64,000 bases of DNA, from assembly GCF_052425735.1 (NCBI RefSeq), contig NC_135759.1, positions 30,938,001 to 31,002,000 of the forward strand, written 5' to 3'. The notes under the pieces are model-generated. The model did not search any database. It had not been told where the DNA came from and saw only the letters and a program-made list of their open reading frames with translations. Shown here piece by piece: positions 1-64,000 of this stretch; position 1 is the first letter of the stretch; every line of letters begins with the position of its first letter. A program made the position numbers and the translations under genes. This stretch comes from Oculina patagonica (Eukaryota).

Positions 1-3000
1 TGATTATTAATGTTCCCGCTGTGATGCTTGATGTAATTAAAATCAATCATTATCTGTTTTGTCAGAGAATTGAAAACTGCCAGACTTTAATCCTTAATTA
101 CACAAGGCGGAATCACGCAAGCGAATACCTTGTGGGTCGTAATGGGGGCTCAGCTAAGTTTACGGTCTCACGGTGAAGTCTTCCTTAAAGTCGCCAAGTT
201 TATCAACGGTAGAGGTTTGCGGGATTTATACGCGTCAAAGGAGAGCCCTTGGCGGCAGTTCATGGCTAATCAGGTGAGAATTTTGACGTGTTCCTTCATA
301 CTATCGACTGCCTCTTAAAAGTCTATATGAATGACTTTACATGGCTATATTCGCGACGTATAAGCAGTATATTTCGATTCTTGTTTAAACAGTTTGAGAG
401 TTGTTTAGAAACAGTCTCCAATCGGGTTTTATTTAATAGAACGAGCAACCGCATACGTTTTACATGACAATAAATATTGGACACGACAAGTTGTATTTTC
501 TGCTAGGGGGTTGTTGTTGCGAATAATCCGTAATCTAAATACGACTCTACAATTTACCCGAGGCTTAGAAGAAGCTTAATTAATAAAGTAGCTGCCGTAG
601 CCTATTGACACATATAAGAATCCCGCTTTTCGTGTTTTCGTGTTACGAAAGATATGCGGTTAACTTACACGCCGTATGTTGTAACCGCAGGCCGTAGGTT
701 TATTCTTTGTCGTGTCATGTAAATTGATACCAAAGCCGTTTTAGCTTGTTTTACAGAAATTGTCCCGATCTAAGAATTAATTTTCCTTTTAACAAGCCTG
801 GACTCTCTAAATTAGGAAACAATGTGCTTAACTTACTCAATTATTTTGAATTTTGCATTGCGTGTATTGAACCAAAATGGTTTTGTATATACGATCAAGT
901 ATATCAAGTATTGGTAGCCCTCTCAAGAGGCAATTTACGCCAAATGGGCACCTTTCATATTTATAAACACTTGTCAGATGTAATACGCAGTAGTAGAGAA
1001 TAACAAAGCTTGAAATTAGTTTACTGGCGATTTTCATTGAGCTTTTAAGGTTATCAGTGCTGTTTGTTTAGATACAAAGCAATCATTATAGGGAATTAGT
1101 TCCACAGTGTTGTCGCTAAAATAAGGAAAGCTTGTCACGCTAATGGCACTGGGGTATCCATTTTCCATCCATTTTTGACAGCAATTTTCTTTTGGGTGAA
1201 ATTTGAATAAAAATATGACAAACGCTTGCAGCAAACGAGGATTGTAATTTTTTAAGTGATTATTTGGCTCGAGCTAAATTAGCCATGATACTGGGCTACG
1301 AAGTCGCCTGATTACAAGGGCTAATGAACGGCTTCTTACGGACCTAACATTGCGCATGAGCAGAAACAACGCGGCTGCCACGAGGCCATCATGGCGTCGT
1401 TGCGATTCAGTGTAGACTCAAAAATATCTTAGCCATCCTTTCTTGCTTAGGAAAAAATGTTAATGTATTTAATACATCAGAAGAACAATGTTTATTTTTT
1501 AAATTTTCTTTCGAGTTTAATTTTTCAAGCAGGACGGCGTTGTAGCGGATAGGCGAGCACAGTCAAAGCTTAGTTGCGATGTGTTATGTCTTAGACGAAT
1601 TACTTCTCATCCAGAAAAATATGAAAAAACATTGCATCCCTGCTGTGTGGTCTCCTTGTCTTAATACTGCCTGCTGAGATTTTTTCGATACTGGATAAAC
1701 GGACGTGTTCCGGTGCACGTCCCAAAATGAAGCTTGGTCACGTGATTGGGAGCCAGACTCCAATTTAGCCTCACAATTTTTGCTAACATCACAAACCTGA
1801 CATTTACTGTTAAGTGGTATATTCAAGCTCTGACAATTATTTTTGCATAACTGCTTCACGAGACAACTTAAAAAGAAATTCATTAAAATGTGACGGGAAG
1901 ATTTTTTCATCTGTCAGAAAAAATTAAAAACTAGGTTTGTCTTGAGACTATCTTCACCAGTGTGTCTTGGAAGACAATTATCGTTAAGTGTTTATTCCCT
2001 GGCTTCGAAAAAAAATTGTAGTCTGTGATTAAAAGCGTTTTGAATAGGCTTCTTAATTAAAGGTAGGCCTTACTGCTATTTTATGTGGACACTAGGACAA
2101 GATGCTTGCCGGCAGTAAAATAAAACAATTGACACTTTCGTGTCATAAGAAAATCCTTCCAACTTAATAAGTTTCAGAGGCGGAGAAATCTTTATTGAAG
2201 CAGTTGTCAAGATAGAAGCAAAGTATTAACTGACACCTGACTTACATTTCAAGAATTGATCTAAACTCGCGAAAAATATATCTATGTGTTGTATGTATAT
2301 TTTATTTTTTTTATTGTTGACAAGTCTTCTTCTTCAACTGGAGAGTATTCGAGGAAGTTTCCGACCTTGAATGCGGCTGATCCCAAATAATGTCATGTTA
2401 AGAGGGGAGGTGACCGTCAAACTAGCCGATAAGAACAAACAAGGAAGCAAATTAAAAATATGATTATTTTGTATCTTTGTGATTGTTGCAACGATTTTCG
2501 TATTTCTGTCGATAGGATTAATATCTTTAAAAATTCACGACAAGCGCCCGGTGAAGTCGCGTTACGCCTTTCAACGTTGTCAGTTTGACATCCACATAGC
2601 AGAGTTTTTGCTGCCGCTGATTTAACGGTAAGGTACATGATTCTAAGCGGCTAAACACAATATTTTGCGCTGTTTGGTTTAGCTTTGTGCGTACGTGAGG
2701 TGAATGAAATTAATCTTATTTTGTTATCCAAACCTACAACATAAAGGTAAATCAATACTTGAATTGAGATAAACGGGAGATTTCTTTTTATTTTTATGCT
2801 GGAGTCAATAACAATTTTTACTCTTTGATAACCAGAAAATCACAAAGAAGAGAATCGTGTGAATAATACCAGGGTTTAGGCCTAAAGATAACGTAGAAGT
2901 TACAATAGGACACTCAGTGAAACTGAATGGATTTGTTTAGCGCAGGAAATTAAAGTTATGAAGAAATCGTCATAAGTTTTCTTAAATCAGCTTTTCAGAA

Positions 3001-3841
3001 TGCAGTCGAATAAAGCCGGAAATTTTTATGTTTTGTCTCCGTGGACATGATACAAATGTAGAGATCAAAGGCCTGAAAACGAGGCGAGTTTGTTTCTAGT
3101 CCCCTTCTCTTCCTTCTCATAAATAACAATATCGAAACAATAGCCAACGGTGATACTTCGTTCAGGGATAAAAGAAAGATATCAAATGATAGATTTTGAT
3201 TGGATTAACAGAGACGTATGTATCTCGAGAAATTTTGTTTATTTACAGTCATTTTCGAGTACCTTTCCGTTCATGTGAATAGAAAGAATTCAAAACTGCA
3301 CTCAAGCACAACAGTTTCCTTAGAAACTATCAGAACAACTTTGTGCTCAGGCATAGTCGTACGTATCATATGCATATCGGAGTCATTTTTTTCTTCAGAA
3401 GTGGAATAGTGACTTGGATGAAATGCATAAATGAAGAAGCATTTTCAAGTCGAACTTACTTAGAAATTAACATTTCTGAGTCCCCGGCGGTAGTCGAAAC
3501 CATGACCTTGCAGATTCCGTTTGCTTGTCTTCCAATCGGTAATTTCGACTTGATAACGCTTCTTCATTTGTGCATTTATTTTTTTTGCAACAATTCTTAA
3601 GTGAATGCATCTGGTTGTACCGCAGTGTTTTACAGCTTGCATCAGTTTGTCTAGAAATAACCTAAATCATGTTCAAAAATTAATATCAATCAGTGTTTTT
3701 TAGACAAGGAACACAAGCAAAATTAGGGTAAAGTACATCAGATGACTTTACCTGGAACCAAAATCAAAGCTGCTCCCAGGTTCCTCAGAATGACATTATT
3801 GCCATGCAAGTGATTGATTAGCAAGTATTGTCCTCAACTAA

Positions 3842-4640
3842 TCATGAACCGATTTTTTGCAAGAATTGTTACGTTCGGTTTTATTTGTGCTTTTCTATCT
3901 TCATGAATCAACTGGGTGTCTTACTCGTTAGTTATTTAGGTAACCTTAAAGCTCCAACACCTTTTTTTTCGCAATGAGACAGGTATATAGAACAAATGTC
4001 AAACAAACAAGACATAGTTGAGAATCCCACTGACAGGAGGCTGACCAGTTGGCCATTGTGGAGGAATTTAATTCTGGACCACCGAACACAAATCCAGGCT
4101 GTGGTGGGGAGGAGGATTTAAACCCGGCACCTCCAGATTACAAGACCAAAACCACTAGACCACAAGGCCTCTTTTTGAAACTATTCATGAATTTTTGCAA
4201 GAAGTGTTACGTTCGGTTTTGTTTGTGCTTTTCCATTTTCATGTATCAACTGGGTGTCTTATTCGTTAGTTATTTAGGTAACCTTTAGGCTGAACACCTC
4301 TTTTTGTTCTGCACGGGTTATCGCAAGGGGACAGGTATATAGATCTATATAGAACAAATGTCGAACAAACATGAACTAGTTGAGAATCCCAACACGTGGG
4401 AGGCTGACCAGTTATTTACAAAATGAAGAGGAATTTAATTCAGGACCACTTGACCAACTCGGGAGGCGCGGTGGTTTGTTGGCGTGGCTCCGTTCGTCGG
4501 GTTGGTGGGGGGGTTTTTTTTTTTGAAATTTTTCCCGGGGGCGGAGCCGGGACACAAATCCAGGCTGTGGTAGGGAGGGGGAGTTTATACCCGACACCTC
4601 CAGATTACACGACCAAAACCTCTTAACTACGCCGCCTCTT
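3842..4640. repeat. Two-unit tandem duplication (about 3842-4180 and 4185-4640), each unit ending in a minus-strand tRNA-like SINE fragment
   Basis: TTTTTGCAAG..TGTTACGTTCGGTTTT, CAACTGGGTGTCTTA, GTTGAGAATCCC, ACACAAATCCAGGCTGTGGT and CACCTCCAGATTAC each occur twice in the same order. Confidence 0.85.
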
Positions 4641-6731
4641 TCTGAAATCGTCCTTTGGGAATCCAAGTCAAGATATTGAGATGATATTTGATGGCAAACT
4701 GACTCGATCTTGGTCAGGTGATCCCATTTTGTGTAATTTTAGTGTAATTTCTTACATTTTCATAATATTGTGTTGCGGCTTGTTACAATACTGGTTGACC
4801 TTGTAATGAACAAAATAAGCCAAGCAAGTAGTGCTTGCAGGTGTTACGTGTGTGGAAAGTGACTCTCAGTGAATATCGAGTACTTCGTTGAGTTTTTGTA
4901 CGGTTCCAGGCTAAGTTGATGCTCAAAAAAGAAATCAAAAATTACTACACTGATTTAGAAGCGAACCATTAAAGAAAACTGCAGGATGCCTACCCTTGAA
5001 GGAAAATTGCTAACTGTTAGCCTCTCATTGTTTGCGCAAAGTTGTAAAATGTTGTATAGTAAAATCTGTAAAAAAAGATCTTCCATTCAGATTGGCCCTT
5101 TGAATTTTGGGTAACAAGCTATTCTTCACATCTGCTTTTGCATCCGTTTTGTAATTCGTTTTGTTCAATGTGTGTAATGTAGTTTGTGTGGGTGGACTAG
5201 CATGCATAGTTCTTTTTAGCCCTTTCTAGTCTAGTCCATTCCTGCTCTATCTCCATTCTGATTTTTATTTGTTGTATGTTTATATTTTGTGTCATGTTCT
5301 AGGTTATGTGCCAAGGTTAAATATATCGATTTCCGAATCTCAGTCTATCTACCAAACGGTTAAACATTTAACAGGAGCTTACTGGGGGATAACAGGGGGA
5401 CACCATCGGGAACGTTCTCTGATCAATAATTCAGTTCTGCATTTAGAGGGTCTTTAGACCGCATGCATCATAGTATTCATTTAAGAAATTTCTTTAGTGT
5501 CATCTTTCTGTTGTTCGCGTAGGAGGTCCGGCGTTTTGATATCTTAATGGATTAACATGAATTAGCAGTTCTGTGTAAGCTTCAGGTACAACTAATCATG
5601 TCACTGAAACACGTTACCGTTTAATGCGCCTGACCCAGTAGAAATTCATGGCTTGAGGATATTATTTATGGATGCAACATGTAGATTTTCTAACAAATAT
5701 TGAGAAGATTGTGGTCAAGGCCTTTGTGTATCATTTTTCATTAATATTTACCAATGCTTCACGACATTGGTGAGATTTCATCTGTAAGTGTTAATCGCGA
5801 AGCGTTTAAGAATGGTGTTTTTAAATAACTTTTGGATTTTTCCCCTCAATGTTGTTATCATGTTTTACATGTTTCGACTAATGACTTGATGTGTAAGATA
5901 ATAAAAAGTAGGATTCATTTACTGAATTTAATAAACATTCTCCGTATTCGATCCTTTTCTGGTTTAATTATAAGAACTATCATTACATTTGTCACAACAT
6001 TAGAAAAAGGCTCAAACTAATTTCAAAACCAAAGAAGACTGAAGTGTATTTTTGGTTTTATTAGCATATTTCATTTACCTTATCGGCTTAAAGTACCAGT
6101 TATATAAAACGCACAAGTTTTAAACATTGATGGACGTGCTTGCTTAGAAAGTGAAGCCATTTAAAATTAATGAGGTTTCTTGTTTGACAATAATATGATA
6201 AAAGAAACAATTAGCTCCTCTTAATTTCAATTGCACTTCGTCGAAAAAGGTTCAATTTTCTCCTCTCCCTGGTAAGTAGCCATTTTTCTGAAAGGTTTTT
6301 AAGAATAATTTCTTATTTGAAGCTCTGGAACTCTGTCAAAACTCAGGACAAGTTTTAATCAAGTAAAGAGACGTTGAAACTCTTTACGAGAACGTTCCGC
6401 CTACCTTTCAAACAACGTTGGTGGAATAATTGTTTCTCAATTCTCTATTGACAAAATGCAGATAAAAGTTCATTGTTAAAAAACAGAATTACGAAGTGAA
6501 TTTTGGTCGAATACTCTAGTTTGCCTCATGGAAAAATAAATTTTGGCTCAAAGTTTGTAGGGTATAAGTTACGTCTCAGTTTCGTACTTTAGGAAATACA
6601 TTTAGGATTTCATTATGGTAGGTGAACTTTACGATGAATTCGTTAGTGACAATTTAGTAACTGAGAGAAAAACCGATTTATGACATGGTAACTTTCTTAT
6701 TTTATTGTTATACAGTTCGTTGAAGCATGTA

Positions 6732-6892
6732 CAGTAGAATCCCGATTCCTCGAACCTCTCGGGGAAACGAAAATTGCTTCGAGAAATCGGGGCGAAAATT
6801 ACAGAGAAGTACAATTTTAAGAGAAACGAAAATTGCTTCGAGATATCGGAAATTTCGAGAAACCAATGGGTCGAGAAATGGGGATTTTACTG
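6732..6892. mobile_element. Short MITE
   Basis: CAGTAGAATCCC / GGGATTTTACTG termini; internal GAAACGAAAATTGCTTCGAGA direct repeat. Confidence 0.7.
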
Positions 6893-9642
6893 AATCACTT
6901 TAATGTTTTTATGCAGGCTACGAATTTTAGCAACTTTTGAGTCGTGCACTGAAGAGGTCGTGTGTTAGCGGAAATGAGAATGCGTTTGATTTGTTGACAT
7001 AGAACCAGGTTATCAGAGAACGAAGATAAACTGACTGACTTGAGTTTCATTCTCTGCATGAATCGTATACAAACTAAATAATTACACTTCTGTTTCGACT
7101 TATTCAATCATAAAAACCGTAAAAAAGACAACCCCTCTATTGCCTTAACTTTCTCACAGCCTACATCTGCTTAGATTGTAGCCACAACGGTTTTTTGTTT
7201 TGTCGCGAAGATTTATTCCAACTGAGTGTTCTCGCTAACGGATTAGAATTTTAATTATTAGGAGAGTGTAAGACCAGCCCTCTGTCATGTTTTTCGATGT
7301 TTTGGTTACAAATTCAGGTAAACATTGGGACTGTGCCATAAACCGGCTAACGAACAGAAAATCAAAATTTGTTTCAAAAGTCAGTAAAAATTATGGAAGG
7401 CTATCGCAACGAGTGTCATCCGCCTTATCTTTATCTAAATGGGGAAGAGATTTCTAAAAGGTTATTTTATTGTTTGTTTTGGGTTTGAATAACGGCAATT
7501 TTTTCACCAGAAGTTAATCGTGATTTCAGTTTGTCGATATTGACGAGCTAATTGCAACGTCCATCATATGGCGCGAGTACGTCTTCAAGTACCGTTATGC
7601 TCCGTAGAATTAGAATCAGATATCTGAACGTGTTACTAGAAATTTTATTTAACAAATTGCTATAATTGTACGCTAAATTCGGCAAACAGGCGGCGAGAAC
7701 CGCCGCAAGTGGGAAAACGAATAAAAACCCTAGGAACTGTTGTTCTGAGGTACACAGAGGTTCTCGCTAGCGACCTCTCTCTTCTTACACTTCGTACATC
7801 GGGAACACAACTTGCGTGCCGGTTTGACAAGAGATATAACCTTTGAAAACCTGTCTTGTCAACCTTTCGGGCTGAAGTATTGTTCATAGAATATTGCTTA
7901 CAAGATTAATTAGTCACACACATTCTGCTTTAAAATAAAGGATCTTAATTAAATCGCCCCAATAGAATCTTTTCACACTGAGCGTAAAAAAGCCTGTTTT
8001 CCTGGGTGTTTGAAAGAGAACGGATGGATTACGAAAATTTGACACGAAATTTTTTGCGTGAACGATTTTAATTATCATTGTATTTTCTTCCGCTTATTTT
8101 GCATATTAAGACCAATTTCATTCAAATGTAAGCTTTTTATCAAACGACACGAACAGAACGCCCTTAATTTCAAGGCTAAATAGTGAAAACTAGGTTAAAA
8201 AAGCCGACACTTACACCGGCGCGAAATCAATGATAACAAACACAGCAAAATTTAACCTGATTAAATTTGCGAAACCGAGTAATGATGTGGCCGCGGGTCG
8301 TAAAAAATATTAAAATGATAAGTTCAGATCTTGTTGCGATGTAGCAATATAATTTACCAATTCGCATTTTTCAAATTGTCAATTTAGAAGGTGTTTTGGA
8401 GACGTAAAAAACTATCAAGCCTAAAAAAGCATTTAATAATGTAATTTTGCTTGTACGGAATACTTCCTTTTCTTATTCGATGAGTTTGTAGTGATTTCTC
8501 GCTTTTGACAGCTGCATACAAAAATTGACCAATTTAGATTGGCGCTCAGTCGAAAGTGTGAAAACCGCATCCGCACTATTGGAAAGACAATAACATATAT
8601 ATCCATTGCTCTTGTAATGTATTCTGTTCCCCTGGATATCACTTGATTAAAAAGTCCTAATATTTGAGTAAAGCAATGCCAAGAGCGCCCTTTCCAAGTT
8701 CAAAACAACGCAATTTGACTGGTAAGCAAAACGAAAGTCTAATGAACATCAAAAGCAATTTTCTCAGAGGTATAAAGTAAATTTATTCCTTAAGGTATAT
8801 TGGTTACTTAACAAATAACGCAAAAAAGCTTTTCTTCGTCGTTAGCAAATCTTCTCTTTGCGGGTGATGGATAGCGCTGGCCGCAGTAGGAACTCAGTAA
8901 TTGAAAAACAACACCATCAAGCCATACCGCGCATTTGGAGATTGTTCATAAAAAAATACTAAACCGAATTATAAGAATCGTTAGGACAAGGACCTGTTTA
9001 GAATGTAAGAAACACCAAAAGAACGTCATGTTTGTGTACCATCGGTAAGTTTTGAGTTCGTCAAGACAATAAATTAATTTACCAGCCGAAAGATGTAGAT
9101 ATGAATAGTCAGAATACGGAAAATACAATATTATCTAAAAGGAATTTATTTAGCTAATTGTTAAGTCCACGCTAAAACGAAATCATTTCAGGAGCTCAGG
9201 TTAACTTTGACAGTCAAGGAAAACATGTCGAAAACAATATGCAACGATGGTGTAACCTCTTTACAATGACGTTATAAAAGCTAAGACATTTCCAAAAGCT
9301 TTTTGTTAACATTCAATTCGATAACAATTTTTTTATTTTATTTGCAGAGCCTCGGGAAAATAGATCGCGTGTGATACCAAACCAGTGAACGTACAGACTG
9401 AATTGTACTTGAGCGCAAGATGGACTTGAAGATGTTCACCGGCAGCAATCGATTATTTGGAACTAGTTGAACCAACAGCAATCGAACTCATGCAAAAATA
9501 ACTAATTTTTATTAACCACAAGGGTAAGCAATCTTCAAGATAAGAAAGAAACTCTCATTATTAAACAGTTTGCCGGGATAAGCTTCACTGACACAACAAA
9601 ACAGCCGTGACAGAAGAGCGACACTCGGATCAAGAGTCAAGC

Positions 9643-10653
9643 ATGCTTCTTAGACTGGTCATTCCACTGAGCATCCTGTCAATTATCGTCATAGTAACAA
9701 ACACGCTGGTCTGTTTGTTGGTGTACAAGGTCAAATCAATGAGAAACTACACCAATGGGTTTGTAGTTTCCCTGGCGATCTCTGACATCTTGACAGGCGT
9801 ATCTTTCCTCATTCAATACAACGCCGAACTTCATGAGTGGTCAAAAGCAGCACTTAACGTCCTGTATGCCATTGTGCTCTTCGTAGGAGCAGCAAACCTT
9901 TGTGCAGTGACTTACGACAGATATTTGGCGATTTTGTATCCATTTTCGTACACGGAGACAATATCGAAAGTTTTCAAAATCCTGGTGCCAGCAATTTGGA
10001 TTTTCTCAATAATAGTCGCTTGTATACCGCTCACTTGGGAAGGAAATACGAAACTTCTTAACACCAAGATTTACATCTGCCTCGTCCTAGCCATTTGCAT
10101 AACTCTTCCTTATATCTTAATAGTCTATGCAAATTACAAGATCTTTCGGTTGGTTAGGCAATGTGTGCGGCGCGAACGAGAACTCAGTATCTCTTCAAAC
10201 AGTATGAAAGCAGGCATGAAACACAATGGCGCAAGGAAAGTATCTTCTGAAGCCAAGGTGGCAAGAGTCTTCGCCATTGCATCCTTAATGTTTGTGTTAA
10301 GCTACTTTCCAACTTTGTTTTACACTGCGGCGGCTGCATTTGGCCATGTTGACGTTGTTCCAAACCTTTTATTGGATTTCTCACCTTTTTGTGTCGTGTT
10401 CGGATCCCTTGTCAATCCAATCTTGTATTCGTTCATGAAACCGGATTTTCGTAGAGCTCTTAAGAAAATTCTAAGTGGACAACGAGCCTACCTGAACTCA
10501 AGAAGATCTCAAAGGTCTTCAATGCCAAGTATTGGTGAGACAAACTCCACTCCCTTTGTGCCAAACAAATCCAAGAAAAAATGTCGAATGGACGACGACG
10601 ACAACGACAACGTTTTTTATGAAGGAGACGAGCCAGATGAAAGTAAAGTCTAA
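9643..10653 (+). CDS. Orphan class A (rhodopsin-like) GPCR, paralog 1, about 336 aa, intronless CDS
   Basis: Seven hydrophobic segments with TM1 N, TM2 SLAISD, TM3 DRY, TM4 W, TM6 SYFP, TM7 NPILY and helix-8 DFR. The ORF track starts at GTG 9607; the first in-frame ATG is 9643, with an in-frame TGA upstream at 9589. C-terminus ESKV. Confidence 0.95.
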   Translation: MLLRLVIPLSILSIIVIVTNTLVCLLVYKVKSMRNYTNGFVVSLAISDILTGVSFLIQYNAELHEWSKAALNVLYAIVLFVGAANLCAVTYDRYLAILYPFSYTETISKVFKILVPAIWIFSIIVACIPLTWEGNTKLLNTKIYICLVLAICITLPYILIVYANYKIFRLVRQCVRRERELSISSNSMKAGMKHNGARKVSSEAKVARVFAIASLMFVLSYFPTLFYTAAAAFGHVDVVPNLLLDFSPFCVVFGSLVNPILYSFMKPDFRRALKKILSGQRAYLNSRRSQRSSMPSIGETNSTPFVPNKSKKKCRMDDDDNDNVFYEGDEPDESKV

Positions 10654-13579
10654 CTAGGATCTTGCAAAACAATCCGCCATAGCAAGACAAGAAAAAAAAC
10701 GACTTTAAAGGCAAACAAGAACAGTATCAAGAACTAGCCAGTTTGGGGATAGAAGAAACATTATCTTCCTATCTACATAAAACAAATTAAGATTAACAAG
10801 ACAGACGAAACTGAAGAAAACCTTTCCACTGCGTCATTCAGTTATATTTTTCCAAGGAAAAAACCGCTGTGCTTTTTTACCTAACTCATGAATTGGTAAA
10901 GACAGTAATCACACATTTAGATTTTGATTACGTGACGTGCATATACATCTGTCTACAAAATCAAAGACGACTTCCCTTAAACCCTCACATACAACACTGC
11001 GAAATAGTCATTTTGAGAAAAAAATTAACAATCACAAACTACTACAAACATTTCCCACTTGATATAAGATGTTGACTTTGCACAAGATTAAAAGTATCAT
11101 TTGAATCTATTTATTAAGATGTGCAATATTCATAGTAAAGAATCATATGATATATCGTGGCATAAACACAAACGTTTGCGTCATGAAATAGCCCAAAATA
11201 ATCATCGCATTAGATGTATATATTGTATATTATTTCTACATTGTATGCAATTTCTGTATAGTATATTATTTGTGAAATAAGACTATCAGCTATAATTAAT
11301 TTATTGCCAAATGATATGTATAACAATCTGTGCGAAAAATGGCTCTCGCATTTAATTTATTTCACAGTTACTCTTCACACTAACCATGAAATACACCCCG
11401 AAAACAAAAAGACTTGTTAGTTTTTATGCATACGTATAGTATAGCGTTATTTGACCGAAACACGTCCATGGATGGTAGTAAAACCGGGTTTTAAACCTAT
11501 TTGGTTTTAGTTGCCTTGTTGTTTTTTTCTTTTTGTATGTATGTTCGTGTGTTATATCATGTTTATTTTTGCATAGCAAATATTCACTCTTTTGATCCTG
11601 AGTATACTGTGCAATCTTTTTCAGCCATTTTTAGATATTTTACAGTACTATCGACTGTTTTTGGCATTGAATGATTTCTGATCTTGTGTAATACCTATTA
11701 GTGGATAAGGATACGTTCTCTTTTGTTCGGCAAGGTTGAATTCCTTGTGGTATTCGTAAGATGACTTCTTGTTGTAGAATTACATAATAATTATTGAAAA
11801 CTCAATTTATTCAGCATCAAGAGGTCGCATGCATCAAGATAATTCCAAGCCAAAGTTATAGCTATTTAAATTTAAAGTTATTTCATTTAGTTATAAAAAA
11901 TACAATTTACGCAAAATTTCCTCCCAGCGGTAAAAATGCAGCCCTAACCTTGGGCGGAGTGAATAACACTTGCTGTGAAGCCGGAAAGATAGAGGCAAAT
12001 GTTTTGAGCCAGTAGAAAATTTTTTATTCATACCAAAGAGTTGTCAATAAGTGCCAAGAAAAGCAAGAAATAATTCTCAAAATTAAGTTCTATCGATAGG
12101 AATGAACCCCACGCGTCCGTCAAAGAAGTGTCGGCGTCAAAAGAATGACATTTTAGACACAGATTTTGAAACTTGCGTAAGTTTTGTTAACAACTGTGAG
12201 GACGTAAGGGTTTGAAAGATACGATAGTTTGTCAAAGAGACTACCGGTTTGTTTACTTACTGCATGTTGACTATTCATGAGGGTACCATAAAGTGGTTAT
12301 AAAAACTCAAGAAGAATGAAACATATGTAAATCGTGATTATTAAACTGCCAATCAAATTTAACTGTTTAAGTTAAACTAATTTCTTCAGTTAAACTTAGG
12401 GCCACATTATTATTATTTTTCACTTTAAGAAAGGAAACGTGTTGTGAGAAGTTTTTAAAATCTTTATGATTTTTTTATATGATTTATTTAGTTTGGCTTT
12501 GACGTACAAAATGTCAAACATGCTGTGTAAACATTTCCGTCAACGTACGCTCACCGCCATGCACCGTCGTCCTTGTTCCTATGTTTTTCACAAACGTCGT
12601 GATTATGTTTTCACTTCAGATAAAAAATAAAATAGCCAAATCTGGGTTTAGACATTCATAAGGAATGGGGTTACTGACGCTCACTGATAAATGTTCACCC
12701 CGAAACATCTGCCCCTAGTAGTCGTGAATTTCTTGAACGGTTAAATCATTAATCTCTATTCTCGAAATCTAGTTGCACACCACCAATCCCTTGAACTTGT
12801 GCCTTTTTGTCGGCTTTTTTGTGGAGAGATTGAAACTTTGATTCCCAGCAGTAAAGATATAATGAATAGGAAGTCTAATGCATTTTGTGAAGGCGAAAAA
12901 CAAAGCATCGGTGAAGATAGAAACACTACTGAAACAAGGTATTCTCCTGCCAATCTAAGAAATGAAGCAGAGAGTCAACCGCTTTCACATCCTATCACCA
13001 AGTTTCACTTCCTATCACCTACGCTGTTTTCCCAGCTTGTGGCTTGTGCTCAAATCATAACAAAAAAGCATAATGAAATGGGAGGGCCCGATCTTTCGAG
13101 AAAACCTCTTATTTTTAATGGTGCCCATCATGCAGGCAAAATTCCTACTTTGCAACCACTTACTATCACAGCTCTTACATTTTGTATGGAACTTATTGTT
13201 CAGCCCTTCTCGTATTGCAAATATTCAAAATTTATTGATTGGATAACTCACCGTTCTTTTTAAAAGACTAATGAGGAAAAAAAAAAATTCATTAGTTTTT
13301 TCTATCTTTGATAAGCACTTTATAGGAAAAAGCCGCCGTAAATGGTTTTAGCGATTTCCGAACACTGAATTGGGTGCGATTTTTCTCTTTCAGTAGGACT
13401 TAATATTAGTGTTTTTCTTATAGATCACTCACGAATAAAAATGTTTGAGAAAGGAGCCAGTTTTGCCATCTTTAACGTTCAACGCAGAGAAACAACAACA
13501 GAACATGAACTGAACATTCAGAGAAACATCCAACGCAGAGAAATGACTGGCCTGGATAACACCTTAGCACCTTTTAAAA

Positions 13580-13695
13580 AAGACCTATCTTTGACCGCGG
13601 TAGGATTCGAACCCACCACCTCCGCACCATTGTTTTACCGACTGAGCTACGAGGCCAGACGGAAGCAGGTCATGGGTAATTAAGGTGGTAATTCA
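13580..13695 (-). mobile_element. tRNA-derived SINE-like fragment
   Basis: Minus strand reads GTAGCTCAGTCGGTA (A box)...GGGTTCGAATCC (B box), with no intact anticodon arm. Confidence 0.55.
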
Positions 13696-14045
13696 GTACA
13701 GTTGCGAAATGCGATGTTGCGCCACGCGGCACTGATACCAAAAGTATCAGTATACTTCTTGCTGCGTGGCCCAACATTACATTTCACAATGACTGTCTGC
13801 ATCCAACAATCAATCATGCAGTATCAAGACAATACAATCGCCATATGTTATATAGTTTCCTTCGCAGTCGTTACGAGCCCAAGCAACGGCTGCGAAGGAA
13901 ACTATATAATAGAAGGTCAGCTAAGGTTGTGTCCAATATGCTTAGTTGAGTAGCTGCTTTTGTTTTAGGACAAGGGGAATTTTTGGCGTTGTTTACCTAT
14001 TGTTTCGCAAACTTATAAGTTTGCTATATAGAACACGAATATATA

Positions 14046-14083
14046 AACAACAACAACAACAACAGCAACAACGAGAACAACAA
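14046..14083 (+). repeat. (CAA)n microsatellite 3' of gene A
   Basis: Read directly from the sequence. Confidence 0.8.
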
Positions 14084-14203
14084 ATTAAGGACAGAAGCAA
14101 ATATTATTTAATATGAGACAAGCTGTTCAGGCTAATTTTTATTCCTTTTAATGACATAACTTTGTTCGTCCAACATGTATTTAGAAGACAACAGCAAGTG
14201 TGT

Positions 14204-14457
14204 TTACAGCTCGTTTTTACATGACTTTGCAAACAAGGCATCACTTACAAGTTTAACCCCAATCTTTTCTACAAATTCTGCGTATTGTTTAATGGTCGGC
14301 GAGTTGCAGCTCTTTTCGTCGGATGTTTTCGTGTAGCATGCAAACCACTGGATCGCATCTCCACAAATGCGTTGGTTTTTTTTCGCCAAGTCTATGAACT
14401 TTTGACTGCATATGACATGAACTTGGGCAGCACACGAGATGAAGGGGTCTCCTTGGT
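14204..14457 (-). CDS. Gene A terminal exon (second six-Cys module plus KNEL)
   Basis: Long polypyrimidine acceptor cctttttcttttgtttttaAG. In frame with ORF 14204..14389. Confidence 0.88.
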
Positions 14458-16590
14458 CTTAAAAACAAAAGAAAAAGGAATATTTTAAACAAACACTCCT
14501 CTTTGTCGTTATATTTATTTAGCCTTGGTTTATATTAGAATTTCACATTTTTGTGTCCAATTTTCATTTTATTTTGTGCAACACCCAAAACAATTCACAC
14601 GCATAGTCCGATATGTTAGACAGGCAACACATTTTCGATCACGACTCCAGTCTTGAAAGAAATCCTCCACATTAAAAGATAATCTTCAGAGATAGTAAGT
14701 TTTTTTCCTTCTTTTGATTCCCACTGACGCGCCAAGTCAAATCTGGTCAATCCACTCCCTCAACTGTGAAATAAATTTCCTTTACTTGAAAAATAAGCGA
14801 ACAGAGGATTGCAGTAAAGGGACCAGTGATTTTTAAATACTGTACATTCATGCCTTTGTTAATTCACTGTCAGTTTCTAACTACCCTTCCATTGTCTCAT
14901 CATGATTGCAAATTTCTTACCATAGTCTTCTACCAATACGTACTCATCGGCAACATCTGTGTATAAAAATTTGATCTAAATTAGAAGACTGATATTGTAA
15001 TGAGTTTATGGCTGAAACGTATTGCCTATAAAGCCTTCCCGGCATGGACAAATTTACTACCCCCGGGGGGGGGAGGGATTCGCATATGAAAGTGACGGGG
15101 ATGCTCGTCGTCTCGCTTAGGGGTGTAAATTTCGGATTTTTGGTCTCGCTTAGGGTGTTCCGGGAAAAACGCCCAAAACGCCAATATTTTAGCCATAATG
15201 GTCTCGTTTAGGGTTACACACGAAGAAATATACAAATATAAACTCCATTCTTAGTTTTTTGGTATCTTTTAGGGGTCAAGAAAAGCTTGAGCCACACCCA
15301 GATTGGTCTCTTTTAGGGGTTCTTTTCAAAATTTCCGACGAGCATCCCCGTCCGTTTCATGTGGGAGTCCCCCCCCTCCCCGGGTTTACTACCAAGGCTG
15401 GAATTGTATCCATTGATAAAACTCCAGTGTCAGTGTCAGTATTTCTTTTACTGCCTGCTTGTTAAAGCAGGAGGATATAGCCTTGCAGTTGCAAAACCAA
15501 AGATCAGGGATTCAATCTCCCTGCCGAAGTGAACACTCAGGCAATCAAATAAGAACTATGGTGATGCTTTTGCTGTAACATGTGAAAAAGGTTGAGATGT
15601 CACGTGGATTAGATGACCACTTAGCTTTGAAATGGTGGTCCCATCACCAATATGGAGTCCTCAATCTTTTAAAAGGAGCAACAGTGCAAATACACCTTTC
15701 ACCCAGTGTATCAACCATGCAAATTTACTTGCACCTGAAAACGACCTCATGTACTACTAACGTGAAAGGACAGGTAAAATAATGCCGACAACTGGCCATC
15801 TAAAGATGACGCCGACAACTGTAATGATGGTCTAAATCATAGTAACTTCTAGAATACTGCACGACAATAGCATTGTGCATTGTACTTACCTGTGTTTTCG
15901 ATGGAATCCTTCAGGCTTTTGAAGTCCACTTGTGGGCAGATGTTTAGCTTGGCTTCTAGCATTGCTACTTGCAAAATCCAGAAGCGGAAACGGTTTATTG
16001 ATTCCCCTTTGCAAGAAGGATCCTTAGCAAAGCACGATACAACATCCTGTGATTCAATAAGAAGTTCGCAGTAAGTTCCCAAGAAGACCAAGAGACAGAA
16101 CTTAATTTATTTACTCTGTATTTGCGGTAGAGCGTCTTGTTTTCATGAGAATAATCTATATCCCATAGAGGTGGAACATGAAAGTCATTTTTGGAGGGTA
16201 GAAGTTGTGGTGGAAGGGAGAGGGGGGAAAGGGTGAATAAAACGACAGGGAAAGATGAGAAAAAGCAACAAAACTCATACGGGTCAAAGATAAGCAAAAA
16301 CCGATCACCTTGCTCCTTCATGCAAAGCTAAATTTACATCAGCGTGTGGACGAAATAACACACATAGAACAAACTAACGAAAACCTTAGTCTTTGTAATT
16401 TTACTTTATTTACCTGAAGCCGTGAGCAATGTTGTTCAGGGCTTGGTTTGCGTTTGAGAAGTGCTTTGTACTGAGAAATACATCCCTGAAGCAATTGGGT
16501 TTCGCCGCATTTCTTCGCTCCTCCGGCAGAAAACAAACTGAACGAGACAACAACCAGTAAAAGCACGCCAGTTGACCTCGCTATATTCAT
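14204..16590 (-). CDS. Gene A: secretory-pathway Cys-rich protein, about 207 aa, with two six-Cys modules and C-terminal KNEL. complement(join(14204..14457,14921..14956,15890..16046,16414..16590))
   Basis: Hand-spliced; all introns GT-AG with phases 0,1,1 and an open frame throughout: MNIARSTGVLLLVVVSFSLFSAGGAKKCGETQLLQGCISQYKALLKRKPSPEQHCSRLQ / DVVSCFAKDPSCKGESINRFRFWILQVAMLEAKLNICPQVDFKSLKDSIENT / DVADEYVLVEDY / DQGDPFISCAAQVHVICSQKFIDLAKKNQRICGDAIQWFACYTKTSDEKSCNSPTIKQYAEFVEKIGVKLVSDALFAKSCKNEL*. Exon structure and Cys pattern match gene B. AATAAA at 14138-14143 (-). Confidence 0.88.
14921..14956 (-). CDS. Gene A 36-nt microexon (phase 1-1 linker)
   Basis: tttttatacacAG|...TATG|GTAAGA, in frame. 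Gene B has a 39-nt microexon at the same position. Confidence 0.7.
15061..15384. mobile_element. MITE with 8-bp TSD (hAT- or P-like) in gene A intron 2
   Basis: CCCGGGG...CCCCGGG termini; subterminal inverted ACGGGGATGCTCGTCG / CGACGAGCATCCCCGT; TTTACTAC duplicated at 15053-15060 and 15385-15392. Confidence 0.88.
15890..16046 (-). CDS. Gene A coding exon 2
   Basis: Acceptor aatcacAG|GAT; donor ACAG|GTAAGT. DVVSCF...ICP aligns with gene B DVVHCF...MCP. Confidence 0.88.
16414..16590 (-). CDS. Gene A coding exon 1 (signal peptide plus first three Cys)
   Basis: ATG at 16590 in ATCATGA context; donor CAG|GTAAAT. An upstream acceptor ttttctccacAG begins the exon at 16691. Confidence 0.88.
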
Positions 16591-18082
16591 GATGGCTCTC
16601 TTGGTAAACTGTGGGAATACAAAAGGACAAATTAATGCTAGACAATCTTGTAACCCGTTCACTCAACCCCGATGACTTGGAATTCATTGACCTGTGGAGA
16701 AAATATGTAGGAGAACAGCTAGGTTAATTGTCCAAGACTTACCATTCAGCAATTTCGTGTATTAGACGAGGTTGAGTTCTAAACTACAAACACGATAATT
16801 TGCAAAAAGAAGTTTTTTCATTCGGGCAGTGAGGTTGTATTTACATATTTTATTAAATAACAGCAATTTTTGTATTAATGTTTGTACAGCGGGATACACT
16901 GTATAAAATACTGCGCACTTTACTAATATTATATGTACATCAGCAAACCATTATTTGTGGAAAGCAGGGTTGTTGAAGGTGACATGGTGGCCTTTCAACC
17001 AATTAAGGTGGCCCGAACCTATTTATTTACGCGATGATTGCATTTTTGAATCGCGCTTTTTGGAAAGAAAAATTTCACCGATTTCTTCGAACTTTTGCGT
17101 CCTGAGTGAAAAATGTTCGAATTTACGGAAAATGGAATTCGATATTTTCAAAATCTAGTTTTTACCAAAAATGTCCATTATTTTAAAACTCGACGACAGA
17201 TTTCTCCTAAACTTTAGCAAATAAGCCTTAGAGCTCTCAAGTTTTCTATCAGGAAGTTTCATGACAATCCTGACCATGCAACTCGCTGCACAAAATACTG
17301 GTAAAATTTTTTCTTAAAATGCTACGCTAATGCATTCATGTCAACCGACGCACAAATAGCGGAACAGTGAAGCCAAACTATCGGTCATCTGCAAGGATAA
17401 TGATCCCCAAAACCTTATCAAAAAGAAAGTGAGTAATCAGAAACCTACAGCAAATACAGACAGCGCAACAAGAAACACAATTTTATGACAAAAACGTCAA
17501 TCGAATAAGATTAAAGCGTTTCGCCACTCAGCTGTCAAGCCACTTATGACAACATTTCATGACCAAAACCCTCCTCTAATCACCCTTAAATTCTAAACTA
17601 CTTTAGCTAGTTGTAAACGAAGTTCTGTTATTGGCTTAAAATGTATCCCAATACGTTCTTAACTATCAGAGCAAACGTTCTGTATTTAGCTGATGAGATG
17701 CTGAACAAAACGGCAATCGAGAATCCCCAGTCATAGAAACTGCTCCATCGCATCACGAACATATAACATGGATCTGCTTTGAGCACAGATATCGATCCAG
17801 GACATAAGAATACAGGAATTCAACACCAAGTGAAAGATAATTTATCCAATTCTCTTAAAGGGCTATATCACTGTGAGTATTTTTTGTAATATATAAAATC
17901 ATCTCATAATCAGAGGAAACCTTGGAATAATGGTTCACCAAGTTAGATAAACACCAAAGAAAAGATAACAATAAACTAAAAAAAAAGAAAGAAGGATGGC
18001 AGTGAATGAGAAAGATTGAGATGGACTGCGATTGACAAACTTAAAAATCAAGGCTAAATTTATCAAGATACGTCATGCGCTA

Positions 18083-18367
18083 TAGAGCGGTTTTCACTTG
18101 AGTGTCGAAAGTAATTCGCGTTCGCACTGGTTTGCATTACTACCACTAAGTGATTGGTTTAAAGCCCTCGCGCCACTTTATCAACCAATCAGAAGTAAAA
18201 CCAGAACCAATCATGACTCGCTCACGCACGTTTTCCCGCGCTTCGTGCTGGCTGCTTGTATTTGCTTTGAGTTTTGATTGGTTTACTAGATTGTCTGTGT
18301 TCTTTGTGATTGGCTAGAGTGATTACTTTGGTTTTGGTTTTACGACACTCATTTGAAAACTGCTTTA
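18083..18367. mobile_element. MITE rich in CCAATC/GATTGG motifs
   Basis: Imperfect TIR TAGAGCGGTTTTCACTTGAGTGTCG / CGACACTCATTTGAAAACTGCTTTA. Confidence 0.8.
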
Positions 18368-20010
18368 GGACCCGGAGAAAGGAGAAATTATATTTGATCA
18401 GTAATAACATATAAATAAAGGAACCTTTGTTTAAATACTGTCCCATTCATTAATGGCGGTAAAAGTGAACTACCGTTTATGAAATAATCAATATATGACA
18501 CGTCTTGTGTTTCCAAATTCCAACAACAACAAAAATTGATCGTAGGGAAAGAGCATAAATCTCTGATTAGCAGTTCATTTGTTGAAATAGTTTGATTATA
18601 TTATACCCAGGAAGGAGACTATACAACGGACCCAAACTTAACAAATAATCGTAATAAGGGCAGATTTCCTATCATGAAATTAAAATTAAAAATAATAATT
18701 TGCAAGCAAATAAAAGATTCATTTTAATGTCCAGCGTGGGCGAATTGTTTAAAAGCTTTGTACCCAGTATTCAGTGCTTTGTTTCCTTCAAAAAGAGTGA
18801 ATTAAACCGATTTCCGTGACCCATAAAGCCATAATGCTGTCGTAACACAACTGGACGTTGAGAAAAACGAGAGAAATTCCTTTCAGTCTATGGAAATAAG
18901 GAAATAAAGTTGTCTTTTCGAAAGAAATAAAATAATAAGCACCTGAGTCCTACGCAGTCCTATGACACCATTCTAGTGTTATGGCAACACTACGTGAAAT
19001 CTAAGAAAACGTTTCTTGCAAGTAGAAAACAAGAAAGTTTTTGATATACGAACACACACTAATTGTATTTTGGGATTATATCTTGCAAAAATTGTTGTTG
19101 GTTAGCTATTGTGCCGTGGTTTGGCTATTGTTTACACTGACTATTGAATCGTTTGTTCACAATCCGCAAAATTTCTTTTTCTCTTAGTGAGACGGAAACA
19201 TCTTGGAACTGAGTAAAATTTTATTTCATGCTGCCGTTTTTTTTTTAAAGTCAGCTGTGCCTACTGCATTAAAATATTGTCCAGGTCATTCATTTTGGAC
19301 TTTTGGTTCTCTAAAGGCTTGTTCTCTTTTATTATGTTTACAAACGAACTTAGAGCTGAGCCCAGAACCAACAAATTTATAACATGCCATTTCCCAAAGC
19401 CTAATGGCGCTATATACCTGTCTCTTGCAGCCCTTGAAGAATGGAAAAAATATTACATCACAATCCGTTTCAAATGATGCTTGCCACACACAACTGAGAT
19501 TGTCAGTACAAAACGTGTGTTGGTTGCCCCCGGATCAGAAGATATATCTCGAGAACGTGAGCCACTGCACTGCTTAACAAACAACTAGTCCTGGTCTAAC
19601 ATAACTAAGAAATCCATCTTTAAAATTTTCAATTTATCAAGTCTGCAGCCACACAAATCATGAATCGCAAAAAAACGCCACCTATCTGTTACTTTTCTTA
19701 AAAAGATTCTCTCACTGCATCGCTTAATTCAGGGTCTCTGAAGAACTGAGTTGCCGAAACCATATTGACCACTATGGTTCTTTCTCGGCGGCACGAAGAC
19801 AATACAACTTAAACGTTATTGAGACTATTATAGGCGTTCCAGGACAAAGAAGTAACAAAATGTACCTTGCGCTTGGCTAGATTAAAGTAAAGCATATGGT
19901 CAACTGTACCTTACGTCGAAACTAAACTGTCCCAGTTGCAAAAAGTTCGTTCTTCTGCTTGAGAACTGCAAAATCCCGATCACAAAGGTAGCGCATTCAC
20001 TTAAGGAAAT

Positions 20011-20020
20011 CTTTTATATA
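20011..20020 (-). promoter_or_regulatory. Candidate TATA box (TATATAAAAG) for gene A, ahead of a putative non-coding first exon ending near 19910-19915
   Basis: Consensus TATA followed about 100 nt later by GTAAGGTACAG donor-like sites. Gene A coding exon 1 is preceded by a clear acceptor, so an upstream exon is expected. Confidence 0.35.
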
Positions 20021-21681
20021 CACATTAGTGATAATGTGAAAGAGAGCAGCTGCATTGAATAAACATGATTATTAAATATTTTGAGCTTCCGTTTTAGTAA
20101 ATAAACGAGGCAAAACGTGGTTGTTAAATTGTTTCTTTTTAGGCAGTTTCTGCCGGTAAACTAATTCTGGCGGATGCAGCAAGTTGGCAGCGTTAAGTTA
20201 ATACATTAAGTCCCCGGATAATTAAAAAAACCCGATCCCATCTCTCGATGAAGTGCTAGAGCACTGACGACTTTTTTGCGATGTTAATTTATGCATTTGT
20301 TTGGTCAGAGGTGTAAAAATGCTCAATTTCGAGAAAAGAAACGGTTAATTAACGTGTTTTCTTCAACGGAGGAAGAAAAGAAAGTTGCCATTTTGTTCTA
20401 TAAAGTTTCGTCTAAAAGGGAAATTGTCTTTTATATAACATTTTGAATGGAAACACGAATAAATTAGCTAAATATCCTAATTTGTTCTAATTTCTTAATA
20501 TTCAACAGGCCTCGAGACTAATTGAACTTGACATTACATCGCTACCAAAGAAAAACACAAATTACGAATCCGGCAAATTTGATACAGAACATCCAAACAT
20601 CTTGGCACGCATGCAATCCACAGAAAGCCTTTCTCCCTTGATGGTAAAACCTGACATTTATATTTCGGCGGAGGTAATTTGCTGTCTTCACTTGGTCTCT
20701 CATCTTTATCTTTCAGCTGCAGTATTTTCCTGTTTTCCTTTTTGATACCCTCGAATATCCATCAGAACCGCATTGCGTCAAATACGCCTTATTGCCGACA
20801 TGGAACTAGGATCTTCCTCTTTCCATGTATATAGGGCCATGAATGGCCGATCAACGTTACGGTGAAATTATGTTCTGTATGTTTGATTTCACATATTTGG
20901 CAGAAACAGTTTTCTGTCACTTTTCTCTCTGGTCGCTGAAAAGGCCTAAAAAAGTTACTGTTCGTTTGCTTTTTGGTAATTTCAGGTTGTCCATATTCTT
21001 TGATATATGTCAACAGCATATATGCACTTGTTAGCTCGGGTCTCTCAGAGTCAACTTCAATTTGAAGTTTCTTTCCACTAAAATGCCTGAAATTCTTATC
21101 AGCCATTTTGGCTAGTGAAAGTCCAAAACCTACTTGCCTAAACTGCATTTCTACTAGCGTGTGGCTAGTTAGCTACCGTTAGTCTCGAGCCCTAAATTAT
21201 CGCAATTTGCAGTTAATTAACTTTATCGCGAGTTTTCCTAAGTTTAGGGAAAGCTCCTAGAACATCAAAGCAAATGCATATTCCAAAAAAGGCTGGTCGT
21301 CAAATGAGATCAGAACAAGAGGACAAAAATGTTAGATTGTTCATTAGGTTCCAAAGCTGAAAAGGATAACGAGTCTACAGACTTTCGTTCTGACTTGATG
21401 AAGAAGTCTACGATTAGGTTACTATGGCTACGACATTGAGCCATACCAATCTGTCTAACACAGACCAGATGAGACAACATCCACAGAAATGTTTTGTTTT
21501 GGTTAACAAAGAAGAAGGACGCAAATATTGACGTATATCAGCCAGTTAATATGGATAATAAGTGATCCTATTATCTAACAGGAAACACGAGTCTTGCCTC
21601 CATTTTATAGGAAAACAATGGAGAAACAAAACCAAATACTGGACCCACGTAATAATACTGAAGAACGCCCAAGATAAACAT

Positions 21682-21970
21682 ATGGAAGAATCGGTAGTTT
21701 AATATCTAGCGTGTTGAACTCCGGATCGAAAAGTCCGGGTTCCAAAGCTGGGCGGTTCAATATGTGTTGCGTTCTTGACTCTCCACCCGACAGTACAAAT
21801 GGGTATACAGGCCAAACGGTTGCGAAAACCTGACAGAATGCCGGGGGGCAAACCTGCCAACCTTTCTAGGGACATTAGCAGTGTTCCTATCCCGGACACT
21901 CGTAACATGAAGCGACTGCCCCTGCATTCGTGGGCCAGTATATGCTCATGCATATGAAGGCTTTAACTTT
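21682..21970 (+). mobile_element. Decayed copy of the same SINE family
   Basis: Collinear blocks ACTCCGGATCGA..GTCCGGGTTC, CTCTCCACCC..GTACAAATGG, AACCTGC, TGGGCCA. Confidence 0.6.
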
Positions 21971-21975
21971 GTTAA

Positions 21976-22197
21976 GGGATGGACCATTATTTTTTGGAGG
22001 GGGAGGGAGAAGATCAAATTCCAAGACAAACAATTTTTTCAGTGTCGTTGTCTGTGCAAACAATTCTTGCCGGCTTCATCTTCCTGCAGACAATGTTTTT
22101 TGATGTCTGCAAACAATCTATTTGAGCTTTGTTGCTTTTGCAAACGATTTTGTTTCAGGATTTTTGATGCCCCCTTCAAAAAAAGGGGGTCCGTCCC
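21976..22197. mobile_element. MITE of the same TIR family as 31104-31329, TAA TSD
   Basis: GGGATGGACCATTATT ... GGTCCGTCCC with TAA flanks. Confidence 0.8.
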
Positions 22198-22409
22198 TAA
22201 ACAAGTTGTGTTGAGTATTGTAAGCAGTTGATCCTGTCGCTTTGGAAACATGTCCCACAGTTTAATGAAGCATGTGAAAAAACTAAGTTTTTAACATACA
22301 TTTCTTGGCTGAGCCGGCTGATTCAACAAGGGAGTCGAGAGTGACGGTCTTTCAGCTTTTCTAGTTCTTTCTTCCTTAGCTTGCTTACACAACCAATATC
22401 ACATTTCAT

Positions 22410-22880
22410 TTAGAGCGGTCTTTGATTGACTGTCGAAAATAGTCATGTGTCGGTCTTTGTTTGACTGTCAAAATTAGTCATGTGTTTGCCTTAGAAACCT
22501 GCTCTGGCAAATCAGAGAACCAAAAAAGCTGCCTTTAATTGCGACCAATCTGGAGCACTGTAGGGTTAAGCAATCGTACCTTCTTGGCGTTGAACGATTT
22601 TCCTCGCTTGGCACTGGTGCCATGCTTTGCCGTTGCGTTTAGATTGGTCAATTGAGTAATTGTTGTAATAGACGAATTGGGCTCACGTGTTTACATCTTT
22701 GTTGCCACCCATACATCCCCTCCCATGCACTCAGTTGCGTGTGACAAAGTGCACAATTGTAACTCCCCATAGAATCACCACGCTGTCTGAATTGGGTGGC
22801 AACAACTATGTAAACACGTTAATTTAATCCGTATATTGTGATTTGCTTTATAGGTTGGTTTGTTTTTGGTTTTATGTCTG
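22410..22880. mobile_element. Decayed copy of the 18.1-kb MITE family, with a second small inverted-repeat element (about 22667-22838) nested in it
   Basis: Starts TAGAGCGGTCTTTGATTGACTGTCGAAA. Nested ACGTGTTTACAT..GTTGCCACCCA / TGGGTGGCAAC..ATGTAAACACGT. Host-like TTTTGGTTTTA resumes afterwards. Confidence 0.55.
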
Positions 22881-22991
22881 CATGCCATTATCCTGCAATT
22901 GTGCCCTAAAACTAGGATAAAGGAGAACGGGAAGAAAAGAGGCCTCACAAAGGAAAGGAGAACCTGATCGATATTCTTTTCAATATGACGT

Positions 22992-23204
22992 AGCCTTCAC
23001 CCCAAAAAACTAATGGCCAAATCGTGTTGGTGTGTGAACGACGCAACAACAGCAAAGAAGTTGGCCAACTGTTGGCGATAAAAAGAACTTGTCTCTACTC
23101 TCGCCAACGTGATTACCAATCGTTTTTGTGTCGTTCCCACACACCAACTTAAGTTTGCCAACACGAGTTTCCCAACTCGAGTTTGTCCTGTGAAGGCCGC
23201 TTTA
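22992..23204. mobile_element. Probable decayed MITE
   Basis: GCCTTCAC / GTGAAGGC termini; internal CCAAC repeats. Confidence 0.45.
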
Positions 23205-24318
23205 TAGGATCCCTCTCGACCAGTATGCGTGGCACACATAGAGGCTATTGGCTGTCGTCTTGTGGAGGTGCCATGTACTAAAAATATTCAAAGGTTTTTC
23301 GTGCTTACTGTCCAAACGTAGTGTCGGATCAATCTCAGGAAATTTCTAACGCGTGGCTCCCACGTTGCCTAATATACGATACGGTTTCCCAAATAAATAG
23401 CAAAGGGCTTCAATCAAATTCTTACCTTTAGGGATTCAAACATGTAACTGTCTTTTGGAAGTTGTAAACCATATTTTTAAATATTCTGAACAAGGTTTTT
23501 AAACTTTTTTTTTTGTGTCCTTGATAACTTCTCTTGGGACAAGTTGTTAGTGCCAAATTTCCGGCAACAGCTTTTTTCTTCCTCATAGCCGCACCATTTA
23601 ATAGATTGATCTGCTTACAGGTGGAACACCGTATTGTGAAATGTTGTTTAAACGTAACAACAGCAATTAACCCAAATAACACTGAAGCGAGGGATTTACT
23701 GAATCCGTTCATTATCAGGAGGCAACATAACAAAACATAACTTTAAATGCAATACATGGTGTTCACAGTTTTAAGGAAATCCATTTTGACACAATGACGA
23801 AATATCTGAACGGTCAGTTTCAGATGAGAACACGACACATAACTTACGGGGATCAAACAAACTTGCGTTTCCATGCGTACACTTATGTCCGTCCAGGATT
23901 GAACGCAAGTATTGTTTAATGAGTACTTTATGTTTGACTGTGTTATTTGACATTGTAACAGATTTTGGTGTGTTTTGGTTTGTGATGCCTGGCATAAGAA
24001 ACGTGCATCTCATTAGCGTTCAATGCTGGACATATCTGATAAGCTTGTACGGCCACTCTGTAAATCCCATGTTTAAATAAGCGTGATCTGTGTACATATT
24101 AATCAGGTTTGGAAGCTGTGAACGCACGTTACACGCTTCAATCCTTACGGTTTCTTGCTGCTATGCAAACTCCTTAAGAGCGACCCTTTATTATACAGAA
24201 ATAGCAGTAACACAGGCATATATACGCCCAAGCTTTCACATTTATTTAGCTTCAAGAAAACGTTGACAAATCTAATTTGGCTGAACGATCAGCATGTCAC
24301 AACAAACGATCCACACGA

Positions 24319-24539
24319 TTAGGACTCGCAGTCAGCTACTAGATTGTTTACCACTTCGCCAACGAACTTGGCATAGCGAACTATGGCCGATTGTTGGTCA
24401 CAGACGCTGTTATTGTAGCATTCCAGCCAATCCCTGCCATCATCGCAGATGCGGCGGTTAGCCTTGACTGCGTCAACAAACATTGAGTTGCAACTGAGGT
24501 GAAGAGTTTTTGCACACTTCTTGTCGACTTCAGACATGC
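24319..24539 (-). CDS. Gene B terminal exon (second six-Cys module)
   Basis: tatttattAG acceptor; in frame with ORF 24319..24537. N.RIC.D...W..CY and YA.FV are shared with gene A. Confidence 0.9.
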
Positions 24540-27218
24540 CTAATAAATATAATGTGGAATCGTCGAGTCCTTAATATTGAAATGAATATTACATGTTCAA
24601 GAAATTAAAAACATGCAAGGAAGTATAAATGAAAGAGGACTGTCCTTTTGCTTTTGATGTCGATTCTAAATAATAGCTGAACGAAATGTTTCAAAAGTGA
24701 ATATCTTATTTGCGCTTTTCTTATCCCATCGTATATCAGTAATTGTATGTCCATTTAACGCTTCACAACACTAATGACTGACTGGTAAAGATTGAAGCGC
24801 AGCCAGGATGAGACATAATAAAAATTAATAAATAACATTCACTGGCTAAAAATATTAAAAATAATGAGCTTTCGGCTGTCGACGCTCTACAGCCTTCGAC
24901 GGATAAAAATTGAATACAAAATGAATAAAATATATACAAGAAAGGTGAGATAAAAAGAAAATAATGAAAAACAAAAGCGAAGTAAAAATGTGCTAATTAA
25001 GAGGCTATTTTTTAAAAAGAATACAGTATTGGCTCGGAATGGGCTTTGAATTATTGTCAGCATGCTTAGTAGCAGAGGTGTGCCAAGCCTCCAAAGTTTT
25101 TCTAATTCGAAAAGAGCCTTTGTCAATGACACTAGAGTTCACAAAGTCTATGCGATGGTCGAATGAACACGCATGTTTCGCAATGTTTGAGCCATTCGCA
25201 CAGGTTTTTACATTCCTGATATGTTCTTTTTTGCGGGTTTCAAAACATCGGCCGGTTTCACCCACATAGCACCAATCACAATCAGCACAAGGGATTTTGT
25301 AAACCACGTTCGGTTGTTGTTCAATTGGTGGTCTAAATTTAGGGGATGGAAATTCTTGTTGTAATGTCTTGTGTGGTTTATTAATAACTTGAATGTCGTG
25401 CTTTCGAAGAATCCTTGTTAGTGGTTTCGTGACACCATTGATCAATGGAAGTACAGCGTAAGTGTTGGAATGCACTCTTGAAAGCTCATTATTTTTAATA
25501 TTTTTAGTCAGTGAACGTTTTTTATTGACTTACTGGTAGTCCGCAAGTGGTCGTAGATGCGTTTAGGCTTTGCTGTTGTCAAAGATAGAATGAAAAAAAA
25601 AAAAACATTAATGAAAATTTTACATAACACAAGCACAAGGAACTGTCACAGGCCCTAGTATGTTTTCTAGGGAGTGAGCGGGCTTGGGTGGTGCCGAGAG
25701 GACTTCTCGTAATTTGTGGTATTTTCCTTGAAGCTGGGTAGGCTATTAAGGTGTGATCGTGCCATACAGTTTTGGCGACCCATGCCTATGAAAATAAATA
25801 TTCAGTCTGTGTAAAAAAAAACTTACAGAATTATCAAAATGGATTTCTGGGTATTATAAGACGCTCATTCAACTTTAGACCAAAATATACGATATTTCCA
25901 AATTCTATTTCATACCAGAGCCTTCCCATGAACTTTGGCTCGCGAAAGCAAGATGGCATAAAAATAACCAGCGTTTTTAAATAAAACGTCTTTGAAGGAG
26001 CTACGTCACGGACAACGCATCTTGAAAAAAAAAATGGCAAGTTTTTTCAAGTTTCTTATTGGACCAAAGAATCTCTCTCTCGTTAGTCGGATGTCCTCAG
26101 GTTAGACATAACTCGAATCTGCAACTTTAAAATTTTGTTTGGGAACGAGTTTAACTGGCCCACCAATCTCAGATCTCAAAACAATAACAGAAAGCAAAGC
26201 AACAACCTTACGCTGGCTACAGAATTTGAAAAAAAAAAAGAAAATTGGTCACGTTTTTAGTATACAACTTTACCGCGACCACGAACACCCAGTTTAGCTT
26301 CTACGGACTTTTGGTCTCTGCATGCTAAAACCTCATGTCCATATTGACGGAGTTCGTTAATATATTTATTTGAAAAATAGCTCTTACAGTCGTCAGGCAG
26401 CGTGCTGTAGAACCTTTGTAGCTGTTGGTCGTCAATAGGACACATGTCAAGAAACTTCTCCAACGTAGCAACCATTAAAACCCATCCTCTCCAACGTCGT
26501 ATCACTTCACCCGATGTACAGTCAGAGTTCTCGGCCCAAAAGCAGTGAACCACATCCTGTAATTGAAACAATGAACATGGAATCAGTTATGTGCTGCGTC
26601 AAGAAATTCCCAATATTAATCAAGAACGCTTTCACGCTGAACGCTTAACAGCATATATAATGCCAGCTTTGAACACATACCTACAAAGACTAGACTTTTT
26701 CCTCAATAAAAAAATTCGAGACAATGCACGCCAACGCGCGACAATTTATGTTTGCATTTTTTCTTCTGTATTAATTCGGTCTCTCTCCTTTTTTAATGAA
26801 AGGGGGGAGCGGGCTGTTAACTGACATACAGATTGTTAATAATGTTAAACATTGTTGCTTTGTCAATTTGTTAATTCGTACTAAAGTGCAATGCCTGGAA
26901 ACTTGGGTTTAACATTTTTTAATCCGTGCTATGAGGACTTTGCATAGCTGAGCTGACCCTTCAGTGAGGCATTTTCACTCGACGCTTTCTTTGAACGTGT
27001 AATTCGATTGAATTTTACACGTGTAAACACCAATTCTTTCAGGTCAAAGCCTACTAAATTACCGTTAAACGTTGACAGTGAGAGCTGATATCTGGCATTC
27101 TGTCCAACTCTTGCACATATTGAGATATGCAGTATTTCACTTGGCGTCGTTGACAATCGGCATGAGATGATACAATTAAACAGAGTATGATAGCAAGGCA
27201 AAAAATAACCCGCTTCAT
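24319..27218 (-). CDS. Gene B: secreted Cys-rich protein, about 194 aa, paralog of gene A. complement(join(24319..24539,25534..25572,26388..26556,27063..27218))
   Basis: Hand-spliced, GT-AG, phases 0,1,1: MKRVIFCLAIILCLIVSSHADCQRRQVKYCISQYVQELDRMPDISSHCQRLT / DVVHCFWAENSDCTSGEVIRRWRGWVLMVATLEKFLDMCPIDDQQLQRFYSTLPDD / SKPKRIYDHLRTT / SMSEVDKKCAKTLHLSCNSMFVDAVKANRRICDDGRDWLECYNNSVCDQQSAIVRYAKFVGEVVNNLVADCES*. Typical signal peptide (SHA-D). AATAAA at 24241-24246 (-). Confidence 0.9.
24822..25531 (-). mobile_element. 5'-truncated Penelope-like retroelement: GIY-YIG endonuclease end (ORF 25005..25475) plus 3' region, bounded by a 52-bp inverted repeat, in the last intron of gene B
   Basis: NVVYKIPCADCDWCYVGETGR...RKKEH...IAKH...H.IDF...LEAWH is the Penelope-type GIY-YIG pattern. 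24822-24873 matches the reverse complement of 25480-25531 at 47/52 by my count. Confidence 0.88.
25534..25572 (-). CDS. Gene B 39-nt microexon (phase 1-1 linker)
   Basis: Poly-T tract then ctttgacaacAG acceptor; ACCA|GTAAGT donor; in frame. Confidence 0.75.
26388..26556 (-). CDS. Gene B coding exon 2
   Basis: tttcaattacAG|GAT acceptor; GACT|GTAAGA donor. Confidence 0.9.
27063..27218 (-). CDS. Gene B coding exon 1 (not in ORF track, 52 codons)
   Basis: AAAATGA start just after acceptor ttcttgttgcAG (exon begins 27232); donor ACG|GTAATT. CISQY...HC..L shared with gene A. Confidence 0.9.
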
Positions 27219-30099
27219 TTTGATGTCTGAATCTGCAACAAGAAATTACAGGCAATAATTAAAAAGTGTTGTAAACGTGTAGACTTAAAGAAATCCTGGC
27301 AAATATCATTGGATATTAGTCTAGAGCATATTAGTATAGGACTTGTCCATGCCCACAAATATTTTATCCATCACCAGAGACAAAACATCCCAATGAGTTG
27401 AGAGGTTTATTTGTGTCATGTATGTTTAAAGAAATTTAAGGGCGCCTGCAGGTCGGTATCAGACATTCATGGACACAAAATATTACAACCCCACAAACAA
27501 ATGCATTAAGCGTCCCTCACATTTGCTTCCCATGTGCAGGGTCCTAAAGGAGTTTAAGGACCCAGGGCTCCAGGCAAAAAAAACCCGGCTCCACGGCGAA
27601 ATTTTTAGGATTCAAGGGCTCCGTTCCGGCCACCTTCCCTCTGGGAGTCTGCTAGTTGGAGCAGACTCAGAAAAGGGCGACGGCCAGGAAAACAGAGCAA
27701 AGTCTTGATTTCGTGTCATAATTTGAAAAATCGATTTCTTTCATTTTCGACCCATAAATAGCCATTAACTTGTAGTTTGTTCCGCTAGAAGTCCTTTTAT
27801 TTTGTTTTCTTGCCTCGACTCGCCGAAAATTGCATTGACCAAAATCACTCCAGCAAACAAAACTGCTCAGAGAGGCTTGGCCACTACCTATAAAAAAAAT
27901 AATTTTCTTTTATTGGAATATGGTTTCATGACTGTAGTAAAATTCACCAAACCAAAAAAAATCCAAAAATGAGAATGAGGTTTTTATGATTACGGAGACT
28001 AGGTGTTGGATACGGCAAAACTCGACATGGTAGGACTAAGCCATCCTTGCCTTGTTTCCCGGTTGGGAAAAAAACTGCAAACGACTACACTGAGAGACCC
28101 TCTCATTCATTCCTTAAAAAAGTGGCAATGAGTATTGCTTTTTTGACAGTTGAAGGCACAGCTAATCCTTCAAGAAAGTGCAGTGATCAAACCCCGCGGT
28201 TGATGCATTCCTTGGAAATCGTTACCCTACAACTGTGTCAAGGAACCCTCAATTTGTTTTCCTTTTTGGAACCCTAGAAGCATGGCCAGCTTTACAACCT
28301 TTTGGAACGGACATCATGAAATAATACAATAATTTACAAGCAACCTTGCAATACTATTGATGTACAATTCTAGCTTCCCATTTGATTTCCTATTGTAATT
28401 AATTTTCATGTGAGAATGCACTACCCGTCCTGCAAACAACCCCACTATTATATACCCTCGCAATTCATACCCTGTAAAAATCTTTTTGCTATTTAGGGTG
28501 CAGTATAAAAGGCTTAGCTCCACTAAACCGTACCATTCATTAAAACGCACTACCCTCGATCAGGGAAACCTACAAACAACTGCAGTAATCGACATTCGTG
28601 TTGGAAATTACACTACTTAATCTGAATTGCCAACCGACCTACAACGCTACAAAAAAATCATAAGATTTAAAACTACCTGTTTCTGGGTATGACGTAGAGT
28701 GGTTGTGATATGATGGTTAATAGGAATACCTACTTTGAAAAATGTGCGCAAAGGATCGCAAGCTCTTTCCAAGCTTATAACTGCAGGCGACTGAACTTCT
28801 GAGGTGTACAAACCACTAAAAGATGAGAAAGTGTCTTTTTGCGTCTTCGTATTAATATTTTCTTCTGTTTACAAACGAATTATATTAAGCTGAAAAAAAT
28901 AAACAAAACAGGACTATGATGACCATTTTGCCGCCAGCTAATGAAATATGCGTTATTTTTCTATTTTCTACCACTATTGTAATATTAAATATGGCGAACA
29001 TGTTATTTTTCAATGTTTCTTAAAATGGCCTTTGGTAGTCTCGTTAAAACTTTCTGACTGAGTTGGAATGCAGCGTTAAAATCGTTAAAACGCTAGCGAT
29101 AGCTAAAATCAATTAAAACAAGAAAGAAACAATTATATCATTATATAAACGACTACTCGAATTATGTCATTTTCATTTCTTTGTATTTTTCAGTGTTTGT
29201 GGGAAACTAACATCTGAAGTTGATAGCTTGATATATCGCCTTATGGAAATTTTATTAGTCACGTTTTAAAATATTGCAAAATTTAATGTAGCTAGTCTCG
29301 GTTAACTCGTGAAATATTTTAACAAATCCTTGGCAAGGTGATGAGGTGAAACTTTTCCTTAATAATTTTGAAATCAAATTATAAAACTAAAATCAAAATC
29401 TAGTGCGAAATGATAGTGAGGGTTTCGTGAGGAAATGTTTATTTTAATATTTCTAAACAAATTTTAGTTTAAAATTGATTAATTAAAGCGGTTAAACTTC
29501 TCCATCTGTCACTGCAAATAATTGCCGAGTTAGCAAGATACCTTTTTCATTTCTTCATAAAATAACTTATTTGACCGTAATGAAATTTGAATCGGCTACT
29601 TATCGAATTAAAAAATTAATATAACATCTTGGTGGACACATCGGGAACACAACAAAACCTGTCACTTACAAGTTTCTGATTGAGCCAAAATTAAACATAA
29701 AATTTAAGATCTATTCATGACAACGAAAACGCTTTTACTGACATTCGAAAAAAAGAAAAACATCCGCTCAAAAGTAATTAAAATGTGTAACATTTTATGT
29801 CATCGCCAATAGTCATCACTTCGCCGCTTTGTTTAACTTTGTTTTACCATATACGAGCCGAGACAACTAAAAATGAGCAATTTAAAATTGATTATGATAT
29901 TTTTTAATAAAATAAGGCTGAAATACAATAAGTAAGGACATAAAAACCGACGTTCGAACTTTCTCATTTTCCCGTACAGGTTTGAAATCACACATATCTT
30001 CACGAAGGCTATTATGTTAGCTTAAATGCTATTGATAAAGTATAACCCTTGCCGTTTAATGATCTTGAATCCTGTCATATCATTCAGTTTACATGAATA

Positions 30100-30505
30100 T
30101 ACCGTATTTATTCGATTAAGCGTCCAACCTCGAATAAGCGCCCATCCTGAAAATAGGAAGAGTTAATAAGCAACCAGGCTCGAATAACCGCCCTACCCCC
30201 ACCCAACAAAAAAACCTGAAGTGCACAAGAGGAGTATTGAATATTGAAATTGACTAAGTACTACTAAGAGACCTCCCCTGTGACCGAGTTTTCTTAGTAT
30301 TTTTGCAGAAACTTTCAATGAACAGTCTAAATTCTGCTTTGGTACATCTTCACGTTTTGCTATTATTTATTGCTTCGTTACAAAAATGAACTTACTATTT
30401 GCTGAAAGTAGTGAAAATTCAATAAGCGCTCAGCCAATAAGCGCCTACTCTCAAGGTCCAAAAATTTAATAAGCGCCCAGTGCGCTTAATCGAATAAATA
30501 CGGTA
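30100..30505. mobile_element. MITE with TA termini (Tc1/mariner-like)
   Basis: Perfect 23-bp inverted repeat TACCGTATTTATTCGATTAAGCG / CGCTTAATCGAATAAATACGGTA; internal AATAAGCG repeats. Confidence 0.88.
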
Positions 30506-31103
30506 ATATCATAACACCTTTAATAGTTAAGGTTGATTAGACCCACCAGAAGTAAAAGGGGGGCCTTTATTAACAAGTCCAATACCAATGGTAGACAAAA
30601 TAAAATAAATCGAGCAAAACATTTACGTGACTACAGAATCTCTCGGAATATGCCCAGAGTTGAGTTGTTTGCCGTTCTGCTGAGATCCTTTCTTCCTTTT
30701 ATTACATACCGATTGTTATATTTCGTTGTAATTTGTGTTTTTAATTTTTTTTTATTAATTTTCTTTTAAAAAATGAAAATTAGCGACAGATAAGGAAGAA
30801 CTTTTGGTTTGTTATCATGCGAATGAGTAATTAATTGCCTTTTGAAATCTCTGTCGAGGGCACTGCTTATCAGTTAGAGTCAAACTGGTATGAAACATGT
30901 TATGAAAACAGGGCGGGGGCAAGTCCGTTCTGGGAAACAAAATTAATAAAAATGTGCTCAGTTCACTCGCATGAAATGTCCCCTCAACCAGACCAAGTCC
31001 TATATTTATATTTCCTCATCAGGCCACTTCGTCGACTTGCTCCTTCATCGTGTACCCGGCCGTAATACGCCTCTACACTGCCAGGGGGTCAGACGCGTGC
31101 TTA

Positions 31104-31329
31104 GGGACGGACCATTATTATTTTTGGAGGGGGGGGGGGATGAAAAATATTGAAAAATATTGTTTGCAGGGCCTGGAAGAAAAAAAATTTTTGCAAACAC
31201 GATTTATAACAAAAAAAGTAAGAATTTCTAAAAAAAATGTTTGCAGAGGTGCATAAACTAAAAAAAAGTTTGCAGAGGAAAATTTTTCACCCCCCCCCCC
31301 CCCTCTCCAAGAAAATAATGGTCCGTCCC
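31104..31329. mobile_element. MITE with TTA TSD (PIF/Harbinger-like)
   Basis: TIR GGGACGGACCATTATT / AATAATGGTCCGTCCC with TTA flanks. Confidence 0.88.
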
Positions 31330-31584
31330 TTACAGCATTTCTCTTTAAAACTATGAACCATAAGAATGATCGGTAATCAGTCGGTCGTCTGTCGGTGGCT
31401 TGTCGGACTTGTCGGCCGACAGTTGACTGACAGTCGGTTATGGGAAAATGTTCTTCACAATCACCCAAGCTTTCGACTGTTTGATCTACGGTCTTGGACG
31501 GGTAAAATAAAATGATAAAAGTCGATTAAAAAGATAAGAGGCGATAAATGTGATAGATTACAAAAAAATAGAAAATAATGTATT

Positions 31585-31850
31585 CAAATGTTGCTGTTTA
31601 CAAAATTCCTTGTGTCGATTGTCCTTGGTGTTATAAATATCGGTGAAACAGGCAGGTCTCATTCAAATACCAGAAGAAATGAACACATACGAAATGTGAA
31701 AAACAGCTGCCAAAGGCTCAAGGATCGCGAACCATGCATGGTCTCTTGACTATGCCATTGACTTTGAGTGAGAATGACTTGTATAATTGACAAAGGTAGT
31801 GTTCAGAGTATGGAATCTTGGCATACCATGGCAACACCTACCTGGACAAT
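31585..31850 (+). mobile_element. Degraded Penelope-like GIY-YIG fragment with frameshifts
   Basis: Codon blocks VYKIPCVDCPWCY, GETGR, EHIRNVK, GSRIANHAWSLD, IDKG and ESWHT match the copy at 25 kb. Confidence 0.8.
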
Positions 31851-34601
31851 GTAACAGTCATTTTAGCATGGAACACTTAGACAAAAAACGTTAGTATTGT
31901 AAACGTTTTGACATGAGGATTTAGCAATCGTAAGCTACGACAACTTGCTCTAGGAGAGAAAGTAAGAGGGCGCATAAATTCCTTGTTATTAAAAACCTTT
32001 TTAGAGCTATTATTCCTAGCAGTAGCTCAGGAAAATGTTTCACTTGAAAAAACACAGTGTATTTGATGATAATTGAGTGAATTTTATAGATTGTATTTAT
32101 AATCCCCCGGAGAATTAATGAAAAACGCAGGCCACTTGAAATGCTTAGGAGACCTCTGTGAAAAAATTCACCTTGTTATCTTGGTTTGGTGTTTTTCAAG
32201 TGGCTTGAAACAAAATCAATCTAAACTGAAAGCACGTACGTTTCCATCTCGGTAAACATATGAATGAACAAAATGAGGGTATAAATCTGATCGGGTTTTT
32301 GGTATTTAATTCGTTTTCTGTATGAGTGTTTATCGTGTCCAGGATCATGGAGTATTATTTGAGAGATGGGAAATGTTTCTTTTATTCTGCGTGACAATAT
32401 CTATTTCTTTATCTATATCTATTTAGTATTGCCCATTAACTCACATCAAACATCTTTCAAGCACGATACACGAAATCATTTCATGACACATTTTCCATCC
32501 TATATATTCTCTTAAATCATTTCTCTAACTGACTGCTTGCCATTCAAGCAAAATCTCAGGCTGTCTTTACGTGAGTCATATCCGGTAAACAAACAGATGA
32601 CTTCAAACTGCTAATGACATTATAACAGCACCGTTAGATGCATCAATAAGCTGCTTAATCCTTTACTGCGATCACTGCAGTCTTAGCTTATCTGTCCTAG
32701 TGTCTTCGCCAAACTTTTATCCTTTCACTACTTTTTGATATTCTTTATTTTATTTATTTTCTTACTATATCAGTTTTATATTGCAGTCGTATAGAATAGG
32801 CTAAAATAGGCTCTGTGGTTGACCACGGCTAACAGCGCCATTTACCATTTCTTAATACAAACAGAGAGGTTTTGGGCTATTTTCTAAAGGAGATGTTTAA
32901 TTTATTTTATCAGTGTTTTTAGTATGGAGTAATAGAGATACCCTTGTTTGGTGTACAAAACAGCTGTGAAGACACTTGTCACGGGTCATGTCTCTACGAA
33001 CCTTCTCGTTCTGTCGGACTTGCCGTCGGCAATTTTTTTTAACTGTTTTGGATCACAGAAAGTGTTTTCTACTTTTTTTAATTGGAATACCTCTTAAACG
33101 AACGGCATCAAGGAAAATAATGATTTTAGTTTTCTTTAGTTTCCTACTCTGCAACTAAACTATACATTTGGCTTCGAGTTTTCAATTGGTATTAATGGTC
33201 ATCAATGGCCAGTTTCATTTGAAACCGACTTGACCGTCTCACAGGATACAACCATGCAAAGAAATATATGATTTATCTCGGAAAATTAAGCTGCTGATCA
33301 TCTTCGTCTCTCATGGACCGCATTTGTCTTGTACGACTAGCTGTCTCATTGATTCATCATTTTAGTTTTTCTTTTTAAGTTTTTTTATTTACGATTTTTT
33401 CCGCAGTCTCTCTAGTGATAATTTGTAAGTGAATACAGTGATGTTTTCATCTGTGTGTACCTCTATATCCATGCGTGCAACGGAAATTGAATGCTAATTG
33501 GATGATCATTATTTAAGCAAAGCGGATTAATTATCTTCTTGCCTCCAAGTCTCCTGTAACAACGATCGCTGACTTGAGACAAGATTATATTCGATGTTAT
33601 TTGACATAAGGTATTTAGAATTCTTTTAGTCATTGCATCGATCTTTTATTTACTCTGTCGCACCTAATATTATCCAATACTTCATTGAAGAGACGTATAT
33701 AAGGATTTAATCGCTACTTAGAAATTATCGACAATTACTGAGAGATAACCTCTGTTATCGTCAGGCTAGTCTGACTTAAAGCCAGGGTTTGTATGCTAAG
33801 AAAAATGAGAAATGAAGACATGCGTGTTTTTCTTCTTTTGAGAACTGTCTTTGACATATTCAGAACTTATGACCCTTTTATTGGAAGATAACAACCGGAC
33901 CAATTAAAAATTGTATTTCTAATAAACACAAAACATATTTTTCATATACAAAACGGTTATTCGTGTTTATTTTCACGGTATTAAGCTCATATGATGTCAA
34001 CGGTTCATTGTGCTTATGCAAAGGCGAGATCCCTGAAAACCACGTATAGCTCCCCATGAGCTATTAAAAAGGAGTTTGGCCTTGGTTTGGCCGTTATAAG
34101 GCGTGGTCCACGGCAAATAGGCAAATTTGTTTCAATCTGTAACATTACGTAGTCTTTAATGATATACCATTCGCCATTGCCTTTGTCATTATCGGCAGGA
34201 ATGCAATTGTCGGGAAACGTTTCTGTTTACATGGAAACATTTGACCTCTCTACGGGAGAAAGAATCGGATGTCCACTTACTGTATAATAAGCATAAAAAC
34301 CCATTAGCCTCCACAAAAATGTAGCACTTCGTGTTTATTTTCAAAGTATTAGACGGAAAATTGAACTTCTGTCAAGAATTTCAGAGGCCCGCAGCAAATG
34401 GTAAAATTGGTTTCTCAGATGAAATGAAAACTGATGGATTTATAGAGATACCTTGAAGGGCAAAAATCTTTCCGGCTCACTCATCGCTTTTTCTTAGTCG
34501 ATCACAATGATTTTTCTTGGTATTGGCTTATCAGCTATGTGGCCTGTATATCACGCAAACTGGCCGCTTGAAGAATGCTTAGAATGATCTGCTCATCCGA
34601 C

Positions 34602-34609
34602 TATAAATA
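34602..34609 (+). promoter_or_regulatory. Candidate TATA box (TATAAATA) for GPCR paralog 2
   Basis: Consensus match about 220 bp upstream of the ATG. Confidence 0.4.
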
Positions 34610-34820
34610 CAACCTCGCTTCTCCGTTGAACGTCACTATACAGAGGACCTCTTAAATTCAATTTCTTTTTGGCACGTTACCTCAAGGCGTCTGTGTCTCG
34701 ATAATAAAAATCGGATCAATTTACAACGTATCAGTCAACCAACAATCAAGAAGAGACAGCGCCTGAAGTCATAAAACCGAGTTTAACTTCGCAATAGGAA
34801 GACAATATCGAACACTTAAT

Positions 34821-35777
34821 ATGCAACCAAGTGAAGTCGCGATCCCTTTGGGCTGCCTGTCACTCTTAGTCGTGGTCACAAATAGCTGTGTGTGTCTGCT
34901 AGTGTACTTGCACACAAAGTTACGGACCTACACAAATGGATTTGTTGTGTCTCTGGCAGTGTCGGACATCCTCACAGGTGCGCTGCTCCTTCCTTTGTAC
35001 ATCACCGTACCGACATTCCCCGGGACGGGATATGTCGTGGGTGCAATTTTGTTAACTGGAGTTGCCAATGTGTGTGCTGTGACTCTTGACAGATATCTGG
35101 CTATAGTGAAGCCATTTACTTACTATGCTACCATGTCTAGACACTTCGTCAAGTTCATAGTCGGCTCGTGGGTTCTTCCACTACTTATCTCGATCATCCC
35201 TCTTATTTGGAACTCAAAACCTGGTCTAGCTCATACAGTCTACATGTTTTTGCTCCAAGGTCTAGGCGTTATTGTGCCATACATTTTTGTCTGCACGGCA
35301 TACTACCAGATCTTTAATCGAGCAAGAATCATCGTAAGAAGGTTGCGAAGGGAAAGCAGCCTAAGCTGGCGCAATCACGAGAACAAAAACAAAGGAAGAA
35401 AAAATTCAAACGACATGGTCTCCGAGGCAAAAGTTGCCAAAATGTTTGCATTGATTGCAATTTCCTTTATCTTAAGTTGGATGCCAGTCATTTATCTGAC
35501 CAGTGTTATATCAGCAGTCAATAACTATGATTTGGTGGACAAGCTATCTCCAGTGTGGCTGATAGATATTTCACTCTTTACTGTTGCACTAGGGTCTATG
35601 GTCAATCCTGTGATTTACTCATTTTTTAAGCCTGACTTCCGAAGCATTATTAAGAGAATGCTGCGAAAGCGAACTCAGAGGTCATCTCTGAAACACAGTC
35701 AAACCTGCGTGATTGACGTTGCTTTGATTCTGAAAAGGCTAGAAAGTGGAAAAGACGGCAAGGAGACGAATTTATAA
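34821..35777 (+). CDS. Orphan class A GPCR, paralog 2, 318 aa
   Basis: SLAVSD, DRY, SWMP, NPVIY, DFR motifs. Shares RTYTNGFVVSLA and SEAKVA-type blocks with the other five. ATG start. Confidence 0.95.
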   Translation: MQPSEVAIPLGCLSLLVVVTNSCVCLLVYLHTKLRTYTNGFVVSLAVSDILTGALLLPLYITVPTFPGTGYVVGAILLTGVANVCAVTLDRYLAIVKPFTYYATMSRHFVKFIVGSWVLPLLISIIPLIWNSKPGLAHTVYMFLLQGLGVIVPYIFVCTAYYQIFNRARIIVRRLRRESSLSWRNHENKNKGRKNSNDMVSEAKVAKMFALIAISFILSWMPVIYLTSVISAVNNYDLVDKLSPVWLIDISLFTVALGSMVNPVIYSFFKPDFRSIIKRMLRKRTQRSSLKHSQTCVIDVALILKRLESGKDGKETNL

Positions 35778-38700
35778 ACACTGTTGACATAACGTTTTGA
35801 AGATCTCACGCTCAAATTTTGGCAGAGCTAGACAGTCACGTAATGAATGAAATGATGTCTAAAATTACTTCAACAAGTCGGCATAAAAGCATTCATTATT
35901 CGCAGATTTCCTTTCACTGATTACCTTTAAACAGCTCGATATTTACACTGATTTGCGACAGAGGGACAAAGTGTGGACCAGTGTGGTGCTAAAACAAACT
36001 TAAGATAGTTGTCCTTTTTTAACGTTTTTATCAGTGGTCGATATAAGTCGATAGTTTATGCTTGTGACAAATTACACTGACAATTCGAGGCTTCTCTGCT
36101 GGACGCAGCTTTTCCTCCCGGCCAAGGACTCTTCAGAGACCTTACCCTTCTGCTTTGCTTTGGCAAACTCGTTAAGCATCGAACTCAAAGTCGCGTTCGA
36201 AGTATTGTGTACATTTTTTGCGGTTATGAATTATTTCACTTGCTGTTATTACTAATATTGCTGTTATTAGCATTAATTTGATAAATGTTATCGATACAGC
36301 CGGTATCTTTCCGAACGTGCAAGAAAGCATGGAGGAGTAGAGACTGCCTTTTCATCTGCGTCGAAGACAAATGCTGTATTTTAAGAATTGAGTTTTGTAA
36401 CAAGATTATTCGATAAAGAAAAGACAAGAAAAGATCAATCAATAAAGTAAACAAATAACACTTGAGGTGGAATCTGTTTGCTAAATTGATTACTCCTACT
36501 TATTGACCATATGGTGAATAGCGATACGGAAATGTTACTCTAATCATTCAACACCTAAACTCATTTCTTAAAAAAAGTGCGTCAAACAATTTAGTACTAC
36601 ATCAGGAAGGCTAATTTTATTGCGGAAGCTCAAGGGAGAGCACCGAGCTTGCAATGGAGATATAACGTTTACATGGTGCTCGACGTGCTCATTTCCACAT
36701 TTCCGAGGGGTTATCGAGGAAAACTAAAAACGAGCTTGTAGTCCAAGGGAGCTCAGTACAGGCAAGAGTAAGGTGCCACCATGTTAAACTCAAATTAAAA
36801 AGACCACTTTTTCTGGCTTTAATACTCAAGATTTCCTACCATATAATAAATCTCTTAATTTAATATTTTCAGGAGTTCTAATTGAAATTGGTGGGGGCAT
36901 ATTAAAAAAGGTACCTTTTAGTTTTTAATGGACGGCCGCATTCAAAAGAGTCAGCTATACATGCTTATAAGGAGGAGCTTATAGAAGAGGGGTACTACAT
37001 CTCACCTTTACGGTAACATATAAGCATCTGTTTAATACGGCATATTTGTAAACAAATGGCGCTTAGAGGGTCCTTAAAGTTAAATCATAACATTTCTGAA
37101 ATGTTTTCCCTGTGTAGTAAAGGCGATACATACGGTATTCTGATCTCAGTTCAATAATCTTTGCAAGCAGTTGCACCGGAGCAATTTCATCTCGATGTTT
37201 ATAATAACGAATGACTTGGTCTTTAGTACGTGGGTGGTGAAGGGAGGGGACACTGTCATTAATAGCACAAAAGGCACGTTCTGCTGTGAATTGCATAATC
37301 GTTGAGTGATTAAGTTGGAATAGTGGAATTCGTCCAGTTTTGGCCCCGAGTATTGAGTGAACTCAATGTGTTGAGAGTGTCTATTGTTCTCACTTTGTCT
37401 GAAATTTGGAACATGATCAGGGGCAGATACAGGTTCCACATGAATGCCGCCCGTTTCATTTTTTATAGCTTTCTGTTCCCTTATCTATCGCGTCGTTTGA
37501 GCACGAATGCCATTTTTAGCATGGCATTTTCGATAAGAAATGATTCAAGGTATTTGGATGAGCGTGAGATGGGTCACGTATGTTAAGTATATCCTGCCAG
37601 TCTTCATGATACATCAACAAGTGAGCTGTTAAAAGTCACAAGGATGGACCGAGTGGTGACACTCGCTTCTCTTGAGTATCTAAGTGACACTTGTAGCAAG
37701 CTTGGTTCTTGAGAAGACTGATTTACATGCGGCCACCACATGGAGGGCTTTAAAGTCTAGAGTTCTAAACTATTTCAGTTGTGAGTTGTGAGGCTATCAT
37801 TTGATGGATATCGGTTATGCTATGTTGTTCCTGTGGTTATTGTACTGATTGCGCACGTAAAGAGATTCATTCACTGAATAACATACCCGTAAATCAATAA
37901 CCTGTCGACAGAAGAAGAAACCCATCTGCCCCCGAAGGGTACTACTTGAACATTTGGGTGGGGGTCTGCAGCACGTTTATTGAAAACTTTACCCACTTTG
38001 TGGCCCAATCGGCCTTAAACACCATATCTTTTGAGCCGCCCATACGTAAATAGTTTATATCAGGGAGCTAGTATTTCCCCGTAACCACCTCTGTCTCCAG
38101 ACCAGAACTGACACCAAAGGGAGGTCTATTTTGCGTATTGTGCTGTGCAAAGACAGAAATTGAATATTAAGATTGCTTTCAGAACGATTTATCGTTTTTA
38201 ACTTGGATCACTGAACGACATTTCTATAAAACCCTTGTTGGAACTTGCAGTAAATCATGAAAACGCAAATTGATGCAATGACAGACTGTTGTTTCATTTG
38301 TTAATTCATTCACTCACTGATTGCTTGTAACAAGATGTTCATATGTTACTGATACGCCTCCATACATCTTCGCATGTTCTAACTGCTTGTTAGATTGTGC
38401 AGGAGTAGTAAGTACGGATAAACCAAAATTCCTTCTTATATGGTACAGAAACGAAGAATCTTTAACTTACATTATAATGAGAATATAAGTAGTTAGCAAT
38501 TTCAAGTTACAACAAACAATATCAAATAAAAAAACTGATGATAGCCTTTAAAGGGAACTATTTCCGGCCCATGATATGAGAGAAATGAGTAGCAACCGAG
38601 TGAACGTGCAAAAATGTAGGCATAATATTTGTTTAGCTATTTTTCAGCGTTATAAGTAGCTTAGGTTTCTCCGTATTATCATAATTGTTTTTCAAACGCA

Positions 38701-40327
38701 ATAACCGCGACAGGAAATTACTGCATCCGAGAAACAATCACAAAATCATTGTATTAATAATGAATATGACATTTCGGTTTTAGACTAATTACTGTGGAAA
38801 GGTGGAAATATATTAACAATTCAAAAAGAACCGATTCTTTCTTGTCCAAAATATTTTTTATTGATTGTTGTTCCAAAGGTTTTTGATTTAATTTGTGACA
38901 CAGATTTCTTTATTTTGATGCTCCACTGAAGGATTATCCACTTGCCGGTCTGGTTATGACAGTAATTTCACAATATATTCTTTGTTATCTTTGGAAATAC
39001 AAAGGACACCGCAAGGCAAAAAAAAGACAGGATCGACATGAAATTTTCGTGAGTGAGCTTCCTTCCATTTTCCCCTTCTGACCACGAAATCGAAATCTGT
39101 TTGACCGCGCGAGGGCAGAAACTACCGTTCGCGAAGAGGTGGTGATCACAGGAACAAACGGCTGTTAAAAATGTGTATCGCCCAACATCTCTTGTATGCT
39201 AACTCGAGAACGCAATCGAATGTAAACAAGATGATTTTGCGAAATTCTTTGGCTAAACGTCTTCAAAATTGTCTTCTTTCTTTAGCATTATCCATTTCAA
39301 TTTCGCCCTCGATGCACTACCTCTAATTACAAATTATACCCGTAACCAGTTCAGCTGCCGTAAAGTGTACATTTGTTATTAAGCTGACCAATCACTCTTG
39401 AACATAGTTTCAAGAGGGGAACAGAAAATATTGGTAGGAAAAATAAAGAGACAATCTCGTTTTGTGTGTTGCTCAAAATTGATAATGATGCCTCGATAAA
39501 TTGAAAAAGAGATAAAATGAACATGTATTCTCCCGCTGGTTCGGTGTCAATTAGTCCTCGACTTATGCAAAACAAGCCTCTTCCTCGTTATAATGAATAC
39601 GATCTACTTACTGTACAACCGATTTATTCAAACTGAAGAAGGCTTTGTATGTCTTTAATGAATCTTAATTGCTCTTTAGTGTATTTCAAAGCACTGGACA
39701 AGAAGGTAAATATTATCTCATGTTTATCTGACTGCCTAGCACCACGAAGTGGTTGGTAGGTTTTCTTTTCCGAAGAGCAATTAAGATTCATTTCCTATCT
39801 CAATGTTTATTGTAGATTGCTCAATAATTGGTTTTCAGGATCGAGAAATTGCACGAAATGTGACGGGAAGTATCAACACAGATAGAAATATCGGTTAAAG
39901 TATTCCAGTATTTGAAAGAGTTGCTTTAGCAATGAAACTGTGAACCATAATCAAAGATATATTTCAGTTTATCTAAATTGCACTTTGGAAGCTAAAGCTG
40001 CCTTTTCAATGTCTTTTTAATAAGCTCTCCTGGGACGCGACAATGTATTCATAAAGGAAGCCAAAAGTAACTGCATTGAAATCAATTCTGCTTTGCACTC
40101 AGCAAGAGATTAGTAAACTAACAAACATTTTTATGATCAACACTGAAGATTCGATCAAGACGACTAAACGAACTGCCTGGAGAATACAATTGGTGCCCGC
40201 GGGTCTGCAGCTATGAATCAGATCACATCAAAACAAAGCTGCGTAAAGAGTTGAATACATTTATCATCTAAACGCAAGAGACGGGCAATTATAGAAGAAA
40301 GCGTCGCATCAAAACAACGACTAAGAC

Positions 40328-41305
40328 ATGGCCGGAACGGATCAGAATATCTATGTGGTGGTTTTTCTCAGCATCCTTTCAGTTCTTATTGTTGTTTCAA
40401 ACTTCTGCGTTTGTTTCTTGGTTTACTTGAAGAAAGCTTTACGAACGAACACAAATTGGTTGATGGTGTCACTTGCTGTGTCGGACATATTAACAGGAGG
40501 AGTTTTACTACCTGTATACCTCGTCGAACCTACATCGATTGCCACTGGTTATCTAGTGTCCTTGATATTACTCTGGGGTGTCGCTAACCTATGCGCCGTA
40601 ACTTACGATCGATATATTGCAATAATAAAGCCATTGGAATACCCGTACCGAGCACCTAAGATACTCAAAAGGGCTCTCATACTGTCGTGGCTGCTTCCAG
40701 CCATATACTCCTTACTTCCCCTATTCTGGGACACAAATCCTACCCTCAAGATACATAAAGCGTACATGGTTTGCTTGCAGTTTTTTGGTATCATCGTGCC
40801 ATACATCTTCATTATTTTTGCCTACGTACGAATGTTTAGGCAGGTTCGACGAAGTTTGTCAATGAAAAAGAATATGGAATCCCTCAGAGTGCACAAGAAT
40901 GAACGAAGACGAATATCATCGGACGCCAAAGTGGCCAAAGTTTTTTCCATAGTTGCTTCAGCTTTCCTACTCTGCTGGCTGCCAATCATCTACATAACTA
41001 CCGCAGATATTATAAATAGGTATGACTTAATCCCTGATGCTCTTTCTATTGTTTCCTTTTTTACCATAGCGACCAGCTCACTGGTGAATCCACTTATGTA
41101 CGCTTTTCTCAAACCCGATTTCAAGATGGCCATTCAGACCTGCTTTCGAAAGAGCACTCGCACAGACACAGGGTCTACCATTCGCAGTCTTCCACTGGCC
41201 TCCTTGACCGCCGTCGGGACAGGAAGGAAATACGAGAAAAGATCAACAATTCGCATAGACAAGACAGAGGTCAATTCGTCAAAAGGAAAGACAAATTCCG
41301 TGTAA
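40328..41305 (+). CDS. Orphan class A GPCR, paralog 3, 325 aa
   Basis: SLAVSD, DRY, CWLP, NPLMY motifs. Very similar to paralog 4 across the 7TM core. Confidence 0.95.
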   Translation: MAGTDQNIYVVVFLSILSVLIVVSNFCVCFLVYLKKALRTNTNWLMVSLAVSDILTGGVLLPVYLVEPTSIATGYLVSLILLWGVANLCAVTYDRYIAIIKPLEYPYRAPKILKRALILSWLLPAIYSLLPLFWDTNPTLKIHKAYMVCLQFFGIIVPYIFIIFAYVRMFRQVRRSLSMKKNMESLRVHKNERRRISSDAKVAKVFSIVASAFLLCWLPIIYITTADIINRYDLIPDALSIVSFFTIATSSLVNPLMYAFLKPDFKMAIQTCFRKSTRTDTGSTIRSLPLASLTAVGTGRKYEKRSTIRIDKTEVNSSKGKTNSV

Positions 41306-44012
41306 AATTGTTTCTAGTGTCCACTACAAACTGCTAGTAAACCATTCCATAAAAAAAAACTCATAGTGGCAATAATCTACCACAGCGCTAAAACGAGTTC
41401 TTGCACTCTTTGTATATAACGTCTCGGCTCTTTTCGGCTTGAACATTACTACATTACCAATTTTACTACATTATAATCAAATATCTGCTTTAGAATGAGT
41501 AGAAAACCAGGCCCGGTCCGTGAACCAGGTCAAATAATCACCATTTGTGAAAGTGTGAACGCTGACACGATACACTAGTCAGTCGCACGATTAAAAGTGT
41601 AATTTAATATTTTTTGTTGTTCTATCCGTTATTTTTATTCGTTGTTCCAAGCAACTTTTACTACTTGAAAAAAAGGTATACATAATTACCGAGTTTATGA
41701 AAGCAAAAGGCTCAGTGAGATCATTTAGCCTCCCTTCTTTCCCTGCGTTATCAAATTCCTGTTGAGAAAGAAAAGCTTTTTTCTCGATTTTTTAAAATGA
41801 CTTCCAAGAAGACTCCTTGCTACTATTAATCAATTAGTTTTATGCTTTATTCTGTATTTGTTAATGACAAAAAATATTAGGGCTTACTCAAAACAAGGAA
41901 GCCCCAGAAAATCTCTGATTATTTTTTCAGTGAAAACTGGCATTTTAAAGTTTGGAAATAAATCAGACTGTCCGTTATCTGTAACCCATTCGGCCTTGTT
42001 TGAGATTGGCGCGAGCTCTGTACGCCATGCTGGGAGCCAAACATTTTCCGTCTTGGCAGATCAACTATTAAAAGTCAATCCGGTACGTATTGCAGCATAA
42101 CGCCAAATTTACTTATTTCTTTTATTGGTAAAAATATTAAGACATTTCGACGATGGTCGAAAGGCGGATGGATATTATTACGTTTCTAAGAGGGTTTAAA
42201 TTATTGGCTGAGGTAATGTTATCGAAAGGCGATGTATTTTCATTTTAAGAAATAATGTCATTTACCTAATTTTCCGTTTCATTCATAATCGTTTTTTACT
42301 TCTAAATTTTTGCAGTGGACTTAAATACATCAGTTTCTTATTCGAATAAATCATGGCAGCAGAGAAATTAGCATACTTTATCTGATACGTAGTAGGTTTA
42401 CATAGCTATTTTCCCGGCTTTTGTACTTTTAATGTTATTTTTGTCTATATTTCCTTTTCAATAATTAGTATGACGTTTTTTTTTTCGCACTTTTACAGAC
42501 TTCAAAATGCAAATGTAGATTGGTACTTTGAAGCAAAAAAAGAGAAAGAATGAAGTACAGATGTTTATCATATTGTTGATTTCAGCCGTTTGGAACCCAA
42601 AATATAATAATGATTCCAACATCAATCTTTTGTGCACCCCGCTGATTGAAAACATATCAAGAGTCATTAAACCGAAGGGAGAAATAATAAAGTACGTGTC
42701 TTTTTAAAGACCGTTCTAACTGGACAATACGAATGGAAAACTGTTCAATAAATTACGAGTATTCACCGAAGGAGGCATTTACTCTCTGGTACAGAATGAG
42801 TGTTTCAATTGTTCGATATTCCATTCTATACTTCAAAATGTGCGTAGCATGAATAAAATGCGTAGAAACTTATCCTAGTAAATTATCCCATTATGAAAAT
42901 ACAACAGTTATTTAATGTGGTGGTTTATTTTCACTTACATTTACGGTCACTGCACGACTCGTATAAATATTAAGCAGCAAAAGATCGTTCAAAACTAACA
43001 CTTATGAGGGCATATGATCTCGTGCAAGTTATTCCTTAGGTATGCTGAAAACCTTTTTTCAATTTAAGACTATCACTCTTGTACGATATTTGAGGCCCTG
43101 CCAGGGGGGGGGGGGGGGGGATATTTGTAAATTTAAAAAAAAAATTCCGCTGTCAACATACATCGTCAGTCAAACGGAAAAGCTCAGAAGAGCTCGCTAA
43201 GATCTCCAGCCATTATATACATTATCATCTGTAGCAGATTAATATAATGGAAATAAAGATTCAAAGGAATGTCAAAGTAATAAATGATGTTGATTGGCAG
43301 TAAAAAAGGGTGCTGCGAGGGAGCTAGGATGGATAACCCAAAGATAACTGCAAGGACTGATCAAACAACGTGTTTAGGAGGATACAATGTTTCTGCGGTC
43401 ACTACCAGCCTTCAAAAGGTTTATTGGAAAGAGGTTGGAAATATGATTTTCAAATTTTAAAGTGAGGGCCAAACCCGAGCGGAAGGGGAGGCTTCTTGTT
43501 ACCTCGATCCCTTAGCCTTGATCCCTTGTATTTTTGTCCGTTGTTCGAAAGCTCTCGGTTAATAGTGAGGTTTTTCCCTTAAAAGTGTCCAAAACTGATA
43601 ACCCTGTTCCCATGAAATAGGAAGGCCCTTAAAGGTGTTAACTTATCATTCCTACGCAATTTTGGTATTTATACGACCTGTACAGAGGATTACATTATTC
43701 AGAAATAGAGATTTCTTAAAAGGGCACAAAAATTCCAATCAAACAATAGACAAGTCAACTGTTTCTACTTTTGTCATGCTCAGTGAAACATAATTCTGCT
43801 TCGTTCATGATGTATTTCACTATAATCCCCTTTTCTCTGAGCTTTGACTAAAAACTTTATTTGCTTCCATGTATGCAGGGCTTAACTAGTGTCAACGTTT
43901 ACTTTAACAAACAAACTTAAACCAGCAGTGTCACGGTATGTTAAGCATTTTTCTGATTACTTTCAAATGAATGGGAACCTCAAAGTAACATACAGGTTTT
44001 AACGTAGAAAAA

Positions 44013-44141
44013 TGTTGTGGTTCAATTTTATCCTTGGTTTAAATTTTATTTTCCTTTAGTTTTGGGTAAGGTAATATATGATGATTAGTTTAAAACAAAG
44101 GAAAATAAAATTTGAACCAAGGATAAACTTGAACCACAACA
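44013..44141. mobile_element. Foldback MITE or near-perfect hairpin
   Basis: TGTTGTGGTTCAATTTTATCCTTGGTTTAAATTTTATTTTCCTTT pairs with AAAGGAAAATAAAATTTGAACCAAGGATAAACTTGAACCACAACA. Confidence 0.85.
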
Positions 44142-45402
44142 AAAACACTTACGAAGAAAAATCAACGAAAGCAAACCGAGGATGGTTTTGACCGAGAAAA
44201 ATTACGGAGGATTAAGGAGGATTTCAAGATGCGTTGTACATAACGTAGCTCCTCTAAGGCAAGAATTATTTTACGAGAAAATAGTCAACGAGGCGTAGCC
44301 GAGTTGATTATCGTTCGTACAGTCCAAGATAGTACCCTGTAACAGGAACATACACGCATTGCGAACCTGTATTCTTATTATTTGTGAGTCATGCCCAACT
44401 AATACGGAGCGTAAATCACTGCTGTATTGACTGTTCTTTAATACAAATGAAGCTTCGTCTTCGTTATCTTAAACATAATTAACAATCACAGACTATGAGC
44501 TGCAAGAATATAATATCAAAAACAGCCTGAAAAAGAATTATCTCGGTGATGCAACGACCCTTTCTCTACAGTATCTTATTATTATTATTTTGCTTTCAGC
44601 TTGTTTTTGTTTTTGGCGGAGGAAACACTTATTTCAAGTGTTTTAGTCTGTAAAAGCACTTAATCAGGGATGGGCGAATAATTGAGGAAATGTAGTTTCA
44701 CATATGAAAAACTTGCTTGACCGATACCAAAATAACCTCTTTTTGGCCTATGGTACAAGAGGTAACATGGTAATGTAGGCATGGTTTTTTCTTTCTATTT
44801 TGTTAAGTGTTAGAGCCATTAGCTTCGGTTGTAATATAATTGCAGTAATAATTGCCAAATAATTACTCGAGGAAAGTCTTGACACTGGTCCAATCTGTTT
44901 ACGAGTAAATGCCGCTCGAATTAGTAAAGTTTTAAAACCCTCAAACCGTAATATTGAATTCTTAAAGAAAGAACTCCCCACAGATCATAGAATTATTCTA
45001 TTCATAATTGATGTGACATTTCGGTTTTGGACGAATTACCACAGAAAGGTCGTAGCATGAAGCTGTCATTGCCGAAATAACGAGCTCTCCCGGCTCGCAA
45101 CAAAATATTCATAAAAAGAGATGTAAACGCAACTTGGCATTCACGTCAACTGTGCGTTCAGCGAGGGATTAGTTAACTAAACAAGAACTACAACAAGATT
45201 CAGTCAACGAATACCGAAAGGACACGCGAAAGCGGATGAGCAATGGTTTACTAATATACCAACGTCGAAGAAAGTCACAAAAATCGCAAGTTCTTTACAG
45301 AGTTGAATACATTTATTATTGAAGCTCATCAAAAACTCAAGTAAAGAGCCATTACGAAAGACAGCGTCGCATCAAAAGCGACCGACTAAGGTCGACGGAA
45401 AC

Positions 45403-46371
45403 ATGGCAGGAACGGATCAGAATATCTATGTGGTGGTTTCTCTCAGTATCCTTTCAGTTCTTATCGTTGTATCAAACTTCTGCGTTTGCTTTTTGGTTTA
45501 CTTGAAGAAAGCTCTACGAACGAACACGAATTGGTTGATGGTGTCACTTGCTGTGTCGGACATATTAACAGGAGGAGTTTTACTGCCTGTATACCTCGTC
45601 AAGCCCACATCGATTGTCACAGGTTATTTGGTGTCCATTATATTACTTTCGGGTGTTGCTAACCTATGCGCGGTGACTTACGACCGATATGTTGCTGTAA
45701 TGAAGCCACTGGAATACCCGTCTCGGGCACCCAAGATTCTCAAAAGATCTATTATACTTTCGTGGCTGCTTTCAATTGTTTACTCCTTACTTCCCCTGTT
45801 CTGGGACACGAATCCTGCCCTCATAATACATAAAGCGTATATGGTTTGCTTGCAGTTTTTTGGAATCATTGTGCCGTACATCTTCATTACTTTTGCCTAC
45901 GTGCGAATATTCAAACAAGTTCGACGAAGCTTGGCAATGAAAAAAAATCTGAAATCTTTTAGAGTGCACAAGAATGAACGAAAACAAATATCAGCGGATG
46001 CCAAAGTGGCCAAAGTTTTTTCCATAGTTGCTTCAGCTTTCCTACTCTGCTGGCTGCCAATCATCTGCATAACAACCGCAAGAATAATAAACAGGATTGA
46101 CGTCATCCCTTATGCTCTGTTTATCGTTTCTTTGTTCACCGTGGCGACTGGATCATTAGTGAATCCACTTATGTACGCTTTTCTTAAACCGGATTTCAAG
46201 ATGGCCATTAGGGACTGCTTTCTAAAGAGTACTCCCAAAGCCATGCGCAGTCTCCCATTGACTCCGGTAAAACAGGAACGAAGACGAAAGACCGAGCTGG
46301 GCAATTTATCAAAGGAAAATAACGATTCTGCAGAAGATTCGTCACAAATTTCACTAAACTGCAGATTATGA
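45403..46371 (+). CDS. Orphan class A GPCR, paralog 4, about 322 aa; recent duplicate of paralog 3
   Basis: Same motifs. Start set at ATG 45403 (MAGTDQNIY, matching the paralog 3 N-terminus) rather than the TTG at 45319. Confidence 0.95.
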   Translation: MAGTDQNIYVVVSLSILSVLIVVSNFCVCFLVYLKKALRTNTNWLMVSLAVSDILTGGVLLPVYLVKPTSIVTGYLVSIILLSGVANLCAVTYDRYVAVMKPLEYPSRAPKILKRSIILSWLLSIVYSLLPLFWDTNPALIIHKAYMVCLQFFGIIVPYIFITFAYVRIFKQVRRSLAMKKNLKSFRVHKNERKQISADAKVAKVFSIVASAFLLCWLPIICITTARIINRIDVIPYALFIVSLFTVATGSLVNPLMYAFLKPDFKMAIRDCFLKSTPKAMRSLPLTPVKQERRRKTELGNLSKENNDSAEDSSQISLNCRL

Positions 46372-46654
46372 ACAGAAGTGGAAATTTGCCAAATGGAAAA
46401 AGTAGTCGAGGATCAAGGCAGTATTAGGAACCTGTGATACGAACAACAAGATACAACCACTTTGCTGCACACGCCATCCTTCCTTTATTCGTAGCTGCTG
46501 GTAAATAATAATTTTGTTAATGCAAGGACATCAAAACTGCTGAGTCCTGGTTGACAAAAACAATCTAACCATCGAGAGTACATTAATTTGCTCCGTTCTG
46601 ATAAGGGGAGCACGTCGCTTAAAGTTCACTTAAAGCAAACCTCCACTGTTAGAA

Positions 46655-47055
46655 TTAAAGGGACTGTGACGGCCGAATTTAGTCTATCTTATTAAGTTTT
46701 GCCATATACGTGAACTCGCTATGAAACTTTTTAGCAAAGAAATTACCTCTATGGATCTAAATGACCGTCAAAACTAGCTTCATTACAAACAAATGTGTCC
46801 TCCTGGGCGTTATAATGTTTGCAGGCTACAAAACAACGAGACTTTTAACTTTGAAAACTGTTCATCCTGACAGTTTTTCAAAAATCTCTTTTAAGCTTTT
46901 TAAATTTTTGTCTATTTATACCTTCTTTTGCATTTGCTGTGTTATTGATATGTTACTTCGATGTTATTCACGGGTTATTTTTATATTTCATTAAGAATAT
47001 GGTGGCCATTTTCTTATGTCTAAGTTTGGCTACAATCTGTGACACAGTTCCTTAA
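46655..47055. mobile_element. TTAA-flanked non-autonomous TIR element
   Basis: Imperfect termini TTAAAGGGACTGTG ... CACAGTTCCTTAA. Confidence 0.55.
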
Positions 47056-49020
47056 AGTGGGAAGAGCAATTAAGTCACAAAAAAACATGATACAAAAATA
47101 TGCCTTGCGTTGCTGGTTTTACAAATTCAGCAGTATCATTTTGGATTTTGGGACGTCACAAAGTTGTCCCAGTAAAACGATTAGAAAACAAAGTCTTTAC
47201 GAGCAGGAAGGTTCGAAAATCAAAATAGTTTATTCTTAATTAATCAAATTTTATTCCAACACAAAGATATTTTTACTATGTTCTCAACACATTTTAAATG
47301 ACAGTCTGTTCCAGCAGCGGTGGTTTTCTTTGAAGCAAATTTTTAATCAAACGTCAAAGAAAATACCATGTGTGGGTTTAAGTTTTGCCTAAAGATGTGT
47401 CGTAGAACTTTAATAACTTCATTAGATTGTAGCTTAGAAAGAAAATGACAGTTTGTTTTAAATATCATTCAAGTGAGGAATTGTTTGTGTCAAAGTAAAA
47501 GAAAATCTCTGAAAACTCCATTTGAAGCAACTTCATTTGGTTTGTTAGCGGGAAATTTAACCTTGCAGCAATAAAACACACCTGCATGTTATTGGTTTTT
47601 GGTCTTTTTAATAGCATAAACCAAACCTTCCAAGTGCAATCTGATGTGAATGCTGACTACCAGTCATTTGCGACACGTTTTTAAAGCTCGTAGTTTTCGC
47701 CGGAGGTCTTACGTCTCCCGTGTCACGAATCTTATTTAACGTCAAAAATGCCGCCAGATTCCTGATGAGGCAATAATATCAAAACTTCTTCGGGTAAATG
47801 CTACAAGGATCACTGAGTCACAAATCTCCGGTGTGAAAACTGATATTTTGATATTAAGATTACTGACCTGACAATAAATTCACGCGAATTATTTTACAGT
47901 AATTCTCTGGTAGTGTATCTGCCCCATAAACAGCTGAGCAACCTATGAACTATACTAGTTTGTTCGTTCAGTATTGGGAAATATTGGTCGAGTTCCCTTT
48001 GTGGAGGTATGCAAAGTCCATCTCCTTGACGTTTTTCTACTTGACTTTGACTTGATTGTAACTGAAAAGAACACTATAGAAGTGTCAAGACAAATACCTT
48101 ATTGATTAAGTTCGAGGGGTTAAGCCAAAAATACGTAATTCACATAAAAAAAATACGATAAAAACGTTTAAAATGAATTTTCGCGGGTCTTTAATTTGGC
48201 GATTTTTTTGAAAATCGCGAAAATTAAGTCCCACAAAAATAAGTAACAATAAGGTAAATCACTTCGACCCATGCACTATGCCTCACTTTGTGAACAACCA
48301 ACGTCGCACCGCTAAAGCCAAGTACTTGACACTGAAGATACCCAGCAGATAAATAAGGTAGAAATCCGCTAAAACATTTCACACTAACTTGACAATATAT
48401 GAACTAAACAGCTGAAAATTTCCTATAGGGTTTTTCTTTTCATTTTGTCTCCCAGGTTTCTTTGCGAGTGACCGCGCTTTGCGCACAACTTGGCGAAAAC
48501 GCCCGATAATGACGAACGTAATCCACCTGACTGGCAGGGTATTTTATTATGCTCAGATCGCCCAGCTGGTCGTCAAGATGTTGAAATTTTGAAAGTGTTA
48601 CCCTATCAAAATCGTGTTTATTAACGTAACGTTACTAATATTAGACAATCCTGTGTTTATTTCATTTAAAAAACACAGGAATAATATACAAAATCCAATC
48701 CTGTGTCAAGCTGAGTACATCAGTTCAAATTCAACCGGCATAAAGCGCTCGACAGGGTGGTCTCCTAATTTCCCCTAAAACAACATTTTCTTTTACTTTT
48801 GGCCAGACGGGTGATGGAAGTCATACAAATTTGTCATAGGAAATTGTTTTGAACAGTGTGACAACAAATTCTCAATAGACTGTTTGAACAGTCAGCGAGG
48901 TAGATTGAACCTCCAGCTTGGGACTTTTTAAAAGAGCTGTGAGAAAGCAGAAGGTGCTTCTACCGTGACAGCTGTACTTTTAAAGTGCCCTTGGCCTTTT
49001 TCGTTCTTCAAGTTAAGTTA

Positions 49021-49523
49021 GGCCCGGGCCAAACGTCGAACTTCACAGAGCGAATTAAATTGCAATTGGCCGTTTTTATGAAAGAAACCTGTTACCTGTC
49101 TGGAAGAGCTTCGGCAAAAAAAATGTTGTTCGTCTGGTTATGCGCCTCCAGTATAAAGACAGGCACAAGACGCGTTACCCGTCTATACGAGTTTCCTTTC
49201 GTTATCCGTCTTTCAAGACGCATTTCAAAAAGGAGCTCGTCTAGACGGGTAACTCGTCGTGTACCGGCAGCAAGAACGAATATTTTGAGGCCAAATTCTC
49301 ATACAAATTTTAAATTTATTCTTTATGTTCTTTTCATGAAAGAAAACGTTTGTCCCACAGTCGATCTCCACACGTTCTTTCCATCTGAAGCAGACGGATA
49401 GAACGTGTTCGTCGATCTTAATTTAGTCGGATGAACTCAACTGAGTCAAACGTCGAACTTATCATGAACTTAATTCGCTCAGTTTAGTTCGTCTCATGTA
49501 AAGTTCGACGTTTGGCCTGGACC
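49021..49523. mobile_element. MITE with TTA/TAA flanks
   Basis: TIR GGCCCGGGCCAAACGTCGAACTT / AAGTTCGACGTTTGGCCTGGACC. Explains spurious ORF 48985..49401. Confidence 0.85.
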
Positions 49524-49599
49524 TAACGCACTGGTTTTTTTTTTAATTTTCTTTTTTCAATAACATTGAACGCCGCTAGTTATTTTTAAAATCAGCATC

Positions 49600-49950
49600 C
49601 ACCGAAAGACAAGACCCTAAAAAATTTCATTCGGCGAGCGGCAAGACCCTTATAAAAATAGTCATTCACCGAGCTACAAGAACCTTAATATCGTCGTTTG
49701 CTGAGATATAAGGCTCTTAAAATCGTTAATCGCCGAACGGTATGAATCTTAAAACCGACATTCGCCGAACCATAAGAACCTTAACACTTTTAAGATTCTT
49801 AGTTGCCATTCGCCGAAAGGAAAGACCCTTGAAATAACCATTCGCCAAACAGTATAATACCCTATAATTCGCCATTCGCAAAACGGTGACCCTTAATTTA
49901 ATCGCTGTTCTCCGAAAAGAGACTCTTAGAAGCTCCGTTCGTCAAGACCT
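49600..49950 (+). repeat. Degenerate minisatellite, unit of roughly 35-40 bp (CATTCGCCGAA...AAGACCCTTAAAA)
   Basis: About nine imperfect units visible. Confidence 0.75.
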
Positions 49951-51230
49951 TGCAAGATTTACAGTGGAAATAAATAAATTTCTTATAAAAACGTTAAAAG
50001 GGTAAAATGTACTCAAACGCTAAAAATGGTTTTAATAGATGTTAGATAATTTCGTGAAAGTATAGCGACTAGCCAATCGTGTCGACGCAGTACTGAGAAG
50101 ATGCTAATATGAATGACTGTTCGCTTGTCGGTTAAAGATACAGTTGTTATTAGCTAGAACGGGATTCGTCAATTACTTTGAATAAATAATGCAGAATGAA
50201 ATGAAAATACATAAAACTTTCTCGATTAATAAACGACGAACATACAGTTTGATGTTTTGTGATGAGTGAAAGTAATCTCATTATAATTAGTTTTTTAGGT
50301 TGACAGGCTGTTAAAAACTGTTGACGAATTGTTACGCAAATAACTGAACTAATCATAAAAAAACTGATTATTTCCACTGCACAATTAGGTCTCGAAGAAA
50401 TTTCCGCACTGTAAGATCAATGGCTTTAGAAAAGAAGCCCTGAAAGTTCAACATCCATGTAATGTGAGAAAATAACCGTCTTTATGAAAACTGTTGATGT
50501 TTCATCATGTTTTCCTTCCCCTCAATATAAAAGTCGCTCTTTTACTCCCGAGATAACAAATAATCTTAATGTCCATTCTTGCGAGATTAAATAAAAAAAC
50601 CACAGACGGGGGTAACGTGGTTAAACGTGTAAATTGTGTTTTCGTTTTTTTTTTTTCGTTTTTGAAAAACACTTTACACTATGAAGGGAACTGGAAAAAG
50701 CTTTTAATTTCTGATTTTCCACCCGCAGGAAAAGTTCTTTTGACAAGTGTGAATCGTTAGAAGTGCCAATATTAAATTTTAGCTGTCCATGATTTACAAC
50801 TGCCCTGCTAAGTAATAAAAAATTCATGATAAGGACAGGCATGCCAAATAAAAGGCATACATCGCTGCATTCTTATTGGCGGAAGAATAATTTAACACCT
50901 CAATCCAAATGTAAATTTGAGTGACGGATCTGAGAGAACCTACTTTGGGTTATTATTACAAGTGTATGGGACTATGATATACCAGCTGAAATCAATGAGT
51001 ATAGCGTAAACGAACACACTTGAGACAATCGTACAACATTTATGGTTTATTAAGGTAGTTGGTCAAGAGAGAGGACAAGTTTTTCTCGAGCTGACAATTT
51101 TTGATATCATCTTCTTCACAATGTTGTAAACACAGGATGAGATAGTGTGTCAAGAAGTCAAGAAATTGAAGTTTAGATTGGAAAGAAGTCACCTGTAAAT
51201 CGAGTCGCGCGTCACTTGCGAGTCAACAAA

Positions 51231-52076
51231 ATGGCTGAAAACTCCGTTGTTGATGCTTTGATAACAATTTTGTCCGTTTTGGTTGTGCTGGCTAATGTGA
51301 CCATTTTCCTTTTGGTCATCGCCAACAAATCTCTTCGGACATACACCAATGCACTTCTTGTTTCGCTGGCTATATCCGACATTTTACTCGGTGGGGTCCT
51401 TTTCCCGATGATCCTTACGATTCCAGAATCGCTTGCCAGTGGATATGCGATCTCGGTGATCTTGTTGTCAGGAGTGGCTAACCATTGCTGCATCACTTTT
51501 GATCGATTCATCGCTGTTCGCCATCCATTCTCGTATTCGTATCTGACTGAGAAATACTTCAGGAAAATGCTGCTGACGGCCTGGATCGTGGCAATTGCCT
51601 ACTCGCTGCTTCCACTGTGCTGGAACACTGACTACACGCTAACTATTCATCAAGTTTACATCTTTTTCGAGTTAATAGTTTTCATCTTTATTCCCTACCT
51701 CTTCATGTTTGTTGCCTATTACTTGATTTTTAAGAAGCTCCGCGAGCATTTCAAGCTGCTTAGAGAGACGACCGTCTCCATAACTAGACGGGAGGAAGCA
51801 AGGAGGCTTTCCACTGAAGCAAAAGTTGCCAAAGTGTGCCTAATTCTGATCGCTACGTTTGTACTCTGTTGGTTGCCGATCATCTACATGACGTCCGCTA
51901 CGGCGGTTGGTAGATTGGAAATCGTGCCTGCCATTCTACCTACTGTTTCTAAATTTACACTGGCTTTGTCGTCACTAATAAACCCTCTACTGTACTCATT
52001 TAAGAAAGAAGACTTCAGGAGTGCCATGAAAAAGGTTTTTACCCGAAATGTGAACGGACAGATTCACCCGACGTAA
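51231..52076 (+). CDS. Orphan class A GPCR, paralog 5, about 281 aa
   Basis: SLAISD, DRF, CWLP, NPLLY, DFR motifs. ATG at 51231 in AAAATGG context; the ORF track starts at TTG 51216. Confidence 0.95.
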   Translation: MAENSVVDALITILSVLVVLANVTIFLLVIANKSLRTYTNALLVSLAISDILLGGVLFPMILTIPESLASGYAISVILLSGVANHCCITFDRFIAVRHPFSYSYLTEKYFRKMLLTAWIVAIAYSLLPLCWNTDYTLTIHQVYIFFELIVFIFIPYLFMFVAYYLIFKKLREHFKLLRETTVSITRREEARRLSTEAKVAKVCLILIATFVLCWLPIIYMTSATAVGRLEIVPAILPTVSKFTLALSSLINPLLYSFKKEDFRSAMKKVFTRNVNGQIHPT

Positions 52077-55000
52077 AGGAATGATGTACAGACCGTACAG
52101 GAAGTAAACATGACTTGTGGTACAGGTGTACAGTAAAGAAGAGTCCTGCAGTGAAATTTACGGGACTCTGAATCAAGTGTTTATTTTTCGTATTCGAAGG
52201 CAAAACAGTTTATTTCTTCGACACTTTTTTTAGCTGTTGTTTCCTGATTCAAATTGTCGAACGTTTATTATACCTTTAGTGGGTAAAGGTGATAATGCCA
52301 TACATAATTTTTGTGGCTGGCCGCACGGACATCAAATGAATGAATAAATCAATTAATCATTTAACCAAAACAAAACGAAATGATTAATGTGTATAAGAAA
52401 CAAATTGCTTTTTTCCTTTAATTATTTTATTTGACTGAAAAGAAAACAATGAAAACAGACATAGCGGAGGGTTATTCATTCACCGAAAAAAGCTTATTTA
52501 TTATCTTCCACCAACAAACCTAAGACACTAAATTTGGTCCTTCCTTTTTTGTATTAATTTTAAAAACTTCTTTCCATAAAGTTCGACATTGTACCCATAA
52601 ACTTCTGTGCTTTTTTTCGGAAGCAGAAACTACAACCGTGTTTGCAAAAGCTATTTCATAGTAAGAAGTTGTCTAGTAAGTAAGTAAAGGAATTATAGAT
52701 CGTATTATTATGTTAGCAACTTCGTATTCAGTAAGCTATAGATTTAGTAGAGTAATTGAAGGGTAGTTAAAATTTTGTGTATAATGTCTTAATTTGTTTT
52801 GTAAATTCTTACAACTTTATTTGAAATGTAATGTAAAATTTTAGTTTTCTACTTGAAGTGTAAAGCAGTGTAACGTAACGTATTTTGAAGTGTAATATAA
52901 TGTGATGTGATGCAATGTAAATAAATTTAATTAAAAAAAGCGATGGCCCGATGGTTTTTCCACTAAGACTTTTAGAAATAACAACTAATCTACGATGTTT
53001 TTTTGACAACATGGTGGTCATTAGTTAACCTCCGCCTGAGGTAAATCTTTAGGGTTAGAATGGAGATAAAGTGGAGGAATGAGGACAAGTAGAAGATGGG
53101 ACTGGTGAAGAGCTTTTTTAACAGAATAAATTATGAAAGTTGTCAATTACCGGCATCTTTTGCTTTGCCATCCAATCCTTTTCCCCAGTCCCCCTTTTTC
53201 TGAGAGGTTGGATGTGGGTAACCGAAGGCCTGTTCTTAGAAATTTATTTTGTGTGTTTTACTTGGTAAATGAGTTTTGTTTCCTCTCTGGTATTAGGTAT
53301 CATTGGCTATGGGGCCATTTTAGTTGTTTCAAAGTAAATTTGTGACTTTTGCCTTGTATTTTAACCGTTTTGCACGCCTTCTCAAGGGAATCAGATGATT
53401 TATATAGACCACTCGATATTCATATAGCAAAGGCTAAAGACCGGTAAAATTAACATTTAACCTTGTAGCTACAAGATCATACAAGTTAAGAAGATAATAA
53501 ACTAATTTTAAGGCAAATCACTGGCGGTAAATTGGTGCGTAGGTTTTATTTTTTTCGAGCTAAACGGATAAAAAAGGTAAATAGACTTCCCTTATCCGAC
53601 GGTATAATGCTCTTTGCACACTAATGTTTTTTTAAGATATGACAGTTGCCCTGCCCTTAGTTCCACGACCACCATAACTAATCTTTTATGAGCTCAAAAA
53701 ATGGCAGTATTAAGCAGAAAAAATATAAAACTTGAATATTACATACATTTAGGTATAAGGCGAAACTACAATAAATGAGCCTGGATGCAAAATGAACCGC
53801 TAGTCTCCAGCCTTGCTGTGTGTATTTGCAATAGGAGTAAAAAAAAAAAAGAAAGAAAGGATCGCTTAGTTGTTAAGGGCAGAAGAAAAGAATGAGTCTG
53901 GCATTATTTGGAGTATTGTTCTGACAGTAAATAATGTTTTATTTTCCTACTCATTGTCTTTCAGCAGTTAGTAAAATTTGTGCTTAAAGCATTGTTATAA
54001 TTGCTTTTTTTATCTTCTTCAGAGTATTTGCTCTGGGTAATTGTATTACATCAATTGTAAGTCGGACAACCATTCCAATTCAAAGAAAGTGGCACCCGTT
54101 TGAATAATTTATATAATTTATATTTTTGTATGTAAAGTCCTTTTCATATTTAAGAATATCAGATCAAACGATGGAAAGAGGCGCCCTTTTTTCAGCTTGA
54201 TGCGGTAAATTTCCTATGTAAACCCTCTTCATGCATATTAGGGATATCAGATCAAATGTACATAGCCGGTGCTATTGATGTTTTTTTTTACAGTGGCGAA
54301 AAGCCTATCGTGTTAAAGGTAGGCTTAAAAGCATGTGGCCATTATCTTAAAATATGCAATATGTTATGTACAGAAGACGAGATTTACAGAAAGGCAAAAT
54401 CCTAAAAGCATTATCCAGCTTTCATTTGCCTAAGGTTTTGCGGCATTATAAGCGCCGTCATCGATCACCGTTGACGCCAATTCACAAAAATACTATAGCA
54501 AGGTAATATAAGGATTAGCACTCGGTAAGCAATGTGATTCCAGTTTAGATAAAAAAAATTACGTTGAAGTATATTAAAAAATATAACTCACACCTTGCTC
54601 TTAATAGTGATATAACGAAAACCTCGTAATTTTCCAGAATTTATTGGCAATAGAAAGACAATTTAATTCCCAACTTTCACTTCGCTGCATTCAATTAGCG
54701 GACGAAACCCCATTTAGAGAAACCGTGTTTAATAAGTCGTCAGTAAAGAAATATTCCAATTTGTCCATAAAATTTGTTATCAGATCTCGTTTTATCTCGT
54801 TCTTGTGCATTATTCAATTTCTTAATCTCTATATTTCTCATGACGAGATTATTAAATGTCAAAAACAAAAATGTCAAGGACGAACTGAGCCTGTCGCTTA
54901 CAAATAAAAAACAACTAAAAGCGATTTCACTCGCAACTTCCATAATCCCTAACAAAGCAAGGCAAAAAAAATTAATAACTCCGATTTTATGAAATTGAAT

Positions 55001-55534
55001 GAATCATCAATTATTTATCAGTACACTTTTTGAATTTTTCAAAGCAATTGAAAACGATTTATTTATATTTCATGGGAAGTAGAGCTAAACACAAAATGAC
55101 CGTACACCAAACGTTAAAGAATAAATTTATTCTTTGAGAGCAAAACAAGTGTTGCTTTCTTTCTTCCTTGCAAATATGGCAAAAAATATCAAATAACAGT
55201 TCAATGAAGGATTGACGTTCAAGGTGACAGTCATTTGCCCGGAGGCAGGAAATGAAAATAGAGTATTCCGGAAAATCAAATATGAAGCAAAAGCCTATCA
55301 GGCTCCAACCTCAGCATTTAACTTGTAAATGTGTTGAGATTTCTATCACTCATTTCCTCACCCACGTCAACAAGAAAATTAACATTTGTTTAGCATTTCT
55401 ATAGATCTTATTAGATTTCAGTCATGATCAGAGACACCCAGTTTTCAATATAACAAAGGTGGGAATAAACAGCACAGCGAGTTAAACAGCTTGATCAAGA
55501 AGAACTATTTCTTCAGTATTTTTGAAGGTCCAAT

Positions 55535-56452
55535 ATGCGCGACGTTTCTTGGAGTTTTGTCATTCTAAGCTGTATAGCGGTGTTCATAGTAGCAACTAAC
55601 GCCATCGTCTGTGTGTTTGTTGTGACAAACGTTCGACTCCGCACTTTCACCAATGGATTTCTTGTATCTCTGGCCGTGTCTGATATTCTCACCGGTGGGC
55701 TCTTGTTTCCTGTTCACCTAAGTGGACCAGATTCTGCTGTAGCCTCTTCGGAAGGCTACTTGATTGCATTCGTGCTTCTGTCTGGAGTTGGTAACATTTG
55801 TTTGGTCACATGGGATCGCTATATCGCTGTCGCCAAACCGTTTAAGTACAAGAAAATAGTACAATGCCACTTTACAAAGCTAATAATTGTAACTTGGGCA
55901 ACTGCATTAGTTGTATCCCTTTTACCCCTGACATGGCAGACAGATTCTAATGTTGTAATCCACAAGGTGTATCTTTTTTGCCTGATGGGATTCTTTATTG
56001 TTATCCCGTACGCTGCAGTTTTTTATGCTTATTATCAGATCAGTCAGCATCTCAAAAAACACCGCCAAAAACTTCGAAGACATTCCACCACTAAGGCTCT
56101 TTCATCAAGAAAAATGAAAGCAGAGGCAAAAGTCACCAAGGTGTTTCTCGCTATTGTAATAATATTTGTGTTGTCGTGGTTGCCTATTCTTTATATGACA
56201 ACAGTTACAAGTGTAAATAGGCCAGACCTATCTCCGGTCGCTCTTCAAAAGGTGTCCCTTATTACGGTGGCTCTTTCTTCCTTGGTAAATCCTTTGCTGT
56301 ATGCCTTTATGAAGGAAGACTTTCGGCAGGAATTTAAAAAAGTGGCATCGCGCCAAAGGCGATCTTCTGTGTCTGCAAGTGCCATCGAACTGAAAACCTC
56401 AACGGCAGCATGTATAACTGAAACGTCCCGTAAATATCTACAACTTCCTTAA
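55535..56452 (+). CDS. Orphan class A GPCR, paralog 6, 305 aa
   Basis: SLAVSD, DRY, SWLP, NPLLY, DFR motifs. ATG start. Confidence 0.95.
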   Translation: MRDVSWSFVILSCIAVFIVATNAIVCVFVVTNVRLRTFTNGFLVSLAVSDILTGGLLFPVHLSGPDSAVASSEGYLIAFVLLSGVGNICLVTWDRYIAVAKPFKYKKIVQCHFTKLIIVTWATALVVSLLPLTWQTDSNVVIHKVYLFCLMGFFIVIPYAAVFYAYYQISQHLKKHRQKLRRHSTTKALSSRKMKAEAKVTKVFLAIVIIFVLSWLPILYMTTVTSVNRPDLSPVALQKVSLITVALSSLVNPLLYAFMKEDFRQEFKKVASRQRRSSVSASAIELKTSTAACITETSRKYLQLP

Positions 56453-57476
56453 AATATTGCTTCCCATAGATTTACATGGCTGATAACAGAAAATGTAACA
56501 TGTTAAAGAAAAGCCTGATACTAGGCTAGTGTCAGAATCTGCGGTAAAGACTGAAAGCAACTTGGCAGAACATAGCACTGAGTGCCTCCACCTGCTCAAT
56601 CAGAACTGCTCGTCAACTGATGTTGACAGAAATGCTGTGCGGAGAAAAGGAAGCCATTTACTTTTTTTTAGTGATGCATAAGGGAAGTCAGCAAAGGGAG
56701 ATTGGTCTACACTCATCCACTCTTTTGGAAAGCCTGTTTGCTGGTAAACATCTCTAGCACCCCGAGATCTCATGGAACTGACCATTGTTCGAATGTTTTT
56801 CATAACCCACTTACGTACTTGAACAACAAGAAACAGGCTCAGCGAAATTTCACCCGTCTAGCTAGTAACTTCTGCCCTCCAGGACCCGAGCACAACCGCA
56901 TTGATTTCAAGGTTAAGACCAAACTGAAGAATTCCTTGGTCGGAACAAAACTGAATTTAACTTTTGTAATACTAACTTACATTAATTCCCAGTAGCTCTC
57001 TTTACCTTCTCACAACAAATTCAGAAAGACGGGCAATGCGAACGATATACCTTTTCATTTTCTCGAAAATGTAAGATGCTCTAGACGACAAAAAATATTT
57101 TATGGAGTGAAAGCTTTCCATAGAATTCCATTGTTGAGCCGAAGATTTCCGAATATTAGCCGAGCAGTTCCGAAATTTGTTTCAACGCTTTCGCAAGGCA
57201 AACAAATATTCCCGATAGCCTTTCAAAGATCAACAAGTAATTGCAAGTTTCCTTGTTTAATTAAGCTAAATGCCATTTGCATTTTTTAAATTTGCACATT
57301 TCCTCTTCCTTGTACGTCTAGTCTCCACCGCAAACGTCCCTCTGGCGCGTGACAAGCCAATGCGAAGGAACGTGACAGAAACTGTGGTTCTTCCTTAAAG
57401 CTCCAATTTATCTTACAAGAGTCTAAACTGGTGAACACCAAAGAACAACCTGTAAATGATTGCACTGTTTTTTTTT

Positions 57477-58088
57477 TCAACGCTTGCGAAGAAAAAACCA
57501 TTCATTAATGGATTTGTCTTCAGGATGTGACAGACTTGTCATCACCTCAAACCCATAGTTAGTAATTTCTTGCAGTATTGCTGTAGTAGAAGAGTCCGCC
57601 TGTTCCTTGTCAAAGGAAAACACAAGAGGACTACAAATACAGTCGTGTCCTTGAAAAATCTCCTGCAATATATGTTTTTCAGCAAACACTGACAACAGAG
57701 TTTCCAATCCGTGTTTGTCCCTGTCTAGCGTTAAGCGAATCACTTGATTTCTTGCCACAGTTCTTTTCAATTTGATTTCGTTCAGGGCGTCAATAAGTCG
57801 AGGAATTTGATAGAAATCAGCCTCTTCAGTGAGTTGATCAAACTCTTGGAAATTGTCAGGTAAATTTAACTTGGATGAGCGCAGGAAATTTAACACATAT
57901 CGAAACATAGGTCCGTCACGATCAATGAAAACATTTCCTCGGGCGTCCTTCGCCACCGGCCGCCGGCCGCTAAACATGACCCCCAACATGGAGTCTGGAA
58001 ACCTCGTGAGGCTGGCAAGTGATGTGGTATAAACGTTGCCACCGACGTTTACGTCGATTATGGATGGAAAATCTTGAACTTTATCCAT
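57477..58088 (-). CDS. KCTD-family BTB/POZ (T1) protein, KCTD6/11/21-like BTB, about 203 aa
   Basis: NVGG.VYTTSL.SLTRFPDSMLG.MF, FIDRDGPMFRYVLNFLR and EADFYQI are KCTD BTB signatures. The C-terminal GFEV...EWFFLRK resembles KCTD C-terminal domains. ATG at 58088; acceptor AG at 58101-58100; probable 5' UTR exon ending near 58484 (AAG|GTAAGC). Confidence 0.93.
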   Translation of the reverse strand: MDKVQDFPSIIDVNVGGNVYTTSLASLTRFPDSMLGVMFSGRRPVAKDARGNVFIDRDGPMFRYVLNFLRSSKLNLPDNFQEFDQLTEEADFYQIPRLIDALNEIKLKRTVARNQVIRLTLDRDKHGLETLLSVFAEKHILQEIFQGHDCICSPLVFSFDKEQADSSTTAILQEITNYGFEVMTSLSHPEDKSINEWFFLRKR

Positions 58089-58637
58089 TTCTTCTAGCAC
58101 TGTGAAGTCGCAAAAATAGAAGAGCCGACGTTATTGTTCGTTTGACAAGAGCAATTTCAATATAGCCACAATGTAAATTATTTTATCAGATTTTATGTAC
58201 CGGCATCTCGTGGGTTGCTAGTTATTTGACAGACAATGGCATCCACAGTACACCGATCACTAGACAATCGCTGAGCTCAATTTCATAAAGAGAGATATGG
58301 TGAAAAACTACAATATTCAGTAGTATGTATATACAATGTATTAGCTGCGAAAGTGCCATTATGTGAACATCTCTGAACAAACGTGAAGAGATCTTCGGCT
58401 TATAAGTTTACTTGTAGCTCATTTATAGCTTAGAAAATTGAGCTGACATAATACAGGCGTATAAGGCGAATAAATAAGCTTACCTTAACATATGAACAAA
58501 GTGAAACAGCAGTCTCGGCCTTCAACAAATATGGCGCGCGGCGGCGTGTGACAATCCCTTCATGAGAAACAGTCATGAAAGCAATGTTTCTGTTGAGTCA
58601 TGCGCATTTGTCACGCCAGCGATCTCCTGACCAGTCA

Positions 58638-58668
58638 CATAATACACAATACACAATACACAATACAA
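58638..58668 (+). repeat. (CAATACA)n short tandem repeat upstream of the first KCTD gene
   Basis: Read directly from the sequence. Confidence 0.8.
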
Positions 58669-58778
58669 CTTCCACGTGGCATAAATTCTTGCTAAGAATC
58701 TGAAAAATCTGGCTTAGAATTACTGTATACAATATAAAGGTGATTATGTAAAGCTAGGTTGAAATTTTAACAAAATAA

Positions 58779-60699
58779 GGGACTGGTCAATAAGTACCAG
58801 GGGGGGTGGGCCGGTGTTGGTTTTGAAACGTGACGTTTACTCTACTTCTTATCACAGGAACTTACTTTAATTTAAATGTTATCGAATTATCCTTTCTATC
58901 ATACCGCGTGTTACTTATTTTATTTACTGTGGTAGACCAGCCCTAGGCTGCTATGTCCGATGTAGGAAAATCGTCATAACCGCAGGTTTTGCGCACGTGT
59001 TTCTCGGTTAGATAAATCCGTAAGAATTTCTAAGTTAGATCAGTTCTAGTGTAGACTTCACTGCGTCAACATCTACTCGGCATTGGGCCATAGATTTCTC
59101 TCTACACTCGTGGTTACCTACTCTATCAAGTCTAATTCAGTGCGTGTGCAAACCAAAGTAAGTTATCTATTCCTTATTTTTAGGCTTATCCTTAGTTTTC
59201 CTTGTTATTTGTTTTGCGTTAAGTTTCGTTTTTCTCGACTATTAGGATAGCTTCTATACCGTTTATATCGAGTTAGTTTAGTTGGCATATTATACTCGAA
59301 CCATTAAGAAACTATCTCGCTAGGCTAAGTTTTATCTTATTATAAGGTTAATTGTCATAAACTCCTATCCAAAATTAGCCGTCATATAAGACTTTATCGT
59401 TTGTTAGCTTTCTATAAGATTAGTATATGCGCAGATTATGTTACGTTTCTTCATTCGGACGTTATTGTGAATGTTAGCTATAATTATATATCTCGCGAAT
59501 TGTTTAGCTTGTATGCTTAGATTTATTAGTCACGTTAGTTCTATTCCGCTATTATATTTCAGTTCGAACCGACATACGGTTTACGGCAATCATTTCAACA
59601 ACACTAGCACGTGGTTTGAATCAATCATCTTTGTATCGCTCTCAATTTGAACCTGTATGGAACATTGAACTCTGTCAATTAAACTCTGTTATTGTCGTAG
59701 TCAGAATTTCTTGTCGAGTTCGTTTACGTCACGCACTTCTCTACCCCGTGTGATTTACTTGGATTTTTGGTTTGGCATTCTGTCCTTGTGAATTACAGCC
59801 GGAGCAATTGGAAAAGTGGTGGCTCAAAAATTTGTGACCCACCCCTTCCTTCTGGCTCAAAGCTGACTGACCCACCCCTGATAGGGGGTTGAAAATTACA
59901 CGACCCACCCCCTTTGCTTAAAAAATTCAAGGGACCAATCATTATTTCTTTATCATCTGATAGGGTTAAGAGGTTTTTGATTAAACTTCAGCTTTTAAAG
60001 TGGAATTCCCTACATAGATATTTCCCTGATGGACACTGCTGTTCCATGTACATCTTTTTTCATTTCTTAACACACCAAAGAAGGTTAAATTTATCACTTC
60101 TTATACTAGCCTTTTGTAAGTTTTTTCACATATTTTCACTGTGTAATGTCCATGAGGAAATTTGGACACAAACATATGCAAAAAACTGAATCAGTATGTA
60201 ATATTAATTCATAATCAATTATTGAAGAGTTCATATTTTTATACATAAATTAATAACAGAAACTACAATCATTGTCCATCATTCATATTTGCAAAGTGTT
60301 TGACTAAAGAGTTTACTGGTATTAAAAGGCCTAAAGCCCAGCGTGAATCTATGCATGTTGAAGAGAGACAGGTAAAACTGATGTTATGATCACAAGCCAT
60401 CTAGGGGGGTCAGGGGGCATGCTTCCCCGGGAAATGTTTTGTATTTGGGCCTTCTGAAATCGCTAGAAATTCATTTAAAACTGCTCACATGGAGAAATTT
60501 ACAATTTTATATACTGATGAATACAACTTTTCTTGGAACAATGGTAGTTCAAAGTCAGTGAATAAATATGATGACCCACCCCTACCTGTAGATCAAAATT
60601 ACATAACCCACCCCTTTTTGAGGGCTCAAAAACTGATGACCCACCCCCTTTCTGCTCCGGCCCAACCCCCCCCCCCCCCTGTACTTATTGACCAGTCCC
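58779..60699. mobile_element. Non-autonomous TIR element (PIF/Harbinger-like, TAA TSD), interrupted by the solo LTR
   Basis: TIR GGGACTGGTCAATAAGTAC / GTACTTATTGACCAGTCCC with TAA on both sides; internal TGACCCACCCC repeats. Confidence 0.85.
58815..59797. mobile_element. Solo LTR (about 983 bp) nested in a MITE
   Basis: TGT...ACA termini flanked by an exact 5-bp duplication GCCGG (58810-58814 and 59798-59802). No coding remnant seen. Confidence 0.8.
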
Positions 60700-60702
60700 T
60701 AA

Positions 60703-60900
60703 AGCCTGGTTTTCACTAGCGACGCATGCACAAGCGCGATCACGCAAAAAGGACAAATTTTGACCCTTGTGCTTGTGCGACAAGCACAAGCATCCAAATG
60801 CAATGCGCTTGTGCTTTTGCTTAAGTCGAAGCATTTTTCACGGAGAAATAAGAGCTGTTATCCTTGCGCTTGTGCTTGCGTTGCTAGTGAAAACCAGGCT
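60703..60900. mobile_element. MITE with TAA TSD, abutting the previous element
   Basis: TIR AGCCTGGTTTTCACTAGC / GCTAGTGAAAACCAGGCT; TAA at 60700-60702 and 60901-60903. Confidence 0.85.
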
Positions 60901-61263
60901 TAATGCATTGTGATCATAGTACGCGCGCTTCATGAATTGTAAAAAACTTCCCGAGGCTAAGTGCTTTATATTTTGAGATACGTTTCTCCGTAACTTTGGG
61001 CCCGGTTTTTTTTGTTGAATGATTCCCACATGACACCACATTTCTGTCTTAAAGCGTGGAATTACAAAGTCACAGCTTCCTAAATTAAAGCTACTCTTGT
61101 ACCGAGCGCATATTCTTTTTAACTTTAAACATCACTATCACAAGCTGTGGTGAACTCGCTTGTCGAATTAAAGCAATTAAACGAACAGTTATAGGATATG
61201 AGTCAATTTCTGCCAAAACGGGAAAGCTTCCTTATGTGGCAGGAGAAAGGAACAGGACTTTGT

Positions 61264-61563
61264 GGGAAGGCGGTGGCCTAATGGTTAGTGTGCTGGACTC
61301 CGTATCGAGCAGTCTGGGTTCTAGCCCTGGCCGGGGCACTGCGTTGTACTGTATTCGTGGGCAATGCATTTAACTCACATAGTGCCTCTCTCCACCCAGG
61401 TGTAGAAATGGTTACAGGCGAATTTGCTGCTTGGGTTAACCCTGCGATCGACTAGCATCCCATCCAGAAGAAAGAAGAAACACTTTTGGTCGCTTCATGC
61501 TGCGGAAAACGGGATAAGCTCCGGCCTGATGGGCCACTTGGCTCTATTGCAGACGTAACCTTT
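61264..61563 (+). mobile_element. tRNA-derived SINE, near full length
   Basis: A-box-like TGGCCTAATGG and B-box-like GGTTCTAGCCC head, followed by a non-tRNA body (CTCTCCACCCAGGTGTA...AACCCTGCGAT...GGGCCACTTGGCTC). Confidence 0.8.
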
Positions 61564-62427
61564 AACTAAGGCTCAGCTGTACATCTACAACAGGCACATA
61601 TTCTTTTTAACTTTAAACATCACAATCGCAAGACGTGTGCCGCTAGTTCATCATCGTCCTATAATAACATGCTATGACATTTCTCTGTGTTCTTTATGCT
61701 ACAACAAGAGCTGGAAATGATTTGGCTTGAAAAATGTGATAGACTGGCACCCCCGTTGGGTATTCAAGAAAGATAAAAGAGGGGATGGCGCCCGGCTTAT
61801 GTGAAACCGCCGTGAGTTAATAATAAAACTATTAAGACGTTGAACCTTCCCCTTCCCCCTCACCTGTATAGTTAAGTATACCACCCCGCCCCCGATGTTG
61901 AAAAATTTCCCGCCAAACAAGAAATAAAAAACTCCTTAAACCCGCGAAATGTGTATTTTTTTTTTGATCTACAGACAAATCAGGACGAATCAGAGGAAAA
62001 ATTTCCAAATAACATCAGCGTCCTGGGCGGGAATTGAAGGGCAATCCGTGAATAGACAGTAAAAACGTTTGAATAGCTTCATCCAGCAGAGAATTTGTCG
62101 AACGACACATTTACTTTAAAATATATTGATTCCCGACTGAATATTCGATTCATCGAGTCAATGATTACATTCTGAAATTGTACCATTCTTTCAAAAGCTT
62201 CCTTATGCAATATCAGTCTGAGTACAACAATAACAACCTCTCCCAAAATAGTTTAAGTACCGCTTCATATGTTACTTCGGTGTATTATTTTATAAATCAG
62301 TGTTATTCAGTCAAACCTATCGACTACATGAAGGTTTTGCCGAGGTATCCTCCTCGGCAAAGTTCAAAATTAAAGAATTTGTGCATTTGTCACCCTGTCT
62401 GTAGTCCACCTGTTACTCTTGCTAGCA

Positions 62428-63066
62428 TTACTTACGAACGAAGACCCAGACTTGACTTGCGTTACCGTCCAAAAAGAAATTTGACATCTTAACTTCAAAA
62501 CCCTCATCGACAACATGCTGCAGAAAGGCATCTAGCTGTTCCAATTTGATTGGGATTTGAGCTTGCCCTCCTTCGACAACTCCGTCACTTGTCTTGAAGT
62601 TATAAGAGGAACCGCTTGAAACAGAACCACCCAACATGCGAGCATTGGGAACGAGCTGCTGAAGCATCGCCAATCCACCCGCCAAGACCAGCTTTGACTT
62701 CGAGCTGTAGAAGAGCCGTAAAATCTCTGAGCCAGACCTGGTGGATTGTCGTGTTTTTATAGCCTTCTGGACTGCCTCTTCTAAAGGTTTAATCCCATAG
62801 AACGTTGCCTCAATTTCCAGCTCCTCAAACTCCTGGAAGTCTTCCGGAACGGTCAACTTTCTTGTGCGTAAGAAATTGAGGACGTGTTTGAACAGTGCGC
62901 CGTCCCTGTCAATAAAGTAGTATCCTTTGGGATCCCTGGGTACTTGGCTTTCGCCGCTGAAAAGCTTCGCTAGTTTCGAGTCGGAGTACTGAGTAATGGT
63001 GTAAAGTGTGGTGGTGTAAACATGTCCACCGACGTTGAGGCTCACCACTTTCGGAGGTTCCGCCAT
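62428..63066 (-). CDS. KCTD-family BTB/POZ (T1) protein, second paralog, 212 aa
   Basis: LNVGGHVYTTTL, YFIDRDG.LFKHVLNFLR, EATFYGI motifs; C-terminal GFEV...VWVFVRK. GCATGG start. Confidence 0.93.
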   Translation of the reverse strand: MAEPPKVVSLNVGGHVYTTTLYTITQYSDSKLAKLFSGESQVPRDPKGYYFIDRDGALFKHVLNFLRTRKLTVPEDFQEFEELEIEATFYGIKPLEEAVQKAIKTRQSTRSGSEILRLFYSSKSKLVLAGGLAMLQQLVPNARMLGGSVSSGSSYNFKTSDGVVEGGQAQIPIKLEQLDAFLQHVVDEGFEVKMSNFFLDGNASQVWVFVRK

Positions 63067-64000
63067 GCTCGGGTATCTGAATCGAGTCGCGTTTGTGAAG
63101 TGAAGTTGTTAAGGAGCAGTACAAGTGCTAGTGGAGATGATTGATACTAGCTCTTTAAGTTGCCATGATAAATATCATCCATTGGTCACGTGGAAAGGGT
63201 ATAGAAAGTCTAAATTGTTTACAATTTTCTTCATGTCACGACATTTGACGTGAGTCTTGTTATGTCAGCCATCAAAGCCTGTCAATTCAACCGAGTACAC
63301 AAAAATGTTTCATTGCAAGTATTCTCACAGGAAAGAGAACTTGCGATTATCTCAGTTAAAGCTAAAAAAAATTCCATCCATAGGTTCAGCTCGACTGAAA
63401 TGGGCTAGAAACAAATTTGAACCACTCAGTGCATGTTTTTGTGTTGATGTGATACTGTACGGGCAACGCCTCAATTAAAGAATATCACTTCATGTCAAAA
63501 CTGCTTAAGTGCAATCTAGTGGGAGCATGCAAGTGACACACGTACACTTGATTAAAAAATATGTTTTCAGTGGCTAGCAGCAGTAAAAACGAACTGTTTA
63601 ACAAGAGCTGAAGTTAAACTACTTGGTCACTAATGATAAGAATATTTCTCGTTTAAAAGAAATTTTTGGCAAATATATATCATTATTGCTATCTGTCTTC
63701 TGAAATTAAAACAAAAAGCCGAATTTGTTTGCCGTTGTACCGTACCACAAGAAGGTAACAATATTTTTTATTTTAGTTTTAAGTAATTAAGCAGAGTCGA
63801 AAGCAGAGTCAATTAACAATTGTTCCTGAGTCTTGAACGAAAATTTAGTCTATATTTCTTCCATGGAGGAAACCTCCTAGCTAGCCAGACTAAAATGGAA
63901 GATATCCACCAAAATGGTTTAGAGCATGAAGGTGTAATAGAATGGTACATTCTTCAACATTTAAACAGGATACTTTATTCACCAAGAAAGGTACCACCCA

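Follow-up and report, generated by a model that had tools for sequence, protein, structure and literature searches.

A hexacorallian family of predicted tandem three-helix-bundle proteins in Oculina patagonica and its probable kinship with the RGM N-terminal domain

Introduction

RGM (repulsive guidance molecule) is one of the few known BMP co-receptors and holds BMP/GDF ligands through its N-terminal domain. This domain folds as a bundle of three helices joined by three disulfides, and its ligand contacts lie in helix 3 and in the 'RGD/RGN loop' between alpha2 and alpha3 (PMC7354924). In the full protein, this domain (PF06535; human RGMA/B/C; PDB 4UHZ, 4UI0, 4UI2, 6Z3J) comes together with an RGM_C/vWFD-like domain, a GDPH autocleavage site, and a GPI signal. 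Disulfide-stapled three-helix bundles, similar in size to the modules described below, also form the ectodomains of RAMP1-3, a vertebrate-type family, and in RAMP1 the disulfides pair as C1-C5, C2-C4, and C3-C6. A RAMP crosses the membrane once and has a single bundle followed by a short tail (PMC9832379).

Here, we analyzed a stretch of 64,000 nucleotides from the coral Oculina patagonica (the window), in which two neighboring genes on the minus strand, A and B, encode proteins that differ from both systems. While RAMPs are membrane-bound and have one bundle, A and B are predicted to be soluble and to have two; and unlike RGM, with its C-terminal domain, autocleavage site, and anchor signal, A and B have none of these, and two tandem copies of the bundle make up their whole mature protein. 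The family to which A and B belong further departs from RGM in the ER-retrieval-like tails of some members.

Results

Both genes are real and expressed. Using RNA contigs in eight run-by-gene comparisons (four runs per gene), we confirmed all six coding junctions of A and B, with GT..AG introns, so that every coding junction predicted in the initial annotation was seen in spliced RNA. The four-exon layout with intron phases 0,1,1, common to A and B, held for the coding exons, but RNA contigs and sequence placed one further, non-coding exon upstream in both genes, which gives five exons each rather than four. The coding sequence of A (16590-16414, 16046-15890, 14956-14921, 14457-14204, minus strand) yields a product of 207 aa, and that of B (27218-27063, 26556-26388, 25572-25534, 24539-24319, minus strand) a product of 194 aa. 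The exons are the following:

19910..19978 (minimum extent), minus strand: gene A, 5' UTR non-coding exon; an RNA contig continues 67 nt past 16610, matching 19912-19941.
16414..16610, minus strand: gene A, exon 1, with the ATG at 16590, the signal peptide, and C1-C3 of module 1, followed by a phase 0 intron; junction 16414/16046 in 4/4 runs, and translation.
15890..16046, minus strand: gene A, exon 2, with C4-C6 of module 1, the CKGE loop, and helix 3, followed by a phase 1 intron; junctions in 4/4 runs, and translation.
14921..14956, minus strand: gene A, exon 3, a 36-nt micro-exon that forms the inter-module linker, followed by a phase 1 intron; joints 14457/14921 and 14956/15890 in 4/4 runs.
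14131..14457, minus strand: gene A, exon 4, with the entire module 2 (C7-C12), the KNEL end, the stop codon at 14204-14206, and the 3' UTR; RNA contigs and translation.
28734..28827 (minimum extent), minus strand: gene B, 5' UTR non-coding exon; loose ends of 93-94 nt (runs X5, X4) equal 28734-28763 exactly, and the intron is GT..AG.
27063..27232, minus strand: gene B, exon 1, with the ATG at 27218, the signal peptide, and C1-C3 of module 1, followed by a phase 0 intron; junction in 4/4 runs, and translation.
26388..26556, minus strand: gene B, exon 2, with C4-C6 of module 1, followed by a phase 1 intron; RNA contigs and translation.
25534..25572, minus strand: gene B, exon 3, a 39-nt linker micro-exon; joints in 4/4 runs.
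24229..24539, minus strand: gene B, exon 4, with the entire module 2, the end ...CES, the stop codon at 24319-24321, and the 3' UTR; RNA contigs and translation.

The upstream exon of A is followed by a GT donor, and an in-frame TAG lies 5' of the ATG. Contrary to what had been supposed, the genes are not hidden, because RefSeq already annotates both as "uncharacterized protein" (LOC144641972, which is A, and LOC144644117). The product of B is RefSeq XP_078359662, which contains the linker micro-exon that the GenBank model KAL9984641 skips; the spliced RNA for this micro-exon thus corrects one GenBank gene model. A literature search found no papers naming the LOC identifiers of family members, and we found neither a DNA-level repeat between genes A and B nor a tRNA in the region. 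Overall, we regard the gene models and the family membership of A and B as virtually certain.

The two proteins are 37% identical across 172 residues (blastp E 2e-30), and their alignment contains all of the shared blocks reported before (CISQY, HC.RL.DVV.CF, and the remaining ones). The cysteine gaps are 8,17,8,6,24 in module 1, 35 between the modules, and 7,14,8,9,28 in module 2 of A, and 7,17,8,7,25, then 38, then 7,14,8,5,23 in B, with the spacings within both modules exactly as initially given. A strong hydrophobic stretch opens each chain (12-aa hydropathy of 3.0 in A and 3.6 in B), and no second hydrophobic segment was found beyond this signal peptide (best 19-aa hydropathy of 1.09 in A and 0.91 in B), in agreement with the earlier view of soluble proteins with a signal peptide. 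The chains stop 2-4 residues past the last cysteine, with the C-termini KNEL in A and CES in B; neither protein has a GPI anchor signal or a C-terminal hydrophobic stretch. The description of both proteins as secreted may fail for A with its ER-retrieval-like KNEL end.

AlphaFold2 predicted A as two three-helix bundles (pLDDT 88, pTM 0.81), with pLDDT exceeding 94 throughout the mature chain and helices at 37-54, 58-73, and 81-99 and at 137-158, 161-178, and 184-206, as expected from the fold that had been proposed. Module 2 of A (exon 4), modeled alone, reached a pLDDT of 92. We derived disulfide pairs from paired cysteine losses across relatives: in 25 full-length relatives, all 11 of 11 double losses fell on {1,5}, {2,4}, or {3,6}, indicating the disulfides C1-C5, C2-C4, and C3-C6 in both modules, a pairing equal to that of RAMP1. 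The profiles of modules 1 and 2 matched each other with their cysteines in register (hhalign probability 86%, E 5e-6), in support of the internal duplication read from the sequence earlier, and this signal was gone once the cysteines were masked. We conclude that the mature protein very probably consists of two three-helix bundles, each with these three disulfides, and that the bundles arose by internal duplication and are packed into one compact soluble unit. Structure searches with the whole model gave nothing below E 0.5 in the PDB (Foldseek) and returned only the family's own uncharacterized relatives from the AlphaFold DB clusters; one AlphaFold DB match, A0A7M7GED1 (357 aa), carries no name and bears on how far the family ranges. 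The ESM Atlas shape search stayed at TM <= 0.37, and the module 2 model matched only PlsY helices (E > 2) among the Swiss-Prot AlphaFold models.

The two genes are paralogous, as had been proposed, but to call them a pair is to count too few, as this genome holds at least 24 module-2 exons of the family, clustered on C7, C2, and C9. Among 1.84 billion (1.84e9) protein representatives, we found 75 family clusters, and every named member is hexacorallian and carries the name "uncharacterized protein". No Pfam family reached its cut-off for A, B, or relatives, which together with these names bears out the suggestion of an unnamed family. Matches to zf-RING-like Pfam families (12 of 62 members, best E 0.02) came from C-A-x-x-x-H-x-x-C at the start of module 2 and were rejected as spurious, because the proteins of the family are disulfide-bonded and belong to the secretory pathway. 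The A clade is the sister of the B clade (support 84/95), and both contain orthologues from other stony corals; Nematostella has family members as well (LOC116611902, LOC116614719, LOC116615375, LOC116619978). We conclude that A and B are transcribed, that they arose as sister paralogues when an ancestral gene was duplicated long ago, and that their family is an unnamed, multigene one, so far found only in Hexacorallia (stony corals, sea anemones).

We found RGM_N (PF06535) to give the best E-value of any Pfam family among 24,736 models. It matched 6 of 62 family members at E <= 1, and its scores in relatives, on module 1 or module 2, came to 23.3 and 22.1 bits, where the cut-off is 24.2; in A and B themselves, Pfam gave no RGM_N match at E <= 10 for the exons or at E <= 1 for the whole proteins. 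A genome-wide RGM_N search found the true RGM and one further gene, and none of the family's exons. Upon alignment with a 75-sequence RGM_N profile, the module 1 profile reached an hhalign probability of 90.8% (P 1.2e-6) with C1-C5 in register, and the module 2 profile reached P 2.5e-3, while 0 of 150 column shuffles equalled the RGM_N score of module 1 or module 2. When the module 2 model was searched against 350,542 PDB chains with Foldseek (3Di+AA), the N-domain of RGMB (4ui2_C) ranked first, and RGMB chains made up 7 of the 15 top matches, at E 0.8-4.3 and a TM of about 0.38. With sub-threshold matches in relatives, the hhalign result, and this structural rank, the RGM analogy of the initial annotation has become the best lead. 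Family profiles searched against PDB sequences returned no RGM chain and no other credible match.

The modules and the RGM N-domain are alike in size (~70-80 residues) and in the order of six cysteines with nearly equal spacing, the gaps being 7,19,8,10,21 in the coral's own RGM_N versus 7-8,17,8,6-7,24-25 in module 1 of A and B. Judged by the AlphaFold2 models, the cysteine gaps, and the paired losses, A and B show the RGM-type framework C-x7-C-x~19-C-x8-C-x7-10-C-x~21-C together with a three-helix bundle. Module 1 also shares the C-x-G-[DEN] loop that links helix 2 to helix 3, with C-K-G-E in A at the position of RGM's alpha2-alpha3 loop. By sequence alignment, the ligand-contact residues Leu103 and His106 of RGMB appear not to be kept, A having Ser and Arg at the aligned places. 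Masking the cysteines abolished the profile-profile signal to RGM_N as well as the signal between modules 1 and 2, indicating that both similarities lie essentially in the cysteine framework. RGM_C (PF06534) and the GDPH autocleavage motif are absent from A and B (Pfam, sequence); the coral's true RGM (G000:C1:5235220) carries FGDPH and PF06534.

The genome contains a second RGM_N-only-like gene (G000:C7:32317497, L038), which scores 25.8 bits with the Pfam RGM_N model. This gene resembles A and B in its short open frame and six-cysteine framework (gaps 7,18,8,7, about 20), but a single bundle is seen and it resembles the module 1 profile only weakly (P 0.004). As it reaches RGM_N, this coral has RGM_N-type bundles in addition to the one in canonical RGM. 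We conclude that RGM_N is the closest known domain of the A/B bundle and that A and B are not RGMs.

Discussion

Most likely, the bundle of A and B is related to the RGM N-terminal domain and has diverged from it, and we consider the explanation given here, up to and including this kinship, to be probable. We propose that each protein comprises a signal peptide followed by two bundles stapled by C1-C5, C2-C4, and C3-C6. [quoted passage not shown] A and B may then serve the secretory pathway as soluble modules that bind or escort other proteins, the likeliest partners being TGF-beta/BMP-family ligands; B would be released from the cell, and A would be retrieved to the ER through KNEL, most A orthologues having a similar -EL ending. 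That A and B bind BMP/TGF-beta ligands is a hypothesis by analogy, which we consider unlikely as it stands. A co-folding of mature A with the mature domain of the coral BMP2/4 in two copies scored 0.01, a result that speaks neither for nor against binding. The analogy with Noggin, Chordin, and the DAN family is functional only: these are small secreted cysteine-rich proteins, and A and B could likewise trap TGF-beta-family ligands, but their folds (cystine knots, CR/vWC domains) are unrelated to those of A and B.

The likeness to RGM_N could instead reflect convergence on a simple cysteine framework, in which case the family would be an independent, lineage-specific bundle family with partners unrelated to BMP signaling. 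Such an origin would fit the disappearance of the RGM_N signal on cysteine masking, structural scores in the generic three-helix-bundle range, the failure of any Pfam match to reach its cut-off, and the lack of conservation at the RGMB contact residues. However, the coral's own RGM_N agrees with the family in five cysteine gaps in a row, RGM_N has the best E-value among all Pfam models and matches both module types, the first rank of the RGMB N-domain among the PDB chains comes from an independent search, and masking, as it also kills the signal between the two modules, is too harsh a test to separate homology from convergence. We hold convergence to be somewhat unlikely. Membership of the modules in the nematode-type CPG4/DUF19 cysteine-rich families appears very unlikely: while B exon 4, and no other exon of A or B, matched CPG4 at E 0.008 (17.1 bits), and a language-model feature search with A exon 4 led to nematode hypothetical proteins (0.83-0.87) and a DUF19 cluster (0.80), the CPG4 score falls well short of the 32.7 bits required and just 2 of the 62 members match at E <= 1, DUF19 never matches in the Pfam scans, Atlas feature scores under 0.9 are leads only, and the AlphaFold DB cluster search returned no DUF19 or CPG4 entries. 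With the gathering score not reached, CPG4 (PF15481) and DUF19 (PF01579) were rejected.

A and B lie within an array of 7tm_1 genes, six in number and all without introns, and this position, together with a bundle fold and inferred disulfides equal to those of the RAMP ectodomain, might suggest that they are soluble RAMP-like accessory proteins of the flanking class-A GPCRs. Yet the RAMP-type transmembrane helix and cytoplasmic tail are absent, the A/B chain ending right after module 2; RAMP gave no Pfam match in the exon scan (E <= 10) or for A (E <= 1), and the top 50 structural matches contain no RAMP chain. As the best 125 GPCR paralogues all lie away from the other clusters of the family, and GPCR candidates in the genome number more than 2,000, the adjacency is expected by chance. 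The RAMP analogy of the initial annotation hence extends to fold and inferred disulfide topology and no further; A and B are not RAMPs, and we disfavor an accessory role at these receptors as extremely improbable. A function mainly within the ER, as lumenal escorts or chaperones kept there by KDEL-receptor retrieval rather than as extracellular modulators, would draw on the C-termini: KNEL of A fits the PROSITE PS00014 ER-targeting pattern, [KRHQSA]-[DENQ]-E-L (found together with a signal peptide in A but not in B), A-type orthologues terminate in NAEL, KNEL, or KEEL, the B orthologues of Stylophora and Pocillopora terminate in RSDL and RSEL, and an -EL or -DL ending is found in about 18 of the 81 family proteins. 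By contrast, B itself ends in ...CES, one A orthologue ends in SIAI, and several -EL tails in the family fall outside the strict pattern; many members stop at the last cysteine, so that retrieval cannot serve the family as a whole. We judge a mainly ER-resident role to be quite unlikely.

Whatever its function, a domain family for which Pfam defines no model has been delimited here and given a predicted fold and a disulfide map from sequence alone. A more far-reaching scenario, which we regard as speculative and improbable, is that Hexacorallia evolved and expanded a free-standing tandem RGM_N family as soluble or ER-resident BMP/TGF-beta traps or escorts, split into secreted (B-type) and ER-retrieved (A-type, -EL) forms; this coral has about 25 family genes alongside at least 47 TGF-beta-domain exons. 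If true, such traps or escorts would make up a class of BMP-pathway modulator that is new and goes back to the head by which RGM binds its ligands. They would also be an example of a ligand-binding domain that left its receptor, was duplicated, and gave rise to an expanded family. BMP signaling patterns the second body axis in corals and sea anemones, and a soluble family consisting of RGM-head-like bundles only would, if true, add a so far unstudied layer of ligand control in cnidarians.

Gene models and transcript support

Aligning RNA contigs from four public runs to gene A (LOC144641972) and gene B (LOC144644117), we found every coding junction of both genes in all four runs, which confirmed the gene pair and bore out the six coding junctions that the initial annotation had proposed from the sequence. 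Its intron phases of 0,1,1 across four coding exons likewise held for both genes, and all introns had GT..AG ends. The window is eukaryotic DNA with a GC content of ~38% and free of N runs.

Exons of genes A and B from RNA contigs
16590-16414, 16046-15890, 14956-14921, 14457-14204, minus strand: coding exons of gene A
~19910-19978, minus strand: upstream non-coding exon of gene A (contigs extending upstream)
27218-27063, 26556-26388, 25572-25534, 24539-24319, minus strand: coding exons of gene B
~28734-28827, minus strand: upstream non-coding exon of gene B (contigs extending upstream)

Because the ATG at 16590 lies downstream of an in-frame TAG in the observed A transcript, a 207-aa product is supported for A; its isoform X1 (214 aa) gains seven additional N-terminal residues via an alternative first exon. 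The 194-aa product of B is identical in sequence to RefSeq XP_078359662 (194 aa), "uncharacterized protein LOC144644117 [Oculina patagonica]". In GenBank, an earlier model for B (KAL9984641, ACROYT_G006962, 181 aa) lacks the 39-nt exon 3 (25534-25572), which is present in XP_078359662, in the RNA contigs and in all orthologues. As RefSeq carries both loci, the genes, described initially as hidden, are so solely from a plain ORF track.

Within intron 2 of gene A, the stretch 15067-15450 drew many short RNA contigs, with numerous loose ends and internal joints and a depth summing to thousands, resembling an element that is transcribed and highly repeated. Intron 3 of gene B holds a 174-aa open frame (25008-25529, minus strand) with low RNA coverage and, by eye, a GIY-YIG-like motif (YKIPC..C...YVGET......R..EH); it matched no Pfam family at E <= 0.001 and may be the remnant of a Penelope-like element.

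Protein architecture

A and B are two-bundle proteins of the secretory pathway: compact, soluble and rich in disulfides. By hydropathy, each has a single strongly hydrophobic stretch, at the N terminus, and since other hydrophobic segments are absent, we regard both as soluble. They share 37% identity across 172 residues (E 2e-30). The cysteine gaps of the RNA-supported translations agree exactly with those read initially: 8,17,8,6,24 (A) and 7,17,8,7,25 (B) in module 1, the N-terminal six-Cys bundle, and 7,14,8,9,28 (A) and 7,14,8,5,23 (B) in module 2, the C-terminal one.

The fold of the family is confidently predicted, and a disulfide map could be derived from sequence. From a 62-row family alignment, AlphaFold2 produced a model (mean pLDDT 88, pTM 0.81; mature chain > 94 throughout) of two three-helix bundles, with helices at 37-54, 58-73 and 81-99, and at 137-158, 161-178 and 184-206 (numbering of family protein P0102), connected by two short linker helices, in support of the three-helix bundles suggested initially; module 2 modeled alone reached a pLDDT of 92. 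Disulfide pairs were deduced from paired cysteine losses among 25 full-length relatives. In 11 of 11 cases, modules without two cysteines had lost {1,5} (7), {2,4} (2) or {3,6} (2), pointing to C1-C5, C2-C4 and C3-C6 in both modules, a pairing that also fits an up-down-up bundle; a single cysteine was lost in two further cases, one of which is a model truncated at the N terminus. Aligning the profiles of modules 1 and 2 with each other brings C1 to C5 into register (probability 86%, E 5e-6), which supports the earlier proposal that the two modules arose through internal duplication.

A hexacorallian family

Rather than forming an isolated pair, as first described, A and B are two members of a hexacorallian family that is real, expressed and uncharacterized. 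With a profile built from the last exons of A and B together with four weak paralogues, we found at least 24 module-2 exons in the Oculina patagonica genome. They form clusters on contigs C7 (9.30-9.51 Mb), C2 (25.90-25.99 Mb) and C9 (22.55 Mb) or stand alone at other places, and some are adjoined by module-1 exons. Searched exhaustively with HMMER, 1.84 billion representatives gave no more than 75 clusters at E <= 0.001; several of these measure ~190-230 aa and contain two matched stretches. All named members, from Oculina, Orbicella, Stylophora, Pocillopora, Desmophyllum, Nematostella, Actinia and Exaiptasia, are "uncharacterized" or "hypothetical" proteins, and a literature search found no mention of their identifiers. 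The A and B clades are sisters by maximum likelihood (support 84/95), each with orthologues from other stony corals, and B sits on a long stem; we also found no DNA-level repeat linking the two genes, and we conclude that their duplication is old.

Searching AlphaFold DB clusters with the whole model gave only three matches at E <= 1e-5, all uncharacterized and two of them family proteins (Actinia P0017 and a Pocillopora entry). The next match, the unnamed A0A7M7GED1, spans the whole two-bundle model (residues 140-355 of 357, E 0.011, TM 0.59 by query), and residues 3-90 of the 381-residue tyrosinase-domain protein A7RXW5 match module 1 (E 0.08); in either of them the module may occur in a different architecture or taxon.

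Relationship to RGM and other known families

In the Pfam scans, A, B and all relatives scanned stayed below the cut-off of every family. The best lead was RGM_N (PF06535), matched at E <= 1 by 6 of 62 members and scoring 23.3 bits in module 1 of family protein P0031 and 22.1 bits in module 2 of P0042, below the cut-off of 24.2. Against an RGM_N profile of 75 cnidarian and vertebrate RGM sequences, module 1 aligned with a probability of 90.8% (P 1.2e-6) and five cysteines in register, and module 2 with P 2.5e-3; neither score was reached in 150 column shuffles. Among 350,542 PDB chains, Foldseek ranked the RGMB N-domain top for the module-2 model, RGMB chains making up 7 of the 15 top matches, with E-values of only 0.8-4.3 and a TM of ~0.38. 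Masking the cysteines abolished the profile signal, both between modules 1 and 2 and against RGM_N, and family profiles did not retrieve RGM from PDB sequences; for these two reasons, we rate homology of the bundle to RGM_N as no more than somewhat favored.

The RGM N-domain is a three-helix bundle with three disulfides, in which helix 3 and the alpha2-alpha3 loop (RGD or RGN) hold the BMP/GDF ligand (PMC7354924). Module 1 of A has C-K-G-E at that loop. At the positions in A aligned with Leu103 and His106, two residues of RGMB that contact the ligand, conservation is lacking. Membership of the RGM family itself was rejected, since A and B lack the RGM_C domain, GDPH site and GPI signal that RGMs possess. 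The coral has its own RGM (contig C1; FGDPH motif; cysteine gaps 7,19,8,10,21), which matches human RGMB chains at E 9e-5. Kinship of the family to the BMP-binding head of RGM is plausible but unproven. Nor are A and B RAMPs, to which they were likened initially, since they have neither a transmembrane helix nor a RAMP profile signal, and a CPG4/DUF19 lead was weak and did not recur across the family.

Apart from the C1 RGM, a second open frame reached Pfam RGM_N with 25.8 bits (G000:C7:32317497-32317670 in the Oculina genome; locus L038:923-1240:+), and RGM_C was not seen in the same frame.

Genomic neighborhood

Six intronless rhodopsin-type GPCR genes in tandem surround A and B, and beyond them follow two BTB_2 genes.

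Neighboring genes
9607-10653, 34821-35777, 40328-41305, 45319-46371, 51216-52076, 55535-56452, plus strand: six intronless rhodopsin-type GPCR genes (one checked, 102 bits on 7tm_1)
57477-58100, 62428-63066, minus strand: two single-exon BTB_2 genes, potassium-channel tetramerisation type (E 3e-20, 3e-18)

This adjacency is probably due to chance, because GPCR candidates number > 2,000 in the genome, and the other clusters of the six-Cys family are without any of the 125 closest paralogues.

Possible localization and function

The C-terminal KNEL of A fits the PROSITE ER-retrieval pattern, so that A may work in the ER or pass through it in cycles. Orthologues of the A type carry NAEL, KNEL or KEEL at the C terminus, except for one with SIAI. 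B, ending in ...CES, would instead leave the cell; its Stylophora and Pocillopora orthologues end in RSDL and RSEL, and -EL or -DL ends occur in ~18 of 81 family proteins.

On contig C9, a BMP5-8-like gene (22.639 Mb) and two genes of the six-Cys family (22.55 Mb) are separated by ~85 kb, possibly by coincidence. Most TGF-beta-domain exons of the genome lie in short open frames that make up large tandem arrays outside the window (C4:43.44-43.86 Mb, C4:54.07-54.12 Mb and C1187), which we read as a lineage-specific ligand expansion.

Bundles of this type presumably serve as binding modules. Should the kinship to RGM_N hold, the obvious partners would be TGF-beta/BMP-family ligands. The genome has a bona fide BMP2/4 and the BMP5-8-like gene, along with at least 47 exons for TGF-beta domains, many of them arrayed in tandem. 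By analogy with RGM, binding of such ligands by A and B is conceivable, and we consider it unlikely at present; if it were demonstrated, the significance of the family would rise sharply.
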